A stretch of 64,000 nt of DNA, taken from an uncultured Alphaproteobacteria bacterium (GTDB lineage Bacteria > Pseudomonadota > Alphaproteobacteria > Rs-D84). The notes beneath the pieces are model-generated. The model worked only from the letters and a program-made list of their open reading frames with translations. It had not been told where the DNA came from and did not search any database. The position numbers were made by a program, and so were the translations under genes. This document shows positions 1 through 64,000 of this stretch, piece after piece; the first letter of the stretch is position 1, and every line of letters starts with the position of its first letter. Where the stretch lies: NCBI GenBank assembly GCA_944389515.1, contig CALXMQ010000002.1:71094-135093 (forward strand). The letters are read 5' to 3'.

Positions 1-810
1 ACCAGCATATACACGACGCATGCCATCTGCGCCACCAGTCACGATAAATCCGCCGTTTTTGTACAACACGGCCGATGTACCGTCCAGATTCAGAACCGGA
101 ATGTCCCCCAGTCCAAAATCAACTGATTCCAGATATTTTCTGAAATCGCCACCATTATTAAACAGATTTTCTAAAAAATCAAGTTTTACAGTATTTTTTA
201 TACTAAAACCAATGCTTTCCGTGCGGCGAATCATTGTAACAGTTGCCGTGGTTTTACATAATTTTGCAATATCGCGCGCGATTGCACGAACATATGTACC
301 ACGCCCACAGCGTGTACGAAACGTCCATATATCACCATCAATATTTAATAATTCCAGCGCATCAATATGTACACGACGTGGCGGCATGTCAATTACCCTG
401 CCCTGGCGCGCCAAATCGTATGCGCGATGTCCATCGATATGCACTGCACTGAATGCCGGGGGCGTTTGATCAATATCCCCAACCAAGTGGGGTAATACAG
501 ATAAAACATCTGGGCGCGATGGAATTATGTCTGTGCGTGATATTTCATGCCCCAGTAAATCTAGTGTATCTGTTTCAAAGCCAAATTGTAATGAAAACAT
601 ATATTCCTTGATTGACGGGCGAACATCTTCGACAAAAGGAATCATTTTTGTCGCCGCCCCCAATGCAATCGGCAATACCCCAGACGCCATTTCATCCAAT
701 GTTCCAATATGCCCAAATGTACGCGTGGCAAACATACGCGCAACAATGCCTGCGGCGCGGCGACTGAACATACCTGACGGCTTGTCTAAAATAATCCATC
801 CAGAATTCAT
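1..810 (-). CDS. truB: tRNA pseudouridine(55) synthase TruB (3' end beyond window; edge-truncated ORF is not in the ORF track)
   Basis: Manual translation of the minus strand from ATG 810-808 gives MNSGWIILDKPSGMFSRRAAGIVARMFATRTFGHIGTLDEMASGVLPIALGAATKM...FETDTLD. The frame is uninterrupted to position 1, ending in a PUA-like tail LNLDGTSAVLYKNGGFIVTGG. The catalytic HxGTLD motif is present. Confidence 0.8.
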   Translation of the reverse strand, partial: MNSGWIILDKPSGMFSRRAAGIVARMFATRTFGHIGTLDEMASGVLPIALGAATKMIPFVEDVRPSIKEYMFSLQFGFETDTLDLLGHEISRTDIIPSRPDVLSVLPHLVGDIDQTPPAFSAVHIDGHRAYDLARQGRVIDMPPRRVHIDALELLNIDGDIWTFRTRCGRGTYVRAIARDIAKLCKTTATVTMIRRTESIGFSIKNTVKLDFLENLFNNGGDFRKYLESVDFGLGDIPVLNLDGTSAVLYKNGGFIVTGGADGMRRVYAG

Positions 811-812
811 GT

Positions 813-1310
813 TTAACGACTTTTTATATCTATTTTCTGGCGCCCTAAAAAAGTTAAAAACCGTGCAAATTCTGAACGGTTTTCTTCACAAATTGGCCAT
901 AATTGTCGATGCGTATTTATGTCAATTATCGCATTTGCCATACGTGGCGTTATTTGAACAGAACGAAATTCACGATATACTAATTCATCAGATTCAGAAC
1001 TGTTTGTTGGTGCGTCTACTGGGATATTAGCAAAAATTCGCCCATCAGAATCATGAATTATATTCTTGGCAACAATAAAACGTGGCCCCCATTTTATATC
1101 AGATTCATAATAATATCCGTCAAAAGAAAAAGAATAACGCGTTCCTAATCTGAATTCTGGCAAACCTGTTTGCAGGGTCGTTTTTTCATGTGGTCGCATA
1201 AAATTAAAGCAAAACTGAAAAAATCTTTTTAATTCTGCAACATTTTTGAAATCACAGATATGTGGTTCATAAAATGGTGTTTGAAATACGATATTTGGAC
1301 GAACTATCAT
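813..1310 (-). CDS. hypothetical protein (165 aa), no recognisable family
   Basis: ORF immediately upstream of truB on the same strand. It is tightly packed between mutS and truB. No motif recognised. Confidence 0.4.
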   Translation of the reverse strand: MIVRPNIVFQTPFYEPHICDFKNVAELKRFFQFCFNFMRPHEKTTLQTGLPEFRLGTRYSFSFDGYYYESDIKWGPRFIVAKNIIHDSDGRIFANIPVDAPTNSSESDELVYREFRSVQITPRMANAIIDINTHRQLWPICEENRSEFARFLTFLGRQKIDIKSR

Positions 1311-1329
1311 TTTTACACCCCTTTTGCAA

Positions 1330-3894
1330 TTATCCGAACAGATTTAATTGAACAGTTTGCTTTTGTGGCGCAGCGACCTTGTTCTGGGGGCCACCCACAT
1401 TTTTTTGTGTGTTGGAAACATCTGGTTGCGTTGCATGCGTCGATGTATCTGTACATATCGTATTATTATGTGATTCTAGTCCGTCCAAAACCTGTTGTGC
1501 ACGGGCAACAACAGCATCCGGCATACCAGCCATTTTTGCAACTTGAATCCCATAAGAACGATTTGCAACCCCAGATACAATTTTATGCATAAATATTATT
1601 TCATTATTATGTTCACGCACATCAATCGTTAAACACGCAACATTATGTAATTGTTCTGTGCCATCACCAACCAACCCAGTCAATTCATGATAATGTGTCG
1701 CAAATAATGTACGCGCATGCAACCCATCAACATATTCCAGTACAGCCTGGGCAATGGCCATACCATCGTATGTCGATGTGCCCCGCCCTATTTCATCAAA
1801 AATTATAAAAGATTGTTTTGTTGCGCGATGTAAAATATTCGCAGTTTCTGTCATTTCAACCATAAATGTTGATTGCCCAGCCGCCAAATTATCTGATGCA
1901 CCAACACGACTGAATAACTGGTCACAAATGCCGATTGTTGCACGAACCGCTGGGACAAAAGACCCCAGATGTGCCAATACCACCAATAATGCATTTTGAC
2001 GCAAATATGTCGATTTACCAGCCATATTTGGCCCAGTCAACAATGCCACAGACTTTGCGTTCAAATTGCAATCATTTTTAACAAAATTATCACCTGTTTT
2101 GCGTAATACAAAATCAATAACTGGGTGACGACCACCAGTGATATCAAATGCTGTATCATCTGATACATTTGGACGCACCCATGAATATTTTTCTGCGACC
2201 ACCGCCAAAGAATACCATACATCTAAATCAGCCAATAATTCCGCCGTTGACAATAAATCATCTGATACCGCACGAATTTTTTCAATCAAACTGGATATAA
2301 TATCGGCCTCTATCCCGGCGGATTTTTCTGCCGCAGACCGAACATCATTATCCAAATCAATTAAACGCGATGTTGTAAAACGCATATTGCCAGACATGGT
2401 TTGGCGATGTATAAAACCTGATTCTGGTGCCATCAGTGCGTCTGCACGGGCGGATGGAACCTCTATAAAATACCCCAGAATATTATTGTATTTAATTTTT
2501 AAGTTATGTATTCCGGTGGATTGTGCGTATTCAGATTGCATGCCTGCAATCGTTTCTTTGGCACCATGCGCCAAACCACGCATATTATCCAGTGATGCAT
2601 CAAATCCATTACGAATAACATCGCCATCACGGAAAAATGTCGGTAATTCATCTGATAACGCAGAATTTAATTCCAGTGCCAGCGCATCATGCGTATTTAT
2701 ATTTGAAAACCGCGCGGCCATATCAGAATCCAGACGCGTCCCAAACATTTTTGCATTTGGTAATTCAATTAAAAAATCTGTGACATGACGCATATCACGC
2801 GGTGTGCCACGACCAGATAACAAACGCGATAAACTGCGTCCGGCATCGGGCACCGCTGATAACACAGTTGATGCCGCCGCCATAATATCGCCATTTAATA
2901 CCATATGACCAATATGTGATTGGCGACGATGTATTTCATTTACATCTGCGGATAATGTACGTAAATACGCACGTAATTTTCGTGCGCCAGCGGCGGTTTT
3001 TGTATTATCCAATACATCAACCAAACATATACCCCCATCGTTTATCGGCGCATCTATTTCCAAACTTTTCCATGTGGCAGAATCAATCAATAACTGGCGT
3101 CCAGACTTATACAAATATGGTGCACGAAACGTAATTGATGCACCACGTTGGGTGTTAAACAAATAACCAGCCAGCAATTTAATCGCACTGTCATATGTTG
3201 TTGAAACACTATCGCCCGGCGCAACCGCGCCACCAAATACACTTGTTACGATTTTATCAATATCAGCCCGATGATATAATTTTTCATATACTGGCGTTGT
3301 TTTGAATATATCGCGCAAATGCATAATTATTTCATTTTCTGCGATTACAGATGGATAAATAACCTCTGCCGGGTTGATACGAACCAAATCGTCCAATATA
3401 TCCGCCGTGTGCCCAACAAAGAATTCACCCGTTGAAATATCACATCCTGCGATTTCAAACCGATTATCATCGTTCAAAACAACCGCAATTAAAAAATTAG
3501 AATTTTTTGGCGTCAGTAAATTTTCGTCCGTCAATGTCCCAGGCGTTAAAACGCGAACTATTTTACGATCAATAAATTTGTGTCCACGGGCCTTGGCCTC
3601 GGCCGGGGTTTCCATTTGTTCCACCAACGCAACACGAAAACCAGCACGAACCAAGCGCCCAAAATAATTATCTGCGGCATGCCACGGAATACCACACATT
3701 GGAATATTTTCCCCGTCGGCATCTGTGCCACGTTGGGTTAAAACCAATCCTAATGCCTGGCTGATAATTTTTGCATCTTCAAAAAAAGCCTCGTAAAAAT
3801 CACCCAAACGAAACATCAACAACGCATCAGGATTTTCATCCTTTATATCAACGTATTGTTGCATAACAGGGGTCAATTTACTTTTGTCCGCCAC
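1330..3894 (-). CDS. mutS: DNA mismatch repair protein MutS
   Basis: 854 aa. N-terminal mismatch-binding domain (GDFYE), Walker A GPNMAGKSTYLRQ, and a C-terminal HTH region. Confidence 0.95.
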   Translation of the reverse strand: MADKSKLTPVMQQYVDIKDENPDALLMFRLGDFYEAFFEDAKIISQALGLVLTQRGTDADGENIPMCGIPWHAADNYFGRLVRAGFRVALVEQMETPAEAKARGHKFIDRKIVRVLTPGTLTDENLLTPKNSNFLIAVVLNDDNRFEIAGCDISTGEFFVGHTADILDDLVRINPAEVIYPSVIAENEIIMHLRDIFKTTPVYEKLYHRADIDKIVTSVFGGAVAPGDSVSTTYDSAIKLLAGYLFNTQRGASITFRAPYLYKSGRQLLIDSATWKSLEIDAPINDGGICLVDVLDNTKTAAGARKLRAYLRTLSADVNEIHRRQSHIGHMVLNGDIMAAASTVLSAVPDAGRSLSRLLSGRGTPRDMRHVTDFLIELPNAKMFGTRLDSDMAARFSNINTHDALALELNSALSDELPTFFRDGDVIRNGFDASLDNMRGLAHGAKETIAGMQSEYAQSTGIHNLKIKYNNILGYFIEVPSARADALMAPESGFIHRQTMSGNMRFTTSRLIDLDNDVRSAAEKSAGIEADIISSLIEKIRAVSDDLLSTAELLADLDVWYSLAVVAEKYSWVRPNVSDDTAFDITGGRHPVIDFVLRKTGDNFVKNDCNLNAKSVALLTGPNMAGKSTYLRQNALLVVLAHLGSFVPAVRATIGICDQLFSRVGASDNLAAGQSTFMVEMTETANILHRATKQSFIIFDEIGRGTSTYDGMAIAQAVLEYVDGLHARTLFATHYHELTGLVGDGTEQLHNVACLTIDVREHNNEIIFMHKIVSGVANRSYGIQVAKMAGMPDAVVARAQQVLDGLESHNNTICTDTSTHATQPDVSNTQKNVGGPQNKVAAPQKQTVQLNLFG

Positions 3895-3904
3895 GATAAA
3901 TCCA

Positions 3905-4114
3905 TTATGCTTGTGTTGGGTTCTGAGAGACTTTTAATGTTTCAATTTTTAATTCAGCTTCTTTTAACAACTGTTCGCAATATGCCTTTAACTTTATGCC
4001 CTGTTCGTATGCCGCAACAGAATCAGCCAATGGCAATTCGCCAGATTCCATTTTTTTTACTAATTCAACCAGTTGTTTATATGCTTCTTCAAAAGATAAT
4101 TTTTTATCGTCCAT
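3905..4114 (-). CDS. xseB: exodeoxyribonuclease VII small subunit
   Basis: 69 aa. MDDKKLSFEEAYKQLVELVKKMESGELPLADSV matches the XseB family. Confidence 0.8.
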   Translation of the reverse strand: MDDKKLSFEEAYKQLVELVKKMESGELPLADSVAAYEQGIKLKAYCEQLLKEAELKIETLKVSQNPTQA

Positions 4115-4214
4115 AATATACCCTGTGTATCACAGGTCAACCATACAAAAATAATCCGCAAAAGGCAAATAAAAATCGTTGTTCGTCACCAGTTATAATT
4201 TATATATAAAAACC

Positions 4215-4250
4215 AACAAAAAACCGCCATTTGGGCGGTTTTATTATTAT
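4215..4250 (-). terminator. intrinsic terminator downstream of infC
   Basis: Hairpin aaccgccatttgggcggtt followed by a T-run on the minus strand. Confidence 0.6.
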
Positions 4251-4795
4251 TTTGCCGGCGCAATTATAATCGATTTTGTTCGTTCATCTGGCTTGGATTT
4301 AGATTCCAATGTTCCACGTTCGCCAACAATTTCCATAATACGCGCAAATAATTCTGGGACAGCATCTTTGCCACGTGCCAAAACCTTTTTTGAACCACGT
4401 GTCATTACGGCAATTTTTACCTTGTTCCCATCGCCCAAGAATTCAAAAACCTTTTTCATTTTTATGTTCAGGTCGTTTTCTTCAATAAACGGTTTTACCC
4501 AAACTTCCTTCATTTCAATGGTTTTTTGGTTTTTTCGTGCCTCTGACGCGCGCTTTTTCTGTTCATATTTGTATTTGCCGTAATCCATAATCTTGGTAAT
4601 CGGCGTTGTACCATTTGAACTGATTTCCACCAAATCCAACCCGGCATCAGACGCCATCTGTAATGCCTGGGCCGTGGGCATAACGCCCATATTTTGCCCA
4701 TCTTCGTTGATTACCTGGACAGATTTTGCGAAAATCCGATTATTTATACGTGGGCCCGTATCCCGACGATTATCACGGTTAAATTGCGGTTTAAT
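4247..4795 (-). CDS. infC: translation initiation factor IF-3, with AUU start
   Basis: The ORF-track ATG at 4690 is internal. Upstream in-frame sequence IKPQFNRDNRRDTGPRINNRIFAKSVQVINEDGQN is the conserved IF3 N-domain. An in-frame ATT at 4795-4793 is preceded by AAGGAG, and there is an in-frame stop just upstream. AUU start is the canonical infC feature. Confidence 0.85.
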   Translation of the reverse strand: MKPQFNRDNRRDTGPRINNRIFAKSVQVINEDGQNMGVMPTAQALQMASDAGLDLVEISSNGTTPITKIMDYGKYKYEQKKRASEARKNQKTIEMKEVWVKPFIEENDLNIKMKKVFEFLGDGNKVKIAVMTRGSKKVLARGKDAVPELFARIMEIVGERGTLESKSKPDERTKSIIIAPAK

Positions 4796-4832
4796 TGTAT
4801 GCTCCTTTTAACAAGTTATTTGAAATTATTAT

Positions 4833-5615
4833 CTATTTATCCGCGCTTTTCAACAAATTTTGTACTATCTGTAATGCGTTCCATGCATCACGTTTGGCGG
4901 CTGGTTTTAATATCAAATAATTTGGATGGTATATTGGCATAACCGTTATGCCGTTATCCAGTACCACTGTCATGCCATGACCACGTGGCAAAGATATATT
5001 TGCAATACGCATCGCCGCCAATGTACCCAATGTCAAAATAAAACGTGGGTGTAATAAATCTAATATCCGGTCAACAAATGGTTGTGCTAAATCTAATTCT
5101 GAATCTGTTGGTGTACGCCCACCGGGTGTACGCCAAAACAGCAACGGCACAATAGATACATTATCGCGCGACATACCAATGGCCGCCAACATTTTATCCA
5201 TCAATTCACCAACCGCCCCAGACAAAATCCCCCCATTTGCATCATCATCACCACTGGGGATATCTGTGACAACAACCAAACCATTTGGATTTTCTGCAAT
5301 ATGCGGTAAAACAACATTTGTCGCCCCACCACGCAACGGATGATTAAATTCAGAAATCATACGGCACAATGCCGCCATATCCCCAGGCCGCGCCGCCATT
5401 GCCGCCGCTGTATCAACAGATATTGTCTGTTGTGGTGCGATTGGCGGAACAATCGATGTTTGGGTACGCCCCACCCCCGATGTCGCGGCCGCATGCCCCC
5501 CTGGCGCATCGGATACAGTTGCCGCACGCGCAGCCGCCGCCAATGCCATAGGAATATCAGTCAATTCCCATTGAACCCCAGCCAAAATCAAATCACGTAA
5601 TTCACAATCGTACAT
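4833..5615 (-). CDS. uracil-DNA glycosylase, family 4 (SPO1 DNA polymerase-related type) with Ala/Gly/Pro-rich N-terminal extension
   Basis: C-terminal domain GLVVVTDIPSGDDD...FWRTPGGRTPT...HPNYLILKP matches family-4 UDG. The N-terminal 100 aa is low-complexity and locally GC-rich. Confidence 0.7.
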   Translation of the reverse strand: MYDCELRDLILAGVQWELTDIPMALAAAARAATVSDAPGGHAAATSGVGRTQTSIVPPIAPQQTISVDTAAAMAARPGDMAALCRMISEFNHPLRGGATNVVLPHIAENPNGLVVVTDIPSGDDDANGGILSGAVGELMDKMLAAIGMSRDNVSIVPLLFWRTPGGRTPTDSELDLAQPFVDRILDLLHPRFILTLGTLAAMRIANISLPRGHGMTVVLDNGITVMPIYHPNYLILKPAAKRDAWNALQIVQNLLKSADK

Positions 5616-5694
5616 AACGCCCTTTTTCCTTGATTTTTCAAACCTTTTATTCTAAAATAGAACACGAGTAACAGAAACTCAAGGGAGTATTTTC

Positions 5695-6111
5695 ATGAAA
5701 ATAAAAAACTTTGCTATGTTGGCTGGTGTTGCAGGTATGTTGGCCGCATGTGGTGGATCAACAATCGTTGAACCAGCTGATTTGAACGAACAGCGCGTAT
5801 TCTTTGCGTTTGATTCATCTGAAATTTCTGATGAAGCACGCGATAACCTGTTGGGTCAGGCGCTGTATATGAAAAATCACGAAGATGTCAAAATCCAAAT
5901 TGCTGGTAACTGCGACGAACGTGGTTCCACAGAATACAACTTGGCCTTGGGCGCACGTCGCGCAAACGCAGCCAAAGAAGTATTGGTAAATGATGGTATT
6001 GATTCTGCACGTATTTCCACAATTTCATACGGCAAAGAACGTCCGTTGGTCCAGGGCACTGGCGAAGAAGTTTGGAAATGGAATCGTAACGCCACAACAA
6101 CAGTTAAATAA
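5695..6111 (+). CDS. pal: peptidoglycan-associated lipoprotein (OmpA-like)
   Basis: Lipobox LAAC, and the OmpA C-domain FAFDSSEISDEARDNL...NLALGARRA...ISYGKERP. Confidence 0.85.
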   Translation: MKIKNFAMLAGVAGMLAACGGSTIVEPADLNEQRVFFAFDSSEISDEARDNLLGQALYMKNHEDVKIQIAGNCDERGSTEYNLALGARRANAAKEVLVNDGIDSARISTISYGKERPLVQGTGEEVWKWNRNATTTVK

Positions 6112-6132
6112 TTGTTGTTCAAAAACATATAA

Positions 6133-6160
6133 AAATACCGGCAAATGCCGGTATTTTTTG
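6133..6160 (+). terminator. intrinsic terminator after pal
   Basis: Hairpin ataccggcaaatgccggtat followed by TTTTTT. An identical hairpin recurs at 11204. Confidence 0.6.
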
Positions 6161-6233
6161 TGTATTTTATCATTTATAATTCATGTAACCTATTTTCATG
6201 CAAAAAGACCGGTAAATACCGGCTCCAGGTAAG

Positions 6234-7118
6234 TTATGAATTATTATTCACCAATTTGTCCACCAATTCTTGCATCTGGGTACGGGTGGCGAATTCTAAG
6301 ACAATCTGCCCTGCCCCACCACGACGTTCGTGCAACTTTGCCGTTACCCCCAATGCGTTATGCAATTTTGATTCAATTTCACGCACTGTGGCGGCATCTA
6401 TGGTTTTTGACGTGTATGCGCGACTGGTCTTTTTACGCGCGGTTCCACGAACAATTTTTTCTGTTTCTGCCACTGATAAATTATTATCAACAATTTGATG
6501 TGCCAAGGCTGTTGGATTTTCTGCAACTGCGATTGTGCGCGCATGTGATGCAGATAAATCACCATGTTCCACCATTTGTTTTACATCTGATGGCAATGTA
6601 TCCAACCGCATAATATTTCTGATATAACTTTCCGATTTGCCAATTAAACGCGCAACATCAGACAATTCATATCCGCATTTTTCCATTATATTTTTATACG
6701 CATTTGATTCTTCTATGGGATTCAAATTTTCACGTTGCACATTTTCAATCAATGCAATTTCCATCGCATTTTCAGGCGTAATTTGTTTCACCAATGCTGG
6801 TATTTCTGTCAACCCTGCTAATTTACTGGCACGAAAACGACGTTCACCGGCAACAATTTCATATAAATAAGGACGTCCAGTTACACTGCGCAGTAAAATA
6901 GGTTGCAACACGCCCTTTTCTTTTATAGACGCCGCCAAATCAGACAATTCAGATTCTGTAAATGTTTTGCGCGGCTGATCCGGATTCGCCCCAATTTGTG
7001 CCAATGGAATATGTTTAACAACCACACGTTCGGCACCTGTCAATATCGATATATCTGGGATATTACCCATTTCTTGTTTCAAATCTGCCAAACCGCGGCC
7101 TAAACCAAATTTAGACAT
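6234..7118 (-). CDS. parB: chromosome partitioning protein ParB
   Basis: GLGRGLADL N-terminus, HTH and ParB box. Confidence 0.9.
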   Translation of the reverse strand: MSKFGLGRGLADLKQEMGNIPDISILTGAERVVVKHIPLAQIGANPDQPRKTFTESELSDLAASIKEKGVLQPILLRSVTGRPYLYEIVAGERRFRASKLAGLTEIPALVKQITPENAMEIALIENVQRENLNPIEESNAYKNIMEKCGYELSDVARLIGKSESYIRNIMRLDTLPSDVKQMVEHGDLSASHARTIAVAENPTALAHQIVDNNLSVAETEKIVRGTARKKTSRAYTSKTIDAATVREIESKLHNALGVTAKLHERRGGAGQIVLEFATRTQMQELVDKLVNNNS

Positions 7119-7120
7119 GA

Positions 7121-7894
7121 TTATTCCCCTTTTTCTAAACGTTCAACAACCTCGGTTGCAACACGTAAATATGCCTGGGCGCCTGTTGAATTAAAATCAT
7201 AAAATAATGCAGGCTTGCCATGGCTGGGTGCTTCGGATACACGAACATTACGTGGTATTACTGTTTTGAAAACAGCATCCCCAAATGTATTTCGAACATC
7301 TGCTTCCGCGTCACGTGTTTGACCATACCGTTTATCATACATTGTCAATAAAACCCCTAATATCTCTAATTCAGGATTCCATTTTTGACGAATTCCCCGG
7401 ATATTACCGACCAGGTGTGTTATACCTTCTAATGCGTAAAATTCGCATTGTAACGGAATTATAACATTGTTCGCCGTTGTCAATGCGTTCAATGTTAAAA
7501 AACCCAACGCTGGTGGACAATCTAATAAAATATAATCATAAAATTCATACAACGGCGCCAAAGCATCGCGCAAACGATATTCACGATTTTCCATATCCAA
7601 CAAATCAACTTCGGCCCCAGACAATGCAATCGACGACGGCATTATATGCAACCCTGGTATCGCCGTAGACAACACATTATCCGCCGCATTGGCCGTTCCC
7701 ATAATAACACCATAAACACTTTGCGGATGAGACGCACGAACAAAACCCAACCCAGTCCCCGCATTACCCTGGGGATCCAGGTCAACCAACAAAACACGTT
7801 TTTTTATCGTCGCCAAAGACGCAGCCAAATTGATGGCAGTTGTGGTTTTACCCACACCGCCCTTTTGATTCGCAAATGCAATTATCTGTACCAT
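7121..7894 (-). CDS. parA: chromosome partitioning ATPase ParA/Soj
   Basis: Deviant Walker A KGGVGKTT. 257 aa. Confidence 0.9.
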   Translation of the reverse strand: MVQIIAFANQKGGVGKTTTAINLAASLATIKKRVLLVDLDPQGNAGTGLGFVRASHPQSVYGVIMGTANAADNVLSTAIPGLHIMPSSIALSGAEVDLLDMENREYRLRDALAPLYEFYDYILLDCPPALGFLTLNALTTANNVIIPLQCEFYALEGITHLVGNIRGIRQKWNPELEILGVLLTMYDKRYGQTRDAEADVRNTFGDAVFKTVIPRNVRVSEAPSHGKPALFYDFNSTGAQAYLRVATEVVERLEKGE

Positions 7895-8017
7895 TTAATT
7901 CCTTTCCAACATAATATAACATTTATTACAACAAAAAACATAGAATAAAACCACCGATTCGGTCAAGCCAATATATTTCAACAAATTAAAAATCAAATAA
8001 AAACAATATATTATACT

Positions 8018-8129
8018 TTATTTCATATGAAATAAAAATATAACACACCACGTATTACACCCGGTATTTTTAACACAAAGTTAAAAACAACGAAATATCA
8101 ACGAATTACATAATATTTCATATGAAATT
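8018..8129. promoter_or_regulatory. two parS-like palindromes (TATTTCATATGAAATA at 8018-8033 and TATTTCATATGAAATT at 8114-8129) in the rsmG-parA spacer
   Basis: 12 of 16 positions match the canonical parS TGTTTCACGTGAAACA. Perfect dyad symmetry. Located upstream of parAB. Confidence 0.35.
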
Positions 8130-8685
8130 ACCGGCATTTTTGTATAATTATTATAAAACCATCGCCGGTTTTTGACGGTATCAATTCATAATCAAATTTA
8201 TATTTCTGTTTTGCCACGGATATTTCTGCCGGTATTTCCCGGCCTTTTAATAAAAAAAGCCGGTGACCCGTTTTGGCAACATAATCCAAAATTTTTACCA
8301 ATGGTGCAAATGCACGTGCGGTAAAAACAATTTTTTCATCACGGGGCAGGGCGGCAATATAATTTTCCACCCGACCATGATATATTGTTAAATTGTCCAG
8401 CTTCAATTCATCACGCACTGCGGTTAAAAAAGCAACCTTTTTACCAATCGATTCGATACATACAACCGGCCACCCCAATATCGCCAAAACAACCCCAGGA
8501 AATCCGGCACCACTGCCCAAATCAACAACATGTGCATCTGGTGGCAAAACATCCGCCAGTTGCGCAGAATCTGCGAAATGGCGTGTTTCGATATCTGCCA
8601 ATGTACTGGGGGCAACCAAATTCATACGCGACGACCAATCGCGTAACATTTCTGCATAACGGTCAAATTTTGCTTTATTATTCAT
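8128..8685 (-). CDS. rsmG: 16S rRNA (guanine527-N7)-methyltransferase RsmG (GidB)
   Basis: SAM-binding motif VVDLGSGAGFPG. Positioned upstream of parAB. Confidence 0.85.
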   Translation of the reverse strand: MNNKAKFDRYAEMLRDWSSRMNLVAPSTLADIETRHFADSAQLADVLPPDAHVVDLGSGAGFPGVVLAILGWPVVCIESIGKKVAFLTAVRDELKLDNLTIYHGRVENYIAALPRDEKIVFTARAFAPLVKILDYVAKTGHRLFLLKGREIPAEISVAKQKYKFDYELIPSKTGDGFIIIIQKCR

Positions 8686-8711
8686 AAAGTTTATTGTAGC
8701 ATATTTTTAAT

Positions 8712-10325
8712 ATGAAAAAAGCACAAACATTATATATTGGTGTTGCATTGGTTGCAATTATCGCAGTAATTGGCGGTGCGGCATTGTACCACAACCATTT
8801 GCGCAGCACTGTGAACAATTATGAATATCCAACAACGCAATATGGCGCGTTTTTGGCGGCACAACATGCAATATATGTAAATGATTTTGACAGTGCAGAA
8901 AATTTTTCTGCCCAGTTAAATGACACTGATTATTCGATTGTTCAATCAACAAAATTCTTGTCTGAATTCTTGAACGGCCATATGCCAGACGAAGTGATTG
9001 TTCTGGAAGAAGAAAAAAATACCGCGTCTCGTTTAATATATGATGCATATTTGGTGCAAAACAACAAATGGGATGATTTATATGCGCGCCATAAAAAAGA
9101 TGAATCTGCGTTGGCGGCACCATTACGCATATGGTCTTCGATTGCCACAGACCATAAAAAAGACGCACTGAAATTTATAAAATCATTACCAACAAATCAA
9201 TCATGGCAAGATTTTGTATCAGGACAAATTTACGCGGAAACTGGCGATATTGACGCAGCCGCCGAATCTTTTGCCAAGGTACGTATTGATTTTATGAACA
9301 TCAATGATTATTTGTATGTGATGTCTTTTTATCACCATAATAATCTGATGGATGCGGCACATAAATTACACGATGATTTCACCGCACGACCAGGTGGCAT
9401 GTATATGCTGGATTATACAGATGTGCCAGATTGGTCAATGTTTTCAGGATACGCAAATCAACTGGCGTTCAGTTTGGTGCAAACTGTATCACACACGCAA
9501 ATAATGATGTATTCTGATTTGGCGATATTATTATTGCGTTTTGCACAAATCACTGGCACTGAATTCGGCCAAGACAGTGATGCCATCAATTATTATCTGG
9601 GGCAATTTTTCTATAACAATTCTGGCGATTATGAAAAGTATCTGTCAAAAATATCACCGGACAGTCCTTTCTATTTATTCGCAGTATTGCGAATTGCAGA
9701 AAAAAACAATGATTTAGGCGCATTACAAGATGCAATTAAACAAAACCCACTGTTTGTACCTGCAATAAACAAATTGGTTGGATACAATATCCAAAATGGG
9801 CACCGGCGCGCCGCATTACGTATTATAAATATGGCATTGGATGATGAAAATCTGAACGATATCGGTCGTGCATTTTTCTTGAAAAGCCGGGCATACATAT
9901 ATTATGCATTTGGCGATTTAGATGATGCACAATCAGATTTACATGATGCCGCAGAAACATTGCCATTGGATGCAGAAATAATATCTTTGCAGGCAAAAAT
10001 ATGGGCGGCCCAGGGACGTGAAATTGAAAACGCATATGATTATGCCATGACATTGGTAAAACAAGATCCAACCGATATTATGGCGTGGGATACGTTGGGA
10101 CGTGTGATAACTGTACGCGAAGGAATTGCACCAGCATTGGACGTATTAGTTCGTGTTGGTGAAATATCGACCACATGTTCATCTTTGTTTGAACAACTGG
10201 GCGATTTGTATGTTGCGGCGGGCGATGACAGACAGGCGCGCGACGCATATAACCGGGCAATCGAATTATCAGATGATGGATTGGTTGTTGTCCCGGAAAT
10301 TCGTAAAAAATTAAAGGATTTGTAA
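8712..10325 (+). CDS. membrane-anchored tetratricopeptide-repeat protein
   Basis: N-terminal TM helix followed by repeated TPR-like A/Y/L-rich helices (e.g. AYDYAMTLVKQDP...AWDTLGRV...GDLYVAAGDDRQARDAYNRAIEL). Confidence 0.55.
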   Translation: MKKAQTLYIGVALVAIIAVIGGAALYHNHLRSTVNNYEYPTTQYGAFLAAQHAIYVNDFDSAENFSAQLNDTDYSIVQSTKFLSEFLNGHMPDEVIVLEEEKNTASRLIYDAYLVQNNKWDDLYARHKKDESALAAPLRIWSSIATDHKKDALKFIKSLPTNQSWQDFVSGQIYAETGDIDAAAESFAKVRIDFMNINDYLYVMSFYHHNNLMDAAHKLHDDFTARPGGMYMLDYTDVPDWSMFSGYANQLAFSLVQTVSHTQIMMYSDLAILLLRFAQITGTEFGQDSDAINYYLGQFFYNNSGDYEKYLSKISPDSPFYLFAVLRIAEKNNDLGALQDAIKQNPLFVPAINKLVGYNIQNGHRRAALRIINMALDDENLNDIGRAFFLKSRAYIYYAFGDLDDAQSDLHDAAETLPLDAEIISLQAKIWAAQGREIENAYDYAMTLVKQDPTDIMAWDTLGRVITVREGIAPALDVLVRVGEISTTCSSLFEQLGDLYVAAGDDRQARDAYNRAIELSDDGLVVVPEIRKKLKDL

Positions 10326-10326
10326 A

Positions 10327-11193
10327 ATGAACGTTGGTGTAATTGGCGCAGGTGCGTGGGGTACCGCGTTGTCGATTATTTCTGCACGGGGTGGGGCGGA
10401 TGTTATATTGTGGTCTTATGACGGCGAATATAAACATTTTGATGATGTGGAAATGCCACAGAATTTACGGGTGACACAAAATATCGCTGAGATTGGTCAA
10501 TGTGATACATGGTTGATTGTAACCCCGGCGGCATTTTTTCGTGAAACATTACGCAATGCTGCACAATATTATAATAATCAACCGATAATAATTTGTACCA
10601 AGGGCGCAGAAAGCGCAACTGGTGATTTTATGTCTGAAATTATGGCGTCTGAATTACCAAACGCATCAGATTTTGGTGTTTTGTCTGGACCACAATTTGC
10701 CGCCGAAGTAGCGCGTGGTATCCCAACAGGTTCAACATTGGCCGGAACACCACGTGCCATAGAATCGGGCAGGGCAGTGTTACATTTACTGCATATAAAT
10801 TCTTGTAACGACGTTATCGGCACTGAAATGTGCGGTGTTGGTAAAAATGCGGTTGCATTGATATGCGGATATAATTCTGTTGCTGCGGCTGGGGAAAATG
10901 AACGCGCATTGATATTTACACGCGCATGGAACGAAGTGATGCAAATTGGTCTGAAATGTGGCGCACAAATGCAAACTTTCTTGGATTTATGTGGCATAGG
11001 GGATTTGTTCTTGTCCGCAACATCTGCAACCAGTCGTAACTTTGCCGGTGGGATGGCGATTGCACGTGGCGAAAAACCATCTGGCACCGTAGAAGGCATT
11101 TTTGCACTGGATGGGTTGATTGGGCGCGCAAAAAACAATGGTGTTGAAACACCAATTTTAATTGAAATGCAGAAAAAAATGGGATTAAAATAA
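10327..11193 (+). CDS. gpsA: NAD(P)H-dependent glycerol-3-phosphate dehydrogenase (shortened)
   Basis: MNVGVIGAGAWGTALS Rossmann N-terminus. 288 aa. Confidence 0.8.
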   Translation: MNVGVIGAGAWGTALSIISARGGADVILWSYDGEYKHFDDVEMPQNLRVTQNIAEIGQCDTWLIVTPAAFFRETLRNAAQYYNNQPIIICTKGAESATGDFMSEIMASELPNASDFGVLSGPQFAAEVARGIPTGSTLAGTPRAIESGRAVLHLLHINSCNDVIGTEMCGVGKNAVALICGYNSVAAAGENERALIFTRAWNEVMQIGLKCGAQMQTFLDLCGIGDLFLSATSATSRNFAGGMAIARGEKPSGTVEGIFALDGLIGRAKNNGVETPILIEMQKKMGLK

Positions 11194-11201
11194 TCACATA
11201 A

Positions 11202-11229
11202 AAATACCGGCAAATGCCGGTATTTTTAT
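11202..11229. terminator. bidirectional intrinsic terminator between convergent gpsA and the radical-SAM gene
   Basis: ataccggcaaatgccggtat flanked by A-run and T-run. Confidence 0.6.
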
Positions 11230-12239
11230 CGCGTTTTAATGAACGATTTTCCGGTTAAAATACGATAACGAATATCTTCGAATTGCGCATTTGATATCAA
11301 ACGATGACGAATATCAGACAATGCACGTGGACATCCTGAATTATTACGCCATTTTGTATTTATTTTTCGGCCAGAATTTTCACCCAATGTAACGCGCCCA
11401 AATGAATCAAACGCCATCAATACATCGCCATTGTTGGATATAAATGAAAACTGGGGCGTTTTATCATGATATGCACCATGAATATTTTTGGCGCGCCCAC
11501 CATCAAATAATGTTCCAACAGATGTGTTTAATAGCAATGTATCGCCAGCAATGTATTTTTTTAATTGTTTGCCATTTGATATTACGATGGCATCGTCTAT
11601 GCTGGTACCATTACGTTTTAGTGCATTGAATAAATCGTTAAACATATGTCTGTCGTTTTCAAATGATGCCAGGTTTATAACCACATGGGTTTCAGGACGC
11701 TTTGATAATTCATGAATAAATTTTGCACAATTTTGTATACTATGTTTGTGATATCTGTCCAATGATAATGATATTTGAAAACTATATGGTTTGCCAATCG
11801 AACTGGCCGCAGCTAAATCATCAAATACACGTGGCGTATATTTGGCATTTACCCACGCCGCATTTGTTTTAATATCTGTGCCGATATTATGATTCAAACA
11901 AAATTTTAATAATTCTGGTACATAATCAGTGGCACCAAATGCGTATGCCGCCATTATTTCACCACCAGTAAAAATAACACTGTTATTAAATTTTACATCT
12001 TGCATGGACTGGGATATATATCCCTTGATTACATCAATGGGGATAAATGCGCGCGAATTATCAGGACCGGCATTTTCGCAACAATGTGGACATTTATACC
12101 AACACCAATTTGTCGTCTTGAACACCAGAACATATGGAAAATCACGCACAATACCGCCAATCGGTAATATTTTGTCTATCAAAGTAATATTTTCTATTTT
12201 CATGACACATAAATATATCACAAAATATTTTTTCGTCAA
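11226..12239 (-). CDS. radical SAM domain protein, unknown subfamily
   Basis: CWYKCPHC matches CxxxCxxC at about residue 45. Glycine-rich SAM motif VIFTGGE. No SPASM/twitch Cys cluster. 337 aa. About 35% GC, against 43-50% in neighbours. Confidence 0.65.
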   Translation of the reverse strand: MTKKYFVIYLCVMKIENITLIDKILPIGGIVRDFPYVLVFKTTNWCWYKCPHCCENAGPDNSRAFIPIDVIKGYISQSMQDVKFNNSVIFTGGEIMAAYAFGATDYVPELLKFCLNHNIGTDIKTNAAWVNAKYTPRVFDDLAAASSIGKPYSFQISLSLDRYHKHSIQNCAKFIHELSKRPETHVVINLASFENDRHMFNDLFNALKRNGTSIDDAIVISNGKQLKKYIAGDTLLLNTSVGTLFDGGRAKNIHGAYHDKTPQFSFISNNGDVLMAFDSFGRVTLGENSGRKINTKWRNNSGCPRALSDIRHRLISNAQFEDIRYRILTGKSFIKTR

Positions 12240-12253
12240 TAGTATATTGTTAT

Positions 12254-12281
12254 AAAAAAATGGGGCAATGCCCCACTTTTA
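12254..12281 (-). terminator. hairpin plus T-run between ABC permease and the radical-SAM gene
   Basis: tggggcaatgcccca followed by a T-run on the minus strand. Confidence 0.5.
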
Positions 12282-13496
12282 TTCGTATCGTAAACTATCA
12301 ATAGGATTTAGTTTTGCGGCCTTCATTGCCGGCATAACACCAGATGCCAATCCAACCACAACCGCAACAGAAACAGATACAACAACTGGCCACATGCTGA
12401 ACGGAACTTCATAATTCATTATAAAGCGTCCAACGCCTTGGGATAACCCGACCCCTAAAATCAATCCAATCATTGAACCAATAAATGATATCAAAAGGGC
12501 TTCGGATAAAAATTGGATGATGATATGACGTTCGCGTGCACCAATGGCCTTGCGGATACCAATTTCGCGCGTACGTTCCGCCACAGACACCAACATCATA
12601 TTCATAATACCGATTGAACCAACCAACAATGACACCGCTGCGATTGCAACCAGTAACATTGTCATATATCCTGTGACACTGTCCATTGCCTCCATAACCT
12701 GTTTCATATCCATAATTTGGAAATCGTCAACTTCGTCATCAGCCAATTTATGACGGTCGCGTAACAGGGCGGTTATTTGTTCAATCGCCAGCGCATTATC
12801 CGCACCTTCGTTTAACTTTATCGTAACCATACTGACAGAATTTGGGAAACGGCTGCCTTGTAAACGTTTTTTTAATGTGGTTATTGGGATGATTATCATG
12901 TCATCTTGGCTGCCCATGGCAGAATCACCACGTTCTTTGGTTACGCCAATAATTGTAAAAGGCATATTTTGTACACGAATTATTTCGCCGACTGGGTTTT
13001 CTGGCATATTTAATTCTTCGGCTGTTTGTGGGCCAATAACGGCATATGTTGACCCATTACGCACCGCCGACTGATTAAAAAATGTGCCATATTTCATTTC
13101 CAGATTTTGAACCTGGGCATATCCTGGATATGCACCAACCATTGAAGTTGCCCAGTTTTGATTACCGTAAATTACCTGGGCAGATGCGTTTTGAATTGGA
13201 CTGAACGCGGCAACATCAGGTAATTGCCCAATGAATTCAGCATCATCAATGGTCAAAGTTTGACGACTGCCGGTACGTACACCAGCACTTTGTGCCGCAC
13301 CGGCACGTATTGTAATTGTATTTGTCCCCAGGGATGAAAACTGGTCACTGACCTGTTTTGATACAGTTTCACCAACCGCAACCATTATCACCACCGCCAT
13401 AACGCCGATAATGATGCCCAAAACCGTCAGAAATGAACGAATTTTGTTTCCACTGATGGACAACCAAGATTCTTTTAATATATCGTTAAATGTCAT
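12279..13496 (-). CDS. ABC transporter permease, MacB/FtsX family
   Basis: N-terminal TM, a large periplasmic domain, and a C-terminal FtsX-like 3-TM bundle. 405 aa. Confidence 0.8.
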   Translation of the reverse strand: MTFNDILKESWLSISGNKIRSFLTVLGIIIGVMAVVIMVAVGETVSKQVSDQFSSLGTNTITIRAGAAQSAGVRTGSRQTLTIDDAEFIGQLPDVAAFSPIQNASAQVIYGNQNWATSMVGAYPGYAQVQNLEMKYGTFFNQSAVRNGSTYAVIGPQTAEELNMPENPVGEIIRVQNMPFTIIGVTKERGDSAMGSQDDMIIIPITTLKKRLQGSRFPNSVSMVTIKLNEGADNALAIEQITALLRDRHKLADDEVDDFQIMDMKQVMEAMDSVTGYMTMLLVAIAAVSLLVGSIGIMNMMLVSVAERTREIGIRKAIGARERHIIIQFLSEALLISFIGSMIGLILGVGLSQGVGRFIMNYEVPFSMWPVVVSVSVAVVVGLASGVMPAMKAAKLNPIDSLRYE

Positions 13497-13514
13497 TTTT
13501 TGCCTGTATTATAC

Positions 13515-14258
13515 TTATTGTTGTAACGCCCGTTCATCACGCGGCACACGGCCATCGTATGTTATACGGCCGTCATAAATATGAATCAACCGATTTGAAT
13601 ATTGCGCGATTTCAAATTCATGCGTAATCATTACGATTGTGATGCCCATTTCTTGGTTCAGTTTTTTGAAAAACGATAAAATATCGTTACCCATCTTGCT
13701 GTCCAATGCGCCGGTTGGTTCGTCTGCCAAAATCAATTTAGGGTCGCCAGCCAATGCGCGCGCAATGGCAACACGCTGTTTCATACCCCCAGACAGTTGT
13801 GTTGGTAAATATGTTTCAAATTTTTCCAATCCAACACGCCGCAGCATTTCACGTGCACGATGAATTCGTTCATCCATTGGCAAACCACGATACATCAACG
13901 GCAACATAACGTTGTCCAACACGCTGCGCTTAGACAACAAATTAAACTGTTGAAAAACAAATCCGATATATTCGTTTCTGACCACAGCCAATTCATCAGA
14001 TGTTAAATGTGTAACATCACGCCCATATAATTCATATGTACCACTGGTCGGTGTATCCAATGCGCCAATAATATTCATACATGTAGATTTACCACTGCCT
14101 GACGGCCCCATAATAGATACAAATTCACCCTGGCGTACATCAAATGTGATATCAAATAAAACCTGTTGGTCGCCCCCCATTTCTAGTGGAAAGCTTTTAC
14201 AAATTTTTTTCATAGATATGATTTTAATATCACTGGATTTAGTGACTTTTTTCTGCAT
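13515..14258 (-). CDS. ABC transporter ATP-binding protein (MacB/LolD-like)
   Basis: Walker A GPSGSGKST, signature LSGGMKQR, and Walker B ILADEPTGALD. Confidence 0.85.
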   Translation of the reverse strand: MQKKVTKSSDIKIISMKKICKSFPLEMGGDQQVLFDITFDVRQGEFVSIMGPSGSGKSTCMNIIGALDTPTSGTYELYGRDVTHLTSDELAVVRNEYIGFVFQQFNLLSKRSVLDNVMLPLMYRGLPMDERIHRAREMLRRVGLEKFETYLPTQLSGGMKQRVAIARALAGDPKLILADEPTGALDSKMGNDILSFFKKLNQEMGITIVMITHEFEIAQYSNRLIHIYDGRITYDGRVPRDERALQQ

Positions 14259-14325
14259 GATAATCTCTCTCTATTATTTTTTCTGATTATATCATTTTTT
14301 TATAAATTTGCAAAAATACATTGCA

Positions 14326-14353
14326 TAAAAAAACGGGGTAAACCCCCGTTTTT

Positions 14354-14356
<3 letters not shown>
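14326..14356 (-). terminator. intrinsic terminator after mreB
   Basis: acggggtaaacccccgt flanked by A-run and T-run. Confidence 0.55.
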
Positions 14357-15433
<1,077 letters not shown>

Positions 15434-15526
15434 CTATAAATCGTGATAATCAAAAAATCAAGCAACCATAATAAATTTATGCTTTTTTATTTGCTTATCT
15501 GTATATTGTGGTATTATACACCAATC

Positions 15527-15877
15527 ATGCGAGACACAATAAAGAAACATATTGACTTTTTACCCAACGATGCAGATTTATCTGCACGTTGTGCTTTTTT
15601 CTTTGTGCGTGCAAGGCCGGCAAAAATACCTGAATCACCACGATATGGACTGATTGCGGCCAAACGCACATTCAAACTGGCCGTGCACAGAAACCGGGCA
15701 AAACGGTTATTGCGCGACTGGATTCGCCATAATGAACGATATATGTGTAATACATTAGATTATATTTTTGTTGCACGTCATGGAATACTGAACGCATCAC
15801 GCCCAGATGGATATGCCGCAATGCGCAAGGCATTAAATTATATAAAAAAATTAAATGCAGAAAAATCACAAGAATAA
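15527..15877 (+). CDS. rnpA: ribonuclease P protein component (start trimmed to an internal ATG from the ORF-track 15443)
   Basis: [30 protein letters not shown] matches the RnpA core. The extra N-terminal 28 aa of the ORF are hydrophobic junk. Confidence 0.7.
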
Positions 15878-15890
15878 ATTTTCTATACGC

Positions 15891-16097
15891 ATGGCAATCG
15901 CGATGGTGCGTGTATATCAATCTTGTATTTCACCGTTTATTGGCGGACGCGCCGCATGCCGTTTTATCCCAACGTGCAGTGAATATACCGCATGTGCGAT
16001 TGAAAAATATGGTGTTTTACGTGGGACATTTATGGGAATACGGCGTATTATGCGTTGTCGTCCAGGCGGTGGATTCGGGTACGACCCCGTCCCTTGA
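15891..16097 (+). CDS. yidD: membrane protein insertion efficiency factor YidD
   Basis: [24 protein letters not shown] matches the YidD family. Follows rnpA. No yidC follows here. Confidence 0.8.
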
Positions 16098-16193
16098 CAT
16101 CCGGTGCGATTGTGGTAAAATTTCAGGCACATTGAAAAAATCAAAGAATTTTGATATAAAGATATAAAAGAGTATATAAACAAAGGATAAAAA

Positions 16194-16646
16194 ATGTCAT
16201 TTCGTGCAACCGTTGAATCTATGTCAAAGATAATGGATGAAATGGGGATTACAGAATTAGACTTGGAACGTCAATTTTTGTTCGGCGTGTATCGCAAACA
16301 TATTCATTTATCAAAGCAACAGGCAACTGCTGTTGCAATGCCGAATTTCCCGGTGGCGGCCGAATCAAAAAATACAAACAGTGAACCTGCGGGGGATGAA
16401 AATGCAATCAGTGGATATGCACTGAAATCACCAATGGTTGGTGTTGCATATTTGGCACCAGAACCAGGTGCAAAACCATTTACATCGGTTGGTGCACAAA
16501 TCAAGGTTGGTGATACTGTCGCATTGATAGAAGCCATGAAAACATTTAACCCAATAAAATCGGACAAAGATGGTGTTGTCAAAGAAATCTTGGTTTCTGA
16601 TGGCCAGGCCGTGGAATTCGATCAACCGATTATTGTTATTGAATAA
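16194..16646 (+). CDS. accB: acetyl-CoA carboxylase biotin carboxyl carrier protein
   Basis: C-terminal biotinyl motif EAMKTFNPIKSDKDGVV. Confidence 0.85.
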   Translation: MSFRATVESMSKIMDEMGITELDLERQFLFGVYRKHIHLSKQQATAVAMPNFPVAAESKNTNSEPAGDENAISGYALKSPMVGVAYLAPEPGAKPFTSVGAQIKVGDTVALIEAMKTFNPIKSDKDGVVKEILVSDGQAVEFDQPIIVIE

Positions 16647-16656
16647 GTAAGCAAAA

Positions 16657-18057
16657 ATGTCACAAATTAAAAAAGTTTTAATTGCCAATCGTGGCGAAAT
16701 TGCATTGCGTATTATTCGTGCATGTCGCGATATGGGTATTCGTACTGTTGCGGTATATTCAACTGTTGATAAAAATGCAATGCATGTCCAGTTGGCTGAT
16801 GAATCTGTTTGTATTGGACCTGGGCCGTCCAAGGATTCTTATTTGAACGAATCTGCAATTTTAACGGCGGCATTATTGACTAATTCAGATGCAATTCATC
16901 CAGGATATGGTTTTTTATCAGAACGTGCTGATTTCGCACAAAAGGTTGAACAACACGGTTTAATCTGGATTGGGCCGTCGGCTGCGATGATTGAAAAAAT
17001 GGGGGACAAGGTAAATGCAAAACAAACTGCGATAAAATGCGGTCTGCCGGTGGTGCCGGGGTCTGATGGCGCAGTTGAAACATTAGAAGATGCATATGCA
17101 TGGGCCGAAAAAATAGGGTACCCCGTTATGTTAAAGGCCGCGGCTGGTGGCGGCGGACGTGGTATTCGTCCGGTATTATCAGCAGATCAAATGGCCGAAG
17201 CGTTCCAGATGACCAAGAACGAGGCTAAATCCGGTTTTGGCGATGATACTTTGTATATGGAAAAACTGTTGATGCATCCACGCCATATTGAATTCCAGGT
17301 ATTGGGTGACAAACATGGCAACGTTGTTATATTTGGTGAACGCGATTGTTCTTTGCAACGTAAAAATCAAAAGGTTATGGAAGAATGCCCTGCGGCAATT
17401 TTAACCCAGAAACAACGCGACGATATGATTGAAATCTGTAAAACCGCCGCTAAAAAAATGGGATATGTAAATGCAGGCACTTTTGAATTTATGTTCGAAG
17501 ATGGCAAGTTTTATTTCCTGGAAATGAATACCCGGTTACAGGTGGAACATCCTGTGACAGAAATGGTATATGGCGTTGATTTGGTGCGTGAACAAATTCG
17601 TGTGGCGGCTGGGGAAAAATTGGGATATACCCAATCAAACGTCGTTCCACATGGACACGCAATCGAATTTCGTATCAATGCCGAAGATCCAGAAACATTT
17701 GTCCCAAATCCAGGTAAAATAACATTATACGCCCCATCTGGTGGACTGGGCGTGCGCGTGGACAGTGCCGTGTATACTGGATACACAATTCCACCGACAT
17801 ATGATTCAATGATTGCAAAACTGATTGTTCATGCACAAAGCAGACCGGCATGTATAATGCGTGCAACACGTGCATTGGATGAATTTGTTATCGAAGGTGT
17901 AAAAACAACGATTCCGTTACAACAAAAATTATTAAAGAATCGCGATGTAAAAACATTGAACTTTGATAACCATTGGTTGGAATCATATTTGAAATCAGAA
18001 AAAGAAAAAACAACAAAAAAACAAAAGGCAGATGATAAAAAATCAGATGCAGAATAA
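16657..18057 (+). CDS. accC: acetyl-CoA carboxylase biotin carboxylase subunit
   Basis: ATP-grasp. RIIRACRDMGIRTVAVYS...GGGGRGIR. Confidence 0.95.
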   Translation: MSQIKKVLIANRGEIALRIIRACRDMGIRTVAVYSTVDKNAMHVQLADESVCIGPGPSKDSYLNESAILTAALLTNSDAIHPGYGFLSERADFAQKVEQHGLIWIGPSAAMIEKMGDKVNAKQTAIKCGLPVVPGSDGAVETLEDAYAWAEKIGYPVMLKAAAGGGGRGIRPVLSADQMAEAFQMTKNEAKSGFGDDTLYMEKLLMHPRHIEFQVLGDKHGNVVIFGERDCSLQRKNQKVMEECPAAILTQKQRDDMIEICKTAAKKMGYVNAGTFEFMFEDGKFYFLEMNTRLQVEHPVTEMVYGVDLVREQIRVAAGEKLGYTQSNVVPHGHAIEFRINAEDPETFVPNPGKITLYAPSGGLGVRVDSAVYTGYTIPPTYDSMIAKLIVHAQSRPACIMRATRALDEFVIEGVKTTIPLQQKLLKNRDVKTLNFDNHWLESYLKSEKEKTTKKQKADDKKSDAE

Positions 18058-18064
18058 AAAAATC

Positions 18065-18092
18065 ACAGGCCGGCAAATGCCGGCCTTTTTAT
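18065..18092. terminator. bidirectional terminator between accC and the convergent sspB-like gene
   Basis: aggccggcaaatgccggcct followed by a T-run. Confidence 0.55.
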
Positions 18093-18105
18093 ATATTTTT
18101 TATAA

Positions 18106-18576
18106 TTATTTTTTTCTGTTTTTCCTGAATTCATCCAATGATACAACACGGCCAGTATCTGGGACAGTGCCAGGTTTATCGTCCAATGGCAATTCCATAT
18201 CGTTATCTGCGGCCGCTGGGGCAGAACCACGCGGATGAAATGACAACATAAAATCAACGGATGGATCTTTGAATTCAACCAATGCGGAAAAAGGCACACG
18301 AATAAAAAATGGGCGGCCATCAAAAGTCAGTTGAACACCAAATTCTTTGTCTGATACATGTAAATTGTTATACGAATACTGTAACACAATCGTCATAATA
18401 TCAGGATATCGTATACGCAAAAAATCCGGCAATACAACACCAGGTGCACGTGTTTTGAACGTTATGTAAAAATGTGCCCCATCACCCAGTCCGTTAAATT
18501 GTGCATGAATCAATGCTTCTTTGACAACAGACTTTAACGCATTATCCAGTAATGTTTGATAATCAATCTTGCTCAT
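18106..18576 (-). CDS. sspB: ClpXP adaptor SspB-like protein (alpha-type)
   Basis: 156 aa. The N-terminal domain resembles the SspB fold family, and the acidic tail ends in a basic C-terminus (RKNRKK) that looks like an XB-type ClpX-binding tail. Assignment by recall, not alignment. Confidence 0.45.
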   Translation of the reverse strand: MSKIDYQTLLDNALKSVVKEALIHAQFNGLGDGAHFYITFKTRAPGVVLPDFLRIRYPDIMTIVLQYSYNNLHVSDKEFGVQLTFDGRPFFIRVPFSALVEFKDPSVDFMLSFHPRGSAPAAADNDMELPLDDKPGTVPDTGRVVSLDEFRKNRKK

Positions 18577-19760
18577 ATTTCTTGTCCTGGCACCAGTATA
18601 TTATTTATTTCACCATTGATGCAAGTAACAAATACTGCATTTGGGACGTTTGCAAATACATTTGCATCTAAACCAGTTGCCCAAACCTGGGCATCAGCCG
18701 CATCCAGTTCATGAAACAGTCGTGCACGCGCATCAGCATCCAGATGTGCGGCGGCTTCGTCCAATAATATCAAAGGCTGATGATTTGTTTTGGCATGAAT
18801 CAATTTTGCATGCGCCAGTATTAAATCTAATAATACCATTTTTTGTTGACCAGTACTGGTCAACGCAGCAGGCAAGTTCAGTTTATGGTTAAACACACCA
18901 AAATCTGATTTATGTGGCCCGTCCAAAACCATTTTATCACCAATCAATTCACGCGCAGACAATAAATATTCTAAATATTTGCGTTCTGCCGCCGCAGACG
19001 CCATGCCATCTATCAACATTTGTTCAACAGTGCCAGATACAGTTACCGCACAATCAGATAAAAAATAATTTAATTGCCCAGCATATTGAACACGTGCCGT
19101 GGCAACAGATGTCGCAACCCCAGCAATTTGTGTATCCAGCGCACCCAACCAATTTTCATCGCGTCCATTTTTTAATGCGAACGCACGTTCCGCCAGTAAT
19201 TTTGATAATCTGGCAACGCGACCGGCATGCGCCGAATCAAAACTGGCGGTCAATCTGTCAAAAAAAGCACGACGTTCAGATGCCGCATCTATAAACAATC
19301 TGTCTTCACGTGGGGTTACCCATACCGTACGTAAATGCGTTCCTAAATCATTTAATGTGGCGGCGTCACCATCAATACGTGCACGGCGATTTGTATCACC
19401 AGGTGCAAAATTCACTGATATTTCAGTATCGTCATTTAACGCCGCAAATACAGAAAAACCACCATTGCCATCAAAACGTGCAATATCAGACATCGCCGCA
19501 CCACGTAAACCACGTTCACCAGACAGCATGGATACCGCTTCTAATACAGCGGTTTTACCCGCGCCATTTGGCCCAGTAATAATAACATTATGTCGACCAT
19601 ACGTTTGAATACGACATGATTTATGATTACGAAAATCAGTCAAAGTAATTGTTTTTATCATGGCACGATAATACACCCAGCCCAGAAAAAAAACAACATG
19701 TTGTTCATATTTTGGTCCGCCCAATTTAACCGGACAAATATGATGCAAAACAAAAAACAC
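18573..19760 (-). CDS. recF: DNA replication and repair protein RecF
   Basis: Walker A GPNGAGKT, and an SMC-like C-terminal signature. Confidence 0.85.
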   Translation of the reverse strand: MFFVLHHICPVKLGGPKYEQHVVFFLGWVYYRAMIKTITLTDFRNHKSCRIQTYGRHNVIITGPNGAGKTAVLEAVSMLSGERGLRGAAMSDIARFDGNGGFSVFAALNDDTEISVNFAPGDTNRRARIDGDAATLNDLGTHLRTVWVTPREDRLFIDAASERRAFFDRLTASFDSAHAGRVARLSKLLAERAFALKNGRDENWLGALDTQIAGVATSVATARVQYAGQLNYFLSDCAVTVSGTVEQMLIDGMASAAAERKYLEYLLSARELIGDKMVLDGPHKSDFGVFNHKLNLPAALTSTGQQKMVLLDLILAHAKLIHAKTNHQPLILLDEAAAHLDADARARLFHELDAADAQVWATGLDANVFANVPNAVFVTCINGEINNILVPGQEI

Positions 19761-20000
19761 CCATTTTCATGGGTGTTTTTTATTTGGAGGCCTGGGTCGG
19801 AAAGTTCACATTTTTGCACACAAAGCGTGCAAAAAACGTTGCTGGCGCAACTTGATTCACCATTCGTATGGCTTTTTCTGCGTGCACAGCACTTGAAAAA
19901 TCTGACTCATATGCGAACCGGGCCGGTTCGATAGCACCAAAATCCAAACAAAAAACACCCATTTTTATGGGTGTTTTTTATTTGGAGGCCTGGGTCGGAA
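19752..20000. repeat. 51-nt direct repeat (19752-19802 and 19950-20000; 1 mismatch) comprising a terminator hairpin plus the last 17 nt of tRNA-Cys
   Basis: aaaaaacacccatttt[c/t]atgggtgttttttatttggaggcctgggtcggaa is present twice, with a 147-bp unique spacer between the copies. Confidence 0.8.
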
Positions 20001-20056
20001 TCGAACCGGCATACAAGGATTTGCAGTCCTCTGCATAACCACTCTGCCACCAGGCC
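19983..20056 (-). tRNA. tRNA-Cys (GCA)
   Basis: Reverse complement GGCCTGGTGGCAGAGTGGTTATGCAGAGGACTGCAAATCCTTGTATGCCGGTTCGATTCCGACCCAGGCCTCCA. Cloverleaf with GCA anticodon. CCA is encoded. Confidence 0.9.
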
Positions 20057-20156
20057 AATCTGAATATGTGACACATACTAAGCAAAAAAAAATTGTAATT
20101 CAACAGAAAAATTGTATTATATAGATATTATTAGGGAACAAGAGAGAGTTTTACAT

Positions 20157-21500
20157 ATGAAAAAAGCATTTTCAGTGATTTTTTTTATGCTGCCGGGTTT
20201 GGTTTTCGCGGCACCTGATGAAAATTGCCGTACAATGACCAATGTCCCTGACGGTGAATTGACATTACAACAGGTTATCGAATTGGGATTGTGTCGAAAT
20301 CCAGAAACAGCGGCGGCATATTTATCTTTGGAATCTGCGCGGTTTAATAAAAATGCTGGTTATTCACAATATTTGCCATCTGTCAGTGCGTCTGCATCAG
20401 CCAGTTTGCCGTACCGCAACAATGAATTTGCAGACTGGTCATATGGCGCATCGATTTCAGCATCGTATCTGATATTTGATTTTGGAAAACGTTTATCTGA
20501 TGTAAACCAACTGATTGATACATGGCGTGCAACTGGGTTTGATTACAGTGAATCTGTTCAAAATTATGTATACAGTGTTATTGGGGCATATTATGCATTA
20601 TTAAATGCAGACGCGGATGTTATGACCGCACGTGCCGTACAACAGGTATCAAAAACCGCCAAAGAAACAGCAGATAAAAAATTTAACGCTGGGGCAGTGG
20701 CACGCGCCGATGTATTAAAAGCAGACGTTACATTGGCCAGCAGTGAATTAGACCTGGAACGTGCAAAAAACAACCGCGAAATTGCCAAGGGAACGTTATT
20801 GGCTAAATTAGCCTTCCCAGCTGACCAAGATATAAAAATTGCGGATATGCCCGCAGAATTCGGCAGTGCATCTGAAAATAAAAGTATTGATGAACTGATT
20901 GAAATTGCGCGTGAAAAACGTCCTGACTTATTACGCGCAACGGCAAACAAAGACGCGGCATGGCACCGCAGAAACAGCACATTTTTATCAAATCTGCCAA
21001 CAATTTCCGCCAGTGGCAGTTTGTCATGGAATAATACACCGTCTGATGTGTATAACGCCGGGTCTGACCAGTGGAGTGGCAGTATCGGTATCCGGGCATC
21101 TATGCCTATATTTACTGGGTTTTCAAATTTTTACAGCAGTCGCGCCGCCCAGGCAAATTATGAACGCGCCATAGAACAAGAAAGACAAACAGTTGATAAT
21201 GCAATGTTGGACGTGTTCAGTGCATATCAAAACTATAAGACAGCGCAAACTGTATTGAAACAAACAGAAACATTATTGACATCTGCCAAGGAAACAGAAA
21301 ACGTTACCGCAGGTATGTACAAGGTAGGCAAGGCAACAATGCTGGATTGGCAACAGGCATTGGCAGATTTGGCCGATGCACACAAACAAAATAATGCTGC
21401 AAAATATGATTTATTTACAAAACGCGCGGCATTGGCATTGGCAATCGGTGATATCAAAGAAGGTTTAATCAAGGACGATGGAGAATCAACAGATGAATAA
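20157..21500 (+). CDS. TolC-family outer membrane efflux protein
   Basis: Signal peptide MKKAFSVIFFMLPGLVFA. Two repeated alpha/beta TolC halves. Start trimmed to the ATG with an AGAGAGAG RBS. Confidence 0.8.
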   Translation: MKKAFSVIFFMLPGLVFAAPDENCRTMTNVPDGELTLQQVIELGLCRNPETAAAYLSLESARFNKNAGYSQYLPSVSASASASLPYRNNEFADWSYGASISASYLIFDFGKRLSDVNQLIDTWRATGFDYSESVQNYVYSVIGAYYALLNADADVMTARAVQQVSKTAKETADKKFNAGAVARADVLKADVTLASSELDLERAKNNREIAKGTLLAKLAFPADQDIKIADMPAEFGSASENKSIDELIEIAREKRPDLLRATANKDAAWHRRNSTFLSNLPTISASGSLSWNNTPSDVYNAGSDQWSGSIGIRASMPIFTGFSNFYSSRAAQANYERAIEQERQTVDNAMLDVFSAYQNYKTAQTVLKQTETLLTSAKETENVTAGMYKVGKATMLDWQQALADLADAHKQNNAAKYDLFTKRAALALAIGDIKEGLIKDDGESTDE

Positions 21501-22674
21501 AGAACAAAAACAGCCCAAACAACACAAATTTTGGAATTGGGTACGTCGACGTAAATGGTGGATTTTATTATTCATCATTGTCGCAGGTGGATTTGTGTAC
21601 TTTATGAGTGGCGATGACAACCAAGGAACTGGTTTCGCAACGGCGACAATATCGCGTGGCGATTTGCGCCAGGTTGTAACCGCAACTGGTGAAATACAGC
21701 CACTGAATACCATCAATGTTGGTTCCCAGGTCAGCGGCACAATCGAAGCAATTTATGTCGATTATAATTCCAAAGTGAAAAAGGGTGATGTACTGTTGGA
21801 AATTGAACCGTCGGTATTACAGGCATCTGTGGATGAAGCATACGCATCATTGGTCAGTGCAGAATCACAACGCAATTACGCAAAAAACGAATATGAACGT
21901 AATCAAATCTTGTACGAAGATGGATTTATTTCACGTGCAGAACTAGAACAATCGCAAACAACGTATGAACAGGCAGAACAATCTGTGAATCGTATGCAAT
22001 CACAATATGACCGTGCTGTGACAAATTTGGGATATGCAACGATTACGTCACCGGTGGACGGCACAGTTATTTCACGCCAGGTTGACGTTGGACAAACGGT
22101 GGCGGCATCTTTCCAAACACCTGACTTATTTGAAATCGCCGAAGATTTATCAAAAATGCAAATTGAAACCGCAGTGTCAGAGGCTGATATTGGTATGATT
22201 ACCGAAGGGTTGCCAGTTACTTTTACAGTAGATGCGTACCCAACACAAACGTTCGAAGGTACCGTACGCCAAGTACGCTTATCGCCAACAATCACATCAA
22301 ATGTTGTTGTGTATACAGTGGTTATTGATGTTGATAACAGTGATTTGAAATTAAAACCTGGGATGACTGCGTTCGTTACCATTTTAATTTCTGAAAAAAC
22401 AGATGTATTGAAGGTACAAAATTCTGCATTGATTCTGCGTAATTTTGATGGCATCGTAACAGACCCAGGCGACGCGACACCTGATGACCATTTGGCAATC
22501 CAGCGCGTTGTTGATGGCATACAAACCGTTATATTGGTGCCATATGAAAAGGGTTTGGTAACCGCAACAGAAACAGAAATTATTTCTGATGAAATCCAAG
22601 AAGGTGACCGAATAATATTTGGTCGATATGGATTGGCATCAACTGGTTCGGCACGTATGGGGCCGCCAAGATAA
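21478..22674 (+). CDS. efflux transporter periplasmic adaptor (HlyD/MacA family)
   Basis: N-terminal TM, coiled-coil, lipoyl and beta-barrel domains. Overlaps the tolC-like stop. Confidence 0.75.
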   Translation: MENQQMNKEQKQPKQHKFWNWVRRRKWWILLFIIVAGGFVYFMSGDDNQGTGFATATISRGDLRQVVTATGEIQPLNTINVGSQVSGTIEAIYVDYNSKVKKGDVLLEIEPSVLQASVDEAYASLVSAESQRNYAKNEYERNQILYEDGFISRAELEQSQTTYEQAEQSVNRMQSQYDRAVTNLGYATITSPVDGTVISRQVDVGQTVAASFQTPDLFEIAEDLSKMQIETAVSEADIGMITEGLPVTFTVDAYPTQTFEGTVRQVRLSPTITSNVVVYTVVIDVDNSDLKLKPGMTAFVTILISEKTDVLKVQNSALILRNFDGIVTDPGDATPDDHLAIQRVVDGIQTVILVPYEKGLVTATETEIISDEIQEGDRIIFGRYGLASTGSARMGPPR

Positions 22675-22703
22675 AAAACGGGGCAACACCCCGTTTTTTT
22701 TAT
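22673..22703. terminator. bidirectional intrinsic terminator
   Basis: acggggcaacaccccgt followed by T8. Confidence 0.55.
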
Positions 22704-22707
22704 TAAA

Positions 22708-22950
22708 CTATTTTATAAATGAAATATCGTTTGTTTTTTGTTTATGTTTGCGACGCTGATATTCCAGTTCATCCATAACCAGTGGTGTTATTCGATTTAA
22801 TAATGTACTTAGTTGGCAATATGCATTAAATAATTCTTCGAATATTTCGGATTTTGTTCTGGTTTTTGGTTTGGTTTCAGTGGTCATCTTTGCCCCCATT
22901 GTAAAAAACAAAAACCACCAATATTTTAGGTGGTTGGAGCTTTCTAACAA
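22708..22950 (-). CDS. small hypothetical protein
   Basis: 80-aa ORF, or 59 aa from the internal Met. No family recognised. Confidence 0.25.
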   Translation of the reverse strand: MLESSNHLKYWWFLFFTMGAKMTTETKPKTRTKSEIFEELFNAYCQLSTLLNRITPLVMDELEYQRRKHKQKTNDISFIK

Positions 22951-23075
22951 CTAGCAAGTATTGCCGTGCTTTATTCAATATATTCAAGCACACTCCAACC
23001 CATGTCGGAGTTTTTACCCTTGTGGAACTTGCTAAAATGGGTTAGAAAGACCCAATGACAGTGCAACTGTCATGC
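22931..23075. ncRNA. candidate structured RNA or leader (nested helices A(B(C)(D))A' plus terminal hairpin E)
   Basis: Perfect complementarity: CTTTCTAAC 22940-22948 with GTTAGAAAG 23041-23049. TAGCAAGT 22952-22959 with ACTTGCTA 23027-23034. GTGCTT with AAGCAC (22966 / 22986). ACTCC with GGAGT (22992 / 23007). ATGACAG with CTGTCAT (23055 / 23068). Confidence 0.3.
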
Positions 23076-23153
23076 GTGATATTATAGTCAGCACATTTTA
23101 ATATTGCAATCTGAAAATTGTTTGGTATAATTTTTGGGCTTTATGGCAGTTTT

Positions 23154-23230
23154 GGGTGGTTAGCTCAGTTGGTTAGAGCGTTACGTTGACATCGTAAAGG
23201 TCGTTGGTTCGAGTCCAATACCACCCACCA
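23154..23230 (+). tRNA. tRNA-Val (GAC)
   Basis: GGGTGGTTAGCTCAGTTGGTTAGAGCGTTACGTTGACATCGTAAAGGTCGTTGGTTCGAGTCCAATACCACCCACCA. Confidence 0.9.
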
Positions 23231-23423
23231 CCCTTCGCGAAACGCTTCGGGTGGCAAGCCACTTATTCGTGGGGCTTTTTGGGTGCAGATTACAAGGTGT
23301 AATAAAAATTAAAGTTATAAAAAATAATGCGAATGTACAAATAATCTTGCTAAAATAATTCTGACGGGATTCCTGGGCGCCCCGTTGGGCGCCTGTATTT
23401 TTAATCGACACGGGGATATATAC

Positions 23424-25436
23424 ATGACAGACGATAATAAAAAACAAAAATATTTAATTACTTCGGCATTACCATATGTAAATGGTGAATTACACTTAGG
23501 GCACTTGGTGGGGTGTTGGTTGCCGTCTGATGTATATGCACGTTTTTGCCGTGCACGTGGACGTGACGTATTATATGTATGTGGGGCAGATGAACATGGA
23601 ACACCTGCGATTATTGGTGCAAAAAAAGAAAATATGCCTGTGATTGAATACACCAATAAGTATTATGAAAAACATCTGCGCGCGGTACGGGATTTTAATC
23701 TGTCGTTTGATTTATATGGTCGTACACACACAAAACTGCAAGAAAAATTGGTACAAGATTTATTTACACGTTTGGATGAATTGGGATTGATAGAAGAACG
23801 TGAAACACTGCAACCTTTTTCAGTTGATGATAATATGTTCTTGGCCGACAGACAGTTGGTTGGAACGTGCCCAAAATGCGGATATGAAAATGCACGTGGC
23901 GACCAATGTGATAATTGCAGCGCAACATATGATGCAGCAGAATTGATAAATCCGCGCAGCGCAATTTCTGGCAGTACAAATATTGAAATGCGCCCAACAA
24001 AAAACTTGTTTTTCTTGGCATCACGTGTCCAAGATGTATGGCGTAAATGGTTGCGTGAACATGCACCAAAATGGTCACGTACGGCCGCTGCAATCGCCCA
24101 GGGATGGGCAAATGATGAATTACGCGACACATCAATTACACGCGATTTGCCGTGGGGAATACCTGTGAATAAACCGGGGTATGAAAATAAAGTATTTTAT
24201 GTTTGGTTTGATGCCCCGTGGGGATACGTTTCTATATCCCAGGCGGCAACCGACGATTGGGCATCATGGTGGAAAAATAATGATTGCCATTATGCACAAT
24301 TTATGGGCAAAGATAATGTTAAATTCCATGCGGTGTTTTTCCCAGAACAAGAATTAGCAATGAAGGATAACTGGAAAACTGTCGACATGTTGAAATCTAT
24401 GAACTTTTTGAACTTTGAAGGCGGCAAGTTTTCTAAATCTGAACATCGTGGCGTATTCTTGGACGATGCATTGACTGTGGCGCCGGCAGATGCATGGCGT
24501 TATGCACTGATGGCATCGGCCCCGGAAACAGATGATACTAATTTTACATTTGAACGATTTGCAGATGTTGTGAACAAAGATTTGAACGGTATGTTGGGTA
24601 ACTTTGTTTCGCGTGTTTGCAAACTGACGCAAAAGAATTTTGGTAATAATGTGCCAAATGCTGGGGCACGCGACACAAATTTGGAATTGCAAATAAATGA
24701 AAAATTACGCGAACTGACCAACTGTTTAGACGCATGTGAATTTCGTGCGGCGATTGTTGCGTTACGGTCATTGTATGCAATCGGTAATGAATATATGACT
24801 GTGCAAGAACCGTGGGCGTTGGTAAAAAATGGTGATATGGCCAAGGCCGGGGCGGTACTGAATCAATGTTTTCAGTTGATTGATTTATATGCACGTGTAT
24901 CTGCGCCATTTATACCAGGTGCAGCAAATAAAATGCATGATGTGTTCACTGATTCTGATTTGGATTTATCATGGCCAGATGAATATGCGCCACGTGTTAC
25001 AGATGGTGCCGCGTTTGTTGTACCTGAAAACCTGTTTTCGCGTATTGATGATGAAACAGTTGCGGATTTGACACAAAAATATGCACCAAAATCTGATGAT
25101 GCGCCACAACCAATCGTGGCAAAAATCGTGGACGTAAAAAATCATCCGACACGCAATGATTTGCATATTTTAACGGTTGATGACGGAACAAATCATGCAA
25201 TACAAATTGTATGCGGCGCACCAAATGTACGCGTTGGATTTATTGGTGTGTTGGCGCCGATTGGTGCAAAGTTACCAGGTTCAAAAAAACCAATTACACA
25301 ACGCACAGTTGCAAACATAGAATCTTTTGGTATGATGTGTAGCCCAGATGAACTGGGGATTGATAAAAATGGCAATGAATTATTAGAATTGGATTCAAAT
25401 ACGCCATTGGGTGAAAAATATATAAATAAAGAGTAA
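23424..25436 (+). CDS. metG: methionine--tRNA ligase
   Basis: HLGH motif, zinc knuckle CPKCGYENARGDQCDNC, KFSKS motif, and a C-terminal tRNA-binding domain. Start trimmed to MTDDNKK. Confidence 0.95.
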   Translation: MTDDNKKQKYLITSALPYVNGELHLGHLVGCWLPSDVYARFCRARGRDVLYVCGADEHGTPAIIGAKKENMPVIEYTNKYYEKHLRAVRDFNLSFDLYGRTHTKLQEKLVQDLFTRLDELGLIEERETLQPFSVDDNMFLADRQLVGTCPKCGYENARGDQCDNCSATYDAAELINPRSAISGSTNIEMRPTKNLFFLASRVQDVWRKWLREHAPKWSRTAAAIAQGWANDELRDTSITRDLPWGIPVNKPGYENKVFYVWFDAPWGYVSISQAATDDWASWWKNNDCHYAQFMGKDNVKFHAVFFPEQELAMKDNWKTVDMLKSMNFLNFEGGKFSKSEHRGVFLDDALTVAPADAWRYALMASAPETDDTNFTFERFADVVNKDLNGMLGNFVSRVCKLTQKNFGNNVPNAGARDTNLELQINEKLRELTNCLDACEFRAAIVALRSLYAIGNEYMTVQEPWALVKNGDMAKAGAVLNQCFQLIDLYARVSAPFIPGAANKMHDVFTDSDLDLSWPDEYAPRVTDGAAFVVPENLFSRIDDETVADLTQKYAPKSDDAPQPIVAKIVDVKNHPTRNDLHILTVDDGTNHAIQIVCGAPNVRVGFIGVLAPIGAKLPGSKKPITQRTVANIESFGMMCSPDELGIDKNGNELLELDSNTPLGEKYINKE

Positions 25437-25439
25437 GAT

Positions 25440-25700
25440 ATGTTTATAGACAGAAAATTAAAAATTACACTGGATAACCAAGATTATTTTTTCAGATGCA
25501 ATGTATGCAAATCATCTAATGATTGTATGAACGGTGCCAAATGCAAGATTGTTGAATATTTGTCTGAACGTTTACCTGATGTATGTTTTGTTTTTGATAC
25601 GGATGTACCAAACGTAATTGTGCCATCTGATGATATAACCAGGGCGCAAAATGTTATAAATCGTGCGATCAGAAAACGGTGCATAAATCGTTCTATGTAA
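25440..25700 (+). CDS. small Cys-containing hypothetical protein
   Basis: 86 aa. Contains CNVC...C...C. Sits between metG and queH. Confidence 0.3.
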   Translation: MFIDRKLKITLDNQDYFFRCNVCKSSNDCMNGAKCKIVEYLSERLPDVCFVFDTDVPNVIVPSDDITRAQNVINRAIRKRCINRSM

Positions 25701-25716
25701 CGCATGGTATCGGCGC

Positions 25717-26301
25717 ATGACAGAAAATAAAACACGATTGGTTTTAATGTCTTGCTGTGCCCCGTGCAGCGCGGGCGCAATAAAACAACTGGCTGACCGA
25801 CAAATTCCTGGGGTTGATGATTTTATTGTTCTGTTTTTTAATCCTAATATTTTTCCGGCCGCAGAATATGATAAAAGACTGGCAGAACAAATACGATACT
25901 GTGAAAAATTGGGTGTAAAATACGCCATTGGTGAATACGACCATAACGCATGGCGCGACGCTGTGCGTGGATACGAAGAAGCCCCAGAACGCGGCGTGCG
26001 GTGCAGTCTGTGTTTCAAATTCCGTTTTGAATATGCGCGCCGATGGGCGGCAGAACATGGATATAACGCTGTGACATCTGTGTTCGGGGTATCACGCCAC
26101 AAAGACCAAGCCCAGGTCGACAGGGCAGGTAACGCCGCACTGGGCGTGCAATATATCCCAATTAAATGGGACGAAAAATTACGCTGTGAAATAAATCGGG
26201 CGTCTGATTTTTATCGGCAACAATATTGTGGATGCGAATTTTCTATGCGCCGGGATACAGATAAAATACAAAACACAAAACAAATTGTACCCATCAGATA
26301 A
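25717..26301 (+). CDS. queH: epoxyqueuosine reductase QueH (DUF208)
   Basis: LVLMSCCAPCS N-terminal motif and C-terminal CGCEFS match the QueH family. Confidence 0.75.
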   Translation: MTENKTRLVLMSCCAPCSAGAIKQLADRQIPGVDDFIVLFFNPNIFPAAEYDKRLAEQIRYCEKLGVKYAIGEYDHNAWRDAVRGYEEAPERGVRCSLCFKFRFEYARRWAAEHGYNAVTSVFGVSRHKDQAQVDRAGNAALGVQYIPIKWDEKLRCEINRASDFYRQQYCGCEFSMRRDTDKIQNTKQIVPIR

Positions 26302-26351
26302 TATTTGCGAATTCATCCTTTCAATTCTATAATTATCCCCATAAGTAAGGA

Positions 26352-27233
26352 GTGTATATGTCATCAATACTTGTTTTTCCCGGCCAGGGCAGTCAATCTG
26401 TTGGTATGGGGCGTGAATTATATGAAAACAATCCGGACGCACGTGCCGTGTTTGACGAAGTAGACGACGCGCTGAATCAAAAATTATCCGATATTATATT
26501 TAATGGTCCAATGGAAGATTTAACATTGACCACAAATGTCCAACCAGCAATCATGGCGGTATCTGTTGCAATGTTACGCGCATCACAAATGCCGTTGACA
26601 GAATATGTCGCAGGACATTCGTTGGGCGAATATACGGCGCTGTGTGCCGCAGGTGCATTGTCTGTTGCAGATACCGCACGATTGTTGCGTCTGCGTGGGG
26701 ATGCAATGCAACGTGCGGTGCCGGTTGGTGCCGGTCTGACCGCAGTGATTTTAGGATTAGATATTGATAAAGTGCGCGAAATTTGCGCGGCCACAGACTG
26801 TGACGTTGCAAATGATAATTCCCCAGGCCAGGTTGTTGTTTCTGGTGCACGTGATATTGTTGAAAAAACATTAGAAATGGCCAAGGCAGCAGGTGCCAAG
26901 CGCGCAATGCCATTGGCATTATCTGTGCCGGTACATTGTCGAATCCAGTCCCCAGCCGCAGATGAAATGCGTGCAGCGTTGGAAAATATAGAAATAAAAA
27001 CACCACGTGCGATTTTGATTTCTAATAAAACCGCGGCACCAATGACCGACCCGAACGAAATAAAAGAAGCGTTGATATATCAAATTACCCATGGTGTGCG
27101 GTGGCGTGAATCTGTATTAAAAATGCATGAATTGGGAATTGATGAAACCATAGAAGTTGGCCCAGGTGCAGTACTGACTGGATTGACTACACGTATTTGT
27201 TCTGAAATGACATCAAAAAAATTGGAGATATAA
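26352..27233 (+). CDS. fabD: malonyl CoA-ACP transacylase
   Basis: FPGQGSQ and GHSLGEY motifs. Confidence 0.9.
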   Translation: MYMSSILVFPGQGSQSVGMGRELYENNPDARAVFDEVDDALNQKLSDIIFNGPMEDLTLTTNVQPAIMAVSVAMLRASQMPLTEYVAGHSLGEYTALCAAGALSVADTARLLRLRGDAMQRAVPVGAGLTAVILGLDIDKVREICAATDCDVANDNSPGQVVVSGARDIVEKTLEMAKAAGAKRAMPLALSVPVHCRIQSPAADEMRAALENIEIKTPRAILISNKTAAPMTDPNEIKEALIYQITHGVRWRESVLKMHELGIDETIEVGPGAVLTGLTTRICSEMTSKKLEI

Positions 27234-27234
27234 A

Positions 27235-27963
27235 ATGTTTGAATTGACAGGCAAAGTTGCTTTGATAACCGGTGCCACTGGGGGAATTGGTGGTGAAATC
27301 GCAAAACAAATGCAGGCGGCAGGTGCAACCGTTGTTGTATCTGGGCGCAGTATTGAAAAACTGGATGCGCAATTTGACAATTCTTTTATAAAAATACCTG
27401 TTGATTTGGCGTCTGATGGTGGTGCGATTGATTTGGTCGCATCGACTGTGGATACGGCTGGTAAAATTGATATTGTTGTCAATAATGCTGGTATTACCAA
27501 AGATACATTATTGATGCGTATGACCGACGATCAATTTGATGATGTAATAAATACAAATCTGCGGTCTTGTTTCAAAATGTGTCGCGCCGTTATTATGCCG
27601 ATGATGAAACAAAGATTTGGACGCATCATAAATATGGCATCAATTATTGGTGCAATCGGGGGGCCGGGCCAGGCAAATTATGCGGCATCCAAAGGTGGCA
27701 TGATTGCCATGACAAAATCTGTTGCCGCCGAAGTTGGATCGCGTGGAATCACAGCGAATTGTATCGCACCTGGATTTATTAAAACACCAATGACAGACGT
27801 ATTGTCTGATGAATTAAAGAAATCTTATTTGGCACAAATTCCCGCAGGTCGTTTTGGCGAACCATCAGATATCGCCGCTGCGTGCGTATTTTTGGCATCT
27901 GATGCGGCGTCTTATATCAATGGTCAAGTATTACATATAAACGGTGGTATGGGTCGGTTTTAA
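27235..27963 (+). CDS. fabG: 3-oxoacyl-ACP reductase
   Basis: SDR family. [17 protein letters not shown]. Confidence 0.9.
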
Positions 27964-27965
27964 TA

Positions 27966-29615
27966 ATGAAATCATTTGATGTAATCGTTATTGGTGGTGG
28001 ACACGCCGGGGTCGAAGCTGCATGTGCATCGGCCCGGCGTGGTGCACAAACATTACTGATAACCCAAAATGAATATGATTTGGGTGCAATGTCGTGCAAC
28101 CCATCTGTTGGTGGACCGGGTAAATCACAAATGGTGGCAGAAATTGACGCCATGGGTGGAATCATGGGACGTGCGGCGGATGCGGCCGGTATTCATTTTA
28201 GAACACTGAACGCGTCACATGGTGCCGCAACCCAGGCACTGCGTGCACAAATTGACCGCGAATTATATCATAATGAAATTGTTAAAATTTTGCGCGACTA
28301 TCCAAATTTAACAGTACTGTTTGAAACTGTAAAATCGTTGGATGTGGCGAAAAAGTGCATAAACCAAGAATACAAAGCACGTGCAATCGTATTGACAACT
28401 GGAACATTTTTACATGGTCTGGTTACACGTGGCGCGGAAAAAATTCCATCTGGGCGAATTACCGACGATGGCAAATACCAGTCAGCGGATGAAATTATAT
28501 CTGATGTATTGTCAGATGCTGGGTTTCATTTAATGCGTTTGAAAACAGGAACACCGGCACGTATTGATAAATCATCTATTGATTATTCTGTGTGTGAAGT
28601 ACAACCTGGGGATACGCCGCATGATTGGTTCAGTGAACCAAACCCAGATAATAATTATGATGCAGTATGTTATATAACACATACGACGCAAAAGACACAC
28701 GATATAATTCGTGAAAATATTAAATCGGCACCAATGTATAATGGCGATATTCGTGGCACTGGACCACGGTATTGTCCCAGCATAGAAGACAAGGTTATGC
28801 GTTTCCCAGAACATACATCACACCATGTTTTTCTGGAACCAGAAGGCATGACCAGCAATTTAATTTACCCAAACGGAATTTCCACCAGTTTTGGCGCCGA
28901 TATCCAAGACATTTGGATTCGTACAATACCAGGTTTAGAAAACGCACATATTGTTCGTTATGGTTATGCGATTGAATATGACGCGATTGATGCACGTGCA
29001 TTGCGTGATACTTTGGAATCCAAAGATGTTCCAGGCGTATTTTTTGCTGGTCAAATCAATGGCACATCTGGGTACGAAGAAGCCGCCGCCCAAGGTATCG
29101 TCGCAGGTGCAAACGCGGCCGCATTTGCATTGGGGGCACCGGTATTAAAACTGGACAGAACAAACGCCATGATTGGTGTTTTAATTGATGATATTACAAC
29201 ACTGGGGGTGGATGAACCGTATCGTATGTTCACATCACGCGCAGAATACAGATTATCATTACGCGCAGATAATGCGATTGCACGTCTGGGCGATATGGCG
29301 GTGGCGTGTGATTTAATTACCCATGATATGCGTGATAAAAAATATGCATATCGTGCAGATAAAATTCGTGAAAACGATAAATTCTATGCTGGATATATCC
29401 AGCGCAATGAACGCGAAATTGCTGCATACCGGCGCGATGCAGAATTAAAAATTCCACCACATTTTGAATATCGCGGTTTACCCGGATTGACAAATGAATT
29501 GATTGAAAAACTGACCATTACACGACCAGAAAATATCGCAGACCTGGGGCGAATTCCGGGAATAACGCCGGCCGGAATAATGGTTGTATTACGTAAAATT
29601 AAATGCGGTAATTAA
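27966..29615 (+). CDS. mnmG: tRNA uridine 5-carboxymethylaminomethyl modification enzyme MnmG (reduced, 549 aa)
   Basis: [27 protein letters not shown], and a C-terminal GITPAGI motif. Lacks about 60-70 aa of the C-domain relative to E. coli. Confidence 0.9.
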
Positions 29616-29619
29616 AACA

Positions 29620-29650
29620 GCATTGGCCGGTATTTACCGGCCTTTTTGTT
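29620..29650. terminator. bidirectional terminator
   Basis: ggccggtatttaccggcc followed by a T-run. Confidence 0.55.
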
Positions 29651-30308
29651 ATTTTTTCTTGATTATTTCTAATTTGCCATGATGATATTGTGCGATAAAA
29701 ACATTTTCAGGATCACGGATTTTCTTTGCATGTAATTGTGCCATCAGCCACAATTCTGTTTTTCCAATTTTTTCTAAGGCAGCAGTATCAATGACACCAT
29801 TATCAATCAGTATAACTGAATAATTTTCATCGCCTTGTTTTACAACGGTTAAATCACCGTTGGCTTCGACCTGGGCAAATTTAATTTCACGCAGCGAGTG
29901 TATATCTTGGGCACGCAGGGCGGCAGCAACATCACGCACGTTCAGACGCATTTTTCGCATAACATCTGCGCGAAATTCACCGTTTTGCACAATTACACGT
30001 GGACGTCCCACAAACATACGTCGACCAAATGCAGTATTAAACGACAACCAATTCACAATCGCCAATAACACGCCATATATAACCATTATTACCAAAAAAT
30101 CCATAATGGAAAATGCATCATCTAAAATAAAACTGGATAAAATCGCACTAAGCAAGAAATTCAAAACGACACTGATTGGGGTCAGTTGTTTTAATTGACT
30201 GTTCATATTAAACATTTTCAAAAACACAACTGCGGTGGCTAATGCCAGTGCTAACTTTACGGCCACCATCCAATAACTAGAAAAAATTTCGGACATATAT
30301 ATAACCAT
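29649..30308 (-). CDS. DUF421 (YetF-like) membrane protein
   Basis: Three N-terminal TM helices and a C-terminal soluble domain (GEFRADVMRKMRLNVRDVAAALR). Confidence 0.55.
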   Translation of the reverse strand: MVIYMSEIFSSYWMVAVKLALALATAVVFLKMFNMNSQLKQLTPISVVLNFLLSAILSSFILDDAFSIMDFLVIMVIYGVLLAIVNWLSFNTAFGRRMFVGRPRVIVQNGEFRADVMRKMRLNVRDVAAALRAQDIHSLREIKFAQVEANGDLTVVKQGDENYSVILIDNGVIDTAALEKIGKTELWLMAQLHAKKIRDPENVFIAQYHHGKLEIIKKK

Positions 30309-30414
30309 CGCATGATGATTTTACCACATGACCAAACAGTGTTAAACAAGATAGAAATCCCACGAATTTATTACTGGAAATGCGCGAAAACATATATTAT
30401 TATATAACGCACGT

Positions 30415-30490
30415 GCCGGTTTAGCTCAGCTGGTAGAGCATCTCATTCGTAATGAGGGGGTCGTAGGTTCAAGTCCTATAACCGGCACCA
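30415..30490 (+). tRNA. tRNA-Thr (CGT)
   Basis: GCCGGTTTAGCTCAGCTGGTAGAGCATCTCATTCGTAATGAGGGGGTCGTAGGTTCAAGTCCTATAACCGGCACCA, followed by a GGGCGC...GCGCCC hairpin and T-run. Confidence 0.9.
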
Positions 30491-30607
30491 GGAATAAAAA
30501 AATGAACAATATGGCAATAATTATTATAAAATAAACTGGCACATGCGCTTCTGCACGTGGCTGGGGCGCATGGGCGCCCGTTTTTTATAATCACCAAGGA
30601 GCATAAA

Positions 30608-33600
30608 ATGGCATACCCAAAAACAGAACCCAAGGCAGATTTCCCGGCGCTGGAACATGAAATATTGGCGTTCTGGCGCGCAGATAATACATTTCATAAA
30701 TCATTAAATAAAACCAAACAAGGACATCCGTTTTCGTTCTATGACGGGCCACCGTTTGGTAATGGTTTACCGCACTGGGGACATTTGGGTGTGTCCGCTG
30801 TCAAAGATATGGTGGGACGTTACAAAACAATGCGTGGATATCACGTTGTACGTGAACTGGGGTGGGATTGCCACGGATTGCCGGCTGAAAATTCTGTTGA
30901 AAAAAAGCAAGGGAAACAAGCAAAAGATATTGTTGCAGATCAGGGTATTGCCGCATTTTGCGATATGTGTCGCAAAGATATTTTAACATACACGAACGAG
31001 TGGGAAAAATTCATTGAACGTATTGGGCGCTGGGTCGATATTGGTGATGGGTATGGTTATAAAACCATGGATAAAAATTACATGGAATCCATATTGTGGA
31101 CACTGAAAACATTATATGACAAAGGTTTGTTATACAAAGATTACAGTGTAAATCCGTTTGATTGGGTGAACGGTACGGTTGTTTCTAATTCCGAAGCATC
31201 CCAAGATTATCGCGATGTTGTTGATGATGCTGTAACCGTATGGTTTGAATTAGAAAATGGTGACCGGGTTCTGGCATGGACAACAACACCGTGGACATTG
31301 CCGGCGAATTCTGCATTGGCGGTGAATCCGGATATGAAATATCTGCGCATGCGCGACATTGATGGTGCCGTATATATCATCGCAGAATCCAGATTGTCTG
31401 CATACGCAAAACAATTTGAAAATGCCGAAAAAATTGGTGAAATCATGGGTACTGATTTGGTCGGTATGCATTATACACCGTTGTTTGATTATTATGTGGG
31501 TATGTCTGATTTGTTATATCAGGTTATACCAGCAGAATATGTTTCTGACACTGATGGTACTGGTATTGTGCATATTGCGCCTGCGTATGGTGCCGAAGAC
31601 TTTTGGGCGGCCAAAAATATTGATTCAAAGTTCCCAGTGTTATTAAACGTTGATAATTATGGTAATTTTGATGAAACAGTACGCGATTGGGCAGGTGAAA
31701 ATATATTCGTGGCCAATCCAAAAATTATTCAGGCACTGCGTGATAATGGACATTTGGTCAAAAAAGAACAATATAAACACAGTTATCCATACAGCGACCG
31801 CAGTAAAGAAAAATTGATTTATCGTGCAACGGATTCTTGGTATATCGATGTGCCAAAAATTCGCGATGCATTGATTGCAAATAATAAAAAAGTAAACTGG
31901 ACATCGGCGGGCGAACGTTTTCGCACATGGATAGAAGGTGCACGCCCATGGTCTATTTCCAGAAATCGTTTCTGGGGGACACCATTGCCGATATGGGAAA
32001 AAGACGGTGAATACAAAATATTTGGTTCTGTTAAAGAAATAGAAGATTTCTTTGGGGTAAAAATTGATGACTTGCACCGGCCGACACTGGATAAATTAGA
32101 AAAAGATGGTTGGGTGCGTATTCCAGACGTTCTGGATTGCTGGGTAGAATCAGGTTCTATGCCATGGGCATCGTTGCATTATCCATTTGAAAACGCAGAT
32201 AAATTTGATGCGACATTCCCGGCTGACTATATTATCGAAGGTCAAGACCAAACGCGTGGTTGGTTCTATTCTTTGATGGTTTTGGCGACGGCTTTGTTTG
32301 ATAAGCCTGCGTTCAAGACTGTATCTGCAAACGGTATGGTGGTTGATGAAAATAAAAAGAAATTTTCAAAATCATTGCAAAACTTTGTAAACCCAGAACA
32401 ACAAATTGAACAATTCGGTGCAGATGCAATCCGTTTGTTTATATTAGGTTCTAATTTTATGAAGGCAGAACCTGTTCCGGTTGATAAAGAAGGCAAGGTA
32501 TTCGCAGAATCTACAAAAACAATTCTGACACCACTGTGGAACGCATATCATTTCTTTACATTATATGCAAATGCCGGAAATATTACTGCGCGTGCAAATT
32601 CTGTGGGTGACAGTGCGTTGGATAAATATATTGTGGCTGAATTAAATGAATTGATTTCTGTTGTGGGGGATGCGCTGGATAAATATGCACCAGATATCGC
32701 CGTCAAAGAATTTGTACGATTCTTGGATGTATTAAACAACTGGTACATCCGTCGCAGTCGCGAAAGATTCTGGGACGAAGACCAAGATGCATTTGATACA
32801 TTGTATTATGTTTTAACAAATTTATGCCGCGCATTGGCACCGTTTGCGCCGTTTGTTTCTGATTACATTTATCGCAATTTAACCGGTGGCGACAGTGTGC
32901 ATTTACAATCTTTCCCGGTTGCGGTGGATTATGACAAACAAATTGTGTCTGATATGCGACGGGTGCAAATGGTTGTATCTGTGGGCAAACAATTACGCGA
33001 ACAATATAAATTACGTAACCGTTTGCCGTTAAATACGTTGACAGTTGCAGGTACTGATTTGTCAGCGTACACAGATATTATCCGCGATGAATTAAATGTT
33101 AAATCTGTTGAATTCACGGCCAGTTACGGTGATGTTGCAGATGCGTTTGTATATCTGATTACACCAAAAATTGGTGCAAGATTGGGTGGCGCGTTACGTG
33201 ATATTATACCGGCTGTTAAACGTGGTGAATACACGATTTCTGGCGACACATTGGTTGTTGGCGAATACACATTGAACGCAGATGAATTTGAAAATCGTTT
33301 AACCGTGCGTGATGGCGTAACCGGCGCAGCATTACCAGATAATACAGCCGTGGTTGTATTAGATACAGAAATAAATTCTGAACTGATTGCCGAAGGTTTG
33401 GCCAATGATGCACTGCGTTTTATCCAAGATACACGTAAAACGATTGGATTGGATGTGTCTGACAGAATAAATTTGACGTACAGTGCTGCGCCGGCGCTGG
33501 CGGCGGCGATTGAACAGCATCGTGCACGCATTATGCGTGATGCATTGATAAAAAATATGTCGCAAAATGAAAATGGTGTGTATAATACAGAAATAGAAGG

Positions 33601-33634
33601 ATACAATTTATCAATATCTATTGATAAAGCATAA
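30608..33634 (+). CDS. ileS: isoleucine--tRNA ligase, type 2 (eukaryote-like)
   Basis: YDGPPFGNGLPHWGHL, GWDCHGLPAE, KFSKS. Very similar in layout to rickettsial IleS. Start trimmed to MAYPKTEP with the GGAG RBS. Confidence 0.95.
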   Translation: MAYPKTEPKADFPALEHEILAFWRADNTFHKSLNKTKQGHPFSFYDGPPFGNGLPHWGHLGVSAVKDMVGRYKTMRGYHVVRELGWDCHGLPAENSVEKKQGKQAKDIVADQGIAAFCDMCRKDILTYTNEWEKFIERIGRWVDIGDGYGYKTMDKNYMESILWTLKTLYDKGLLYKDYSVNPFDWVNGTVVSNSEASQDYRDVVDDAVTVWFELENGDRVLAWTTTPWTLPANSALAVNPDMKYLRMRDIDGAVYIIAESRLSAYAKQFENAEKIGEIMGTDLVGMHYTPLFDYYVGMSDLLYQVIPAEYVSDTDGTGIVHIAPAYGAEDFWAAKNIDSKFPVLLNVDNYGNFDETVRDWAGENIFVANPKIIQALRDNGHLVKKEQYKHSYPYSDRSKEKLIYRATDSWYIDVPKIRDALIANNKKVNWTSAGERFRTWIEGARPWSISRNRFWGTPLPIWEKDGEYKIFGSVKEIEDFFGVKIDDLHRPTLDKLEKDGWVRIPDVLDCWVESGSMPWASLHYPFENADKFDATFPADYIIEGQDQTRGWFYSLMVLATALFDKPAFKTVSANGMVVDENKKKFSKSLQNFVNPEQQIEQFGADAIRLFILGSNFMKAEPVPVDKEGKVFAESTKTILTPLWNAYHFFTLYANAGNITARANSVGDSALDKYIVAELNELISVVGDALDKYAPDIAVKEFVRFLDVLNNWYIRRSRERFWDEDQDAFDTLYYVLTNLCRALAPFAPFVSDYIYRNLTGGDSVHLQSFPVAVDYDKQIVSDMRRVQMVVSVGKQLREQYKLRNRLPLNTLTVAGTDLSAYTDIIRDELNVKSVEFTASYGDVADAFVYLITPKIGARLGGALRDIIPAVKRGEYTISGDTLVVGEYTLNADEFENRLTVRDGVTGAALPDNTAVVVLDTEINSELIAEGLANDALRFIQDTRKTIGLDVSDRINLTYSAAPALAAAIEQHRARIMRDALIKNMSQNENGVYNTEIEGYNLSISIDKA

Positions 33635-33648
33635 ACAAGGGGGAAATC

Positions 33649-34032
33649 ATGCATATACATAAATCATTAAACTGGGTATTGTGGATATTGGGTGTAATTG
33701 TTGTGTTCTTTGCCGGGTTTTATATCGGCACATTGGATGCAGATGCACATGAAATAAAAATCACATCACAATGCACTGAAATTGGTGTATCAAAAACTTT
33801 TTCTGCAAATTATGAAAGCATCAACGGCCAGGTTATACGTGATGAAAAAACAAATTCTGAAACATATAACGCACGCTGTTTATGCTTTGCATCAGATGCC
33901 ACACATAAAAATATCTGGGTTGATACTGTTGAATTATCAGGTGATACAGCAGATAATGTTCGCACACAATGTAACAATGATTGCCAGAAATTATGCGAAG
34001 GACGTTTGGTTGATTTCAAATTTACAGAATAA
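33649..34032 (+). CDS. membrane-anchored Cys-rich hypothetical protein
   Basis: N-terminal TM followed by a roughly 95-aa exported domain with 8 Cys. Confidence 0.35.
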   Translation: MHIHKSLNWVLWILGVIVVFFAGFYIGTLDADAHEIKITSQCTEIGVSKTFSANYESINGQVIRDEKTNSETYNARCLCFASDATHKNIWVDTVELSGDTADNVRTQCNNDCQKLCEGRLVDFKFTE

Positions 34033-34034
34033 AT

Positions 34035-34697
34035 ATGGCACTGACACCAGATATTTATTTCAAATACGTTCCAAATGTGATTGATATGTCAATCCGTTCG
34101 GAACTGTATTCTGTAAATGAATTTACTTTTGCGGTCGCGGTGATTTTGTCTGCCCAGGCAACAGATAAGAAAGTAAATGAAGTAACACCTGGATTATTTC
34201 ATGTGGCACCATCGCCGGCGAAAATGATTGCATTGGGAATAGATGGATTAAAACAGCATATTCGTGTGTTATCGTTCTTTAATAACAAGGCAAAAAGTAT
34301 TATGGGTTTGGCTGCTGCTTTGATGAACGAAGACGGGGGGATGGATGATAATTACATATTCCCAAAAAAATATCATAATCGTGATGCACTGATGAAATTG
34401 CCAGGGATTGGACAAAAGACCGCAAATGTTATTATGAACGTATTATGGGGCGCACCAAACATTGGTGTTGATACGCACGTTTTTCGCAATGCCCATCGTT
34501 ATGGCTGGGTCGATACGGATGCCAATACCCCAGAACGTGTTGAAGAACAACTGATTAAAAAAATTCCGAAAAAATATCATCCGATTGTAAATCATGTAAT
34601 GGTTTTACATGGGCGATATATTTGCCGGGCATTACGCCCAAAATGTTCAGAATGCCCGGTTGCAAAATGGTGCAACGCACCGGATAAAATAATATAA
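34035..34697 (+). CDS. nth: endonuclease III
   Basis: HhH-GPD motif LPGIGQKTANVIM, and a 4Fe-4S cluster loop CRALRPKCSECPVAKWC. Confidence 0.9.
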   Translation: MALTPDIYFKYVPNVIDMSIRSELYSVNEFTFAVAVILSAQATDKKVNEVTPGLFHVAPSPAKMIALGIDGLKQHIRVLSFFNNKAKSIMGLAAALMNEDGGMDDNYIFPKKYHNRDALMKLPGIGQKTANVIMNVLWGAPNIGVDTHVFRNAHRYGWVDTDANTPERVEEQLIKKIPKKYHPIVNHVMVLHGRYICRALRPKCSECPVAKWCNAPDKII

Positions 34698-34843
34698 AAA
34701 AATACACAAAAAGGCCGGTAAATGCCGGCCAATTATTTTATATATTTATATCGCAATCATATATCCACATATCAATATTGCGACAACCATTATTACAAAT
34801 ACTATTTTTTGTTTCGTTGCGATTTTCATCTTTTCCCCCATAT

Positions 34844-35245
34844 TTACCAACCAGTTGTCAAATTCTGGCAACCAAAATTTTCACCATTACTTAAAAATCC
34901 CAATAATATTCCGATTGAAAACAATAACGCAAATCCGATAATCATTGGAACACCGATTGACTTTAACCCTTCGGTTACACTGTCTTTGCCAGCAATCTTG
35001 CCAGACGTTATTGCGTCCCAACCATATTTTGCCAATATAAATCCAGCACCAACAAATGCCAATGTTCGCAGTAATTTGAACACTTCTTGGAATCGCGCAA
35101 TCATGTCACACAATCCACTGTTCATTGCTGGGGCTGCAAATGCCGGGACAACCAATACGGCTGAAACACACGCAAAAATTACAGTATATAATCCAACGTT
35201 TTTTTTCGGTTGTTTTATTTTTACAGAATTATTGATTTTCCGCAT
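34844..35245 (-). CDS. VirB2/TrbC-like type IV secretion pilin (orphan)
   Basis: 133 aa. Long signal peptide ending AFAAPA, then two hydrophobic segments separated by a short polar loop, and a G-rich C-terminus. Consistent with the TrbC/VirB2 architecture. Confidence 0.45.
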   Translation of the reverse strand: MRKINNSVKIKQPKKNVGLYTVIFACVSAVLVVPAFAAPAMNSGLCDMIARFQEVFKLLRTLAFVGAGFILAKYGWDAITSGKIAGKDSVTEGLKSIGVPMIIGFALLFSIGILLGFLSNGENFGCQNLTTGW

Positions 35246-35366
35246 ATTTTATCCTTTTAATTTGTGCCGAAAAAAAACGTTCGTTTTTTTTCGGCATATA
35301 TTTTACATATATTATACCAATTTTTACCCCCATGCGCAAATTATATTTACGCATGGGTATAAATTG

Positions 35367-37739
35367 TTATTTGTCACGAATTTGTGCATCACAGCGTTTT
35401 TCAACGTTTGCGATAACGGCACTTTGCAGATTTTGTAAATCTGAATCAGACATTTTTTCCATTGGTGTAATCGTTATTGTAAACGCAATGGATTTTTTCC
35501 CATCACCCATAATATACGCATCAAATACAACAACATCTGTTATGCGTGCATCAGTGGCCAATGCTGTATTCACCAATTTTTCAGCCGGCGTTGATTCATC
35601 GGTAATAAATGCAAAATCACGTGTTATCGGCTGAAATTCAGATAATTTTGGTTCATGTGGCGAACGCGTACAGGGTAACATATCTGCATTTTCAATAATT
35701 GCGATATTTACACGGGTCTTTATTTTTAATGCATGTGCCACAGATGGATGTAATTCACCAAATTCAGCAATTTTCCGTTTACCTTGATACAATGCACCAT
35801 ATCTGAACGGATGCGCCCAACGTGGCGGATTATCAGATGACACAGTGAATTTTTGCCCATGCAGTAACGCCATTATATCCGCCTTGGTATCATAAATATC
35901 AGACGTACGATTGCGGCGTGTCCAATGACGTGGTGCAATATCCCCAGTACGTACAATGCATATTTGTGTATGCTGCATTTCTGGCATATCACCGTCAAAC
36001 ACAGTTCCCAGTTCAAATAAATTCAAATCTGGATATCCACGTTTTTCATTTTCAGAAACAAACGCCAACATATTCCCCAACAAATTGTTACGCGCGGTAT
36101 CCATATTGCTTACAATCGGATTTGATATTTTAGTGATTTTTTTATCAGACAATAATTCTTCTGTTTTAGAATCACCGAATCCAAATGATTTTACTTCGTT
36201 CAAACCACGTGCTGATAATTCACGCTTTATATTCATGTAATAATCACGATGTGGCACAGAATCTGTTGGTTTATGAACTGCCACCTGGGCGATATTATCA
36301 TAACCATAAATACGGATTAAATCAGACACTATATTTTCTGGTATTTCTACACCTATGCGATTAGATGGCGGAGTTAAAATCCAACTTTGTTCATCCTCAT
36401 CTATATCATATCCCAATTCAACCAAGATATTATGTTGTTTAACTTCGTCCATTTCTATACCAGTTTTTTTACTGAATATATCTGGTGTATATCTTATCTT
36501 TGGAACATACTTATTTATTATTATATCTTTCCAATCTTCCCAGAATTCTGCGGTTGCGCCGCCATATTCTGCGGGCGGATTAAATAATTCACCTGCGGCA
36601 ATTGTACCGTAAATATGGCCACCACATTGTGCCAATATTATACTTGTTGCATTTGCAAGTGCATATGGCGTCAATGTTAAATCTATGCCACGTTCATATC
36701 TGTATGAAGAATCTGTTGATATACCTAAACGCTTAGATGTTTTACGTACAGATACAGGATTAAAATATGCACTTTCCAGAATAATATTTTTGGTTTTATC
36801 AGTGGTCATACCACGTGCACCACCAACAACCCCAGCCAATGCCAATATACCGGTATCATCTGCGATTACCATATCTGTATCGCATAATGTATGTTCGTTT
36901 CCAAATAAATCTGTGAACTTTTCACCATTTGTTGCCATACGTACAGTGATATCCCCGTTTATTTCATCTGCATCAAAACAATGCATTGGCTGACCCATAT
37001 CATAGCAAATATAATTTGTCGCATCGATTGGCGCGTTCTTTGGGTTTATACCTATTGCACGCAATCTTGATGATATTTTGCTGTTACTTGGTGCAATTTT
37101 TATATCATGAATTTCGCACAAAGAATATCCAAGACATTTATCTGTTTTTACATGTACTTGTCTGGTGCCTGTACCATATTCAGGAAAATTATCCGCATGT
37201 GCAATATATTCACCCATACCAGCCGCCGATAAATCGCGCGCAATACCACGTACAGACAAATAATCAGGACGATTTGGGGTAATACCTGCATCAAATACTG
37301 TTTCTGTATTTAACACGGGTGTGCCAATTTTTGTATCTGGGGCCAATTCTATTATTCCACTGTGGTCATCGTTTATCCCCAGTTCGCGACCACTGCACAT
37401 CATGCCGTCAGATAACACACCGCGTAATTTGCCACTTTTAATTTCATGACCTGCGATTATACAGCCCGGCAATGCCAGCGCAGATATCAATCCAGAACGT
37501 GCATTTGGTGCACCACAAACAACCTGGCGTAATTTACCTGTGCCATCGTCAACCTGTAATATATGTAAATGATCACTGCCGTCCATTGGGACGCATTCAA
37601 CAATTTTTGCCGCAATCGGGGCAACAGGTTCAATTAAATCTTCGACTTCCAATCCTGTGCGTGTCAAGGTATCAGCAATCTGCGATGCCGTGGCGTCAGT
37701 TTTCAAATAATCTTTTAACCAATCATATGTCCATTTCAT
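35367..37739 (-). CDS. pheT: phenylalanine--tRNA ligase beta subunit
   Basis: 790 aa. N-terminal tRNA-binding domain, B3/4, B5 and FDX-ACB domains. Confidence 0.95.
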   Translation of the reverse strand: MKWTYDWLKDYLKTDATASQIADTLTRTGLEVEDLIEPVAPIAAKIVECVPMDGSDHLHILQVDDGTGKLRQVVCGAPNARSGLISALALPGCIIAGHEIKSGKLRGVLSDGMMCSGRELGINDDHSGIIELAPDTKIGTPVLNTETVFDAGITPNRPDYLSVRGIARDLSAAGMGEYIAHADNFPEYGTGTRQVHVKTDKCLGYSLCEIHDIKIAPSNSKISSRLRAIGINPKNAPIDATNYICYDMGQPMHCFDADEINGDITVRMATNGEKFTDLFGNEHTLCDTDMVIADDTGILALAGVVGGARGMTTDKTKNIILESAYFNPVSVRKTSKRLGISTDSSYRYERGIDLTLTPYALANATSIILAQCGGHIYGTIAAGELFNPPAEYGGATAEFWEDWKDIIINKYVPKIRYTPDIFSKKTGIEMDEVKQHNILVELGYDIDEDEQSWILTPPSNRIGVEIPENIVSDLIRIYGYDNIAQVAVHKPTDSVPHRDYYMNIKRELSARGLNEVKSFGFGDSKTEELLSDKKITKISNPIVSNMDTARNNLLGNMLAFVSENEKRGYPDLNLFELGTVFDGDMPEMQHTQICIVRTGDIAPRHWTRRNRTSDIYDTKADIMALLHGQKFTVSSDNPPRWAHPFRYGALYQGKRKIAEFGELHPSVAHALKIKTRVNIAIIENADMLPCTRSPHEPKLSEFQPITRDFAFITDESTPAEKLVNTALATDARITDVVVFDAYIMGDGKKSIAFTITITPMEKMSDSDLQNLQSAVIANVEKRCDAQIRDK

Positions 37740-37754
37740 TTTTTGCCCCTGTGA

Positions 37755-38702
37755 TTAAAAACCTGTTTTCTGTAACCAACGTACATCACCATCATAAAAT
37801 TGACGTAAATCGTTCAGACCGTATTTTAACATTGCTAATCTGTCCCATCCAAAACCAAATGCGAAGCCTTGGTATTCATCTGGATTTATATTGCAATTAC
37901 GCAAAACATTTGGATGCACCATCCCAGCCCCCATGATTTCCAACCATTTATTATCACGCCACATCATATCTATTTCTATGCTGGGTTCAGTAAATGGGAA
38001 ATAAGACGGACGAATACGCAATTTAACGTCATCCATTTCAAAAAAGCGTTTCAAAAATTCACGTACATCTGAAATCAAGTCAGACATTGTTATATTTTTA
38101 TCTATATACAAACCTTCGATTTGATGAAACATTGGTGTATGCGTTGCGTCCATTTCTTTGCGATATGTGGCGCCAATACCAAACATTTTTATTGGTGCAC
38201 CATGTGCATCCATACTGCGAATTTGAATTGCGGATGTTTGGGTACGCATAACATTTCCATTTTCCAAGAAAAACGTATCTTGCATATCACGGGCAGGATG
38301 ATATTCCGGGGTATTTAATGCAGTAAAGTTATGCCAATCATCTTCGATTTCAGGCCCAGTCCACATTTCATATCCAAAAGATTCTAAAATTTCAGATACA
38401 TTGGATAAAACCTGGGTCAAAGGATGCAGGGTTCCGCGATTTTCTGGCAATGGATTTAATGATGCATCCAAACGCTGTTTTGCCAATCCAGACATCAGTG
38501 CCGCGTTTTCTAAATCAGATTGGCGCAATTTGAATAATTCACGCAATTCAGTATTTTCACGATTTAATTCTGCACGTGCATCTGGTGCCAAATTTTTCAT
38601 ATCTTTTAATCGCGCGGTCATTGTGCCGTTTTTACCAAATGTCGCCGTGTATAAAGACTGTAATTCTTCTAGTGTTTTTGCGTTTTTTATTTGTTCTTGC
38701 AT
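37755..38702 (-). CDS. pheS: phenylalanine--tRNA ligase alpha subunit
   Basis: Class II motifs. FPFTEPSxE. Confidence 0.9.
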   Translation of the reverse strand: MQEQIKNAKTLEELQSLYTATFGKNGTMTARLKDMKNLAPDARAELNRENTELRELFKLRQSDLENAALMSGLAKQRLDASLNPLPENRGTLHPLTQVLSNVSEILESFGYEMWTGPEIEDDWHNFTALNTPEYHPARDMQDTFFLENGNVMRTQTSAIQIRSMDAHGAPIKMFGIGATYRKEMDATHTPMFHQIEGLYIDKNITMSDLISDVREFLKRFFEMDDVKLRIRPSYFPFTEPSIEIDMMWRDNKWLEIMGAGMVHPNVLRNCNINPDEYQGFAFGFGWDRLAMLKYGLNDLRQFYDGDVRWLQKTGF

Positions 38703-38718
38703 AACATTACCCCATGTA

Positions 38719-38752
38719 AAAAAACAAAAGCCGTCGTGTGACGGCTTTTATA
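38719..38752 (-). terminator. hairpin plus T-run between rplT and pheS
   Basis: aaagccgtcgtgtgacggcttt. Confidence 0.5.
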
Positions 38753-38784
38753 ATACAAAATAATATACCCCACCGCCAAGGCCT

Positions 38785-39153
38785 TTATTTAGCATCGGTG
38801 GAAATAAATCGTTTTGCTGTTTCAACCAATTTTGCAAAATTCGCATCGCCAGCATACGCCATTTGCGCTAAAACTTTGCGATCCAATGCAACCCCAGCCT
38901 TTTTCAGGCCGTTCATAAATTGGCTGTATGTCATACCATTGCTGCGCACAGCGGCGTTGATACGAACAATCCACAATCCGCGAAATTCACGTTTTTTAAC
39001 GCGACGATCACGATATGCGTATTGACCTGCTTTTTCTGTTTTTTCACGCGCCGCACGATATGTAGAATGATGACGACCCAAATAACCCTTGGCACGCGCC
39101 AAAATTTTATTATGTTTTTGTTTTACGGTTGTTCCACGTTTAACTCTTGCCAT
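38785..39153 (-). CDS. rplT: 50S ribosomal protein L20
   Basis: [18 protein letters not shown]. Confidence 0.95.
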
Positions 39154-39172
39154 GAATCTACCCCCTTTGTGC

Positions 39173-39376
39173 TTATTTCAAACCATATGGGGCCAAGATT
39201 TTTGCCTGTCCCGTCATGTTATCGTTCAGATATTGCGGCTTTGACCCAGCGTTATTTGCACGTTTGGATTTATGACGCAATAATTTTTTATGGGCATTTC
39301 TGGCAACGCGGATTTTACCGGTCGCAGTCATAGATGCGCGCTTTTTCAAGTACGACTTGGTTTTTAATTTTGGCAT
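39173..39376 (-). CDS. rpmI: 50S ribosomal protein L35
   Basis: [13 protein letters not shown]. The ORF-track start is 7 codons too far upstream. Confidence 0.9.
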
Positions 39377-39515
39377 TTTGCTACCTCTTATGTTCACCTG
39401 ATGGCAATGCCATTGCCATTTCGGTTTCGTTTACACAGGCTGTATTTTGGCATAATTAAATGAAAAATCAAGTTTTTATTGAATATCTGTATTTTAGCGT
39501 CTAAACTTATGCCCG

Positions 39516-40337
39516 ATGAACCAAAACAAATTATCTTCCAGATTGCGCACAATTATTAAATCCGCGGTGGCGGCGGCTGTGTTACCGATATTGTTTATAT
39601 ATATTATGATTGCAAAGCCTGATTATACAATTATGAACGGTTTGGCGCATGTCGTGTTACCAGTGGCAAATTGGGTTGGGGATATTGTAACGTGGCCTGT
39701 GCGGGCGGTTGGTGCCGCGATTGATAATGTTCGCGAATTATCCAGTTTACGTACAGAAAATGAAGAACTGCGCGTGCGTTTGGATGATGCGTTACGTAAT
39801 AAAAATATATGCGATATCGCGATTGCTGAAAATCAAAAATTATCCCATGAACTGGATATTGTACAATCACAACCACGTGGGGCTGTGGTCGCAGACGTAA
39901 CATATGATAATACCGCTTTTCACCACAGTACTTTTTTTATAAACAAGGGTATTAAACACGGATTAGATAACGGTATGGTGGTAATATCAACAGATGGCCA
40001 GTTGGTCGGTATTATAACAGATACTGCCCCTTATTTTTCACGTGTACGGGCATTGACAGATGCAAATACAAATATTGCTGTACGTATTGCTGGATCCGAA
40101 GTGTATGGATTTTTACGCGGAAATGGTTCTGCAACACCAACAATCGGATTGTTCAGTGATCCAGAATTTCAGCCATCTGGTGGAATAAAATTGGTAACCA
40201 GTAATATCAGTGGTGTTTTACCAAATGGTATAATTGTTGGTGAAACAATCAATAATACAGATGTATCTGTATTACAACCTGATACATTATCACGTGTTAT
40301 TGTATTACAATTCGACGTGCAAAACGAATACAAGTAA
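39516..40337 (+). CDS. mreC: rod shape-determining protein MreC
   Basis: N-terminal TM, coiled coil, then two beta domains. Confidence 0.75.
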   Translation: MNQNKLSSRLRTIIKSAVAAAVLPILFIYIMIAKPDYTIMNGLAHVVLPVANWVGDIVTWPVRAVGAAIDNVRELSSLRTENEELRVRLDDALRNKNICDIAIAENQKLSHELDIVQSQPRGAVVADVTYDNTAFHHSTFFINKGIKHGLDNGMVVISTDGQLVGIITDTAPYFSRVRALTDANTNIAVRIAGSEVYGFLRGNGSATPTIGLFSDPEFQPSGGIKLVTSNISGVLPNGIIVGETINNTDVSVLQPDTLSRVIVLQFDVQNEYK

Positions 40338-40795
40338 TGAAACATAAAATAATAAAATTTTTACGCGACGCATTTCCTTTTATCGCCGTAATTGTGTTAT
40401 GGCGATTATCAATCGCGTTTTGGAATCCGGCCGGAATTTTGGCAATTATTCCGATATTTTATTGTTCTTTTGTGCGCCCAGTACCATGGTTTGCACCGTT
40501 TGCAATATTGTTTTGCTTTTTAATAGATTACAGATTTGATACATTAGTTTACTGGACTGCGATGTATTGTATTTTTTACGCAGCAAATGGGTTTCAAACA
40601 GTCTTTGATTTAACACGTGTCGATAAAAATGCGTTATATGTATTCATGATTTTCTTTGGTATATCCACATTTATATTGACAATGATGGATTTTAATATTT
40701 CAAATTTAATGCGTGCGGCGTGGCTGTTTGCATGGGTATCCACACTGTATATACCAATAACAGCACTGATTAAAAAGGTTTGCGATGATAGATAA
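40337..40795 (+). CDS. mreD: rod shape-determining protein MreD (by position and topology)
   Basis: Polytopic 152-aa membrane protein between mreC and mrdA. Confidence 0.55.
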   Translation: MKHKIIKFLRDAFPFIAVIVLWRLSIAFWNPAGILAIIPIFYCSFVRPVPWFAPFAILFCFLIDYRFDTLVYWTAMYCIFYAANGFQTVFDLTRVDKNALYVFMIFFGISTFILTMMDFNISNLMRAAWLFAWVSTLYIPITALIKKVCDDR

Positions 40796-42560
40796 AGAAG
40801 TTGCACGTACTTTTGACCGACGCAGTGCACTGTTTTTAACAGCAGGTGCAATTTTAACATCTGCATTAGTGTTGCGGATGCTGCAAATGCAACTGTTTAA
40901 TTATCGCGAATACACAAAAAAAAGTGAAAATAATTCTTTTCGTATCCAGATAAATATGCCAGAAAGGGGAAAAATTTTATCCGCCAGTGGCAGTCCAATA
41001 TCACGCGATGTAAAAACATACCGTATATATATTGTTCCCGAAGAAACAACAGATATTGATAATGTAATATCCGTTGTTGCAAATGAATTAAAACTGAATA
41101 AAAAAAGAATAAACAGAATATATGCTAAAATAAAAAAACAGGCACGATTCCAGCCTGTTTTAATCAGTGAAAATTCTAATTGGTCTGATTTGGCCGCATT
41201 ACAGGCAAAAAATATTCCTGGTCTGCATGTACGCAGTGGATTTGCCCGTGTTTATGAAATGGGACCGGCCGGTGCACAAATATTTGGATACGTTGGTGAC
41301 CCACCAAAGCCAGTTGAAAATGCACCATTTTTTACCACTGGGATAACAGGGCTGGAAAAACGATTTAATGATGAATTGGCTGGGATACCTGGGCAAACAG
41401 TGATGATTACAAATGCGGTTGGACGTGTCACTGGCGAAGATAAATCACAATTCAAACCTGCAATCGTTGGAACAGATGTACGCACAACAATAAATGATGC
41501 CGCACAACGTACAATGTATGATGCACTGATGCAAAATCGTGCCGGGTGTGGTGTTGCGTTGGATATTGATACCGGCGATATCTTAGCAATGGTATCAACC
41601 CCCAGTTTTGATGCAAATATGTTCACAACTGATGATGCAGATGAATATATTACTTCTTTGCGTAATGATTATATGAAACCGTTTATGAACAAAACAATCG
41701 AAGGATTGTACCCCCCAGGTTCAACCTTCAAAATTGTTGTTGCATTGGCGGCATTGGAATCAGGGGCAATTACACCAAACGAAAAAATATTCTGTCCAGG
41801 ACATTGGGATTATGGTGATCGACGTTATCACTGTTGGGAAACCAAGGGACACGGCTGGGTAACATTGGCCGATGCGTTAAAGCATTCTTGTGATATTTAT
41901 TTTTATCAGTTGGCATTAAAAATTGGTATTGATTCTATCAAAGAAATGGCATTGAAACTGGGGCTGTCACAAAAATATATGGATAATGTTTTATCGCGTG
42001 AAATGGTTGGCGTTATCCCAGACAGATACTGGAAGGAAGAAAAAATAGGATATTCATGGGTACATGGTGACACAATTATTTCTGGGATTGGCCAGGGATT
42101 TACATTGACAAATTGTCTGCAACTGGCGGTAATGATGGCGCGGACAGCATCTAATCGTGTTGTTATGCCACGATTGATTTTAACCGATGAAAAGCCAAAA
42201 TTTGATAAACTGGGGTTACAGCAAAAAAATGTAAATGCCGTATTACGTGGATTGGAAATGGTGACACGTCGTGGCGGAACCGCCGCAGGCAGTGCAATAA
42301 ATGTAAATGGGGCACGCATGGGCGGCAAAACAGGAACGTCCCAGGTACGCAGTATTTCACGCGCAGAACGCGAAAGTGGTGTATTGACCAATGAACAATT
42401 AAAATGGAATATGCGTAATCATGGATTATTTGTTGGATATGCACCAACAAATAAACCCAAATATGTGGTATGCGCCATAACAGAACATTCTGGGGGCAGT
42501 GGACCGGCCGCACGCACAGTTGCCGCCGTAATGCGCACTTTATTGGGGGATAAAAAATAA
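40785..42560 (+). CDS. mrdA: penicillin-binding protein 2 (peptidoglycan D,D-transpeptidase MrdA)
   Basis: SxxK motif STFK, SxN, and KTG motif KTGTSQ. Confidence 0.9.
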   Translation: MIDKEVARTFDRRSALFLTAGAILTSALVLRMLQMQLFNYREYTKKSENNSFRIQINMPERGKILSASGSPISRDVKTYRIYIVPEETTDIDNVISVVANELKLNKKRINRIYAKIKKQARFQPVLISENSNWSDLAALQAKNIPGLHVRSGFARVYEMGPAGAQIFGYVGDPPKPVENAPFFTTGITGLEKRFNDELAGIPGQTVMITNAVGRVTGEDKSQFKPAIVGTDVRTTINDAAQRTMYDALMQNRAGCGVALDIDTGDILAMVSTPSFDANMFTTDDADEYITSLRNDYMKPFMNKTIEGLYPPGSTFKIVVALAALESGAITPNEKIFCPGHWDYGDRRYHCWETKGHGWVTLADALKHSCDIYFYQLALKIGIDSIKEMALKLGLSQKYMDNVLSREMVGVIPDRYWKEEKIGYSWVHGDTIISGIGQGFTLTNCLQLAVMMARTASNRVVMPRLILTDEKPKFDKLGLQQKNVNAVLRGLEMVTRRGGTAAGSAINVNGARMGGKTGTSQVRSISRAERESGVLTNEQLKWNMRNHGLFVGYAPTNKPKYVVCAITEHSGGSGPAARTVAAVMRTLLGDKK

Positions 42561-42562
42561 AA

Positions 42563-43708
42563 ATGGCACGTCAAACACGCGTTTCAAATGCCAGTATGAT
42601 GAGTTTTCCTGAAAAACTTAGCCGTTTTTCATGGGCAATGTTTATCCCAATGTGTTTGATATTGGCGGTGTCTATTGTTGTTCTGTATTCCGCAGGCGGT
42701 GGTGCGTGGCGGCCGTTTGCTTTATCACAACTGATAAAAATTGTTTTGGGATTTTGTGTGTTCTTTTTTGCCGCGTTTACCAATATTAAAACATGGATAA
42801 AATCTGCGTATTTAATATATGCCATTGCATTGGTAATGATTGTGCTGGTTACATTTGTTGGGCATACTGGTATGGGTGCGCAAAGATGGCTGAATCTGGG
42901 TTTTTTTCATGTTCAACCATCAGAACTGATTAAAATCGCGTTGGTGTTGGCGTTGGCCAGATATTTTGCATGGATGAATTCCGTTGAACTGACGCAAATT
43001 AAAAATTATGCGGTGCCGTTGGCAATGCTGTTGGTGCCATTTGTATTGATTGTGGCGCAACCTGATTTAGGAACAGCGTTATCATTGGGCATGATTACTG
43101 TTGGGATATTTTATATTGTTGGCGCACAAAAAAAGTGGTTTATCATTGCAATTATACTGGGACTGATGGCGGCACCATTGATGTGGTTTGGGGGACTGCA
43201 TGATTATCAACGCGACAGAATAATTACATTTATAAATCCAGACCATGATGCCCAAGGCGCCGGATATCAAATAAATCAGGCGAAAATCGCATTTGGGTCT
43301 GGTGGTATGTTGGGCAAAGGGTATATGGCCGGCACACAATCACAGCAATCTTTTTTGCCTGAAAAGCAAACTGATTTTATATTTACTATGTTGGGCGAAG
43401 AATTTGGATTTATTGGCGCATTTGCTTTGCTGATGTTATATACAATTATAATAATAGTATTATTTTGGTGCGCCAAAACATGCCGCAACAGATTTGGACA
43501 ACTGGTATGTTTTGGTTTTATGTTGAACTTTTTCATTTATTATTTTATAAATATTTCCATGGTTCTGGGATTGATGCCAACCGTCGGGGTACCGTTGCCA
43601 TTGATGTCGTTTGGTGGCAGCAGTTTATTATCACTGATGTTTGGATTTGGTCTGTGCCAGAACGCACATATTCACAAAGATCAACAGTTATCTGCCAAAG
43701 GAAGTTAA
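42563..43708 (+). CDS. mrdB: peptidoglycan glycosyltransferase RodA (SEDS family)
   Basis: Polytopic. The QPDLGTAL motif of FtsW/RodA. Confidence 0.9.
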   Translation: MARQTRVSNASMMSFPEKLSRFSWAMFIPMCLILAVSIVVLYSAGGGAWRPFALSQLIKIVLGFCVFFFAAFTNIKTWIKSAYLIYAIALVMIVLVTFVGHTGMGAQRWLNLGFFHVQPSELIKIALVLALARYFAWMNSVELTQIKNYAVPLAMLLVPFVLIVAQPDLGTALSLGMITVGIFYIVGAQKKWFIIAIILGLMAAPLMWFGGLHDYQRDRIITFINPDHDAQGAGYQINQAKIAFGSGGMLGKGYMAGTQSQQSFLPEKQTDFIFTMLGEEFGFIGAFALLMLYTIIIIVLFWCAKTCRNRFGQLVCFGFMLNFFIYYFINISMVLGLMPTVGVPLPLMSFGGSSLLSLMFGFGLCQNAHIHKDQQLSAKGS

Positions 43709-43711
43709 ATT

Positions 43712-45982
43712 ATGAATTTGCTTATTGTTGAATCACCGTCCAAGGCAAAAACAATCGAAAAATATCTGGGGGCCGGATGGCGCGTTATCGCATCTGTTGG
43801 TCATGTGCGTGATTTAGTTCCTGAAAACGGCAGTGTTGATACAGAACATGATTTTGCAATGCGTTGGCAAATTATGCCGGGTAAAGAAAAACAAATAAAA
43901 CAAATTATTACAGAATTAAACAAGGCTGATGCAATATATTTGGCGTCCGACCCGGATCGCGAAGGTGAAGCCATCGCATGGCATATCTTAGATATCTTAA
44001 ATGCAAAAAAGGTTTTAGATGGTAAAAAAGTTTATCGTGTCGCATTTCATGAAATAACAAAAAAGGCTGTGATGGACGCAATCGCCCATCCGCGTGAGAT
44101 TGATAAAAACTTGGTTGATGCATATCTGGTACGTCGCGCATTAGATTATTTGATTGGATTTGGTATCTCACCATTATTGTGGCGCCGTAATCTGGGGCGC
44201 AGTGCAGGGCGTGTACAATCTGTGGCTGTGAAATTAGTTGTCGACCGTGAACGTGAAATAGAATCTTTTAAGCCGGTTGAATATTGGTCTTTGGGTGCAA
44301 TTTGTGTCAAAGATAAAGATTCTTTTAATGCACAACTGATAAATTTTGATGGTAAAAAAATTGAAAAAATGACCATTGAAAATAACGCGTATATGCATGA
44401 AATCCTGGGAAAAATTGGTGAACCAGTAATACATGCAAACGTTATTTCTGTGGATAAAAAGAAAACGTCACGACGCGCCGCGGCACCATTTACGACCAGT
44501 ACATTGCAACAAGAAGCCGCAAGAAAATTATACTTTTCTTCTAAACGTACAATGGCAACTGCGCAAAAATTGTATGAACAAGGATTGATTACATATATGC
44601 GTACAGACGCAACGAATTTATCGGCAGATGCGGTAAGTGAAATTCGTGCATATATTGGCAAAAATTATGGTGAAAAATTCGTTCCAAAATCACCAAACGT
44701 ATATGTTACAAAATCTAAAAATGCCCAAGAAGCACACGAAGCAATTCGTCCAACTCATTTTGACGAAAATAAACCTGAACTGGCTGGGGACGAAGCGAAA
44801 TTGTACGATTTGATTTGGAAACGTACCATCGCGTGTCAAATGACCAATGCAGAATTTGACAGTGTGGCCGCAGATATTGAAATACAAAATAAATCTGCTG
44901 TATTTCATGCGGTTGGAACAACACGAACATTTGATGGATTTATGCGCGTTTATACCGAAGATCGCGATGATACTGATGAAAATACAGAAACTAAATTACC
45001 ATCTTTATCTGTGGGGGATGAAATACAAATAACAGAATTAAAACCAGAACAACATTTTACCCAACCGCCAGCCAGATATACCGAAGCATCATTGGTAAAA
45101 AAATTAGAAGAATTGGGAATCGGGCGTCCATCAACATATGCGACAATTATGTCTACTATTGTTGATCGTAAATATGTAGAACAAGATAAACAACGCAGAT
45201 TTCATCCAACACCTGGTGGATGGGTGATTTCTGCGTATTTATCAAAATATTTTGATGATTTGGTCGATGTCAACTTTACTGCAAAAACCGAAGATACTTT
45301 GGATGACGTTTCAAATGGCAAGCAAAATAAACTGGATGCATTGCGTGCATTTTGGGGGCCAACATCTGAAATGATTGATGGTGCGCGTGATATTAAAACA
45401 GCGGATATTATAAATTCAATAAATGAAATTATGCATGACCATTTATTCACAGATGGTAACGATAAATGTCCAAAATGTGGCGGAAAATTAGGGATAAAAT
45501 TATCTAAATATGGCGCATTTATTGGATGTGAAAATTATCCTAAGTGTGATTATACACAACGTTTGGGTAATATTGATACACAATCAGAAAATTCTGAAAA
45601 TACACATGAATCAGAACAGAAAAAAAATTCTAATATTGATTTAGGTGATGGAATTTCATTTCGTGTTGGAAAATTTGGCCCATATGTAACAGATGGTAAA
45701 AAAAATGTCCCAGCAAAACAATATACTGCAGATACAATTACATTAGATATTGCACGTGATTTATTAGAAAATGGTGTAAAAAAGGCGGAACCAATAAATC
45801 TGGGTGATAATCCAGTAACTGGTAAACCTATATTTTATTATCCAACTGGGCGATATGGTGCGTATATTTCATCAAATCGCGTAAATGTTTCTGTCAAAGA
45901 ACAACCAAGTTTAGATACAGCGATTGATTTAATAAATAATAAAAAGACGTCACCAAAATTCAAAAGGGGATTGCGTAAATAA
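43712..45982 (+). CDS. topA: DNA topoisomerase I
   Basis: TOPRIM N-terminus LIVESPSKAKTIEKYLG, active-site Tyr region, and a C-terminal Zn-ribbon CPKCGG...C. Confidence 0.95.
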   Translation: MNLLIVESPSKAKTIEKYLGAGWRVIASVGHVRDLVPENGSVDTEHDFAMRWQIMPGKEKQIKQIITELNKADAIYLASDPDREGEAIAWHILDILNAKKVLDGKKVYRVAFHEITKKAVMDAIAHPREIDKNLVDAYLVRRALDYLIGFGISPLLWRRNLGRSAGRVQSVAVKLVVDREREIESFKPVEYWSLGAICVKDKDSFNAQLINFDGKKIEKMTIENNAYMHEILGKIGEPVIHANVISVDKKKTSRRAAAPFTTSTLQQEAARKLYFSSKRTMATAQKLYEQGLITYMRTDATNLSADAVSEIRAYIGKNYGEKFVPKSPNVYVTKSKNAQEAHEAIRPTHFDENKPELAGDEAKLYDLIWKRTIACQMTNAEFDSVAADIEIQNKSAVFHAVGTTRTFDGFMRVYTEDRDDTDENTETKLPSLSVGDEIQITELKPEQHFTQPPARYTEASLVKKLEELGIGRPSTYATIMSTIVDRKYVEQDKQRRFHPTPGGWVISAYLSKYFDDLVDVNFTAKTEDTLDDVSNGKQNKLDALRAFWGPTSEMIDGARDIKTADIINSINEIMHDHLFTDGNDKCPKCGGKLGIKLSKYGAFIGCENYPKCDYTQRLGNIDTQSENSENTHESEQKKNSNIDLGDGISFRVGKFGPYVTDGKKNVPAKQYTADTITLDIARDLLENGVKKAEPINLGDNPVTGKPIFYYPTGRYGAYISSNRVNVSVKEQPSLDTAIDLINNKKTSPKFKRGLRK

Positions 45983-47598
45983 TGCCAAAATATGACAGAA
46001 ATTTTACCGATGAATTACGTGAAAGATTATCTGTTGTTGATATTGTTGGACGCCGTGTGCCATTGGTAAAAAAGGGTCAAAATTATTGGGGGTGTTGCCC
46101 ATTTCATAATGAAAAAACACCCAGTTTTTCTGTCAATGAAGAAAAAGGGTTTTATCATTGTTTTGGATGTGGCGAACATGGCGATATCATTTCTTTTGTA
46201 ATGAAATCTGAAAATGTAGATTTCAAAACTGCAATCACAGAACTGGCGGCCCAGGCAGGATTAAAAATGCCGGATTATAAACCAAAGCCTGCATCACAAA
46301 TTGCACGTGAAGAATCGTATTATCAAATCATGTCAGATGCATGTGATATTTATCAAAAAATGTTGTTGGATTCATCTGGTGCACATGCGTTGGAATATAT
46401 ACGTCGGCGCGGATTTAATGATGATATGATAAAAAAATATCGTATTGGATATGCGCCTAAAAATAACATCATCGCAAATAAATTTATAAATGTAAAACAA
46501 GATAATTTATTGGCAACTGGTATGTGCCGCCGGGGCGATTATGGGTTATACGATTTCTTTCGTGATAAATTGATGTTCCCAATATTCAATGCACATGGTC
46601 AAATTGTTGCTTTTTCAGGACGTTCATTAGATGGCAGTGAACCAAAATATATAAATACAACAGATACAGAATTATTCCATAAACGTCGTACTATATTTGG
46701 ATTCAATTTTGCACGTGATGCAATTCATCGCGCAAATCGCAGCATTGTTGTCGAAGGACAAATAGATGCAATACAAATGCAATGCAACGGTTTTCCAGAA
46801 ACTGTTGCGCCACTGGGGACAGCATTGACCGAAGACCATATATCAATGTTATGCAAGGCAAATAGAAATATTGTTTTTTGCTTTGATGGTGATGCGGCTG
46901 GGCAAAAGGCCGCTGCACGTGCATGTGATATTGTTATGCCTTTTCTGCGCGATGCGTCTGATGTTAAATTCGCTTTTGTAACTGGTGGCAAAGATCCAGA
47001 CGAAGTATTAAAAGTTGGTGGGCCAGTTGCCATGCAAAAAATTATTGATGGTGCAATTTCATTGGTTGATTTTTTATGGAACGCGGCAAACGCCGGATTT
47101 AATGTATCTACGCCTGGTGGACGCAGTCAGGCAGAAAAATTCATAAAACAAAAAACAGACAAAATAACAGATGTAAATTTACGTGTGGAATACGAACAAG
47201 AATATAAACAACGTATATTTAATAATTGGCATAAATGGAAAAAAAATTCACAAAATATTCCACGAATTGACATGCCAACTGTTGATGATATCACAAAAAA
47301 TACTGTGATTTTTATCGTGAATAAATATCCACAAATCGCAGAAAGATATGGGGATTTCTTGGCAACATTAAATATAAATTTTGATGAAAATGTGCCAGAT
47401 ATAAATATTGATGATAAATCAGCAGAAAAATTTATTGTTTCATTAAAACTGCAAAAATATATGGCACGTTTGCAATCTGAAAAAAAAGATTTAACTGCAA
47501 AATTATTAGCAGGCGAAAATGTTCGTGATAAAATTTCCGCGCTGGATGCACAAATCCGCGATGCACAACAAAAAATAGATACTTTGGTTACTATATAA
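45982..47598 (+). CDS. dnaG: DNA primase
   Basis: CHC2 zinc finger CCPFHNEKTPSFSV...CFGCGEHGD, and a TOPRIM domain. Confidence 0.9.
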   Translation: MPKYDRNFTDELRERLSVVDIVGRRVPLVKKGQNYWGCCPFHNEKTPSFSVNEEKGFYHCFGCGEHGDIISFVMKSENVDFKTAITELAAQAGLKMPDYKPKPASQIAREESYYQIMSDACDIYQKMLLDSSGAHALEYIRRRGFNDDMIKKYRIGYAPKNNIIANKFINVKQDNLLATGMCRRGDYGLYDFFRDKLMFPIFNAHGQIVAFSGRSLDGSEPKYINTTDTELFHKRRTIFGFNFARDAIHRANRSIVVEGQIDAIQMQCNGFPETVAPLGTALTEDHISMLCKANRNIVFCFDGDAAGQKAAARACDIVMPFLRDASDVKFAFVTGGKDPDEVLKVGGPVAMQKIIDGAISLVDFLWNAANAGFNVSTPGGRSQAEKFIKQKTDKITDVNLRVEYEQEYKQRIFNNWHKWKKNSQNIPRIDMPTVDDITKNTVIFIVNKYPQIAERYGDFLATLNINFDENVPDINIDDKSAEKFIVSLKLQKYMARLQSEKKDLTAKLLAGENVRDKISALDAQIRDAQQKIDTLVTI

Positions 47599-47600
47599 AA

Positions 47601-47954
47601 ATGAATAAAAAATATACTTATCTTTTTCGTGAAGTGGGACAAAAAAATCCATCGTCTTATTTTATACCACTGAAAATGCAACCGGTGACTTTGTCATATA
47701 TATTACAAATGCTGGCGCGAACAAATTCATCATTGCGCCGATTTCAAATTGGAATTCAAACAGAAAAAAATAAAATAAAAAAAGTAAAATGGAATTCTAC
47801 GATATATAATATATGTGATGGTAAATCAGATGTACAAACAAATCAAAAAAACACAGTTATATTGGATAAAAATTTCAAAATAATATCAACATCACATCCA
47901 ACAATATTACAAATAATAAAAAATTATATAAAACCAAACGATATTGTCAGATAA
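47601..47954 (+). CDS. hypothetical K/N-rich protein (about 22% GC), possibly not a real gene
   Basis: ORF only. Occupies the position where rpoD usually follows dnaG. Confidence 0.2.
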   Translation: MNKKYTYLFREVGQKNPSSYFIPLKMQPVTLSYILQMLARTNSSLRRFQIGIQTEKNKIKKVKWNSTIYNICDGKSDVQTNQKNTVILDKNFKIISTSHPTILQIIKNYIKPNDIVR

Positions 47955-47987
47955 AAAAATACCGGTAAATACCGGTATTTTTTATAA
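47952..47987. terminator. bidirectional terminator
   Basis: ataccggtaaataccggtat followed by a T-run. Confidence 0.55.
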
Positions 47988-47989
47988 AT

Positions 47990-49069
47990 TTAATTATTAA
48001 ACAAGAAATGGCAAATATCGCCGTCTTGCATAACATATTCTTTGCCAACCAGCCGCATTTTGCCGGCTTCTTTTACCGCAACTTCGCCACCAAGCGCAAT
48101 AAAATCGGATGGTGATATAATTTCTGCACGAATAAATCCACGTTCAAAATCGGTGTGAATTTTACCGGCGGCCTGGGGCGCGGTCATACCACGCGTAATT
48201 GTCCATGCGTGTGCTTCTTTGGGGCCAACGGTATAAAAAGTTTGCAGTCCCAATGTCGCGTAACCTGTGCGAATAATTTTGTCTAGACCAGATTCTGACA
48301 ATCCTAAATCATCCAGAAACATTTTACGTTCTGATGGGTCAACAATTTGTGCGATTTCCATTTCTATTTTTGATGAAATTATCAGTACTGGCGCCGTGTC
48401 ACCATATTTTTCACGTACAGAATCTGAAAATTTATTTCCAGTCGCAGCCGCAGATTCATCAACATTGCATACATAAATAACAGGCTTTGCCGTCAATAAA
48501 TTAAATGGTGTGGCATCAACCCCAGATGCACGTGCCGGCGTCCCAGCCGCCAATCCATTACGGATTTGATTTGCATCCGCCAATAATTTAATTGCAACTT
48601 TATCCAGACCATGCGCTTTTTTTTCAAGATTTTTTATCTGTTTGTCCAGACTGTCCATATCTGCCAACATCAATTCTGTTTCAATCGTATCAATATCAGA
48701 CAATGGATCTATACGGCCATTTACATGAACAATATCATCATTTTCAAAACATCTGACAACATGAATTATTGCATCTGTTGATAATATATTGCCTAAAAAT
48801 TTATTTCCCAACCCTTCGCCAGCAGATGCACCACGTACCAAACCTGCGATATCAACAATTTCCAGTTGGGTTGGTATTATTTTTTGCGATTTTGCAACAT
48901 CTGCTAACTTATGCAACGTTTCATCTGGCACAACAACGCGGCCAGTATTTGGTTCGATTGTGCAAAACGGATAATTTTGTGCATCCGCCGCCGCACTTTG
49001 TGTCAATGCATTAAACAGTGTAGATTTACCAACATTTGGTAATCCGACAATTCCACAGTTGAATCCCAT
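47990..49069 (-). CDS. ychF: redox-regulated ATPase YchF
   Basis: G1 motif GIVGLPNVGKST, and a TGS C-domain. Confidence 0.9.
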   Translation of the reverse strand: MGFNCGIVGLPNVGKSTLFNALTQSAAADAQNYPFCTIEPNTGRVVVPDETLHKLADVAKSQKIIPTQLEIVDIAGLVRGASAGEGLGNKFLGNILSTDAIIHVVRCFENDDIVHVNGRIDPLSDIDTIETELMLADMDSLDKQIKNLEKKAHGLDKVAIKLLADANQIRNGLAAGTPARASGVDATPFNLLTAKPVIYVCNVDESAAATGNKFSDSVREKYGDTAPVLIISSKIEMEIAQIVDPSERKMFLDDLGLSESGLDKIIRTGYATLGLQTFYTVGPKEAHAWTITRGMTAPQAAGKIHTDFERGFIRAEIISPSDFIALGGEVAVKEAGKMRLVGKEYVMQDGDICHFLFNN

Positions 49070-49095
49070 TTTATTTCCTTTATAATGCCAATAAT

Positions 49096-49776
49096 ATGTC
49101 ATACATGTGGGACGAATTCAATATAAAAACCTTTGACGCGGAAACAGTTGTTTATCGCGATGGTGTGTTTTGCCCGGAATTATCAACAATCGTTGGTACT
49201 GATTTTTATGAAAAATATAACAAGCCTGTTCATATCATATATGTTGGTGAAATTGCCGGTGAAAACCGGTTAAATGTGAATATTTTTGCACAAAACCAAC
49301 CAATATTTTTGTCTGCACGTATAAAAAATAAAAAGCCGGCCTTTTTGAACATTTTTATCAAAAATGCCGGGAAAAATTCTGAATTTCGTGGCCATGTTAT
49401 GTTGGAAAATTTTAACGATGTAAAATTTAATTGTGTGGCAAATCATGTTGTGTCTGACACAACAATTTTAGTTAAAACAAAATTATTGGCAGAAAGAAAT
49501 AGTATTTCAAAATTATCGGGTACCGCAATTATTGATAAAAATTGCAATGGTGTAATATCTGATATTGGATTTTCGGCATTGGCCGATAAAACTGCAAGAA
49601 TTGAATTTATGCCGGCACAACGTATATCCGCGGTGCCAGCATCGGCCGAACACAGCGCATCTATTTATCAACCAACATTATCACAAATTGAATATCTGCA
49701 CGGTGCAGGATTGTCGCACATGGAAACCGATACCGCATTACGCGAAGCGTTTATGAACGATTTTTCTTTGTTTTAA
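49096..49776 (+). CDS. hypothetical protein with a SufB/SufD-like beta-helix C-terminus (possible gene remnant)
   Basis: The C-terminal half (…PTLSQIEYLHGAGLSHMETDTALREAF) resembles the SufBD C-terminal consensus. At 226 aa it is about half the size of SufD. Confidence 0.3.
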   Translation: MSYMWDEFNIKTFDAETVVYRDGVFCPELSTIVGTDFYEKYNKPVHIIYVGEIAGENRLNVNIFAQNQPIFLSARIKNKKPAFLNIFIKNAGKNSEFRGHVMLENFNDVKFNCVANHVVSDTTILVKTKLLAERNSISKLSGTAIIDKNCNGVISDIGFSALADKTARIEFMPAQRISAVPASAEHSASIYQPTLSQIEYLHGAGLSHMETDTALREAFMNDFSLF

Positions 49777-49783
49777 TATTTAA

Positions 49784-50695
49784 TCAACGTGTATAAGTTT
49801 TATTATTCAATTTAGGCATATTGATATTAGATTTATTGGTTGAATATCTGTCGCATAGTTTTTCAACCTTGTCATCAAAACGTGATAATCTGTCACGATA
49901 ATATGCAATCCAACGTCGACCAAAATGTTCAGATGTTTCATTTTGACGCGCAGGAATATATGAAATTTCACGCATACATTTTTCCCAATCAGATTTTGTA
50001 GCGTTTTTTTCAATAAAATCTAAATAATCCGCGATTACATCAACCAGTTGTTTTCCACGACTGTTTTTTATATTACCACCAGCAGATAAAAATGCCTGAA
50101 TTCCAGCAAGATTGGCATACATTTCATCTTCGACCATTGTATATCCAACCCATTTCATTTTTTCAAAAATGTCACTGGGGGCATTTGGGTTCGGCATGGT
50201 GCGAATATATGCCCGGGTTCTTTGCGACATAGTATATTTTTTATTTATCCGTTTACGACGCCGAATAAAATCAAGCAAAGAAAAATCAAATTTATAATGA
50301 CCAGCAGCCAATTCCCGGGACTTGCGATATGCATGTGTCAATTCATGTGTCAAAATTTCAGCCATCATTTGTCGGTCGATAAAAACATTATCACCATCAA
50401 CACGCACAGGCATATTTATATTTAATTCCAGTTTGATTTTGCCATCACGTAATGAATTACCATTTATAAAAAATGCATCGGCAAATTCTTGGGCATGACC
50501 ATTATCATATTGTTCAGGGGTCAGTCTGTAAAAACAAAAAAATACACGTGATGCATCATCACGAATAAATTCAGGCGCCATCATTGCCGCATCAGTTGAA
50601 GGAATACGATATTTTGTTTCATATTTATCTGTTTTTTCAGATTTATATTTATTTATATATTTATCAATAACAGATAAAATATCCCCAGATTTCAT
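49784..50695 (-). CDS. hypothetical protein with HExxH metallopeptidase-like motif
   Basis: 303 aa, no signal peptide. The only recognisable feature is AEILTHELTHAYR. Confidence 0.35.
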   Translation of the reverse strand: MKSGDILSVIDKYINKYKSEKTDKYETKYRIPSTDAAMMAPEFIRDDASRVFFCFYRLTPEQYDNGHAQEFADAFFINGNSLRDGKIKLELNINMPVRVDGDNVFIDRQMMAEILTHELTHAYRKSRELAAGHYKFDFSLLDFIRRRKRINKKYTMSQRTRAYIRTMPNPNAPSDIFEKMKWVGYTMVEDEMYANLAGIQAFLSAGGNIKNSRGKQLVDVIADYLDFIEKNATKSDWEKCMREISYIPARQNETSEHFGRRWIAYYRDRLSRFDDKVEKLCDRYSTNKSNINMPKLNNKTYTR

Positions 50696-50749
50696 AATAA
50701 ATCCCCATAAAAAAATAACCCCACATTACCAGGGGTTATAAATATATTA

Positions 50750-50884
50750 TTATTTTTTTCTGAAACCCTGTTTAGCCTTTAACTTTGGGTTATTCGGGTC
50801 AATCAGGATTACCTGTTTACCACGGCGAATTTGTTTTACATTACCGCGTTTTTTCCAGGCCTTTAATGAACTTAAAAACTTCAT
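50750..50884 (-). CDS. rpmJ: 50S ribosomal protein L36, zinc-independent paralogue type (44 aa; below the ORF-track cutoff)
   Basis: Manual translation gives MKFLSSLKAWKKRGNVKQIRRGKQVILIDPNNPKLKAKQGFRKK, which matches the non-Cys L36 form (MKVLxSLK...RRGxxxVICxNPxxKQxQG). Terminator hairpin at 50715-50740. Confidence 0.75.
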   Translation of the reverse strand: MKFLSSLKAWKKRGNVKQIRRGKQVILIDPNNPKLKAKQGFRKK

Positions 50885-50974
50885 ATCTGTATCCTTTGTT
50901 GTGTGGCTATTATAAACGGTTTTTGTGAAAAATCAAATAATAAATAAATATTTGTTGTTGTAATAGGGGCTGTT

Positions 50975-51170
50975 TGTTTTGTTGAAAATTGTTTTTGACT
51001 TTTTATCAACAAGTTTTCAACAATTTTTTGCCGGATTTTAGGGAGTTTTTACACATTTGTTGAAAAATATAGGTGTTTAATAAACAGTTGAAAAATATAT
51101 ATGTTTTTAACAATTTTAACAATTTTTTGAAAACGCTTTTTATACTTGTTGAAAACTGTTGAAATTGTTA
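50975..51170 (+). promoter_or_regulatory. array of at least 6 direct TTGTTGAAAA(A)T repeats plus one inverted copy upstream of virB3
   Basis: Direct copies at 50979, 51056, 51085, 51147 and 51157. Inverted copy ttttcaacaa at 51015. Degenerate ttttaacaatttt copies at 51107-51126. Confidence 0.5.
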
Positions 51171-51502
51171 TAATTCAAGCAAGCAAGGGGGGATTGTATC
51201 CAAAAATGCGACAACAAGTGTTAAAAGCATTGGCAAATCCAGCGCGTATTTTTTACGTGCCTTATTCACTGGCGGTGATAAATTTTGCAGTGCAATTTAT
51301 TGTTTTTATTGTTGTTTTTATAATTGGATTGATTATTTACGGGGCAGATTCTTGGATAAATCCTTTGTATTTTTTAATATCTGTGATTGTGGTTCATATG
51401 ATATTGGCGTTTTTTGCAAAACGTGAACCACAACTGGGACAGATTATATCGGCAAAAATACAACTGATTAAAAAAAAGATACCGGGGCGATTGGCGGCAT
51501 AA
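51146..51502 (+). CDS. virB3: type IV secretion system protein VirB3
   Basis: LKALANPARIFYVPYSLAVINF matches the VirB3 core (FKGLTRPAMIxGVPYxYFxLNF), followed by a TM helix. True start may be the internal ATG at 51206. Confidence 0.7.
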   Translation: MLKTVEIVIIQASKGGLYPKMRQQVLKALANPARIFYVPYSLAVINFAVQFIVFIVVFIIGLIIYGADSWINPLYFLISVIVVHMILAFFAKREPQLGQIISAKIQLIKKKIPGRLAA

Positions 51503-51505
51503 AAT

Positions 51506-53920
51506 ATGAACGGATTTTTTGAACATTTTGCAGGCGGTGAATTTCCAATTACCACAATAATCTTGGTAATGATTGTTGTGTTTGTGTTTATTGTTTTAAT
51601 GATGTATATCCCAGCATTGACACGTAAAATATTTCCTAAATTTGGGTATGTGCGGTATTCGCAATATTTGCCGTTCAAAAATGTTTATACAGATAATTCA
51701 ATAACTTTGACAGATGGGTCGATTATTCGCGTGTATCGCGTGGCAGGTGTTCAAACCAGTATGCAAGATGATGATGCACGTGCTAAATTTTTAGATTTAC
51801 GTTCGCAATTATTTAATCAAATACGTGACCCAAATGTGGTTATCAGATTTTATACTGTGCGTGATGCGGTTGGTGAAAATACAAATTACGAATTTGACCA
51901 GCCCGTATTACAAAAAATTTATAATAAATGGAAATCTCAGGGATTACGTATTTTTACAAATAATTATTATATTGTGTTATCTGTTGGTGGGGCAAATGCA
52001 CGTGAAAAATTAAATCAATATGGTAATTATATTGAATCTATATTGGCGGCATACAGACCCAGTGTATTGCGTAATGATGCGTCTGATAATATGGCAAAAT
52101 TCTTTGGACGTATATTGTCACCAATTACCAAGCCGGCACCAATGGTTTGCGACCAAAATATCAGTGATGTTACAACAGTTGATGATGTTGAATTTATGGA
52201 TAATGGAATAATTCGGTATACTGGTGATGGACGTCAATCATTTGCAGCAGCAATTTCGTTCAAAATGTCACCTGATTATTTAGACGAAGATTTCTTTAAT
52301 GCGATATACACAATTCAAACAGAAATGATTTGCATGAATGCGTTTAGAATAATGGGCGCAGCAGATATTGAATCTGTGTTACGGCAACGTCGTGCAACAG
52401 CCGAAGAAAAAGAAACGTCTGCAACAGAACAAATCAGTGCGGCGGAATCTGCGATGGATGAAAATATTTCTGGAAATCAGAATCTGGTAAATTATTATCC
52501 GTTGTTTTTAATATTTGGTGCCAGTGTTCAAGAATTAGAACAATATATTGATGAATTTAACAAGATTGCTGCATCGTATGGGGTATCACCGATTGTGGAA
52601 TCTTTTGCATCACGTGTGTCTTGGTTTGCACAAATTCCTGGGTTTGATGTTTTTCCGCGCAGTTTCAAAATGTTGTCACGTACTGCGGCGGTCAGTATCC
52701 CGATGTCCAGCACACCACGTGGTGTTGCAAATTGTGATTGGGGCCCGGGGCCATTGGTTATTTTCCCAACTGCCCAGGGTACACCATATCAATTTCAATT
52801 TCATGTATCTGACAAACCAGCCGCAGTGGCACATACTTTGACCATCGGGCCAACAGGCGGTGGTAAAACGACTTTGTTCAGTTTCTTGATTGCGCAATCT
52901 TTGCGACATAAGAAATTAAAAGCGTTTTTCTTTGATAGAAACAAGGGTGCAGAAATTTTCACTTTGTCAGTTGGTGGCAAATATGTGACGATGGTTGGTA
53001 AAGACAAAGATAAAAAAGCGGATTCTTTTCAAACACACTTAAATCCATTAAAAATGTCTGATACCCCAGATAATCGCGCATTTTTGCGGCGGTGGTTTGC
53101 AATGATTACTGGGAACAGTGATGCAAATTCGGCTGATGAAATTGCACGTGCGGTATCGGTAAATTTTGATTATTTACAACAAAATGACAGATTATTAAAA
53201 AATTTATGGGAAAGTTGTTTTTCATCTGTGGGTAATATGAGGCCGGCATTGAAAAAGTGGGTCGACCCGTTACAATATGGTGATATATTTAATGAAGATT
53301 CTGATACGTTGGATTTGAATTCACGTCTGACCACATTTGATTTTACAGATATATTACAAGATGAAACATTGGCGCCGGCTGTGATATCGTATATTTTACA
53401 CAGAATAAATAATGATACTGTGTCGGGAGGTAATCCATCGTTGATTATGATTGATGAAACAGCGCCAATGCTGGAAAATAAAATGTTCCGTGACAGTTTT
53501 ATAACGGGATTGCAAGAAGGGCGTAAAAATCGCCAGGCGTATATGGTTGCATTTCAACGGGCAAATGTTTTGGATAAATTGGGGATTGGTGATGTTGTTC
53601 GTGGCCAGGCGCAAACAGTGCTGTTTTTCCGTAATCCGGCGGCCGATGTGTCGGATTATCAATATTGGAATTTGAATCCATTGGAAATGGCATTTATTCA
53701 GGGCAAGGCATATCCGAATCTGAAACGCGCAGTTTTGTTATCACGGCCGGTTACTGGTGAATCTGTGATTTTGAATACTGAATTGGGTGGTTTGGGTAAT
53801 TTGTTGCGATTGTTTGAATCTGGGCGTTCGTCGGTATTATTGGCCGAAGAATTATATGCACAATATGGAAATAACTTTGTCGCAGAATATTTGAAAAAGC
53901 AAGGGGCAGGCGATTTATAA
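51506..53920 (+). CDS. virB4: type IV secretion system ATPase VirB4
   Basis: 804 aa. N-terminal TM, Walker A GPTGGGKTT, and the CagE/TrbE/VirB4 layout. Confidence 0.9.
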   Translation: MNGFFEHFAGGEFPITTIILVMIVVFVFIVLMMYIPALTRKIFPKFGYVRYSQYLPFKNVYTDNSITLTDGSIIRVYRVAGVQTSMQDDDARAKFLDLRSQLFNQIRDPNVVIRFYTVRDAVGENTNYEFDQPVLQKIYNKWKSQGLRIFTNNYYIVLSVGGANAREKLNQYGNYIESILAAYRPSVLRNDASDNMAKFFGRILSPITKPAPMVCDQNISDVTTVDDVEFMDNGIIRYTGDGRQSFAAAISFKMSPDYLDEDFFNAIYTIQTEMICMNAFRIMGAADIESVLRQRRATAEEKETSATEQISAAESAMDENISGNQNLVNYYPLFLIFGASVQELEQYIDEFNKIAASYGVSPIVESFASRVSWFAQIPGFDVFPRSFKMLSRTAAVSIPMSSTPRGVANCDWGPGPLVIFPTAQGTPYQFQFHVSDKPAAVAHTLTIGPTGGGKTTLFSFLIAQSLRHKKLKAFFFDRNKGAEIFTLSVGGKYVTMVGKDKDKKADSFQTHLNPLKMSDTPDNRAFLRRWFAMITGNSDANSADEIARAVSVNFDYLQQNDRLLKNLWESCFSSVGNMRPALKKWVDPLQYGDIFNEDSDTLDLNSRLTTFDFTDILQDETLAPAVISYILHRINNDTVSGGNPSLIMIDETAPMLENKMFRDSFITGLQEGRKNRQAYMVAFQRANVLDKLGIGDVVRGQAQTVLFFRNPAADVSDYQYWNLNPLEMAFIQGKAYPNLKRAVLLSRPVTGESVILNTELGGLGNLLRLFESGRSSVLLAEELYAQYGNNFVAEYLKKQGAGDL

Positions 53921-53923
53921 AAT

Positions 53924-54544
53924 ATGAAATTTGTAAAAATTTTATGTTTTATTACTTGTTTTATTCCGTGTATTGCACGGGCCAATGATGATTGTTTGCC
54001 ATATAAATTAAAACCAAGTGTTATGTTGGATACACCAACGTGGTCAAAAGAAGTTGTGCAACCGTTGCGTCATATGGATTTGTTACATGGTAATGTTGTT
54101 GCAACAATGGTTGATAATTATGACATTGTGGCTGATATTACAAATATCGAAGATGGATATTGTGTTGCATTAAAATCTGTGTATGCGACGGTTGGGTATA
54201 CTGATTTTTTGGTTCAAATTGATATTCGTCATGTGCCAGAATCATGCACATACAACGCGATTTTATCACACGAAGACGAACATATTCGTGCTTATTTGTC
54301 TGTGATTGATGATTATAAAAAAGAATTAAAAGATTCTGTATATTCGGCGGCGGATTCTGTTACACCAATTTTTGTACGAAATGCCGCGGATATTGATGCG
54401 GCGATTTCTGAATTAAATGATGAATTACAGGCGCATCCAGATTTAATTTTAGTTAAACAAAAAATCAAAGCAGCCGAAGAAATCCGTAACAAGCGTGTTG
54501 ACCAACATGACACTGGTCAATCGTTGCAGAAATGTTTTGAATAA
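53924..54544 (+). CDS. secreted hypothetical protein with HEDEH motif (DUF922-like Zn-peptidase?)
   Basis: Signal peptide MKFVKILCFITCFIPCIARA. Contains ILSHEDEHIRAY. Translationally coupled to the virB4 stop. Confidence 0.35.
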   Translation: MKFVKILCFITCFIPCIARANDDCLPYKLKPSVMLDTPTWSKEVVQPLRHMDLLHGNVVATMVDNYDIVADITNIEDGYCVALKSVYATVGYTDFLVQIDIRHVPESCTYNAILSHEDEHIRAYLSVIDDYKKELKDSVYSAADSVTPIFVRNAADIDAAISELNDELQAHPDLILVKQKIKAAEEIRNKRVDQHDTGQSLQKCFE

Positions 54545-54546
54545 AA

Positions 54547-56169
54547 TTATTTTTCATCTGAATTTGTCTGATAATAATATTCCAATAATTCGTGTGAATA
54601 TTCTTCGATTCTGCCGCTGGGCAATACCAGCATTCTGGTAATTCCGATTTGTTCAACAAATTCTGGATTATGGCTGACAACAATAATTGTACCTGGGTAA
54701 TCATGGAAATTATCGCCGATTATCATTTGCGTTTCTGGATCCAGGTGGTTGGTTGGTTCGTCTAATATCAGCATATTTGCGCGTTTTAATAACATCTTAC
54801 ACAGTGCAACACGCGCCTTTTCACCGGGGGATAATACTGATACTTGTTTGAATACATCCATATCAAAAAATAAAAAGTTTGCCAATATGGTTCGTAATTG
54901 TTGGTCGGTGTAATCGGGATGATATACATTTTCTAGAACAGTTTTATTTTCGTCCAGTAATTCCAGTTCTTGGGCATAATATGCAATATCTGTTTTTGGG
55001 TTTATTGTTATTGTGCCGCGTTCCGGGGTCAGTTGCCCAAGTATTATTTTTAATAATGTTGATTTTCCTGTTCCATTTTCGCCGACGATTAAAAATCTTT
55101 CACCACCAGTTATGTAAAAAGATAATTTTCTGTATAATAATTTTGCACCAGGGTATCTGAACCATAAATCTTCAACAAAAACAGGGTGACGTGAACCAGC
55201 GGTCAATGGTGTTAAATCCATATTGATTTTTTTATATGTTTGCGCGCGAATTGTTCGATTTGCCAAAATTTTTGCCAGTTGTTTTTCACGTGTATGACCA
55301 ATGCGTTTTATGCTGTGATTTGTGGGACTGGCCGCGCGTGCTTTTTCTATGAATTCAGTCAAATGTGCGATTTGTCTTTCTTCGGATTCGATTTGCTTTT
55401 CACGACGATGTTTAATTTGCGCCAATTTGTTTTTATAATCATCATAATTGCCGTCAAATACAGTTGTTTTATGTGATACTTTATCAACCAATAATATCTT
55501 GGTCACAATTTTGTTTAAGAATTCTGTATCATGACTGATGATTAAAACCATACCTTTGTATTTTTTAAGGTATCCACAAACCCAATCTTTGGTATTTATA
55601 TCCAGATGATTTGTTGGCTCATCCAATAATAAAACACCAGATCGGGAATACAGCAGGCGTGCAAATGCAACCTTGGATTTTTGGCCGCCGGACAGGTTTT
55701 TTAATTTCATGTCCAGCATCGCGGAATCAATTTGCATATTTTCAATTATTTCCAATAATTCATCTTCGGCATGATAATAATTATAATATTCCAGTCGTTC
55801 TTGGGTTTCTGATATTTGGTGCATTATATTTTGGTCGTCTGGGGCATCTGCGATTTGTTCATATAATTTTTTCAGTTTATTTTCTAAATCTGAAATTGGA
55901 CGACCTGTAATTAAAAAATCCCAAACTGTGATTTCAGGGTCGGATAATTCAAGTTGTTGGGGCAAATATGCGATGTTTTCATTATTTGTGTTTATGTATC
56001 CTGAATCCGGCTTTATTTGTCCCAGGATTATTTTGAATAACGTTGTTTTGCCGGCACCATTTACACCAACAATTCCAACCTTGTCGCGCGGCAGCAGATT
56101 AAATTCGGCATTATCATAAATGACGTTTGTTCCAAATGATAAAGATAAATTTACTGCTTTCATATTCAA
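54547..56169 (-). CDS. ABC-F family ATPase (tandem ABC domains, no TMD)
   Basis: Two Walker A motifs (GVNGAGKTT and GENGTGKST) and two LSGGxK signatures. 540 aa. Confidence 0.85.
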   Translation of the reverse strand: MNMKAVNLSLSFGTNVIYDNAEFNLLPRDKVGIVGVNGAGKTTLFKIILGQIKPDSGYINTNNENIAYLPQQLELSDPEITVWDFLITGRPISDLENKLKKLYEQIADAPDDQNIMHQISETQERLEYYNYYHAEDELLEIIENMQIDSAMLDMKLKNLSGGQKSKVAFARLLYSRSGVLLLDEPTNHLDINTKDWVCGYLKKYKGMVLIISHDTEFLNKIVTKILLVDKVSHKTTVFDGNYDDYKNKLAQIKHRREKQIESEERQIAHLTEFIEKARAASPTNHSIKRIGHTREKQLAKILANRTIRAQTYKKINMDLTPLTAGSRHPVFVEDLWFRYPGAKLLYRKLSFYITGGERFLIVGENGTGKSTLLKIILGQLTPERGTITINPKTDIAYYAQELELLDENKTVLENVYHPDYTDQQLRTILANFLFFDMDVFKQVSVLSPGEKARVALCKMLLKRANMLILDEPTNHLDPETQMIIGDNFHDYPGTIIVVSHNPEFVEQIGITRMLVLPSGRIEEYSHELLEYYYQTNSDEK

Positions 56170-56209
56170 AATATATTGTATAATAATATTTACAATAAAA
56201 GGGGAAACA

Positions 56210-56557
56210 ATGAAAAAATTATTATTTTTATGTTTTGGATTGGTTTTGTCAGCATGTGGTGAAAGTGCGAATATCGAAGGTAAATGGGTTGAACCAGTGC
56301 CAAATATGCCTGGGGTAAAACAGGGATTTAGTTTAGAGCAGGGCGGTGTCGCAGAATCTATAAATATGGCGACATTGCAATATAATGCATGGCAATTAGA
56401 AGATAATATTTTGATATTATCTGGGAAAAGTATAGGAAATCACCAAGTGATTGATTTTACCGAAAAATACGAAATCGCAAGTGTTGATGATGACAAGTTG
56501 ATATTAAAGAACGGTGATGATATCCGTGAATTTACACGATGCACAGATTGTGAATAA
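56210..56557 (+). CDS. small lipoprotein
   Basis: Lipobox LSAC after MKKLLFLCFGLV. 115 aa. Confidence 0.5.
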   Translation: MKKLLFLCFGLVLSACGESANIEGKWVEPVPNMPGVKQGFSLEQGGVAESINMATLQYNAWQLEDNILILSGKSIGNHQVIDFTEKYEIASVDDDKLILKNGDDIREFTRCTDCE

Positions 56558-56562
56558 GTGAA

Positions 56563-56774
56563 TAAAAACACCCCATTTCGGGGTGTTTTTATTTTTAACT
56601 TGGTTGTTGGCGGTGGATTTACTTCGTCACCTGGAAACCTTTGCTGGCGCAAACCGGCGTACTGCCGTCCGCCTGGTTTCGGCGGTTGAACCACATTGCT
56701 TCTGTGGTTCAAAACCAACACAACACACATAAAATAAAAAATACACCACAATGGGTGTATTTTTCATTTTAACT

Positions 56775-56800
<26 letters not shown>
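56563..56800. repeat. diverged direct repeat (56563-56625 and 56736-56800): terminator hairpin plus tttt(a/c)(a/t)tttaacttggttg plus the tRNA-fMet 3' end or a degraded copy of it
   Basis: Copy A: ..ggggtgtttttatttttaacttggttgttggcggtggattt. Copy B: ..gggtgtatttttcattttaacttggttgcggagtgtggattt. The spacer carries ctgtggttcaaaacc, an inverted T-arm-like fragment. Confidence 0.6.
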
Positions 56801-56851
<51 letters not shown>

Positions 56852-56994
56852 GCGAACGGGGCTAATTATATAACCTTTTATTTGTATTGTCAAATAAAAT
56901 CAAAAATTAGGGATAAAGGACAGAATTCCTTAGTGTCTTGAAATATGATTTTTTTACTGCTAGAATCCAACAGTACAAAAACAGGTTAGTATAT

Positions 56995-57798
56995 ATGTAT
57001 CAGACTTTTAGAAAATTATGGAAGGCTTTTTGGGAACCTATTTTGCGGTTGCCGTTGTTTCAATGGATTATTGCCGGTGCAATGGCGTTGGCAATTTGGT
57101 TTGTATATTTTACTTGTCGTAAAAAAATTACAAATTGGGATGTTTTTAAGAAGTATCGCAAAAAACCAGCAATATTTATATTTTGGCATGGGCGCAGTAT
57201 GATGTTATCGCCAATCGTGTGTTTGGGTGGTATGCGTGCGTATGCCGTGGCATCGCGTCATAAAGATGGACGTATGATGGCAAAGTTACAGCGTTTATTC
57301 GGATTAAAATCAATTTATGGCAGCACGTCTGAGGGTGGAATATCCGTATTGCGCCAAGGAGTGCGGATTTTGCGGCGCGGTGATTATTCTATGTGTTTGT
57401 CGCCTGATGGGCCTGGGGGGCCGTCGTTGCGTGTCCAAGATGGGGCGTTATATTTTGCAAAAATGACAGGGGCGCCAATTATACCGGTATGTTATTCTGC
57501 GTCGCGTGCATGGTTTCAAGATCGTTGGGACAGGTATTTGGTCGCGTTGCCTTTTTCAACTATAACGTGTAAAGTTGGGGAACCTGTGTTTATTGATTCT
57601 AAAATCAGTGCTGATGATTTTGAAAAAGTACGCAAGCATATAGAAGATATTATGGTGCAACAGGTACGTGAAATGGATGGCGAATTTAACTTGTTCCAGG
57701 TTGAACAAGATTTGACGTCCACAGAATTCAAAAATAAACGTCGTGCAGAAAAAGCGGCTAAGAAAGCACAGAAAAAATCTGGTCGTGGGAAAAAATAA
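56995..57798 (+). CDS. DUF374 lysophospholipid acyltransferase-like protein (commonly linked to waaA/lpxK)
   Basis: TM, then FIFWHGRSMM...ASRHKDGRMMAKL...LSPDGPGGP. K-rich tail. Confidence 0.65.
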   Translation: MYQTFRKLWKAFWEPILRLPLFQWIIAGAMALAIWFVYFTCRKKITNWDVFKKYRKKPAIFIFWHGRSMMLSPIVCLGGMRAYAVASRHKDGRMMAKLQRLFGLKSIYGSTSEGGISVLRQGVRILRRGDYSMCLSPDGPGGPSLRVQDGALYFAKMTGAPIIPVCYSASRAWFQDRWDRYLVALPFSTITCKVGEPVFIDSKISADDFEKVRKHIEDIMVQQVREMDGEFNLFQVEQDLTSTEFKNKRRAEKAAKKAQKKSGRGKK

Positions 57799-57800
57799 AA

Positions 57801-58715
57801 ATGAAAACACCTTGGTGGTTTTTGCATAAAACACCGCTGGCTTGGTTATTAGTGCCAGTGTCATGGATTTATTATTTATTTGGTCGATTGGTTTTTATGT
57901 TCCGCAAAATTGGCGCATATAAATCACGGCGTAAAATAATATGTGTTGGAAATATATTGGCCGGTGGGGTTGGAAAAACACCGATTGTACGTGCCATCGC
58001 AGAATTTTTAGATGCGCCTGTTGTAATGCGTGGATATAAAAAAAGCGCCAAGACTGGTAATGTTGGTGACGAAGCTGCGATGTTGGCGCGTGGTGGATTG
58101 CAGGTGCATGTTGGTGATAGAAAAAGCAATATTATTTTATTAAATCGTCAGATGTCAGAATCTGGGCCGATTGTAATGGATGATGGATTCCAAAACCCTA
58201 AAATAAAAAAAGATATTTCTGTGTTGGTGTTTGATGACAGTATTGGATATGGAAATGGTTTTTTATTGCCAGCTGGGCCGTTGCGCGAACCGCGTCGTGC
58301 CATACGTCGTGCAGATGCAGTTATTGTAATTAAAACATCTGGGGCACGCCGTAAATTCAAATTACCAGAAAATATCCCAGTATTTTATGCGCAAACGAAA
58401 ACTGTATCACCATATGATGATAATGAAAAATTATTTGCGTTTGCAGGAATTGGATATCCGCGGAAATTTTTCCGGACATTAAAAAATTTAGTCGGAAAAA
58501 AATCTTTCCCAGATCATTATCAATACACAGACCAAGATTTGCAAAAATTATTTGATGCCGCAAATAAGCGTGGTGCAAAACTGATTACAACTGAAAAAGA
58601 CTGGATAAGATTACCGGAATCTGTGCGTGGTGATATAAAATATGCCCAGTTGGATATGCGTTTGGATGATGATTTTTGGACTTGGTTGGGGGATAAAATA
58701 AAATGTCAACATTGA
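57801..58715 (+). CDS. lpxK: tetraacyldisaccharide 4'-kinase
   Basis: P-loop GNILAGGVGKTP after an N-terminal TM. Confidence 0.85.
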   Translation: MKTPWWFLHKTPLAWLLVPVSWIYYLFGRLVFMFRKIGAYKSRRKIICVGNILAGGVGKTPIVRAIAEFLDAPVVMRGYKKSAKTGNVGDEAAMLARGGLQVHVGDRKSNIILLNRQMSESGPIVMDDGFQNPKIKKDISVLVFDDSIGYGNGFLLPAGPLREPRRAIRRADAVIVIKTSGARRKFKLPENIPVFYAQTKTVSPYDDNEKLFAFAGIGYPRKFFRTLKNLVGKKSFPDHYQYTDQDLQKLFDAANKRGAKLITTEKDWIRLPESVRGDIKYAQLDMRLDDDFWTWLGDKIKCQH

Positions 58716-59644
58716 AAAAACAGGTAAAGATTGTCGGCAAAGGGATTCATTCTGGGGCGCCAGTTAGTATGATTATAAAACCTTCACGCAAGGTTGGAAT
58801 TTTTTTTCAGCGTATGGATATGTCAGACAGTATACCGATGCGTGCAACATATGACAATGTTGGCGAAACAAAAATGCGCAATACAACAATCGGTGATATT
58901 ACAGGTGCCCATGTTCAAACAGTTGAACATTTAATGGCGGCGTTGTTTTTGGCCGGTATTGACAGTGCGATTATTGAAATAGATGGGCCAGAAACACCAA
59001 TTTTGGATGGCAGTGCGGCTGAATTTTATAATGATTTTATTGCGGCTGGGGTTACAGGGCGTGTTTGTAAAAAAATCGTTGTGCGGCGTACTGTTATTGC
59101 ACATGCAGCAGAATTGCGTCGTGACATGTGTTGGATAACGCGATTAAAGTGGTGGATTATAAATACTGTATCTGGGCGAAAAAGCAATGGGTATGTAAAA
59201 TTATCACCAAATGATAAAGATGCGCTGGAAATAACAGCAACACTGATTTATCCAGAAAAAATTATTGGAAATCAGACGTATTCTTATACATTTGACGGAA
59301 CCAAAAAATCGATTTCTGATTTTGTTAAAAATATTGCACGCGCGCGTACGTTTGGCAAGTATTCTGAGTGGGAATATCTGAAATCGCACGGTATGGCACG
59401 TGGCGCAGATGAAACAAATGTAATTGCATTAAATAATCGTGGGGATGGGACATTAAATAATACAATATGGCCAGATGAATTTGTTCGCCATAAGATTATT
59501 GATGCGTTGGGTGATATGTACACGTCTGGCGGATTTGTTGTCGGAAAATTAGAATCTTTTAAGGGCAGTCATGCGTTAAACAATTTGGTGTTGAAAAAGT
59601 TGTTCAGTGACGCGGCAAATTATGATATAATTGAATCAAAATAA
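58703..59644 (+). CDS. lpxC: UDP-3-O-acyl-N-acetylglucosamine deacetylase
   Basis: VGETKMRNTTIGD...VEHLMAALFLAGID...HKIIDALGDMY...HALNN aligns along the full length to E. coli LpxC. Confidence 0.9.
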   Translation: MSTLKKQVKIVGKGIHSGAPVSMIIKPSRKVGIFFQRMDMSDSIPMRATYDNVGETKMRNTTIGDITGAHVQTVEHLMAALFLAGIDSAIIEIDGPETPILDGSAAEFYNDFIAAGVTGRVCKKIVVRRTVIAHAAELRRDMCWITRLKWWIINTVSGRKSNGYVKLSPNDKDALEITATLIYPEKIIGNQTYSYTFDGTKKSISDFVKNIARARTFGKYSEWEYLKSHGMARGADETNVIALNNRGDGTLNNTIWPDEFVRHKIIDALGDMYTSGGFVVGKLESFKGSHALNNLVLKKLFSDAANYDIIESK

Positions 59645-59665
59645 TAATAAACAGGGATATGTAAT

Positions 59666-60106
59666 ATGAAAAAAGCATTTGCATTTTGTTCTTTGTTTTT
59701 GGCGTTGTGTGCATGTGGCGGTATGATTAAAAACGAAAATGGCAGCCAATATTTAACACAACTGGACGCGGAACCGATTGGATGCACATTTTTGTATAAA
59801 ATTGAATCAGAAGTATCGGTTTATGATGCTGATGATGCACGTGTGTATTTGGAAAATAGAATTGTTGACCAGGCGCGTCCTGGGAACGCATATTGGATAA
59901 CCAGTCAACGTACACGCCCGAACGAGTGGGTAATATTTGGCCCGGAACGTGCGTTTGTATTGGTCGCAAATGTTTATGATTGTCCACATCCAAACAGTGT
60001 GCGTACCGCCAAAGATGGGGGAACCAGTATTACGGCGACACCTGTGTTGGTTGAACATCAAATAAATTGCAATGACACCATGTATGGTGGTATGGGTGGT
60101 TGTTGA
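59666..60106 (+). CDS. lipoprotein of unknown function
   Basis: Lipobox LALCAC. 146 aa. Confidence 0.5.
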   Translation: MKKAFAFCSLFLALCACGGMIKNENGSQYLTQLDAEPIGCTFLYKIESEVSVYDADDARVYLENRIVDQARPGNAYWITSQRTRPNEWVIFGPERAFVLVANVYDCPHPNSVRTAKDGGTSITATPVLVEHQINCNDTMYGGMGGC

Positions 60107-60124
60107 TATAGATAATAAAATATA

Positions 60125-60163
60125 ATCAACACCCGTTGTGTGAAAACAACGGGTGTTGTTTTT
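60125..60163 (+). terminator. intrinsic terminator
   Basis: caacacccgttgtgtgaaaacaacgggtgttg followed by TTTTT. Confidence 0.6.
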
Positions 60164-60230
60164 GTATTCTGTGTTTGCCAAAGCCGGTTTTTTTATGTTA
60201 TAATTACTTGAAATATATCAGAGAGAGAAA

Positions 60231-61493
60231 TTGTCAGGCCAAGTTATAACTGTTGACAGGAAAAAATATGCCGTTGGATTGTTTTGGCAACCCACGGGGG
60301 CTGGGTATGTTGCGCGTACGTATGCACGTGCGTTGGCGCGCAGTATTGATAAAAAACTAAATTTATATACTGAATATCGCGCGATGGTGGGATTGGGGTC
60401 TAAACGTGCCGGTCATCGTAGTGGTATGGACAGTGCCGCCGCCGCCATTGCGGATGCATTGGGGGAATTTACATCATTTTTAGCGGTTTTTGCGCTGGAT
60501 AAATCTTTTTATTTGGTTGCGGTTCGTAATGGCGTGATTTTAGAAGATAAGTTGTTTGAACGTGAAGAAGATGCACGTGCAGAATATTTTAAGTTATCTG
60601 AAATCCCAGATTGGGGCGCGTTGTTTGCACCGGGGGCGTGGGGGATGCCACGTGCGGTTGAACGTAATTTACCTGATTTAATCATGCGTACGGCACGTGC
60701 CACTTTGCGACCAATCAGTCGTGCGCGTGCGGTTGTTGTATCAATTATTTTGGTATTGATGTTTGTGGGTGTGTTTTTGTGGTTCTTTCGTGAACCATTG
60801 CGTCAAATGTTTGCACCGCAACCACAGATATCAAATGTTTCGCCTGAAATCGTTGCAGAATATGAACGTCAGGTCGAAGAAAAAAATAAAGAATTGGACG
60901 AACAATTTCAAATTGAACGTGCACCACAGCCGGAACCAATTATATTGCCGTATGAATTTTTACCAAATCCAACAATACGTGCAGAAACATGTTTCCAGGC
61001 AATCGCGTTTTTAATGCAACCTATTACTGGGTGGAGTCAGGTTTCCGCGGAATGTGGTGAAACACATGCCAGTGTTGTATTTAATCGTGATTTTGGCACA
61101 TTAAATGATTTTTATGCGACGGCCACAGAATTGATGCCTGGGTCGTTTGTACAACAAGAATCTGATGATACGTTGTATGTGCGTGCAACATTGCCGGCAG
61201 TGCCGACGTATGCATCATTGGATGAACGTGATGTTGAAACAGTATTACGCGCGGTGTTGAGTGCATTTCAATACGGTGGGATGTCTGTGGATGCGCAAAT
61301 GGTGACAGATACTTTGACCAATGGGGTTGATACAGTAAATCTGGATATAGTAGAAGTTGCGGCAGAATCAAAATTAAATCCAATGCAATTTATGAAGATT
61401 TTTGAAGAATTTGGCGGGGTGTATATGACGCGCTGTGCGTGGGATGCATCAACACGGAACTGGAACTATGAGGTGATAATCTATGCGAAATAA
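60231..61493 (+). CDS. bitopic inner-membrane type IVb pilus assembly protein (BfpC / R64 PilO-like), TTG start
   Basis: 420 aa. About 165 aa cytoplasmic, a single TM (VVVSIILVLMFVGVFLWFF), then about 235 aa periplasmic. Position and topology match bfpC/pilO upstream of the ATPase. Confidence 0.45.
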   Translation: MSGQVITVDRKKYAVGLFWQPTGAGYVARTYARALARSIDKKLNLYTEYRAMVGLGSKRAGHRSGMDSAAAAIADALGEFTSFLAVFALDKSFYLVAVRNGVILEDKLFEREEDARAEYFKLSEIPDWGALFAPGAWGMPRAVERNLPDLIMRTARATLRPISRARAVVVSIILVLMFVGVFLWFFREPLRQMFAPQPQISNVSPEIVAEYERQVEEKNKELDEQFQIERAPQPEPIILPYEFLPNPTIRAETCFQAIAFLMQPITGWSQVSAECGETHASVVFNRDFGTLNDFYATATELMPGSFVQQESDDTLYVRATLPAVPTYASLDERDVETVLRAVLSAFQYGGMSVDAQMVTDTLTNGVDTVNLDIVEVAAESKLNPMQFMKIFEEFGGVYMTRCAWDASTRNWNYEVIIYAK

Positions 61494-62187
61494 AATTATG
61501 TTTTTGTCAGTGTTTATGTTTTCAATGCTGATGTGCGCACCGGCTGAATTGATGGCGGCGACATCTGGGGGGTCGGCGTCCGAGGCAGCAGTTGCCCAAG
61601 ATATCGCCGCAGAAATGGAAGCGGTTTCCGCAGATGCGGTGGCAGCATATGATGCGTCTGGGTCTGTGTTTCAGCAAATTACTGATTTAGAACAAGAAAA
61701 GGTTTTAATGGAACTGGAAAAAGAACGCGCCCAGTTGGATTTAGAATTAGACAGATTGGCGGCTGAAAAAATCAAATTACATATGGAAATTGATGAATTG
61801 TCTGGACGTGCAGAACAACAGCAACAAGAACTGGAAAATGCCCAGGCAAAGTTAGAAGCCGAAGCCGCAAAATTAGAACGTGAAAAAGAAGCCTTGGAAG
61901 CCCAAACAGAAGAATTGGCAACAAAAAAGACGACAAGTGCAACAACAAATAAATCTGATGAAGGTAAGTCGTTTGATTTTGGTGATCAATACAGATTGGT
62001 AAATGTTATTGGGGCTGGTGCCCAATTACAGGCGACAATCGAAAATTTAGCAACAGGGCAAAATAGAACAATCAGTGTTGGCAAGGTTGTTGATGGTTAT
62101 ACAGTTACATCAATATCTTTGGACGAAGGTGTTGTATTTTCTGATGGTAATGATACCCAGACGTTAAATATTACAAAATCAAAATAA
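61483..62187 (+). CDS. periplasmic coiled-coil protein (BfpU/PilP-like by position)
   Basis: Signal peptide. About 90 aa of E/A/L/K heptad coiled coil. C-terminal beta-rich domain. Confidence 0.35.
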   Translation: MRNKIMFLSVFMFSMLMCAPAELMAATSGGSASEAAVAQDIAAEMEAVSADAVAAYDASGSVFQQITDLEQEKVLMELEKERAQLDLELDRLAAEKIKLHMEIDELSGRAEQQQQELENAQAKLEAEAAKLEREKEALEAQTEELATKKTTSATTNKSDEGKSFDFGDQYRLVNVIGAGAQLQATIENLATGQNRTISVGKVVDGYTVTSISLDEGVVFSDGNDTQTLNITKSK

Positions 62188-62198
62188 AGCGGCGGATT

Positions 62199-63836
62199 AT
62201 GAACGAAGCGGAAAACAATATCATAAACAATATACCGGTGGCGTCACGGCCGTCAATTCCAGCAGGATTGGAAACGGCTGATAACAAGGATATTGTAGAT
62301 TATCTGTTTTCAAATGGAAACAGGTTGTTGACCGCAACAGGTGCAGAACAAGAATTACCAAAAGATACCCAGGGTTTAATTGCGTATTTTTCAGGTGGTG
62401 AAATAATTGTTTCGCGTACACATCGTTATGATGGACGTGTGTTGGCTTTTTTGGATTTGTTAAAGAAACGGGCGCTGCCGATGCGTATACCGTTTTATTC
62501 TGATTTGGGTTTGGTTTCCAGTATATACAAGGCATACGAAGGGCGTTTGGGTGGGGTCGCACGTTCGCGTCAGGATTATGACAACCAAATGCAAAAAGAC
62601 TTTGTCGATATTATTGCCAAGGCCGCGGCGCAAAAGGTTTCTGATATTCATATCGAAGTTGCGGACCAAACAACAATTTATTTCCGTATCGATGGCAGTA
62701 TGCAGCCTGTGTTGGAATATAATTCAGGGTGGGGGGAATCTTTTGTTCGTGCGGCGTTTGCATCGTCTGATATGTCAAATGCAAACTATGCGCAAAATGA
62801 ATACCAGGCGGCACAAAAAGATGGGCGTACACCATTACGTGGCACCAAAGATTTATATTTGCCACGTGGTATATTGAGTATTCGTATGCAATTTAATCCA
62901 ATCGCATTTGGCAGTCGTTATGTCGTTATGCGATTGTTATATGATAATCCATCCGAAGGTATAAAAACAGAACAAGAATTTGGTGAATATGAACAAAAAT
63001 TATTGATGCGGTTGCGGTCTTTTCCAACAGGTTTGGTAATTGTTGCCGGTCCCACCAGTTCTGGGAAATCAACCACGTTGGTGCGTAATATGTCTTTGAT
63101 GTTAAAAGAACATCATTATGAAATAAACTTGATAACCGTGGAAGATCCGGTTGAACAAAAAATATTTGGCGCGCATCAAATGCCGGTGGTAAATACAACA
63201 AACGAAGAACAACGTGAAGAAAAGTATACCGAAGCGTTGGCCGCCGCGTTGCGCAGTGACCCTGATACGTTGATGGTGGGGGAAATTCGTACGTTGGCCG
63301 CCGCCCAGTTGACTGTGCGTGGGGCGTTGTCTGGGCATAATGTGTGGACAACATTGCATGCAAATTCTGCAATGTCTGCATTGACGCGATTGCTGGATTT
63401 GGGAATAGAAGCGTTTAAGTTAAAAGAAGAAACATTGATGCGTGGATTGATATCTATGCGTTTGTTCAAAAAGTTATGCCCACATTGTCGTGAACGTTTG
63501 ATTGATCATCCAGAGGCACCTGAATACGGGCGTGTTATGGATGCGTTTGGTGAATTGGGATTACGCCAGGTATATATTCGTGGCGCCGGATGTGAAGAGT
63601 GCAAAGGTACAGGAACGTTGGGGCGTATCAAGGCCGGGGAAATTATTATTACTAACAGTGAATTTTTACGTATGGCGTTGGCCGGAAATACAGATGGGGC
63701 GTATAAGTATTGGTTAGAAGAAATGGATGGACGTACGCTGAAAGAGGCCGCCACAGCATTGATGTTACAGGGTATTATTGGTGTTGATGAACTGGAACGT
63801 TGGGTTGGGCTGTTGGATAGACCGGGGGTATATTGA
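62199..63836 (+). CDS. GspE/PilB-family secretion ATPase (type IVb pilus assembly ATPase, BfpD / R64 PilQ-like)
   Basis: Walker A AGPTSSGKSTT. Asp and His boxes. C-terminal tetracysteine CPHC...CEEC, typical of GspE/PilB/BfpD. Confidence 0.85.
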   Translation: MNEAENNIINNIPVASRPSIPAGLETADNKDIVDYLFSNGNRLLTATGAEQELPKDTQGLIAYFSGGEIIVSRTHRYDGRVLAFLDLLKKRALPMRIPFYSDLGLVSSIYKAYEGRLGGVARSRQDYDNQMQKDFVDIIAKAAAQKVSDIHIEVADQTTIYFRIDGSMQPVLEYNSGWGESFVRAAFASSDMSNANYAQNEYQAAQKDGRTPLRGTKDLYLPRGILSIRMQFNPIAFGSRYVVMRLLYDNPSEGIKTEQEFGEYEQKLLMRLRSFPTGLVIVAGPTSSGKSTTLVRNMSLMLKEHHYEINLITVEDPVEQKIFGAHQMPVVNTTNEEQREEKYTEALAAALRSDPDTLMVGEIRTLAAAQLTVRGALSGHNVWTTLHANSAMSALTRLLDLGIEAFKLKEETLMRGLISMRLFKKLCPHCRERLIDHPEAPEYGRVMDAFGELGLRQVYIRGAGCEECKGTGTLGRIKAGEIIITNSEFLRMALAGNTDGAYKYWLEEMDGRTLKEAATALMLQGIIGVDELERWVGLLDRPGVY

Positions 63837-63837
63837 T

Positions 63838-64000
63838 ATGACAACAAAAATGGATTTATGGTATGCCCGGTTGGTTTTTCGGTTGAATACTGAAAAACGT
63901 ATGGCCACAGCGCGAAAGTTGGCATCACTGTTGCGTAATGATTTTACATTGATGGATGCGCTGGGGCGATTGGAATCAATAGAATCACATGGTGGAACCA
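63838..64000 (+). CDS. GspF/PilC-family polytopic platform protein (BfpE / PilR-like), 5' partial at window end
   Basis: The N-terminus ...TEKRMATARKLASLLRNDFTLMDAL fits the GspF N-domain motif (LATLLxAGLPLxxAL). Overlaps the ATPase stop (TGATATG). Confidence 0.5.
   Translation, partial: MTTKMDLWYARLVFRLNTEKRMATARKLASLLRNDFTLMDALGRLESIESHGGT

Follow-up and report, generated by a model that had tools for sequence, protein, structure and literature searches.

The radical-SAM (rSAM) gene studied here occupies positions 11226–12203 on the minus strand of the window (the whole 64,000-nucleotide stretch of uncultured alphaproteobacterial DNA that was analysed), with an intact reading frame of 325 codons plus a stop. 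Homologues, whose 36-member alignment begins at that methionine, and most gene callers agree on the ATG at 12203 as the start. The original prediction had read the frame from a TTG at 12239; an open reading frame does span 11226–12239 of the minus strand, but the resulting 337-residue protein is an over-extension, its TTG being the first three bases of a −35 hexamer (TTGACG). Upstream on the same strand lie genes for a MacB-type (FtsX-fold) ABC permease with a periplasmic core domain (12279–13496) and an ABC ATPase (13515–14258), the latter with a promoter-like site at 14286–14314. On the plus strand, a TolC-family outer-membrane channel (20157–21500, with an alternative ORF start at 20112) is followed by a MacA-like periplasmic adaptor, or membrane-fusion protein (MFP; 21478–22674). 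All of the open reading frames described earlier (rSAM, permease, ATPase, TolC-like and MFP) are present at these positions.

The rSAM gene has its own predicted sigma-70-type promoter, TTGACG-16 nt-(TG)TATATT (12212–12239, minus strand; 10/12 matches, extended −10), whose −10 box stops 8 nt short of the ATG, implying a leaderless or near-leaderless mRNA. A TTGAC element lies 34–42 nt upstream of the rSAM ATG in 47 of 63 species loci, and a promoter of its own precedes the gene even at loci where MacB lies immediately upstream. Right after the MacB stop, an intrinsic-terminator-like hairpin, GGGGCAUUGCCCC + U7 (12250–12280, minus strand; ΔG −14.7 kcal/mol, z −4.1), bears out the hairpin and T-run previously noticed between permease and rSAM gene; comparable hairpins occur in about 6 of 14 co-directional relatives, and the loci L025 and L029 have no terminator here. 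A stronger, 14-bp palindromic hairpin with A/T runs on both sides (11190–11232, unstranded; ΔG −19.9, z −6.3) separates the rSAM gene from the convergent gpsA and is probably a bidirectional terminator. The upstream terminator and strong predicted promoter agree with the earlier suggestion of independent expression, and the rSAM gene is predicted to be an autonomous, monocistronic unit, insulated from MacB by a terminator in the window.

The MacB-type exporter and its synteny

The ATPase and permease are the two halves of a split MacB. The permease matches MacB_PCD (PF12704, 168 bits) and FtsX (PF02687, 83 bits) and scores 259 bits (E 7e-77) against the MacB model NF007826, the N-terminal part of which is matched by the ATPase with 236 bits (E 9e-70); other models recognizing the ATPase are DarD (231 bits), LolD (212 bits) and DevA (201 bits). 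The channel contains two OEP repeats (203 bits), and the adaptor scores 179 bits against TIGR01730, above cutoff, and 166 bits against the MacA model NF008606, below that model's cutoff. FtsX-fold permease, ATPase, MFP and TolC-family channel, the parts of a MacB-type tripartite exporter, are all present, and in 9 related species the four genes are contiguous and co-directional (TolC–MFP–ABC–MacB), which upholds the proposal that the TolC- and MacA-like genes 6 kb away complete the exporter. The possibility that the ABC pair is instead LolCDE lipoprotein-release machinery, raised beforehand as a refutation, was rejected: the permease reaches 55 bits with lolCE (cutoff 362), 42 bits with LolC and 14 bits with LolE, against 259 bits with MacB, and the relatives' linkage to TolC and MFP genes is unlike Lol. 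The split MacB pair with its TolC and MFP is an ordinary MacAB-TolC-type exporter that has no need of the rSAM enzyme.

The rSAM family is rare, with 346 clusters at E ≤ 1e-3 and 37 at E < 1e-30 among 1.84 billion. Its phylogenetic distribution, which the original prediction had asked for, comprises 64 species-level genomes of Candidatus Enterousia and its kin among the gut Alphaproteobacteria with reduced genomes, each carrying a single copy. Candidatus Enterousia and the wider order Rs-D84 are gut bacteria not yet in culture; they carry about 850 genes and are believed to live at the expense of other cells, and the genomes of Enterousia and its relatives measure 0.75–1.0 Mb (PMC12306168). 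The gene seems to be kept by all tiny-genome gut bacteria of Candidatus Enterousia and relatives; its retention at 0.75–1.0 Mb implies selection, and a lineage-specific rSAM gene that survives in all sampled species with such stripped-down genomes likely has a function indispensable to these bacteria.

Across 65 rSAM loci, the ABC pair is co-directional with the gene in 14, divergent from it in 6, at a distance of 2–4 kb in 6 and missing from the surrounding 6 kb in 39, so that it adjoins the gene in 20, in two orientations. Such adjacency occurs only in a single clade and, with the divergent layout, in one further monophyletic group, and the full TolC–MFP–ABC–MacB–rSAM string is perfectly colinear in 9 species. 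Outgroup relatives of the rSAM gene adjoin dnaG/ychF or rpsA/cmk, not transporters. The downstream neighbour is always convergent (gpsA, parB, fabZ or infC), in surroundings that include the housekeeping and envelope genes gpsA, accBC, mreB, fabZ/lpxD and ompA. The proximity of rSAM and MacB reflects synteny at clade level, in a block of housekeeping genes near the origin, and offers no evidence of an export cassette for a RiPP, a ribosomally synthesised and post-translationally modified peptide. As the original prediction had also noted, no precursor-peptide gene is apparent nearby: none lies in the 75-bp and 32-bp flanks of the window gene, no intergenic ORF of at least 18 aa occurs within 1.5 kb of it, and no precursor ORF recurs within 1.5 kb across the 65 loci. 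The idea of a combined maturase/export unit is unsupported, the adjacency being clade-bound, most loci lacking the ABC pair within 6 kb, the rSAM gene having its own promoter and no precursor recurring.

Motifs and fold of the radical-SAM protein

The cluster-binding motif C34-x3-C38-x-H40-C41-C42-E43 (CWYKCPHCCE; 12078–12104, minus strand) is invariant in the family. Among the 36 aligned homologues, C34, C38, C41 and C42 are the only invariant cysteines, and no Cys is conserved outside residues 34–42; the enzyme can therefore bind only one [4Fe-4S] cluster. Within this motif, the CxxxCxxC signature of the radical SAM superfamily (C34-x3-C38-x2-C41) is invariant in all 36 and aligns to the cluster motif of the Bacillus subtilis enzyme EpeE (also YydG). 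The SAM-binding 'GGE' motif is represented by an invariant TGGE (residues 79–82; 11958–11969, minus strand), aligning with FTGGE of EpeE, and the C-terminal SPASM/twitch Cys motif (Gx4C ... CxxCx5Cx3C) is absent from the protein, SPASM models scoring ≤16 bits. The alignment and family models thus substantiate CWYKCPHC, GGE and the lack of SPASM, as first read from the sequence.

The radical-SAM protein reaches 22.5 bits with PF04055, short of the 29.5-bit gathering cutoff, and about half of its homologues carry a precomputed PF04055 match; it is motifs and fold, not HMM score, that place the protein in the superfamily. The best NCBIfam match is YydG (TIGR04078), at 30.3 bits against a cutoff of 300, with 20–44 bits for distant tiers of the family, and no curated NCBIfam or Pfam model scores above cutoff. 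Housekeeping rSAM models fare no better (NrdG2 14 bits; NirJ, MoaA and QueE at noise level), and public names of homologues are 'hypothetical' or 'radical SAM protein'. The proposed HMM classification thus yields no assignment to a housekeeping radical-SAM family, and the view by eye of an orphan distinct from QueE, MoaA, BioB, LipA, HemW and RlmN stands.

The AF2 model (pLDDT 91.4, pTM 0.90) has six alternating β/α elements forming a partial (β/α)6 TIM-barrel core, and every one of its 33 Foldseek matches at E ≤ 0.001 is a radical-SAM enzyme. The top nine are all EpeE (E ~2e-12, 317 columns, TM 0.55), followed by SuiB (8e-8) and viperin (6e-7); structures of RlmN, MiaB, QueE, PflA and NrdG are not found among the top 50. 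YydG is likewise the sole match in a PDB profile search with the rSAM family (E 6e-9), and hhalign aligns the family to EpeE with 96.2% probability over residues 32–209. Identity to EpeE is only 13%. Motifs and modelled fold together predict that the gene product is a real radical-SAM enzyme carrying one [4Fe-4S] site, and that it belongs to a family, similar to EpeE/YydG, which has yet to be characterised.

The most conserved C-terminal segment, LMAFDSFGRVTLGENSGRKI (residues 262–281; 11361–11420, minus strand), is modelled as a β-hairpin and is the putative counterpart of the twitch-type hairpin of EpeE (YD210IVYHHDGEIYPC222C223). This equivalence draws on the 317-column Foldseek superposition and a bridging MAFFT alignment; by sequence alone it is not significant, the local HMM and HH alignments ending at EpeE chain residue 204. 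EpeE houses an auxiliary [4Fe-4S] cluster in its T-SPASM (extended twitch) domain, and its Cys223 thiol donates a hydrogen atom to the Cα radical (PMC13012085). In the superposition, Cys222/Cys223 would correspond to Gly274-Glu275 of an invariant G274-E275-N-S-G, and Asp210 has no equivalent in the family, Leu or Met occupying the aligned position. The family lacks both the auxiliary cluster, having no conserved C-terminal Cys, and any counterpart of the donor Cys223, no Cys being conserved in the C-terminal 280 residues.

Proposed function and alternatives

We favour, with about even confidence, an autonomous EpeE-like rSAM enzyme of the Enterousia lineage that acts on a peptide or protein substrate encoded elsewhere and does not need the pump. 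Our analysis suggests that the substrate is probably such a trans-encoded peptide or protein; coupling to MacAB-TolC is unsupported. Reductive SAM cleavage would yield a 5'-deoxyadenosyl radical, which would take a hydrogen atom from a peptide or protein held against the conserved, Cys-free 'twitch-like' hairpin (residues 262–281), this substrate presumably being encoded elsewhere in the genome. EpeE's thiol H-donor gives way here to Gly274-Glu275-Asn-Ser-Gly, so a radical formed on the substrate would probably be resolved through chemistry other than the Cys-mediated epimerisation of EpeE. The peptide or protein step is modelled on the nearest relative, at 13% identity and a TM of 0.55. The earlier guess at a peptide maturase gains some support, in that EpeE/YydG, the one solved relative on both sequence and fold, is a RiPP epimerase.

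Unlikely, though credible, is a single-cluster enzyme working on a nucleotide, sugar nucleotide or other metabolite in the manner of viperin, DesII or AbmM, perhaps serving these auxotrophic bacteria in salvage or in envelope metabolism. Viperin, DesII and AbmM are the next-best structural matches, viperin and DesII (E 6e-7 to 4e-6) likewise lack an auxiliary cluster, relatives of the rSAM protein show weak N-terminal pVip similarity, and the gene lies near housekeeping and envelope genes and near no peptide substrate. The Foldseek E-value of EpeE is, however, better by about 5 orders of magnitude, and EpeE is the only sequence-level PDB match; the protein has no PADLOC (defence) match, its relatives' pVip scores (≤25 bits) cover the cluster-binding region only, and the neighbours merely mirror the conserved origin-proximal core block. 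We consider it improbable that the enzyme modifies a trans-encoded ribosomal peptide which MacAB-TolC then exports, as a RiPP-type cassette comparable to the epeXEPAB or darobactin loci. The operon of its nearest relative, a RiPP epimerase, does include an ABC transporter (PMC13012085, PMC12871923), the ATPase scores almost as highly with the darobactin exporter ATPase DarD as with MacB, and the ABC pair adjoins the rSAM gene in 20 of 65 loci and two orientations, with the colinear string in 9 species. Yet the DarD likeness is generic to MacB-type ATPases, as the LolD and DevA scores indicate, adjacency tracks phylogeny and is absent from the outgroup tiers, a conserved promoter and a terminator separate rSAM from MacB, and neither the flanks nor the 65 loci offer a precursor. 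The nine colinear species and the terminator-free L025 and L029 do leave room for an ancestral or facultative link between rSAM and pump. A further, improbable reading is that the family founds a new EpeE-like branch, which kept the twitch hairpin, lost the cluster and thiol in favour of an invariant Glu275, and began as the fifth gene of an ancestral TolC–MFP–ABC–MacB–rSAM set to modify an exported, trans-encoded peptide or protein. The modification might then be D-residues installed by a non-thiol route, or desaturation or cross-linking, and the modified peptide or secreted protein, exported by partner-dependent gut bacteria, could act in interaction with other cells.

That the protein is a highly diverged housekeeping enzyme (RNA- or protein-modifying, or a glycyl-radical activase) is very unlikely: a core-like gene with housekeeping neighbours, in reduced genomes with fast sequence divergence, would suit this origin, but all housekeeping models in NCBIfam and Pfam score well short of their cutoffs, RlmN, MiaB, QueE, PflA and NrdG are missing from the leading fold matches, and none of these enzymes shows the C-terminal motifs that are invariant in the family. 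There is next to no chance that the gene is a decaying relic or an AT-rich gene recently gained from a foreign or mobile source. Its AT-richness, remarked on in the original prediction, is real (GC 35.8%, GC3 27.6%, against 40.5 ± 3.1% GC for the 39 long ORFs of the window), but makes the gene no outlier, the value being third lowest of the 39 and within 1.6 sd of the mean. Synteny in 64 species, with 38–97% identity and 38 invariant residues, indicates purifying selection; the frame is intact, the promoter strong, plasmid and PADLOC matches are absent, and PHROGs returns only a weak match to the N-terminal radical-SAM domain (24.6 bits). A foreign, mobile or relic origin is effectively refuted by the invariant residues, the synteny and the lack of a plasmid match. 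Across the lineage the rSAM gene has been passed on vertically and in conserved synteny, and its low GC is no sign of foreign origin.

Comparison with known systems

Set against E. coli MacAB-TolC, the ATPase and permease jointly cover MacB residues 5–227 and 253–646 (the latter segment being the permease), and the window also holds an MFP adaptor and TolC-family channel. MacB is, however, one gene in the known system and two here, the TolC and MFP genes stand 6 kb off on the other strand from the ABC pair, and all window scores fall below equivalog cutoffs, which makes this a family-level assignment rather than orthology. The darobactin locus is comparable in content, with MacB-type subunits (DarB, DarC and DarD, in NCBIfam names) beside a radical SAM/SPASM maturase; the window ATPase scores 231 bits with DarD, but the DarB and DarC models give only 19–20 bits. 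The darobactin maturase carries SPASM, whereas the window enzyme lacks it and is unrelated (the DarW model reaches 16 bits, and that in a lone distant relative), and the window locus differs further in having no precursor gene and an rSAM gene with its own promoter.

Viperin/pVip and DesII, which act on nucleotides and sugar nucleotides, resemble the rSAM protein in their single [4Fe-4S] cluster, N-terminal CxxxCxxC and length of about 300 aa, and come in the second tier of structural matches, at E of about 1e-6 to 1e-7. Sequence similarity to them is confined to the cluster-binding region, and the rSAM gene lies outside any defence or sugar-biosynthesis context; with no PADLOC match, N-terminal scores of ≤25 bits in relatives and housekeeping surroundings, the protein falls outside pVip.

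EpeE/YydG (PDB 8AI1-8AI6; TIGR04078) is the only solved relative by sequence and the best full-length fold match. The two proteins are alike in size (319 aa for EpeE, 325 aa here) and share the CxHCC form (CNASCDHCC in EpeE) within CxxxCxHCC-S/A-x-P, as well as FTGGE, N-G/A-x-W on β3 and S-x-D-x-YH on β4; a 'VGAAK' motif may correspond to a 'GGRAK' motif between the two, with the C-terminal β-hairpin at an equivalent position. Their settings differ. The EpeE gene belongs to a firmicute toxin operon, epeXEPAB, which encodes peptide, rSAM enzyme, protease and ABC transporter; the window gene is core-like and monocistronic, in a Gram-negative, reduced-genome alphaproteobacterium. Neither an EpeX/YydF-like precursor nor an EpeP-like protease adjoins it, and an epeXEPAB/yydFGHIJ-type neighbourhood is not seen, there being no protease gene and an ABC pair, of MacB type, in only 20 of 65 loci. 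For enzymology, the family represents a natural EpeE relative free of both auxiliary cluster and Cys donor, and could reveal the real need for the T-SPASM cluster and Cys223 in EpeE itself.

Exporter genes and transcription of the radical-SAM gene

ORFs and family scans agree on an ABC ATPase (13515–14258(−); 236 bits, aligned to E. coli MacB residues 5–227), a MacB/FtsX permease (12279–13496(−); PF12704 (MacB_PCD, 168 bits) and PF02687 (FtsX)) and a CWYKCPHC-containing radical-SAM ORF (11226–12239(−) as first described) on one strand, with a TolC-like gene (20112/20157–21500(+); two OEP repeats, 203 bits) and a membrane-fusion protein (MFP) gene (21478–22674(+); TIGR01730 passed at 179 bits versus a cutoff of 95) elsewhere, all as originally predicted. 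The permease covers E. coli MacB residues 253–646 at 259 bits, compared with 55 bits for LolCE, ruling out a LolCDE system; the MFP adaptor scores 166 bits against the MacA model, which is below cutoff. The pump thus consists of a MacB split in two and partners resembling MacA and TolC. A tRNA gene (19986–20056(−)) lies directly upstream of the TolC-like gene, and the equivalent tRNA position in two homologous loci from other genomes (L023 and L074) is tRNA-Cys(GCA), a conserved 5′ boundary of the tolC–mfp unit.

The 337-aa length first assigned to the radical-SAM protein proved over-long. Its TTG 'start' forms the first three bases of the −35 box of a strong promoter-like site (12239–12212(−): TTGACG, 16 nt, an extended −10 TG, TATATT); Met at 12203 is the alignment start in 36 homologues, and the resulting 325 aa is the length given by most gene callers for the 97%-identical cluster. 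Only 8 nt separate the end of the −10 box from the ATG at 12203, and a Shine–Dalgarno sequence is absent; a leaderless or near-leaderless mRNA is therefore probable. In 47/63 loci a TTGAC 34–42 nt ahead of the ATG is paired with a TG-extended −10 box, whose end 6–9 nt before the ATG suggests leaderless mRNA there too. The family has a second start architecture: most other loci place the same −35 box 46–56 nt upstream and carry an AAGGTGG Shine–Dalgarno sequence, this short-leader minority comprising L024, L030, L032, L039, L045, L069, L070, L072 and L074.

Whatever the context class, the gene retains a promoter of its own. The hairpin and T-run noted between permease and radical-SAM gene is real (GGGGCAUUGCCCC plus U7 past the MacB stop; dG −14.7 kcal/mol, z = −4.1), and a canonical terminator follows MacB in ~6/14 co-directional loci; promoter and terminator together bear out the predicted independent expression at the level of sequence. 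Between the radical-SAM stop and the convergent gpsA lies a palindrome that is stronger still (dG −19.9, z = −6.3). The gene is AT-rich, as first noted (GC 35.8%, GC3 27.6%, against an average of 40.5 ± 3.1% for the 39 long ORFs of the window), but as the third lowest of the 39 it is no outlier. Other window ORFs have GC as low or lower (33.9–35.7%: 49784–50695(−), 34722–35438(+), 45982–47598(+) and 54547–56169(−)), so low GC is not peculiar to it.

Genomic context and the search for a precursor

Context was compared across 65 species loci, window included, and mapped onto a neighbour-joining tree of the enzyme. Co-directional ABC–MacB–rSAM order occurs in 14 loci, all in the clade that holds the window, nine of them with a colinear TolC–MFP–ABC–MacB–rSAM string. 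The ABC pair is adjacent but divergent in 6 loci forming one monophyletic group, sits 2–4 kb away in 6 more, and is absent within 6 kb in 39. Every arrangement is a permutation of one origin-proximal housekeeping block (parAB, gidB, a TPR gene, gpsA, mreB, rnpA, yidD, accBC, sspB, recF, tRNA-Cys, ompA, udg and infC), and the downstream neighbour is always convergent (gpsA, parB, fabZ or infC). Among more remote tiers of the family, found in other small genomes, the gene lies between dnaG and ychF/sufBD, or after rpsA–cmk, away from transporters. Block permutation, the gene's own promoter and these transporter-free tiers thus make the MacB adjacency clade-level synteny. The eye-catching exporter link of the original prediction does not hold, and an ancestral or facultative link, read from the nine colinear strings, is possible but unproven.

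The syntenic block itself spans 8700–22700 of the window and recurs in L001–L080, with local inversions between Enterousia species. The reshuffled block also holds gidB/parAB (in relatives), the radical-SAM gene, ABC–MacB and tolC–mfp; in one clade the ABC–MacB pair alone is inverted.

The original prediction had found no obvious precursor-peptide ORF nearby, and a wider search agrees. The window's radical-SAM flanks, of 75 bp (terminator and promoter) and 32 bp, contain no ORF of at least 18 aa, and none recurs as a precursor across the 65 loci: clustering 2,855 small ORFs (18–130 aa, within 1.5 kb of the gene) returned recurrent families that are shadow frames of parB, ompA, gpsA or infC, and masking these left translated terminators and one non-coding, sRNA-like element. 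That conserved element, which accounts for the apparent peptide 'WRSGIEKSYCEMTPRF' in the MacB–rSAM gap of L003, L017, L023 and L074, is ~270 nt long, lies between MacB terminator and radical-SAM promoter (L003/4/5, L017, L023 and L074; L003:7717–7990, L017:5660–5924, L023:5654–5873, L074:5640–5844) and is absent from the window. On its minus strand it approaches Rfam sRNA-Xcc1 (RF02221; 44.5 bits versus a gathering score of 53, E 1e-6), and it could be either an sRNA missed by annotation or the end of a mobile element. Scans of the gaps for tRNA/tmRNA and at Rfam gathering thresholds gave nothing relevant.

A few relatives carry small secreted Cys-rich proteins with a signal peptide and repeated C-x-x-C/G-Y-Y motifs in the MacB-to-rSAM gap (L023:4912–5208(−), L023:5212–5766(−), L074:5079–5591(−), L016:2526–3155(+)), and L018 has two paralogous 120-aa lipoproteins there (5159–5521(+) and 5541–5906(+)). 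The gap proteins of L018, L023 and L074 were rejected as substrates, being sporadic (3–4 loci) and without homologue in the window. In a distant tier with 284-aa enzymes, the radical-SAM gene is translationally coupled to, and overlaps by 4 bp, the gene for a 343-aa protein (L082:6852–7883(+), also L083 and L084). This protein, K/Q/E-rich, of low complexity and without a Pfam match, bears a Cys cluster at its C-terminus and might serve as partner or substrate in that lineage.

A rare family with one cluster site

No curated family was reached in Pfam and NCBIfam scans: PF04055 scores 22.5 bits versus a cutoff of 29.5, and the best NCBIfam match, the YydG epimerase model, 30 bits versus 300. 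Models of RNA-modifying, cofactor-biosynthetic and activase families stay at noise level, in keeping with the early impression by eye that did not suggest QueE, MoaA, BioB, LipA, HemW or RlmN, and a diverged housekeeping enzyme is unsupported in HMM or fold space. Word-indexed search returned 180 relatives, almost all without name; the handful that have one, in uncultured Alphaproteobacteria, are called 'hypothetical protein' or 'radical SAM protein'. The family is rare: an exhaustive profile search of 1.84 billion cluster representatives gave 346 matches at E ≤ 1e-3, only 37 of them at E < 1e-30. It is missing from curated libraries and from the literature searched; uncharacterised radical-SAM subfamilies are common.

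With each GTDB species represented by one genome, a scan yielded 64 loci. All come from metagenome-assembled genomes of chicken, horse, ruminant and human guts, whose labels read Candidatus Enterousia or uncultured Alphaproteobacteria/proteobacteria, except for two binned as Rickettsiales and Muribaculaceae. Genomes of the order Rs-D84 measure ~0.75–1.0 Mb and lack a TCA cycle and respiration, and dependence on partner cells has been proposed (PMC12306168). The family's interest lies chiefly in its being a conserved unknown of this ~850-gene, symbiont-like lineage. Foreign origin is ruled out by synteny, conservation over 38–97% identity and GC within the window's normal range. Nor does a viperin-like defence role, or a defence, phage or plasmid origin, fit: the window protein has no PADLOC match, its relatives reach at most 25 bits against pVip (prokaryotic viperin) models and over the N-terminal region only, plasmid matches are nil and PHROGs gives only generic 'radical SAM domain' matches.

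The homologue alignment contains 38 invariant positions, in blocks C34-x3-C38-x-H40-C41-C42-E43, T79-G-G-E82, D-I-K112-T113-N, S145-x-S147-x-D149-x-x-H152, G236-R237-A238 and, C-terminally, A-F265-D266-S-F-G269-R-V-T-L273-G274-E275-N-S-G-x-K-I281. It holds no conserved cysteine beyond residues 34–42, and the protein is thus unable to hold an auxiliary cluster.

Relation to EpeE

Profile search of all PDB sequences returned only EpeE/YydG, the B. subtilis RiPP peptide epimerase (E 6e-9), and hhalign aligned it at 96.2% probability over residues 32–209. Our AlphaFold2 model, built from the alignment, is confident (pLDDT 91.4, pTM 0.90); nine EpeE chains top its Foldseek matches (E ~2e-12, 310–317 aligned columns, TM 0.55, 13% identity), ~five orders of magnitude ahead of SuiB (8e-8), viperin (6e-7), DesII and AbmM. 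Three features define EpeE: the radical-SAM cluster, an extended twitch ('T-SPASM') domain with a single auxiliary [4Fe-4S] cluster, and a Cys223 that supplies, from the opposite face, the H atom for the peptide C-alpha radical (PMC13012085).

Piecing EpeE chain residues 30–256 together from alignment outputs (chain numbering = native + 25) located D210 and C222/C223 in 'PGYD-IVYHHDGEIYP-CC-SP', the twitch Gx4C hairpin. A bridging MAFFT alignment through more distant relatives sets this hairpin on 'VLMAFDSFGRVTL-GE' of the window protein, with Gly274-Glu275 at the place of Cys222-Cys223, consistent with the full-length Foldseek superposition. The C-terminal half gives no significant sequence alignment to EpeE; because HMM and HH local alignments end at EpeE chain residue 204, we infer the equivalence of the two hairpins from structure and the bridging alignment. 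Four intermediate-tier relatives (P0131, P0134, P0136 and P0141) have a single Cys just past the hairpin, at the position of the invariant G-E-N-S-G of the Enterousia family.

The protein combines a radical-SAM core competent in motif terms and a single cluster site with EpeE-like architecture and autonomous transcription, and in these descriptive parts our confidence is high. By analogy, a reduced [4Fe-4S]+ cluster would cleave SAM, and the 5′-deoxyadenosyl radical would take an H atom from a peptide or protein, encoded elsewhere and held on the conserved hairpin 262–281 by beta-augmentation. With no thiol donor, the radical would be resolved otherwise than in EpeE, Glu275 possibly serving as acid/base. 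For this picture as a whole, mechanism included, we put the chances at about even, and a peptide or protein substrate falls somewhat short of that.

The main alternative, a small-molecule substrate, draws on the single cluster, as in viperin and DesII, and on there being no peptide in sight; we consider it unlikely. A true maturase/export cassette with MacAB–TolC is more doubtful still: the five-gene string in nine species speaks for it, but the clade-level character of the MacB adjacency, transcription from the gene's own promoter and the lack of a recurrent precursor ORF in 65 loci all count against it.

We favour an EpeE-like, single-cluster, autonomous enzyme that probably derives from the EpeE lineage and resembles it in how it works, and whose family is a natural experiment on the role of the EpeE auxiliary cluster and Cys223. 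Beyond the common radical-SAM core it lacks every feature that defines EpeE, and should not be classed as a YydG-family epimerase; its family is best described as EpeE-like radical-SAM enzymes whose twitch-like domain is free of cysteine.

Follow-up and report, generated by a model that had tools for sequence, protein, structure and literature searches.

A conserved virB3-virB4 operon with a predicted exported HExxH protein in the reduced genomes of Candidatus Enterousia

Why would a bacterium with a genome of 0.7-1.0 Mb keep two genes of a type IV secretion system (T4SS), and why would they be followed by a gene for an HExxH protein that appears to be exported? The question is raised by a locus in a 64-kb stretch of DNA (the window, by which we mean the whole stretch analysed) from the Ca. 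Enterousia lineage of the order Rs-D84, Alphaproteobacteria, whose genomes fall in that size range. Ca. Enterousia and Rs-D84 are prevalent, uncultured gut Alphaproteobacteria with genomes below 1 Mb; they lack respiration, have an incomplete glycolysis and encode few recognisable transporters, and they are suspected to depend on partner organisms (PMC12306168). Our literature searches on Enterousia or Rs-D84 and secretion returned no description of the module. The cell is apparently diderm, since the window encodes LpxC, LpxK and an outer-membrane protein of the TolC type. The locus comprises the following features.

50885..51205, forward strand: rpmJ-virB3 intergenic region, presumed promoter/operator, with clustered GTTGAAAA repeats
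51206..51502, forward strand: virB3, small inner-membrane T4SS protein, 98 aa from ATG 51206, matching Pfam VirB3
51506..53920, forward strand: virB4, T4SS ATPase of 804 aa with a hydrophobic N-terminal segment, recognised by PF03135, TIGR00929 and Walker motifs
53924..54544, forward strand: p206, predicted exported, zincin-like HExxH...D protein of 206 aa, unnamed family, 3-nt spacer after virB4

The identities of VirB3 and VirB4 are firm. The former, a protein of 98-118 aa with a hydrophobic core encoded immediately upstream of virB4, matches Pfam VirB3 (PF05101) over residues 23-107 above the gathering score (E=1e-7, 32.6 bits, cutoff 23.9). Its annotated TTG start at 51146 is probably wrong: an AAGGGGG Shine-Dalgarno sequence 13 nt ahead of the ATG at 51206, together with the calling of a 98-aa gene, the same length as from this ATG, in the near-identical contig L082, favours 51206 as the true start. 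VirB4 matches Pfam CagE_TrbE_VirB (PF03135; 5e-12, 46.6 bits, cutoff 21) and TIGR00929 (9e-112), where its 374.7 bits stay under the model's own cutoff of 643 and so mark it as a divergent member of the family. Its Walker A (GPTGGGKT, residue 448) and Walker B (LIMIDE, residue 646) motifs are intact in 85 of 85 orthologs inspected with a motif script.

By their layout, virB3, virB4 and p206 are one operon. Three nucleotides separate the virB3 stop from the virB4 ATG, the p206 reading frame begins 3 nt past the virB4 stop, and both junctions carry the identical sequence TAAAATATG, which suggests a single translational unit. Of 72 orthologous loci, 36 have a virB4-p206 spacer of 3 nt, and in 60 its length falls between -8 and +22 nt. 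Upstream, five of the 15 GTTGAAAA sites of the window are crowded into 50981-51155, and GTTGAAA is enriched in the equivalent rpmJ-virB3 spacer of about 300 bp in 75 related genomes (median of four copies); these repeats are presumed to be regulatory. The preceding rpmJ (50750-50884) has a full-length Ribosomal_L36 match (E=8e-5) whose 23.1 bits fall just below the cutoff of 26.1. The first-pass annotation of this DNA, which had named VirB3 and VirB4, put rpmJ upstream of them and described the next gene as a tightly coupled one with a signal peptide and an HExxH motif, is borne out on all these points.

The trio is also deeply conserved. The order rpmJ, virB3, virB4, p206 recurs in 80 of 80 related species-level genomes, and virB3-virB4-p206 occupies the same place in four more divergent genomes as well, one of them a chromosome of 716,531 bp. 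Identity across the 80 species amounts to 72-91% for VirB4 and 58-85% for p206, with about 63-88% for the housekeeping protein dnaG (where full-length in the 80 loci); in the more divergent genomes keeping the trio, p206 identity is only 41-51%. Such conservation in every relative examined suggests that the module works and has been repurposed, rather than being plasmid DNA in decay.

What kind of protein is p206? Its N-terminus forms a signal-like helix, and an AxA-type cleavage site after ARA points to Sec export. The HEDEH motif occupies residues 116-120, and Cys24, Cys80, Cys108 and Cys204 likely form two disulfides, three cysteines being invariant in the family and a fourth nearly so. Throughout 79 sequences, with identity down to 17%, the invariant positions are G56, C80, C108, H116, E117, H120, D193 and C204, and HExxH is present in 72 of 72 orthologs recovered by a motif script. 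The family thus has what defines a zincin-type site, HExxH followed by a third ligand, a conserved acidic residue or His further downstream (H116, E117, H120, D193). The HExxH helix and Asp193 resemble a metal site of the zincin/aspzincin type, a reading supported by the fact that the invariant residues are exactly what a metal site together with disulfides would call for; from this resemblance we infer metal binding, catalysis and a substrate. The AF2 model (pLDDT 89) is elongated, with a 38-residue helix, two further helices and a long beta-hairpin. Foldseek found no significant match to it in PDB or BFVD (solved and viral predicted structures), so that the zincin fold stays putative, and a family profile searched against PDB sequences yielded nothing, or only helical low-complexity apolipoprotein matches.

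None of 888 p206 homologs has a Pfam domain, and a Pfam scan of the window protein itself gave no match; at E<=0.001 the family contains 347 cluster representatives at 50% identity. Among 79 diverse relatives, DUF922 (PF06037) is matched by 11 (best E=0.0048; those re-scanned reach at most 15.5 bits, cutoff 27) and eCIS_core/DUF4157 (PF13699) by six, likewise sub-threshold, all matches staying at or below 19 bits against cutoffs of 22-27. The DUF922 link proposed for checking in the first-pass annotation was a reasonable hint, matched below cutoff in relatives and not by the window protein. Where found, the matches are colinear, spanning HExxH to the C-terminal region and in some relatives already beginning at the strand that precedes HExxH and reaching almost to the C-terminus; both domains, like p206, have an HExxH helix preceded by beta-strands, whereas the four-cysteine pattern and Asp193 are the family's own. 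Any relation to these zincins would be weak, remote and sub-threshold. We know of no experimentally established substrate for either DUF922 or eCIS_core/DUF4157. Two distant p206 relatives are fused to Sel1 and PG_binding_1 domains, in opposite domain orders, and one of them has HEQEQ in place of HExxH; the peptidoglycan link of the family is confined to these two remote members.

How does the locus compare with known secretion systems? As in the canonical VirB/D4 system (MPF_T, virB1-virB11 of Agrobacterium pTi), virB3 stands directly upstream of virB4, VirB4 carries ATPase motifs, a signal-peptide protein of about 200 aa follows virB4, and the genome encodes a small pilin-like protein with two helices. 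Unlike that system, the window is without virB1, B5, B6 and B7-B11, its pilin candidate is unlinked (16 kb off, on the other strand), its post-virB4 gene is unrelated to VirB5, and the Enterousia module belongs to the chromosomal core genome and is no mobile element. The 64 kb hold three of about 11 virB genes. No VirB6, VirB8, VirB9, VirB10, VirB11 or VirD4 was found in the window by Pfam, in ORFs scanned or called in near-identical contigs, and phmmer searches of pTi VirB1-B11 against all window ORFs recovered only VirB4 and a generic T2SSE/VirB11 ATPase relationship. The window thus offers no VirB6, VirB8-11 or VirD4 to indicate what VirB4 energises.

VirB4 of the window shares about 24-33% identity with VirB4 proteins of plasmids. 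The closest relatives found belong to plasmids of Erythrobacter aureus, Microvirga sp. VF16 and Sphingosinicella (32-33% identity, 94-96% coverage, E down to ~1e-124), which share the virB3-virB4 order but carry a complete virB2-B3-B4...B11-D4 set, a MobA/MobL relaxase, a coupling protein and a DnaB-like helicase; their post-virB4 genes (273, 228 and 251 aa) have no similarity to p206. That the closest VirB4s sit in complete conjugative operons supports an origin of the module from a conjugative element. The rvh system of Rickettsiales, likewise in a reduced alphaproteobacterial genome, is inherited vertically on the chromosome and divided among separate loci; it keeps virB3 and virB4 together, has several virB6 paralogs after virB4 and places virB8-11/virD4 in a separate island. 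In Enterousia virB4 is followed by p206 and by no virB6 paralogs, so that the likeness to rvh first noted for the locus, with the different virB4-adjacent gene as its exception, is one of analogy only. Patescibacteria possess a chromosomal, relaxase-less T4SS with VirB2-like pilins, whose proposed co-option is to a role other than conjugation; it derives from the MPF_FATA class of monoderms and has further components near virB4 (PMC12102498). Both cases concern a T4SS-derived set chromosomally fixed in the reduced genomes of probably partner-dependent bacteria, but the Enterousia module is of proteobacterial type, resides in an apparently diderm cell and has an HExxH partner.

A pilin candidate lies elsewhere in the window.

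34844..35245, reverse strand: p133, candidate VirB2/TrbC-like pilin of 133 aa, singleton between nth and pheT, proposed from topology and weak TrbC similarity

Its gene is 16 kb from virB3-virB4, on the opposite strand and among housekeeping genes, a singleton context that is the same in relatives. The protein has a long signal peptide ending AFA|AP and then two hydrophobic helices, modelled by AF2 as a signal helix (17-31) and helices at 42-81 and 90-120; this is the topology of VirB2 (long signal peptide, two helices, short loop, ~70-90 aa mature). The window protein has no match to Pfam TrbC (PF04956) at E<=1, and eight of 24 family members do (best E=3.7e-5), none of the ten scanned individually exceeding 22.6 bits (cutoff 27.9). 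In hhalign the p133 family aligns with seven annotated VirB2/TrbC proteins at 19% probability (E=0.0012), in register from the end of the signal peptide through both hydrophobic helices. Foldseek and PDB profile searches with p133 found no pilin, and tblastn of a p133 relative against plasmids found no match. A VirB2-like pilin is thus a plausible, sub-threshold assignment. The isolated position given for p133 at first reading holds; its proposed VirB2 character is borne by the topology and by weak similarity among relatives, the window protein itself having no Pfam match.

We hypothesize, with moderate confidence, that the locus represents a domesticated T4SS inner-membrane module with p206 as its periplasmic metallohydrolase accessory. 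It would be a vertically inherited core-genome operon of Rs-D84/Ca. Enterousia, derived from an alphaproteobacterial conjugative T4SS of which the inner-membrane energising pair VirB3-VirB4 was retained. VirB4 with VirB3 may power the assembly of the VirB2-like pilin p133 or of a related envelope conduit, the functional link of the module to p133 being one that we infer. As a periplasmic metallohydrolase serving this machine, p206 would most plausibly carry out local cell-wall remodelling, which is VirB1's job in canonical systems, or alternatively process the pilin or a substrate.

Could p206 instead be a structural subunit, whether a VirB5 substitute (pilus-tip protein or adhesin) or a periplasmic scaffold, in which the metal of the HExxH...D site is structural and not catalytic? 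In position, size and signal peptide it recalls VirB5, which in pTi15955 has 220 aa and is encoded directly after virB4; its elongated, helix-rich model and its tight, conserved coupling to virB4 would also suit such a part. We nevertheless regard this as unlikely. Descent from VirB5 or VirB8 was rejected by hhalign (probability 0.1% against pTi15955 VirB5; no similarity, at most 0.3%, to Agrobacterium VirB8), and the p206 family shows equally little similarity (at most 0.3%) to two post-virB4 genes of the Microvirga plasmid, one of the closest conjugative relatives. p206 is not VirB5, VirB6 or VirB8; the earlier statement that it replaces virB5/virB6 stands as to its unrelatedness to VirB5 and falls as to virB6, since the canonical post-virB4 gene is virB5. 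Foldseek against PDB likewise gave the structural reading no match, and the invariance of H-E-x-x-H and D in a family whose one annotated context outside Rs-D84 has no nearby T4SS argues for chemistry rather than scaffolding.

That context also bears on the possibility, which we find improbable, that p206 is a housekeeping periplasmic enzyme unrelated to secretion, which came to lie behind virB4 by chance as operons were compacted while the genome shrank. In larger alphaproteobacterial replicons, distant p206 relatives stand as single genes, apart from T4SS loci. For those on plasmids the context evidence comes from Microvirga, the Methylorubrum record carrying no annotation; no T4SS genes adjoin the Microvirga relative, which suggests that the family is not intrinsically a secretion component. 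The same plasmid has a T4SS about 44 kb away, a co-occurrence that we judge to be coincidence. Gene order near the module is, moreover, generally frozen in the lineage (topA-dnaG-ychF-sufD-like upstream, DUF374-lpxK-lpxC downstream), so that conserved virB4-p206 adjacency alone is weak evidence. Against the housekeeping alternative, abcF, lipocalin, p303 and insertions vary or are inverted among the 80 genomes while virB4-p206 stays coupled; tandem p206 paralogs in three loci (L072, L075, L078) have landed between virB4 and p206; and the identical junctions speak for one translational unit.

A bolder form of the domesticated-module hypothesis, which we consider distinctly doubtful, would be a minimal machine working without VirB6-B11 and VirD4. 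It would consist of VirB3-VirB4, a disulfide-closed (not head-to-tail cyclised) VirB2-like pilin and a new periplasmic zincin, possibly cooperating with the downstream type IVb-pilus genes, and would serve attachment to or exchange with gut partner cells, making it in a diderm what the co-opted T4SS is in Patescibacteria.

Still less probable is that p206 is cargo, a zincin protease that a VirB4-dependent apparatus would deliver as effector or toxin to a host or partner cell, as might be read from the weak similarity of six of 79 relatives to the eCIS_core/DUF4157 zincin toxin domain and from the proposed partner dependence of the lineage (PMC12306168). Its Sec signal peptide, of the classical kind, and its conserved disulfide cysteines are what one expects of a protein residing in the periplasm. 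T4SS effectors are usually recruited from the cytoplasm via VirD4. The conservation of p206 is housekeeping-like (58-85% identity), without effector-typical diversification, and no conserved immunity-like gene adjoins it across the 80 genomes. Finally, the reading of the module as what decay has left of an integrated conjugative element, now without function, suggested by the MobA/MobL-bearing elements of the closest VirB4 relatives and by the few virB genes left in the window, is close to refuted by reading frames and catalytic motifs intact in 85 of 85 orthologs, by the 72-91% identity of VirB4 across species, by retention in genomes down to 0.72 Mb and by a module GC content close to that of the surroundings.

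A virB3-virB4 operon that survives such genome reduction with its catalytic motifs intact makes a strong candidate for an envelope machine that defines how these bacteria live, and a previously unnamed family of putatively exported HExxH...D proteins gains a testable functional context. If the rest of the T4SS is truly absent, the locus would encode a VirB4-based apparatus that is unusually reduced, and this in a diderm cell; if the rest is encoded elsewhere, this would be a second scattered chromosomal T4SS after that of Rickettsiales, with a different accessory gene.

Two further genes between rpmJ and ychF had been described as HExxH or remnant proteins. The 303-aa ORF (p303, 49784-50695) does contain HELTH and is a variable accessory gene, detected in the corresponding place in fewer than half of the 80 relatives. 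The 226-aa ORF (49096-49776) is no such remnant: its Pfam SUFBD_core match (3e-6) identifies it as a short SufB/SufD-core, SufD-like protein. On the other side, conserved type IVb-pilus genes lie a few kb downstream of virB3-virB4-p206.

The best-supported reading of the virB locus is a domesticated inner-membrane module of a type IV secretion system (T4SS), made up of VirB3 and VirB4 and joined by a predicted periplasmic zincin-like accessory, p206, whose most likely task would be to remodel the cell wall in the service of this machine or to process its pilin or substrate. The module is a real feature and a variant of a known system type. The genes concerned are the following.

34844-35245 (-): p133, a 133-aa candidate VirB2/TrbC-like pilin
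49096-49776: 226-aa protein with a SufB/SufD core
49784-50695: p303, a 303-aa HExxH protein
51206-51502: virB3 (probable start)
51506-53920: virB4
53924-54544 (+): p206, a 206-aa predicted exported HExxH protein
59666-60106: 146-aa probable lipoprotein
60231-64000, running past the window end: type IVb (R64 thin-pilus-like) cluster

Our ORF map of the virB3-virB4 locus is the same as that of the first-pass annotation, and both gene calls held. VirB3 scores above the Pfam gathering score (E=1e-7), and VirB4 is matched by PF03135 (5e-12) and TIGR00929 (9e-112, but under that model's strict cutoff) and has both Walker motifs, A as GPTGGGKT and B as LIMIDE. The TTG at 51146 previously taken as the virB3 start is probably wrong: AAGGGGG precedes the ATG at 51206, from which the protein has 98 aa, as called in a near-identical contig. 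The 3-nt spacer reported between the virB4 stop and the p206 ATG is present, and the virB3 stop lies equally 3 nt from the virB4 ATG. Because both junctions (51500-51508 and 53918-53926) read identically, TAAAATATG, the same termination-reinitiation coupling is suggested at each step of the operon. Upstream, the proposed rpmJ matches L36 over its full length (E=8e-5, slightly under the Pfam cutoff). The spacer between rpmJ and virB3 holds five copies of GTTGAAAA in 175 bp (50981-51155; four of them on the + strand and the fifth on the -), out of 15 across the whole window, which look like operators for some regulator; in 75 related genomes this ~300-bp spacer is enriched for a shorter motif, GTTGAAA (median 4 copies).

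No Pfam or NCBIfam model matches p206. A large protein collection contains 888 homologs, none named and none with a Pfam domain, and among representatives of clusters at 50% identity, searched exhaustively, 347 reached E<=0.001. In an alignment of 79 widely differing members, with identities as low as 17%, G56, C80, C108, H116, E117, H120, D193 and C204 are invariant and C24 and Y110 nearly so, the pattern expected for a putative HExxH metal site with Asp as third ligand and two disulfides. This pattern, together with an N-terminal signal-like segment ending ARA, followed by N, indicates that p206 is probably an exported periplasmic protein. Its AF2 model is confident (pLDDT 89) and comprises, in order, two short strands, a long beta-hairpin (57-75, 78-98), a 38-residue helix with the HExxH motif and three further helices; D193 ends the helix 172-194. 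When the 79 members were scanned one by one against Pfam, the affinity to DUF922 raised earlier survived as the most recurrent weak match (11/79, best E=0.0048), though in relatives and not in the window protein itself; eCIS_core/DUF4157 was matched by six members and Peptidase_M48 by two. Matches to DUF922 and eCIS_core run colinearly across the strand-HExxH-C-terminal region, every one below threshold. Since two distant members, P0227 and P0266, carry a p206-like domain fused to Sel1 repeats and PG_binding_1, in opposite domain orders (one C-terminal, one N-terminal), there is a hint of a peptidoglycan-associated role; in P0227 HEQEQ replaces HExxH. Three related genomes have a second p206-family paralog inserted after virB4 and ahead of p206 (L072, 8346-8981; L075, 9322-9954; L078, 9354-9992). 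The L078 paralog has 212 aa, a HEQDH motif and the end ...IVID, and a 345-aa gene of unknown function is also interposed there.

Three rival, less likely roles for p206 have to be weighed. It could be a structural VirB5-like substitute, as its place directly after virB4 would allow; the VirB5 relationship considered earlier found no counterpart, p206 resembling neither VirB5 nor VirB8 of Agrobacterium, nor the genes that follow virB4 in the nearest plasmid systems. It could be an unrelated housekeeping enzyme: the sole annotated context of a relative outside Rs-D84 is a single gene distant from T4SS genes, while within the lineage the gene stays with virB3 and virB4, as described below. Finally, it could be a secreted effector, although its predicted export and conserved cysteines better suit a protein resident in the periplasm. 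A Microvirga sp. VF16 plasmid, pMVF16-3 (NZ_CP069357.1; 731 kb; loci L088 and L101), bears both a full conjugative T4SS (671-686 kb), with a VirB4 among the closest plasmid relatives, and, about 44 kb apart, a distant p206-family gene (718.6-719.2 kb), probably by coincidence.

How old is the association of the three genes? With p206 as query, 112 matches in species-representative genomes were reduced to 80 loci, nearly all from gut MAGs labelled Alphaproteobacteria, "uncultured Rickettsiales" or Candidatus Enterousia, among them one 958,618-bp chromosome-level MAG, OZ007020.1, labelled circular. In tblastn searches with the window proteins, rpmJ followed by virB3-virB4-p206 was found in each locus reaching far enough. 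Identity to the window proteins is 72-91% for VirB4 and 58-85% for p206, next to about 63-88% for dnaG (full-length hits) and 81-93% for ychF. All 85 VirB4 orthologs have intact Walker A and B motifs, and none of the 72 p206 orthologs that the motif script recovered lacks HExxH. Between virB4 and p206 lie 3 nt in half of the 72 loci (36), and the distance is -8 to +22 nt in 60 of them. The flanking abcF, lipocalin-like gene and p303 are inverted, relocated or missing among the 80 loci. The loci of four p206 relatives at 41-51% identity, one on the 716,531-bp chromosome OZ246409.1, have the same trio in the same wider surroundings (topA-dnaG-ychF-sufD-like upstream, DUF374-lpxK-lpxC downstream). 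From this synteny, the intact motifs and the conservation in divergent loci, it follows that virB3-virB4-p206 has belonged to the core of this lineage since ancient times and is neither a recent insertion nor a decaying element; the possibility of a decaying remnant is essentially excluded. GC content is 33-44% along the window, in which the virB locus forms no compositional island.

The best plasmid matches to VirB4, at 32-33% identity over 94-96% of the protein (E down to ~1e-124), are encoded on replicons of Erythrobacter, Microvirga and Sphingosinicella; more typical VirB4 proteins from plasmids are about 24% identical. In the two loci examined, from Erythrobacter and Microvirga, virB2-virB3-virB4 open a full conjugative operon encoding VirB8, B9, B10, a VirB11-type ATPase, a VirD4-type coupling protein and a MobA/MobL relaxase. 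Because the closest plasmid VirB4s head such operons, the Enterousia VirB3-VirB4 pair looks like a domesticated fragment of a conjugative system of this kind. Within the window, phmmer searches with pTi VirB1-B11 matched VirB4 only, apart from the generic kinship of VirB11 with the T2SSE ATPase. The module may be a minimal machine or one island of a scattered T4SS like the rvh system. Were it true that whole genomes hold no VirB6-B11, the significance of the module would rise substantially. In concept the module comes nearest to the relaxase-less T4SS that Patescibacteria carry on their chromosomes (PMC12102498). T4SS genes are reported as origin-proximal there, which a possible origin proximity of the Enterousia module would echo: it may be origin-proximal because parB, parA, gidB (rsmG) and recF (6234-8685 and 18573-19760) lie 30-45 kb away. 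No dnaA was seen within the 64-kb window.

The host lineage is ecologically common yet uncharacterised. Enterousia belongs to the uncultured order Rs-D84, with genomes of about 0.75-1.0 Mb in which the TCA cycle and respiration are missing, glycolysis is incomplete and standard transporters are few, a gene content suggesting a partner-dependent lifestyle (PMC12306168).

The claim of a solitary VirB2-like pilin gene fared well as to its isolation: in each of the four contexts seen p133 is a singleton amid housekeeping genes, adjoining pheT in the window and in two relatives and lying elsewhere in a third. As to its identity, the topology and weak TrbC/VirB2 matches speak for the claim and the subthreshold scores against it; we take p133 to be a probable but unproven VirB2-like pilin. 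It has 56 homologs, and the family shows a signal peptide with an A-x-A-type site at the end, then two hydrophobic helices, which the AF2 model folds into a helix-loop-helix hairpin, and a C-terminus ending ...GC-x5-6-W. Pfam TrbC/VirB2 is matched by 8/24 family members (best E=3.7e-5); the members scanned one by one peaked at 22.6 bits, below the cutoff of 27.9. With seven annotated VirB2/TrbC proteins hhalign gave a probability of 19% (E=0.0012), in an in-register alignment where GLCxxI falls opposite NICTFI of VirB2; Foldseek and profile searches of the PDB added nothing. The family alignment (A2) shows Cys46 and Cys126 to be invariant, each close to one end of the mature protein, and we speculate that a disulfide between them could join the ends, replacing the head-to-tail peptide cyclisation known for VirB2/TrbC.

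Pfam annotation of the scanned window ORFs, or of ORFs called in near-identical contigs, recovered housekeeping genes and the type IVb-pilus-like cluster. The latter runs from a PilO-like gene (PAP_PilO, 2e-10) through a 234-aa signal-peptide coiled-coil protein to a T2SSE ATPase (4e-65) and, as seen in a near-identical contig, T2SSF. In three of four divergent Rs-D84 loci (L097-L099) such a cluster follows the virB module within a few kb on the downstream side, past DUF374-lpxK-lpxC. Directly upstream of the PilO-like gene, the 146-aa probable lipoprotein (signal peptide end LALCAC) is without family match, and small unannotated genes (104-119 aa) take its place in L097-L099.

On the other side of the module, p303 does contain the HExxH motif ascribed to it (HELTH), has no family match and looks cytoplasmic. 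A mobile accessory gene, it was detected at this place in no more than a minority of the 80 relatives, and a few have it elsewhere around the virB module, as divergent copies with 28-34% identity (L034, 11105-11938; L073, 1675-2520; L074, 10680-11525). The adjacent 226-aa ORF, read earlier as an HExxH remnant, is actually a short SufB/SufD-core protein, which stands alone with no other suf genes nearby; in almost every related locus its counterpart, 44-79% identical, adjoins ychF.

Follow-up and report, generated by a model that had tools for sequence, protein, structure and literature searches.

Bacterial replication origins such as oriC of E. coli, incC of B. subtilis and the origins of cyanobacteria with the box TTTTCCACA are clusters of many asymmetric 9-bp boxes, arranged in both orientations within 200–300 bp of intergenic DNA and adjoined by AT-rich DNA and by a promoter directed outwards. 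Outward promoters of this sort include those of gidA and mioC at E. coli oriC and hemE Ps in Caulobacter Cori. In B. subtilis, boxes 6/7 adjoin a GGCCC cluster. The adjoining DNA reads CTACTATTACTTCTACTA (PMC10201434). The basal unwinding system (BUS) consists of a box or box pair, a spacer of at most 16 bp and then at least three DnaA-trios of the form NAN, on the strand opposite the box (PMC8287927). The relaxed DnaA box is TT(A/T)TNCACA (as quoted in PMC4674748), written TTATNCACA in PMC1914354. The oriC of Thermotoga maritima has a 12-mer DnaA box, AAACCTACCACC, and domain IV substitutions can shift the box specificity of a lineage (cited in PMC6669920).

The alphaproteobacterial origins of Caulobacter (Cori), Rickettsia, Wolbachia and Ehrlichia are intergenic regions with an embedded or outward promoter. 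They lie between hemE and COG1806/CBS-domain genes and combine two to five loose DnaA boxes with CtrA and IHF sites, and GC skew is often uninformative at alphaproteobacterial origins (PMC1914354). Operators of response regulators such as PhoP, ArcA, PhoB and VirG carry TGTTGA-type hexamers in tandem, about 10 bp apart, over the -35 element, and can have a T4SS operon downstream. The PhoP box is TGTTTA-N5-TGTTTA, the vir box of Agrobacterium VirG is the 12-bp TNCAATTGAAAY, and multi-site control is known at T4SS promoters from Agrobacterium (VirG/vir box) and Ehrlichia (EcxR). Plasmid iterons, as in Rep_3-type oriV, are repeated initiator-type sites beside an AT-rich tract; they measure 17–22 bp, mostly share one orientation and a regular period, and lie beside a rep gene.

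Here, we describe an array of ten 9-bp boxes upstream of the type IV secretion gene virB3, found in a window of 64,000 nucleotides (the window being the whole stretch of DNA analysed). We lean towards reading this array as a cluster of variant DnaA boxes that most likely constitutes oriC, or the main box cluster of oriC, and in which the boxes nearest the promoter would additionally govern virB3-virB4.

Genomic setting and structure of the array

The window belongs to the chromosome of a 'Candidatus Enterousia', of the order Rs-D84, gut Alphaproteobacteria with genomes of about 0.9 Mb. Enterousia genomes are smaller than 1 Mb, and an obligate symbiotic or parasitic life is predicted for these bacteria (PMC12306168). 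Homologues of the VirB4 protein encoded at 51506–53920 were found at 76–91% identity in 80 species-level genomes, nearly all of which bear the label Candidatus Enterousia, uncultured Alphaproteobacteria or uncultured Rickettsiales and stem from animal guts; one is a closed chromosome of 958,618 bp (OZ007020.1), in which virB4 occupies 205,620–208,031 and the array about 205.1–205.3 kb. Genes of the window include mutS, infC, parB, parA, gidB, mreB, rnpA, accBC, recF, metG, fabDG, gidA and ileS, along with pheST, mreC-pbp2-rodA, topA, dnaG and ychF. Because of this gene content, we regard the window as chromosomal rather than plasmid-borne. Comparison with 72,556 plasmids revealed no DNA similarity for the window, and a plasmid or mobile origin was rejected for want of such a match.

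Downstream of ychF lie rpmJ, virB3, virB4, a gene for a 206-aa protein (p206), abcF, lpxK, lpxC and type IVb pilus genes. The rpmJ gene (50750–50884, minus strand), which encodes ribosomal protein L36 of the alphaproteobacterial type (Pfam PF00444, E = 8e-5), diverges from virB3 (51206–51502, plus strand; 98 aa; PF05101, E = 4.7e-8), whose ribosome-binding site, AAGGGGGG, is located at 51185–51193. The product of virB4 (plus strand, 804 aa, PF03135) is a divergent VirB4/CagE ATPase that scores 375 bits against TIGR00929, under the family cutoff, and its best plasmid homologues are 32% identical. p206 (53924–54544, plus strand), the third gene of this conserved cassette, codes for a secreted HExxH protein of no assigned family. 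A tblastn search of the relatives showed that the linkage between the array and rpmJ is kept in 75 of the 75 relatives with upstream sequence, and the block rpmJ-array-virB3-virB4-p206 has moved and been inverted as a single unit in several lineages.

The 320-bp spacer between rpmJ and virB3 (50885–51205) contains the ten boxes, in both orientations, within 200 bp. Across the 64 kb, 15 exact copies of the 8-mer GTTGAAAA were counted, compared to 7.6 expected, and five of the 15 copies fall inside 50981–51155, at 50981, 51059, 51087 and 51148 on the plus strand and at 51014 on the minus strand. Likewise, a single 200-bp span contains four of the nine exact window matches to TGTTGAAAA and eight of the 82 with at most one mismatch. 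The repeat array that the first-pass annotation had reported upstream of virB3 is thus real, as shown by this concentration of GTTGAAAA and by its retention, site by site, in 80 relatives. Its observation that nothing comparable precedes other operons of the window also stands, since the most repeated 9-mer reaches ten copies in the array spacer vs at most five in any other intergenic region.

Copies of the repeat on the plus strand start at 50980, 51058, 51086, 51147 and 51157, inverted copies start at 51003, 51014, 51104 and 51113, and a degenerate partner box lies at 50971. The direct copies described earlier were thus recovered, but the earlier count of a single inverted copy was too low. 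Two copies described as near-identical hold up as a 20-nt repeat (51059–51078 vs 51087–51106, 90% identity), although the first of their coordinates was off by one, and a further box implied at 51125 was not conserved in relatives (0.49).

A candidate rpmJ promoter, TTGATT-16-TATAAT (50909–50936, minus strand), matches the consensus at 10 of 12 positions and is conserved in relatives. Its -35 hexamer and UP region are overlapped by an AT-rich tract (50925–50965, A+T content about 85%) that includes the conserved run TTGTTGTT and whose columns are 80–99% conserved in 79 genomes. Judged by its composition, this tract is a candidate DNA-unwinding element. In the alignment, a conserved G+C cluster (50966–50970, GGGGC; consensus GGGCC) separates the tract from the first box pair, A'/A (50971–50988, annotated on the minus strand), which reads TGTTTGTTT + TGTTGAAAA in the window and TGTTGATAT + TGTTGAAAA in the genus consensus, with box A 0.94 conserved. 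Box pair B'/B (51003–51022, plus strand) is made of TTATCAACA and TTTTCAACA, 11 bp from start to start and 0.85 and 0.93 conserved. It is followed by box C (TGTTGAAAA, 51058–51066, minus strand, 0.93) and box D (AGTTGAAAA, 51086–51094, minus strand, 0.86), and then by box pair E/F (51104–51121, plus strand, 0.91 and 0.88), TTTTTAACA + ATTTTAACA in the window and TTTTCAACA + TTTTTAACA in the consensus. Boxes D and E form an inverted pair with a 9-bp spacer in nearly all relatives. Box pair H/I (51147–51165, minus strand) is a 10-bp tandem, TGTTGAAAA-c-TGTTGAAAT, conserved at 1.00 and 0.99. Overall, same-orientation pairs alternate over 200 bp with irregular spacing, the spacing of pairs being 9, 10, 11 or 28 bp.

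An alignment of 79 sequences gave the same succession: A'/A; B'/B, inverted relative to A'/A; C and D; E/F, inverted; H/I; and finally TGTTATAAT. Order and orientation were kept in all 80 species-level relatives, in each of which most exact copies found in the 10-kb locus were within 350 bp upstream of virB3. We consider the repeats to be a real and conserved array that putatively binds a protein.

We give almost no credence to a neutral origin of the repeats, whether as a by-product of AT-rich, low-complexity DNA, as an element resembling a MITE or as the iterons of a plasmid oriV that became integrated. The array region is 74% A+T, the motif includes an A4 run and VirB4 genes are usually plasmid-borne, as such readings would have it. 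However, other 200-bp spans of equal AT-richness contain zero to three matches to TGTTGAAAA, and boxes are more conserved than spacers (mean 0.85 vs 0.66, Mann-Whitney p = 3e-8, G/C positions of the boxes included) at a locus that is single-copy and syntenic in 80 species. The compositional artefact against which the first-pass annotation had cautioned was therefore rejected on the counts in these spans and on this site-wise conservation. Furthermore, neither a rep, relaxase or integrase gene nearby, nor a DNA match among the 72,556 plasmids, nor direct repeats of a regular 20–22-bp period were found. Unlike plasmid iterons, whose repeated sites next to an AT-rich tract the array recalls, the units are 9 bp long, mixed in orientation and irregularly spaced, with no rep gene beside them and no plasmid similarity. 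A structured RNA was also rejected, as RNA folding gave z-scores of only -2.3 and -2.0 and no Rfam match was obtained. Neutral and artefactual readings are effectively excluded.

Similarity of the boxes to DnaA boxes

Pooling nine boxes over 79 genomes yielded the matrix T.80 T.95 (T.85/A.14) T.99 (C.63/T.31) A.99 A.97 C.97 A.86, hence the consensus TTWTYAACA. Eight of its nine positions are compatible with the relaxed DnaA box, and the degenerate positions 3 and 5 are common to both. The sole mismatch is at position 6, where 99% of the boxes have A for the normally invariant C. A fit as good was reached by only 0.08% of the permutations of the motif columns and by only 0.25% of 9-mers drawn at random; after allowing for the approximately ten motif families compared, the chance of such a fit is about 1–2%. 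Furthermore, the array spacer contains three matches to TTATNCACA with at most one mismatch, the maximum in the window, vs at most two in other intergenic regions. Box B' (TTATCAACA) is one mismatch from TTATCCACA, and a box of that sequence is annotated in the predicted origin of Cyanothece. A single base separates TTTTCAACA from TTTTCCACA, the species-specific box of cyanobacteria.

Comparison of TTWTYAACA with the vir box, the sites of CtrA, IHF, PhoP/ArcA/PhoB, Spo0A and LexA, and the sigma-32 -35 element revealed at most TTGAAA or a TGTT core in common, and the vir box, CtrA, IHF, LexA and sigma-32 readings of the motif were rejected as not fitting beyond TTGAAA. A literature search with the 9-mers returned almost exclusively primers.

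Like the origins of E. coli, B. subtilis and cyanobacteria, the array gathers many asymmetric 9-bp boxes of either orientation between two genes, and AT-rich DNA and an outward promoter adjoin it. It differs from them in having A rather than C at position 6, in lacking a NAN trio run and a clean V-shaped skew minimum, and in not being adjacent to dnaA, dnaN or hemE. A tblastn search with an approximate E. coli DnaA query detected no dnaA within about 100 kb around the array or in the other sequences searched. The tandem box pair, short G+C cluster and AT-rich tract at the left end resemble the B. subtilis unwinding module at boxes 6/7. The NAN rule nevertheless failed at the array. It does have a box pair and a G+C spacer of 5 bp, but on the trio strand the window has GAT AAT GTT GTT GTT and the genus consensus GAT GTT TTT GTT GTT. 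DnaA-trios of the Bacillus type were rejected on this ground, despite the similar architecture.

The array comes from the same class of organism as the alphaproteobacterial origins and, like them, is intergenic with an embedded or outward promoter. In contrast to them, it has ten boxes, no exact CtrA site and no IHF match, and it is located between rpmJ and virB3. The CtrA pattern TTAA-N7-TTAA had no exact match in the array region; the 14 loose TTWW-N7-TTWW matches found there are to be expected at 74% A+T. Ten boxes in mixed orientation with irregular spacing, an AT-rich tract and a G+C cluster are a combination common at origins that would be uncommon at a lone promoter, and no comparable box cluster was detected in 443 kb of other loci.

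If the array is a variant DnaA-box cluster, a DnaA with a change of recognition at box position 6, from C to A, would fill the boxes and oligomerise. The AT-rich tract beside box pair A'/A would then be opened by DnaA, and forks would depart both ways. Compared to the 12-mer of Thermotoga maritima, the change proposed here would affect one position of a 9-mer. Should this be true, the order Rs-D84 would use a DnaA box with A for a near-universal C at position 6, which would make it one of very few lineages, after Thermotoga, in which the initiator-DNA code has naturally been re-specified, and would explain why origin finders keyed to TTATCCACA would miss Rs-D84 origins.

The virB3 promoter and its putative control

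Box pair H/I spans about -34 to -15 of the virB3 promoter, i.e., its -35/spacer region, and is followed by the extended -10 element TGtTATAAT (51166–51174, plus strand, 0.99 conserved), from which we place the transcription start near 51181 by sequence. Boxes H and I and the extended -10 TGTTATAAT are 99–100% invariant, which makes them the best conserved part of the array. Given this position over the promoter, any factor that binds the boxes should affect virB3 transcription, and the same position makes repression more likely than activation. Occupancy of H/I by the initiator would tie transcription of virB3-virB4-p206 to it; a type IV secretion operon would then be directly under replication-initiator occupancy.

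The same promoter also accommodates a possible, though less probable, reading in which the array is a dedicated operator. A distantly encoded transcription factor, such as an OmpR/PhoB-type response regulator reading direct repeats or a single-chain tandem winged-helix protein, would bind the box pairs and control virB3-virB4-p206 and perhaps rpmJ, by occlusion at H/I with the upstream sites giving cooperativity or looping. The strongest conservation falls on H/I, which overlaps the virB3 promoter from -34 to -15, upstream of its invariant extended -10; this would be expected of an operator and counts against oriC. The pairs A'/A, B'/B, E/F and H/I are in the same orientation and 9–11 bp apart, resembling PhoP/ArcA/PhoB boxes, and the array accompanies virB3 through every rearrangement. 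Within 20 kb of the window ends, genes encode a tandem protein of the ArsR type (222 aa) and a protein of the XRE type.

Conversely, no regulator gene is adjacent in any of the 80 genomes, none of the neighbouring genes shows a DNA-binding domain, and the motif is missing from every other promoter examined. Pair spacing varies, unlike the fixed register of response-regulator sites, and ten sites for a single operon would be extravagant in a 0.9-Mb genome. One relative (L068) has an additional four-box array, located between convergent gene ends and not at a promoter. On the operator reading, the fit to the DnaA box, degenerate positions included, would be a coincidence of about 0.1–0.3%. Furthermore, only TTGAAA is shared with the vir box TNCAATTGAAAY, and CtrA TTAA-N7-TTAA has no exact match. 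The array is like response-regulator operators in its TGTTGA-type hexamers, which follow one another at about 10 bp across the -35 region with a T4SS operon downstream, and differs from them in its variable spacing, its ten sites in both orientations, the lack of nearby two-component genes and the absence of the motif elsewhere. The lack of an adjacent regulator and of a second promoter with the motif, together with the L068 array between convergent ends, speaks for the DnaA-box reading. If the operator reading were true, the locus would be an unusually elaborate secretion-operon promoter in a reduced genome, of local interest only.

The first-pass annotation had proposed a multi-operator or iteron-like array controlling the virB3-virB4 operon through a cognate regulator. 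The structural part of this proposal is borne out by the conserved, protein-sized boxes, the last two of which overlap the -35/spacer of the invariant virB3 promoter. Dedicated control of the T4SS operon found no support. In the window and 20 kb of extensions, no regulator gene lies next to the cassette, the nearest HTH proteins being encoded at least 16 kb away, and scans of about 100 kb from this genome and of 443 kb from other loci placed the motif upstream of no further gene. The best vir box match in the array, at site D (AACAGTTGAAAA), has three mismatches and shares only the TTGAAA core, and the window contains no two-component genes. p206 and p303, considered as candidate regulators, were rejected, both being HExxH proteins with no DNA-binding features. 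Nothing links the ArsR-type 222-aa protein or the XRE protein to the motif.

Strand bias and gene orientation around the array

The window is origin-proximal. It contains the origin-marker genes parAB, gidA/B, recF, rnpA-yidD, dnaG and topA, with gyrB 6 kb beyond it, and parAB-gidB, with conserved parS-like palindromes, are 43 kb from the array; all of these markers fall within about 45 kb. The minus strand carries about 80% of the genes to the left of 8.7 kb, including those of the 10 kb further left, whereas to the right of 51.2 kb, including the 10 kb further right, the plus strand carries about 80%. From virB3 rightwards for at least 23 kb, GC skew at third codon positions of the coding strand (GC3 skew) was +0.22 to +0.86 in plus-strand genes and -0.1 to -0.34 in minus-strand genes. 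The plus strand turns strongly G-rich exactly at virB3, an onset that coincides with the array. Between gidB and mutS, it is the minus strand that is richer in G. In relatives, abcF, the lipocalin gene, the DUF374 gene and lpxK showed a skew of +0.33 to +0.43 when downstream of virB4 and co-oriented, and of -0.07 to -0.23 when inverted. Since the same genes switch skew with orientation, the skew follows the DNA strand and not the genes. Plus-strand genes upstream of the array had a lagging-like skew (abcF, -0.01; dnaG, -0.04; sufBD, -0.05). A minus strand that leads to the left and a plus strand that leads to the right amount to an origin-type pattern within the window, and the origin is probably located there. 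Given that the boxes and their pattern of degeneracy fit the DnaA box at eight of nine positions and that the array lies in origin-proximal DNA within which strand bias flips, the term 'iteron-like' used in the first-pass annotation is closer to the evidence than 'operator', neither being proven.

Between 8.7 and 50.7 kb, genes of both strands had a GC3 skew of about +0.13, with no replication-type bias. The orientation-corrected cumulative GC3 skew was flat over this interval, its minimum moving between 22.7 and 34 kb with the choice of correction, and the far-left extension was weakly biased too. Because of this flat 42-kb plateau and the patchy left side, skew provides no point estimate of the origin, whether taken per gene, as the corrected cumulative curve, by comparing the same genes in different orientations across the 80 relatives or with 10-kb extensions on both sides. 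The plus strand holds two thirds of the genes in the plateau, which a fork moving leftwards from the array would meet head-on.

The plateau and its gene orientation favor an origin further left, as in an improbable reading in which the array is a DnaA-box cluster of another kind, either a DnaA-regulated promoter or a datA-like titration site, and the true oriC lies elsewhere in 8.7–50.7 kb with few weak boxes, as in Caulobacter and Rickettsiales. The box evidence is the same for this reading as for an oriC at the array. Rickettsiales origins have only two to five loose boxes (PMC1914354), so that a real oriC could escape a repeat search. However, the intergenic regions of the plateau have no box cluster, no exact CtrA site and no more than two loose DnaA boxes, and the AT-rich tract, G+C cluster and box pairs at the left end of the array resemble an unwinding module and not a titration site.

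The skew of virB4, with a median of 0.355, dropped to about 0.1 in eight rearranged relatives, which are polyphyletic. In two of the rearranged relatives (L053 and L080), bias was weak on both sides of the array, and the array is thus not always the onset of strong bias. The value of about 0.1 in rearranged loci fits both a boundary at the array and frequent flipping. The region is prone to rearrangement, which may erase strand bias.

It is very unlikely that the array is instead a one-sided origin of DNA synthesis coupled to VirB3/VirB4, namely an oriT-like or rolling-circle start for the export of chromosomal DNA, or the site of a non-DnaA initiator. Rightward-only synthesis would explain the abrupt onset of bias at virB3 and its absence on the other side across the genus. 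Export of chromosomal DNA is known from the gonococcal genetic island. Should the array be oriC, the growth rate of Enterousia in gut metagenomes could be estimated from peak-to-trough coverage at a defined site.

Another group of boxes, at 7975, 8067 and 8094 upstream of parA, was considered as a second origin and rejected, as 14 Rs-D84 relatives keep only the parS-like palindromes there and not the boxes. These palindromes, atttcatatgaaat, are parS-like and form a conserved element upstream of parA in the 14 relatives.

Strand composition around the cassette

Per-gene GC skew at third codon positions on the coding strand (GC3 skew) revealed a 42-kb plateau (window 8700-50700) in which the skew was modest (about +0.13) and alike on both strands. 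The plateau is therefore devoid of replication-type strand bias. Both of its flanks, from gidB to mutS on one side and from virB3 onwards on the other, are strongly biased in opposite senses. Furthermore, many local inversions were found around this plateau across the genus, and it appears to be at equilibrium.

We also observed that the rpmJ-array-virB3-virB4-p206 block is inverted or re-flanked with respect to its neighbours in the related loci L050, L053-L055, L057, L075, L079 and L080, representing at least six independent lineages. In every one of these loci, the GC3 skew of virB4 was about 0.1, not 0.36.

The gene p206 (53924-54544, plus strand) is invariably the third gene of the cassette, following virB3 and virB4, and codes for a protein with a signal peptide and an HExxH motif (HEDEH). 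Another HExxH protein (HELTH) is encoded by p303 (49784-50695, minus strand), which was recognisable in only 8 of the 80 relatives. Searches of family, NCBIfam and PDB entries returned no match for p206 or p303.

A second array and a tandem ArsR-type protein

One relative carries a second array composed of four TTTTYAACA boxes (locus L068, 1150-1290), all in a single orientation, spaced by about 40 bp and each adjoined by 'caccgg'. A 122-aa ORF and ychF converge here, and the second array occupies the gap between their 3' ends; it is therefore not a promoter.

About 6.7 kb past the right end of the window, in the extended sequence L081 (18319-18987, minus strand), a gene encodes a 222-aa protein in which two ArsR/SmtB winged-helix domains are joined in a single chain, making it a built-in pseudo-dimer that would recognise a two-part site. 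No unusual DNA-binding protein is encoded nearer to the window, but nothing connects this one with the boxes.

Elements flanking parA and tRNA-Met

Two atttcatatgaaat palindromes (8022-8035 and 8115-8128) are located on the upstream side of parA and the downstream side of gidB. At the parA-upstream position, the variants tttcacatgaaa and gtttcatgtgaaac form the conserved element in 14 Rs-D84 relatives. These palindromes are most likely parS centromere sites.

To the right of the cassette, the intact tRNA-Met gene (56775-56851, minus strand) has a short duplicate of its 3' end and flanking sequence (ttttaacttggttg...gtggattt; 56768-56800) some 175 bp away, at 56592-56625. This copy may be a scar left by a past integration. 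Downstream, at a distance of 6 kb from the VirB3/VirB4 cassette, are R64-type type IVb pilus genes (60231-63836, and L081 11589-12713) for PilO, a PilP-like protein, a T2SSE ATPase and a T2SSF platform protein; the genome that carries them is described as lacking flagella.

Follow-up and report, generated by a model that had tools for sequence, protein, structure and literature searches.

A conserved chromosomal operon of Candidatus Enterousia for a probable type IVb pilus inner-membrane assembly sub-complex

The window, meaning the whole stretch of 64,000 nucleotides analyzed here, ends in four consecutive genes whose products all belong to the type IVb pilus family and not to the type II secretion system (T2SS), type IVa pilus (T4aP) or Tad families, as found by sequence, profile, tree and fold evidence. 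The operon, from a species of Candidatus Enterousia (order Rs-D84; gut Alphaproteobacteria with genomes below 1 Mb), probably specifies the inner-membrane part of the machinery that assembles a type IVb pilus. It is a chromosomally fixed, dispersed new member of a known machine and not a new kind of machine. A first-pass annotation had recognized the gene order bfpC-bfpU-bfpD-bfpE of Bfp and pilO-pilP-pilQ-pilR of R64, and the open reading frames were indeed found, with the families pilO2/bfpC, pilP, bfpD and bfpE in this order.

Operon organization and conservation

All four genes are encoded on the plus strand. The pilO2/bfpC-like gene (60231-61493, 420 aa, TTG start) is followed by the pilP-like gene (61483-62187, 234 aa), the gene of the bfpD-like extension ATPase (62199-63836, 545 aa) and the 5' end of a bfpE/pilR-like platform gene (63838-64000, 54 codons inside the window). 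The complete platform gene of 357 aa was read from identical public contigs (L001 11640-12713; an L001 coordinate plus 52198 gives the window coordinate). The gene junctions are tight, with an 11-nt overlap (pilO2/pilP), an 11-nt gap (pilP/ATPase) and a 1-nt gap (ATPase/platform). A sigma-70-like promoter was predicted from its consensus match on the plus strand at 60175-60204 (TTGCCA, 18-nt spacer, TG-extended TATAAT), 27 nt before the TTG start; it agrees with the consensus at 11 of 12 positions and was the top match within the 6.2-kb region scanned. Upstream of it, a terminator-like hairpin at 60127-60158 (L001 7929-7960; 13-bp stem with 7 GC pairs, T-runs on both strands) separates the operon from the gene of a 146-aa lipoprotein, and a second terminator-like hairpin lies 3' of the platform gene at L001 12737-12752. 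Judged from these signals, promoter, pilO2, pilP, ATPase, platform and terminator appear to form one transcription unit.

The operon stands directly 3' of DUF374-lpxK-lpxC and the lipoprotein gene, confirming the neighboring lipid A genes noted before; the lipoprotein gave no family match in the profile search. Secretin, pilin and peptidase had been expected downstream, but the platform gene is followed by the terminator-like hairpin, a conserved 189-aa ORF on the opposite strand, gyrB, two small ORFs, UDG, PagL and aspS, and nothing pilus-related was found there. The GC content, previously given as 50-60%, was measured at 0.39-0.48 in 300-bp windows, with 0.43 over 60-64 kb and approximately 0.40 for the whole window.

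Across 80 species-level Enterousia loci the operon was intact and syntenic, and no stop codons were found. Full-length PilO2 was encoded in 80/80 loci, the ATPase in 75 (3 more were cut by contig ends) and the platform in 74/74. The ATPase is 82-97% identical across 75 species and the platform 71-94%, while the reference genes gyrB and lpxC showed 85-98% and 62-80%, respectively. In approximately 75 species the four genes stand alone between lpxC and gyrB. From these sequence comparisons the operon appears to belong to the fixed core of the genus as a whole, passed on vertically, and not to be an odd insertion. The endosymbiont background suggested for the organism was not established; it is a reduced-genome gut alphaproteobacterium. 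Enterousia is widespread in the guts of humans, poultry and ruminants.

Family assignment of the four proteins

The PilO2/BfpC-like protein is bitopic as proposed, with a hydrophobic helix at residues ~164-186, ~165 aa N-terminal and ~234 aa C-terminal of it. It combines Pfam PAP_PilO with an actin-like cytoplasmic domain, the combination that characterizes bitopic PilO2/BfpC proteins. Structural modeling, in which the N-terminal 66 residues have low confidence, presents it as an inner-membrane alignment protein with the actin-like domain in the cytoplasm and a predicted periplasmic domain of two ferredoxin-like modules. The folds of the PilO2-like and PilP-like proteins are the same as those of GspL/GspM and GspC, respectively.

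The second protein had correctly been described as secreted and coiled-coil: a Sec signal peptide precedes an almost invariant 88-residue helix (62-149), followed by a variable Ser/Thr linker and a C-terminal HR-type beta domain (170-228) that matches secretin-binding HR domains. Its equation with BfpU did not hold, since hhalign gave a probability of 1% and no demonstrable similarity to BfpU, versus 91% to R64-type PilP. The PilP model TIGR03021 was matched by 54 of 55 orthologs at E <= 0.001; the window protein itself scored 33.5 bits, just below the cutoff of 34.65. One ortholog bears the NCBI name PilP. By sequence, the 234-aa protein is thus assigned to the PilP family.

In the ATPase, the tetracysteine noted before was found (zinc-type; CPHC, 427-430; CEEC, 465-468), together with Walker A (GPTSSGKST, 284-292), the Walker B/Asp box and the His box. 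It matched Pfam T2SSE with 220 bits and BfpD (8dze) with 269.7 bits (E 4.5e-79, residues 38-530), while GspE and PilF scored 150-153 bits and the GspE model TIGR02533 reached 221 bits against a cutoff of 630. In a neighbor-joining tree it grouped with six type IVb ATPases, apart from K-12 GspE/HofB and the retraction ATPases in 100% of 500 bootstraps, and with Bosea and BfpD in 92%. The ATPase is therefore placed, on its sequence and with a comparison set that did not contain TcpT, as a type IVb extension ATPase of the BfpD/PilQ/TcpT clade. The platform protein, announced as GspF-like from its first codons, matched Pfam T2SSF in two stretches with 94 bits (cutoff 25.2), consistent with a single two-domain platform. 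It is 36% identical to the Bosea type IVb platform, 33% to BfpE over the full length and 27% to R64 PilR; the NCBIfam GspF model gave 75 against a cutoff of 424.

Two other machines were considered and rejected. A T2SS does not fit the position of the ATPase in the tree, the GspE and GspF scores far under their cutoffs, or the downstream region, where the 189-aa ORF and gyrB were found and no gspG-K cluster. A Tad/Flp pilus, from which the first-pass annotation had rightly separated the locus, does not fit the 41 bits obtained with the TadA-family model, the presence of the four cysteines and the single two-domain T2SSF platform rather than split TadB/TadC. The outcomes named beforehand as speaking against a pilus were an ATPase grouping with canonical GspE next to gspG-K, and 420-aa and 234-aa proteins resembling no pilus family. 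Neither was observed, and the type IVb reading is therefore favored.

The comparison with known systems revealed clear differences in organization. Bfp of EPEC is encoded in a 14-gene plasmid operon (pMAR2/EAF) in which bfpC-bfpU-bfpD-bfpE are accompanied by the pilin, BfpG, the secretin BfpB, the retraction ATPase BfpF, the peptidase BfpP, a transglycosylase and minor pilins, whereas Enterousia carries four adjacent genes on the chromosome of a reduced genome. Its PilP-like protein is 70 aa longer than BfpU, with a long coiled coil, and its ATPase has the complete tetracysteine motif that BfpD lacks. The R64/PAPI-1 thin pilus (pilN-pilO-pilP-pilQ-pilR-pilS) has PilO2, PilP, ATPase and platform in the same order, and its PilP shares the family TIGR03021 with the second protein. 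The R64 ATPase and platform are more distant, 29-30% and 27% identical to those of Enterousia, and the Enterousia ATPase falls on the Bfp/Bosea branch and not with R64 PilQ. No PilL, PilM, PilN, PilS, PilT, PilU, PilV or shufflon was found at the Enterousia locus and, unlike in R64, the operon is not on a conjugative element.

The closest relatives found were type IVb operons of an uncultured sister clade, namely L101 (GCA_051887615.1), L106-L118 from metagenomes and L103 (GCA_964344345.1). Their ATPases are 48-54% (L101 clade) and 43-44% (L103) identical to that of Enterousia, their platforms 38-43% and their PilO2 proteins ~25%. The PilP-like proteins of the L101 clade are also long (~320 aa), and the Enterousia protein aligns weakly to the sister-clade ones (27-31% over ~190 aa). 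The L101-clade ATPases carry an N-terminal extension of ~200 aa that is missing in Enterousia. In the sister clade TcpQ-secretin stands directly upstream of PilO2, followed by PilP-ATPase-platform; in L103 the pilin, PilM and a Shufflon_N adhesin are additionally encoded downstream, and in L101 TrbC is a neighbor.

Components encoded away from the operon

Directly upstream of PilO2, the usual place of secretin and TcpQ in type IVb pilus (T4bP) operons, Enterousia has the lipoprotein gene and a terminator. Secretin, TcpQ, A24 peptidase, retraction ATPase and minor pilin were found neither in 84 kb centred on the window nor in ~1.7 Mb of Enterousia loci searched with tblastn and reference-built HMMs. 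A metagenome scan with the sister-clade secretins yielded classical operons only and no orphan Enterousia-like secretin. The HR domain of the PilP-like protein implies a secretin partner, and from it we infer that a secretin is probably encoded elsewhere in the genome. In the TXSScan T4bP model the prepilin peptidase is a loner (PMC6668835), and several reference type IVb operons are likewise without a prepilin peptidase.

No pilin gene was detected within the window or 10 kb on either side. In congeners, a solitary gene next to uvrC encodes a 154-aa candidate pilin (MIQESG|RSMIEML..., G at -1, E at +5), for which 628 homologs were found; in L047 this gene shares a contig with the operon. Compared with the Bundlin/PilS pilin in the T4b operon of L103, the candidate shows 30% identity across 121 aa (E 1e-13) and the common N-terminus G|R(S/T)MIEM, and it was matched by a T4b pilin HMM at 8.6e-8; Pfam N_methyl scored 13.8 bits, below the threshold of 21.2. 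Compared to classical type IVb pilins, with a long leader and ~190 aa in the mature form, its leader of 6 aa and mature length of 148 aa are short. Some sources label it "type II secretion system protein". Presence of this pilin in the species of the window is presumed from its congeners. T4bP genes usually stand together at a single locus, in many cases carried by a plasmid, island or ICE; here the four genes stand alone and the candidate pilin lies by uvrC.

Proposed function and alternative readings

By analogy to Bfp, R64 and T2SS, a hexameric BfpD-like ATPase would bind both to the PilO2/BfpC-like protein, at its cytoplasmic actin-like domain, and to the polytopic BfpE-like platform. Powered by ATP, the platform would then move and lift prepilin-derived subunits from the membrane into the growing fibre. 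An alignment cage may be built from the ferredoxin-like domains of PilO2 in the periplasm and the secreted PilP-like protein; the invariant coiled coil of PilP (~13 nm) would span much of the periplasm, and the PilP HR domain would attach to the N0 domain of an outer-membrane secretin. The most likely substrate is the 154-aa Bundlin/PilS-related pilin encoded beside uvrC; the genes for peptidase, secretin and any retraction ATPase would lie in other parts of the genome. Inferred in this scheme are the physical contacts between the proteins, that secretin and peptidase exist, and the biological role.

No pili were reported for the order in a metabolic reconstruction of Rs-D84 (PMC12306168). Enterousia lacks respiration, the TCA cycle, standard nutrient transporters and many other pathways, and Rs-D84 were proposed to depend on partner cells via unknown "intercellular connections" (PMC12306168). 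Given the missing central metabolism and the proposed partner dependence, the pilus most likely attaches to a partner or host cell, and the kept operon points to a cell-contact organelle that is not dispensable for a partner-dependent lineage. A bolder version is speculative, and we would sooner doubt than accept it: Enterousia may have domesticated a type IVb pilus from a mobile element as an essential organelle for partner contact or uptake, comparable to the type IV pili of episymbiotic Patescibacteria. It would have been rewired by loss or replacement of secretin, TcpQ and retraction ATPase, by a short-leader pilin and by the invariant 13-nm PilP coiled coil, and would no longer work like classical Bfp/R64.

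TCP and CFA/III (Cof) secrete TcpF and CofJ. An unlikely alternative to the attachment pilus is a device derived from a type IVb pilus that acts in secretion or as a periplasmic pseudopilus, either exporting a single protein or a small number of them through the outer membrane or operating without a secretin. This would agree with the missing secretin near the operon and in the related loci searched, with the T2SS-like folds of PilO2 and PilP, and with a pilin whose short length and leader are pseudopilin-like and which in places bears a T2SS name. However, ATPase and PilO2 are clearly type IVb and not GspE/GspL, no gspG-K-like minor pseudopilins were found, the pilin is homologous to a Bundlin/PilS major pilin, and the HR domain implies a secretin partner.

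Still less probable is a competence pilus scavenging DNA for nucleotides or recombination. The reduced genome with its many missing pathways would suit such a role in a lineage of minimal biosynthesis, and type IV filaments take up DNA in several lineages (PMC6668835; PMC8513845), but comEA, comEC and dprA were not seen near the operon, nor was a retraction ATPase in the loci searched.

We give little credence to a conjugation-accessory thin pilus of the R64/PAPI-1 type, stabilizing mating pairs for a chromosomal VirB-type type IV secretion system. The closest reference type IVb operons do lie on conjugative plasmids or beside TrbB/TrbC, and virB3 and virB4 were found 6-9 kb upstream of the operon. 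Nevertheless, genes for ABC-F, lipocalin, tRNA-Met and lpx functions intervene between virB4 and the operon, the position between lpxC and gyrB is fixed and not on a mobile element, and neither a PilV/shufflon adhesin nor a relaxase was found nearby. Moreover, L005 and L006 have no virB block in the 10 kb upstream, its place in other strains, while their pil operon is unchanged. Strongly disfavored and hardly credible is a mobile type IVb operon that lost its secretin and pilin genes and survives as a non-functional relic. Of the classical operon just the four central genes are kept at this locus, but every species has intact ORFs, the conservation of the ATPase resembles that of GyrB, tight junctions, promoter and terminators are in place, and useless DNA is not kept in a genome below 1 Mb.

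Type IVb pili are mainly known from enteric Gammaproteobacteria, where plasmids or islands encode them for colonization and conjugation; a genomic survey found them in a few further lineages (PMC6668835). In the present case the genes of the motor sub-complex form an operon that is fixed on the chromosome of an uncultured gut genus of genomes below 1 Mb and has approximately GyrB-level conservation, a useful and mildly surprising finding. Because this conserved motor operon coincides with a proposed partner dependence via unknown "intercellular connections" (PMC12306168), it is a candidate for how Enterousia hold on to a partner or host and could be targeted by FISH, cryo-ET and antibodies. 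It also indicates that, in a reduced genome, the genes of a machine classically kept at one locus can become dispersed. The virB3 and virB4 genes at 51146-53920, a small island among the housekeeping genes of the window, may be a second case.

The type IVb assembly operon and its four proteins

Four plus strand genes were found at the end of the window, encoding a PilO2/BfpC-like protein (protein 1, 60231-61493, 420 aa, TTG start), a PilP-like protein (protein 2, 61483-62187, 234 aa), an ATPase (protein 3, 62199-63836, 545 aa) and a platform protein (protein 4, 63838 to the window end, 54 codons inside the window). The complete platform gene, encoding a 357-aa T2SSF protein, was read from contigs of up to 400 kb identical to the window, which were found in public assemblies by an exact look-up of the ATPase protein. 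The genes overlap by 11 nt at the first junction and are separated by 11 nt and 1 nt at the second and third. Upstream, a hairpin terminator with a 13-bp stem (60127-60158) is followed by a TG-extended sigma-70-like promoter (60175-60204), the best of the region with 11 of 12 consensus positions and predicted by consensus match alone. A terminator-like hairpin was found 3' of the platform gene at 12737-12752 of L001, one of the identical contigs, whose coordinates plus 52198 are those of the window. Due to the tight junctions, the promoter and the flanking terminators the four genes look like one transcription unit. The GC content of the operon region was measured as 0.39-0.48 (window overall ~0.40); the 50-60% estimated in the first-pass annotation is incorrect.

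Protein 1 scored above the Pfam PAP_PilO cutoff (40.4 versus 26.7 bits), its N-terminal domain matched the sequence of the BfpC crystal structure (E 4e-5), and a custom HMM of six reference PilO2/BfpC proteins matched it and all its orthologs (~1e-36). Its AlphaFold model (pLDDT 72, with residues 1-66 poor and residues 240-420 at ~90) predicts a transmembrane helix at about 164-185 followed by two ferredoxin-like periplasmic modules. Protein 2 scored slightly below the TIGR03021 (PilP) cutoff (33.5 versus 34.65), 54 of its 55 orthologs matched this model, and one ortholog carries the NCBI name PilP. Profile comparison yielded a 91% probability for R64-type PilP and no demonstrable similarity to BfpU, and the earlier assignment of protein 2 as the BfpU equivalent was consequently dropped. 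The model of protein 2 begins with a signal helix and continues with a helix of 88 residues (62-149), nearly invariant in 55 orthologs, then a variable linker and a C-terminal domain of six strands. Its coiled-coil segment (window 61660-61830, residues ~60-116) was near-invariant among the 55 orthologs, while the whole protein was just 53-76% identical. Conservation of the coiled coil to this degree suggests that a fixed binding partner or an oligomer stands behind it.

Protein 3 is a T2SSE ATPase (220 bits) with every motor motif and a complete CPHC...CEEC tetracysteine, the latter being incomplete in EPEC BfpD. By far the closest solved structure was BfpD, with 269.7 bits over residues 38-530 compared to 150-153 bits for PilF and GspE. 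In a neighbor-joining tree (328 columns, 500 bootstraps) the ATPase was placed among six type IVb extension ATPases, separated from K-12 GspE, HofB and four retraction ATPases in all replicates and joined with the Bosea/BfpD branch in 92% of them. The platform protein shared 36% identity with the Bosea type IVb platform, 33% with BfpE and 27% with R64 PilR. Profile, structure and tree evidence for the four proteins confirmed the type IVb assembly core of the first-pass annotation in substance: the ATPase sits with the type IVb ATPases and not with canonical GspE, and both the 420-aa and the 234-aa protein belong to pilus biogenesis families.

Conservation of the operon in Candidatus Enterousia

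Scanning species-representative genomes with protein 1 identified 80 loci (57-83% identical), all from gut metagenome-assembled genomes of human, chicken or ruminant origin labeled Candidatus Enterousia, uncultured Alphaproteobacteria or Rickettsiales. One circular chromosome of 958,618 bp was among these records. The genus Enterousia (order Rs-D84) possesses genomes below 1 Mb, is devoid of the TCA cycle, respiration, flagella and standard nutrient transporters, and is probably partner-dependent (PMC12306168). The same study gives type IV pili for a different lineage, not for Rs-D84 (PMC12306168), and literature searches turned up no mention of pili in the Enterousia/Rs-D84 group.

About 75 of the 80 species share the order DUF374-lpxK-lpxC-lipoprotein, operon, orf189-gyrB. 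In three species (loci L046, L047 and L057) the four operon genes were relocated together, and the lipoprotein gene was absent. Compared to the window proteins, identities across species were 82-97% for the ATPase (median 89%), 71-94% for the platform, 57-83% for PilO2 and 53-76% for PilP, with 85-98% for GyrB and 62-80% for LpxC. None of the operon copies contained internal stops. These stop-free copies and the observed identity levels ruled out a decaying remnant, and show that the operon was gained before the genus diversified and has since been held under strong constraint.

Partner genes, relatives and proposed role

In each of the six reference type IVb operons (EPEC bfp, R64 pil, those of Bosea and Methylovorus, a bfp-like operon on an E. 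coli plasmid and one on a P. aeruginosa plasmid), a TcpQ/BfpG-like gene and the secretin gene lie directly upstream of PilO2, and the pilin gene, usually with more genes, downstream. In contrast, neither a TcpQ/BfpG-like gene nor a secretin or pilin gene adjoins the Enterousia operon. The expectation that secretin, pilin and prepilin peptidase would lie downstream did not hold; orf189 and gyrB follow, none of the three was found in the 84 kb comprising the window and 10 kb on each side, and no relatives of the reference flanking genes were detected there either. In related loci totaling ~1.7 Mb, tblastn and custom HMMs, both based on the six reference operons, identified no secretin, TcpQ, A24 peptidase, retraction ATPase, transglycosylase, minor pilins or PilL/M/V, the sole matches being retraction ATPase queries cross-matching the extension ATPase.

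When the window and 88 loci were scanned with canonical and relaxed pilin N-terminus motifs, a single pilin was found, encoded in L047 ~5.4 kb downstream of the last gene of the operon. It starts with MIQESG followed by RSMIEMLGVLAIMGVITVG, and possesses two C-terminal cysteines. With this pilin as tblastn query, no other locus showed a copy close to the operon, and none was found within 10 kb of either window end. The pilin belongs to a family of 628 members, typically of 154 aa, and in the three loci where it was seen (L047, L089 and L090, representing two or three species) its gene stands alone beside uvrC, in L089 and L090 in the dnaA-dnaN neighborhood. In another Enterousia species than that of the window, the distance of the lone pilin gene from dnaA is ~9 kb. 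Over 121 residues the candidate Enterousia pilin shared 30% identity (E 1e-13) with the Bundlin/PilS-type pilin of L103, an outside relative with a classical type IVb operon. Both share the unusual mature N-terminus R-(S/T)-M-I-E-M, while the leader comprises 6 aa in Enterousia and ~25 aa in L103.

Among 1.84 billion representatives searched exhaustively, the nearest ATPases outside Enterousia were 53-54% and 44% identical, all others 39% or less. The genes around these nearest ATPases are in the classical arrangement. The related locus L101 encodes a 386-aa protein, TcpQ, secretin, PAP_PilO, a 318-aa PilP-like protein, ATPase and platform, and TrbC is its neighbor; L103 encodes the same core followed by pilin, PilM and a Shufflon_N adhesin. 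A metagenome scan with a two-sequence alignment of sister-clade secretins (an eight-secretin alignment was too divergent) yielded 13 loci, all of them classical sister-clade operons and none Enterousia-like. The simplest history is the uptake of a mobile type IVb operon by the Enterousia ancestor, of which the inner-membrane core alone then stayed together. At the N-terminus the sister-clade ATPases (L101 6894-7650, L106-L117) are extended by ~200 aa of repetitive sequence rich in Pro, Ala and Glu, with PPVLPPEAEDDALP as one of the repeats; this extension is absent in Enterousia and in the reference type IVb ATPases.

By the usual mechanism of type IV filaments, the ATPase hexamer would dock on the cytoplasmic domain of PilO2 and on the platform, and the ATP cycle would power the incorporation of pilin subunits into the fiber by the platform. 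PilO2 and PilP would form the periplasmic alignment structure, in which the invariant 88-residue helix of PilP, ~13 nm long, could span the periplasm. The predicted HR domain of PilP corresponds to the module that binds the secretin N0 domains in T2SS and T4aP, and was therefore taken as indirect evidence for a secretin encoded elsewhere. Attachment to a partner or host cell is the likely role. The system adds a genuine new member to the type IVb family, very strongly conserved and unusual in its dispersed organization, in a reduced-genome lineage where it was not expected.

Neighboring genes and variable sites

The upstream 146-aa lipoprotein (59666-60106; lipobox LCAC, several cysteines, no family match), considered as a pilotin or other part of the system, is not an operon member, as a strong terminator lies between and the gene is missing at L046, L047 and L057. 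Identity across the genus is 65-94%, and the gene nearly always lies between lpxC and the pil operon. Downstream, orf189 (L001 12773-13342, minus strand, ~770 bases past the window end; no Pfam/NCBIfam match) was rejected as a part of the system, since it moves with gyrB upon inversion of the gyrB block. This constant gyrB neighbor encodes a very conserved protein, 81-98% identical across 64 Enterousia species.

The remainder of the window contains ordinary origin-proximal housekeeping genes (parAB, gidAB, mutS, mreBCD, topA, dnaG, several tRNA synthetase genes), with mutS, parB, parA, gidB, a recF-like gene and gidA in 1-30000. Amid these genes virB3 (51146-51502), virB4 (51506-53920) and a 206-aa ORF matching no family make up a small type IV secretion island (51146-54544), with no further vir genes within ~20 kb. 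Two other strains of the same species diverge exactly at tRNA-Met (cat; 56775-56851, minus strand), where integrase, resolvase, EcoRI-methylase and DUF3631 genes (L005 1-4431, L006 1-4403) replace the block of virB4, ABC-F and lipocalin genes. This site, 3.4 kb upstream of the unchanged pil operon, resembles an integration hot-spot that varies between strains.

The gap after the platform gene is a variable site, because its cargo differs among species. It contains genes for secreted proteins of 738-810 aa with 30-47 cysteines in L023 (14939-17152), L025 (8592-10808), L013 (14821-17250) and L047 (15541-17757, minus strand), and DNA-methylase-like genes or other cargo in other species. No link of these cysteine-rich proteins to the pilus as adhesins or substrates can be claimed, as they are present there in only 4 of 80 species. 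The L013 protein combines Ephrin-receptor-like and TNFR-like cysteine repeats with a Listeria-Bacteroides repeat.
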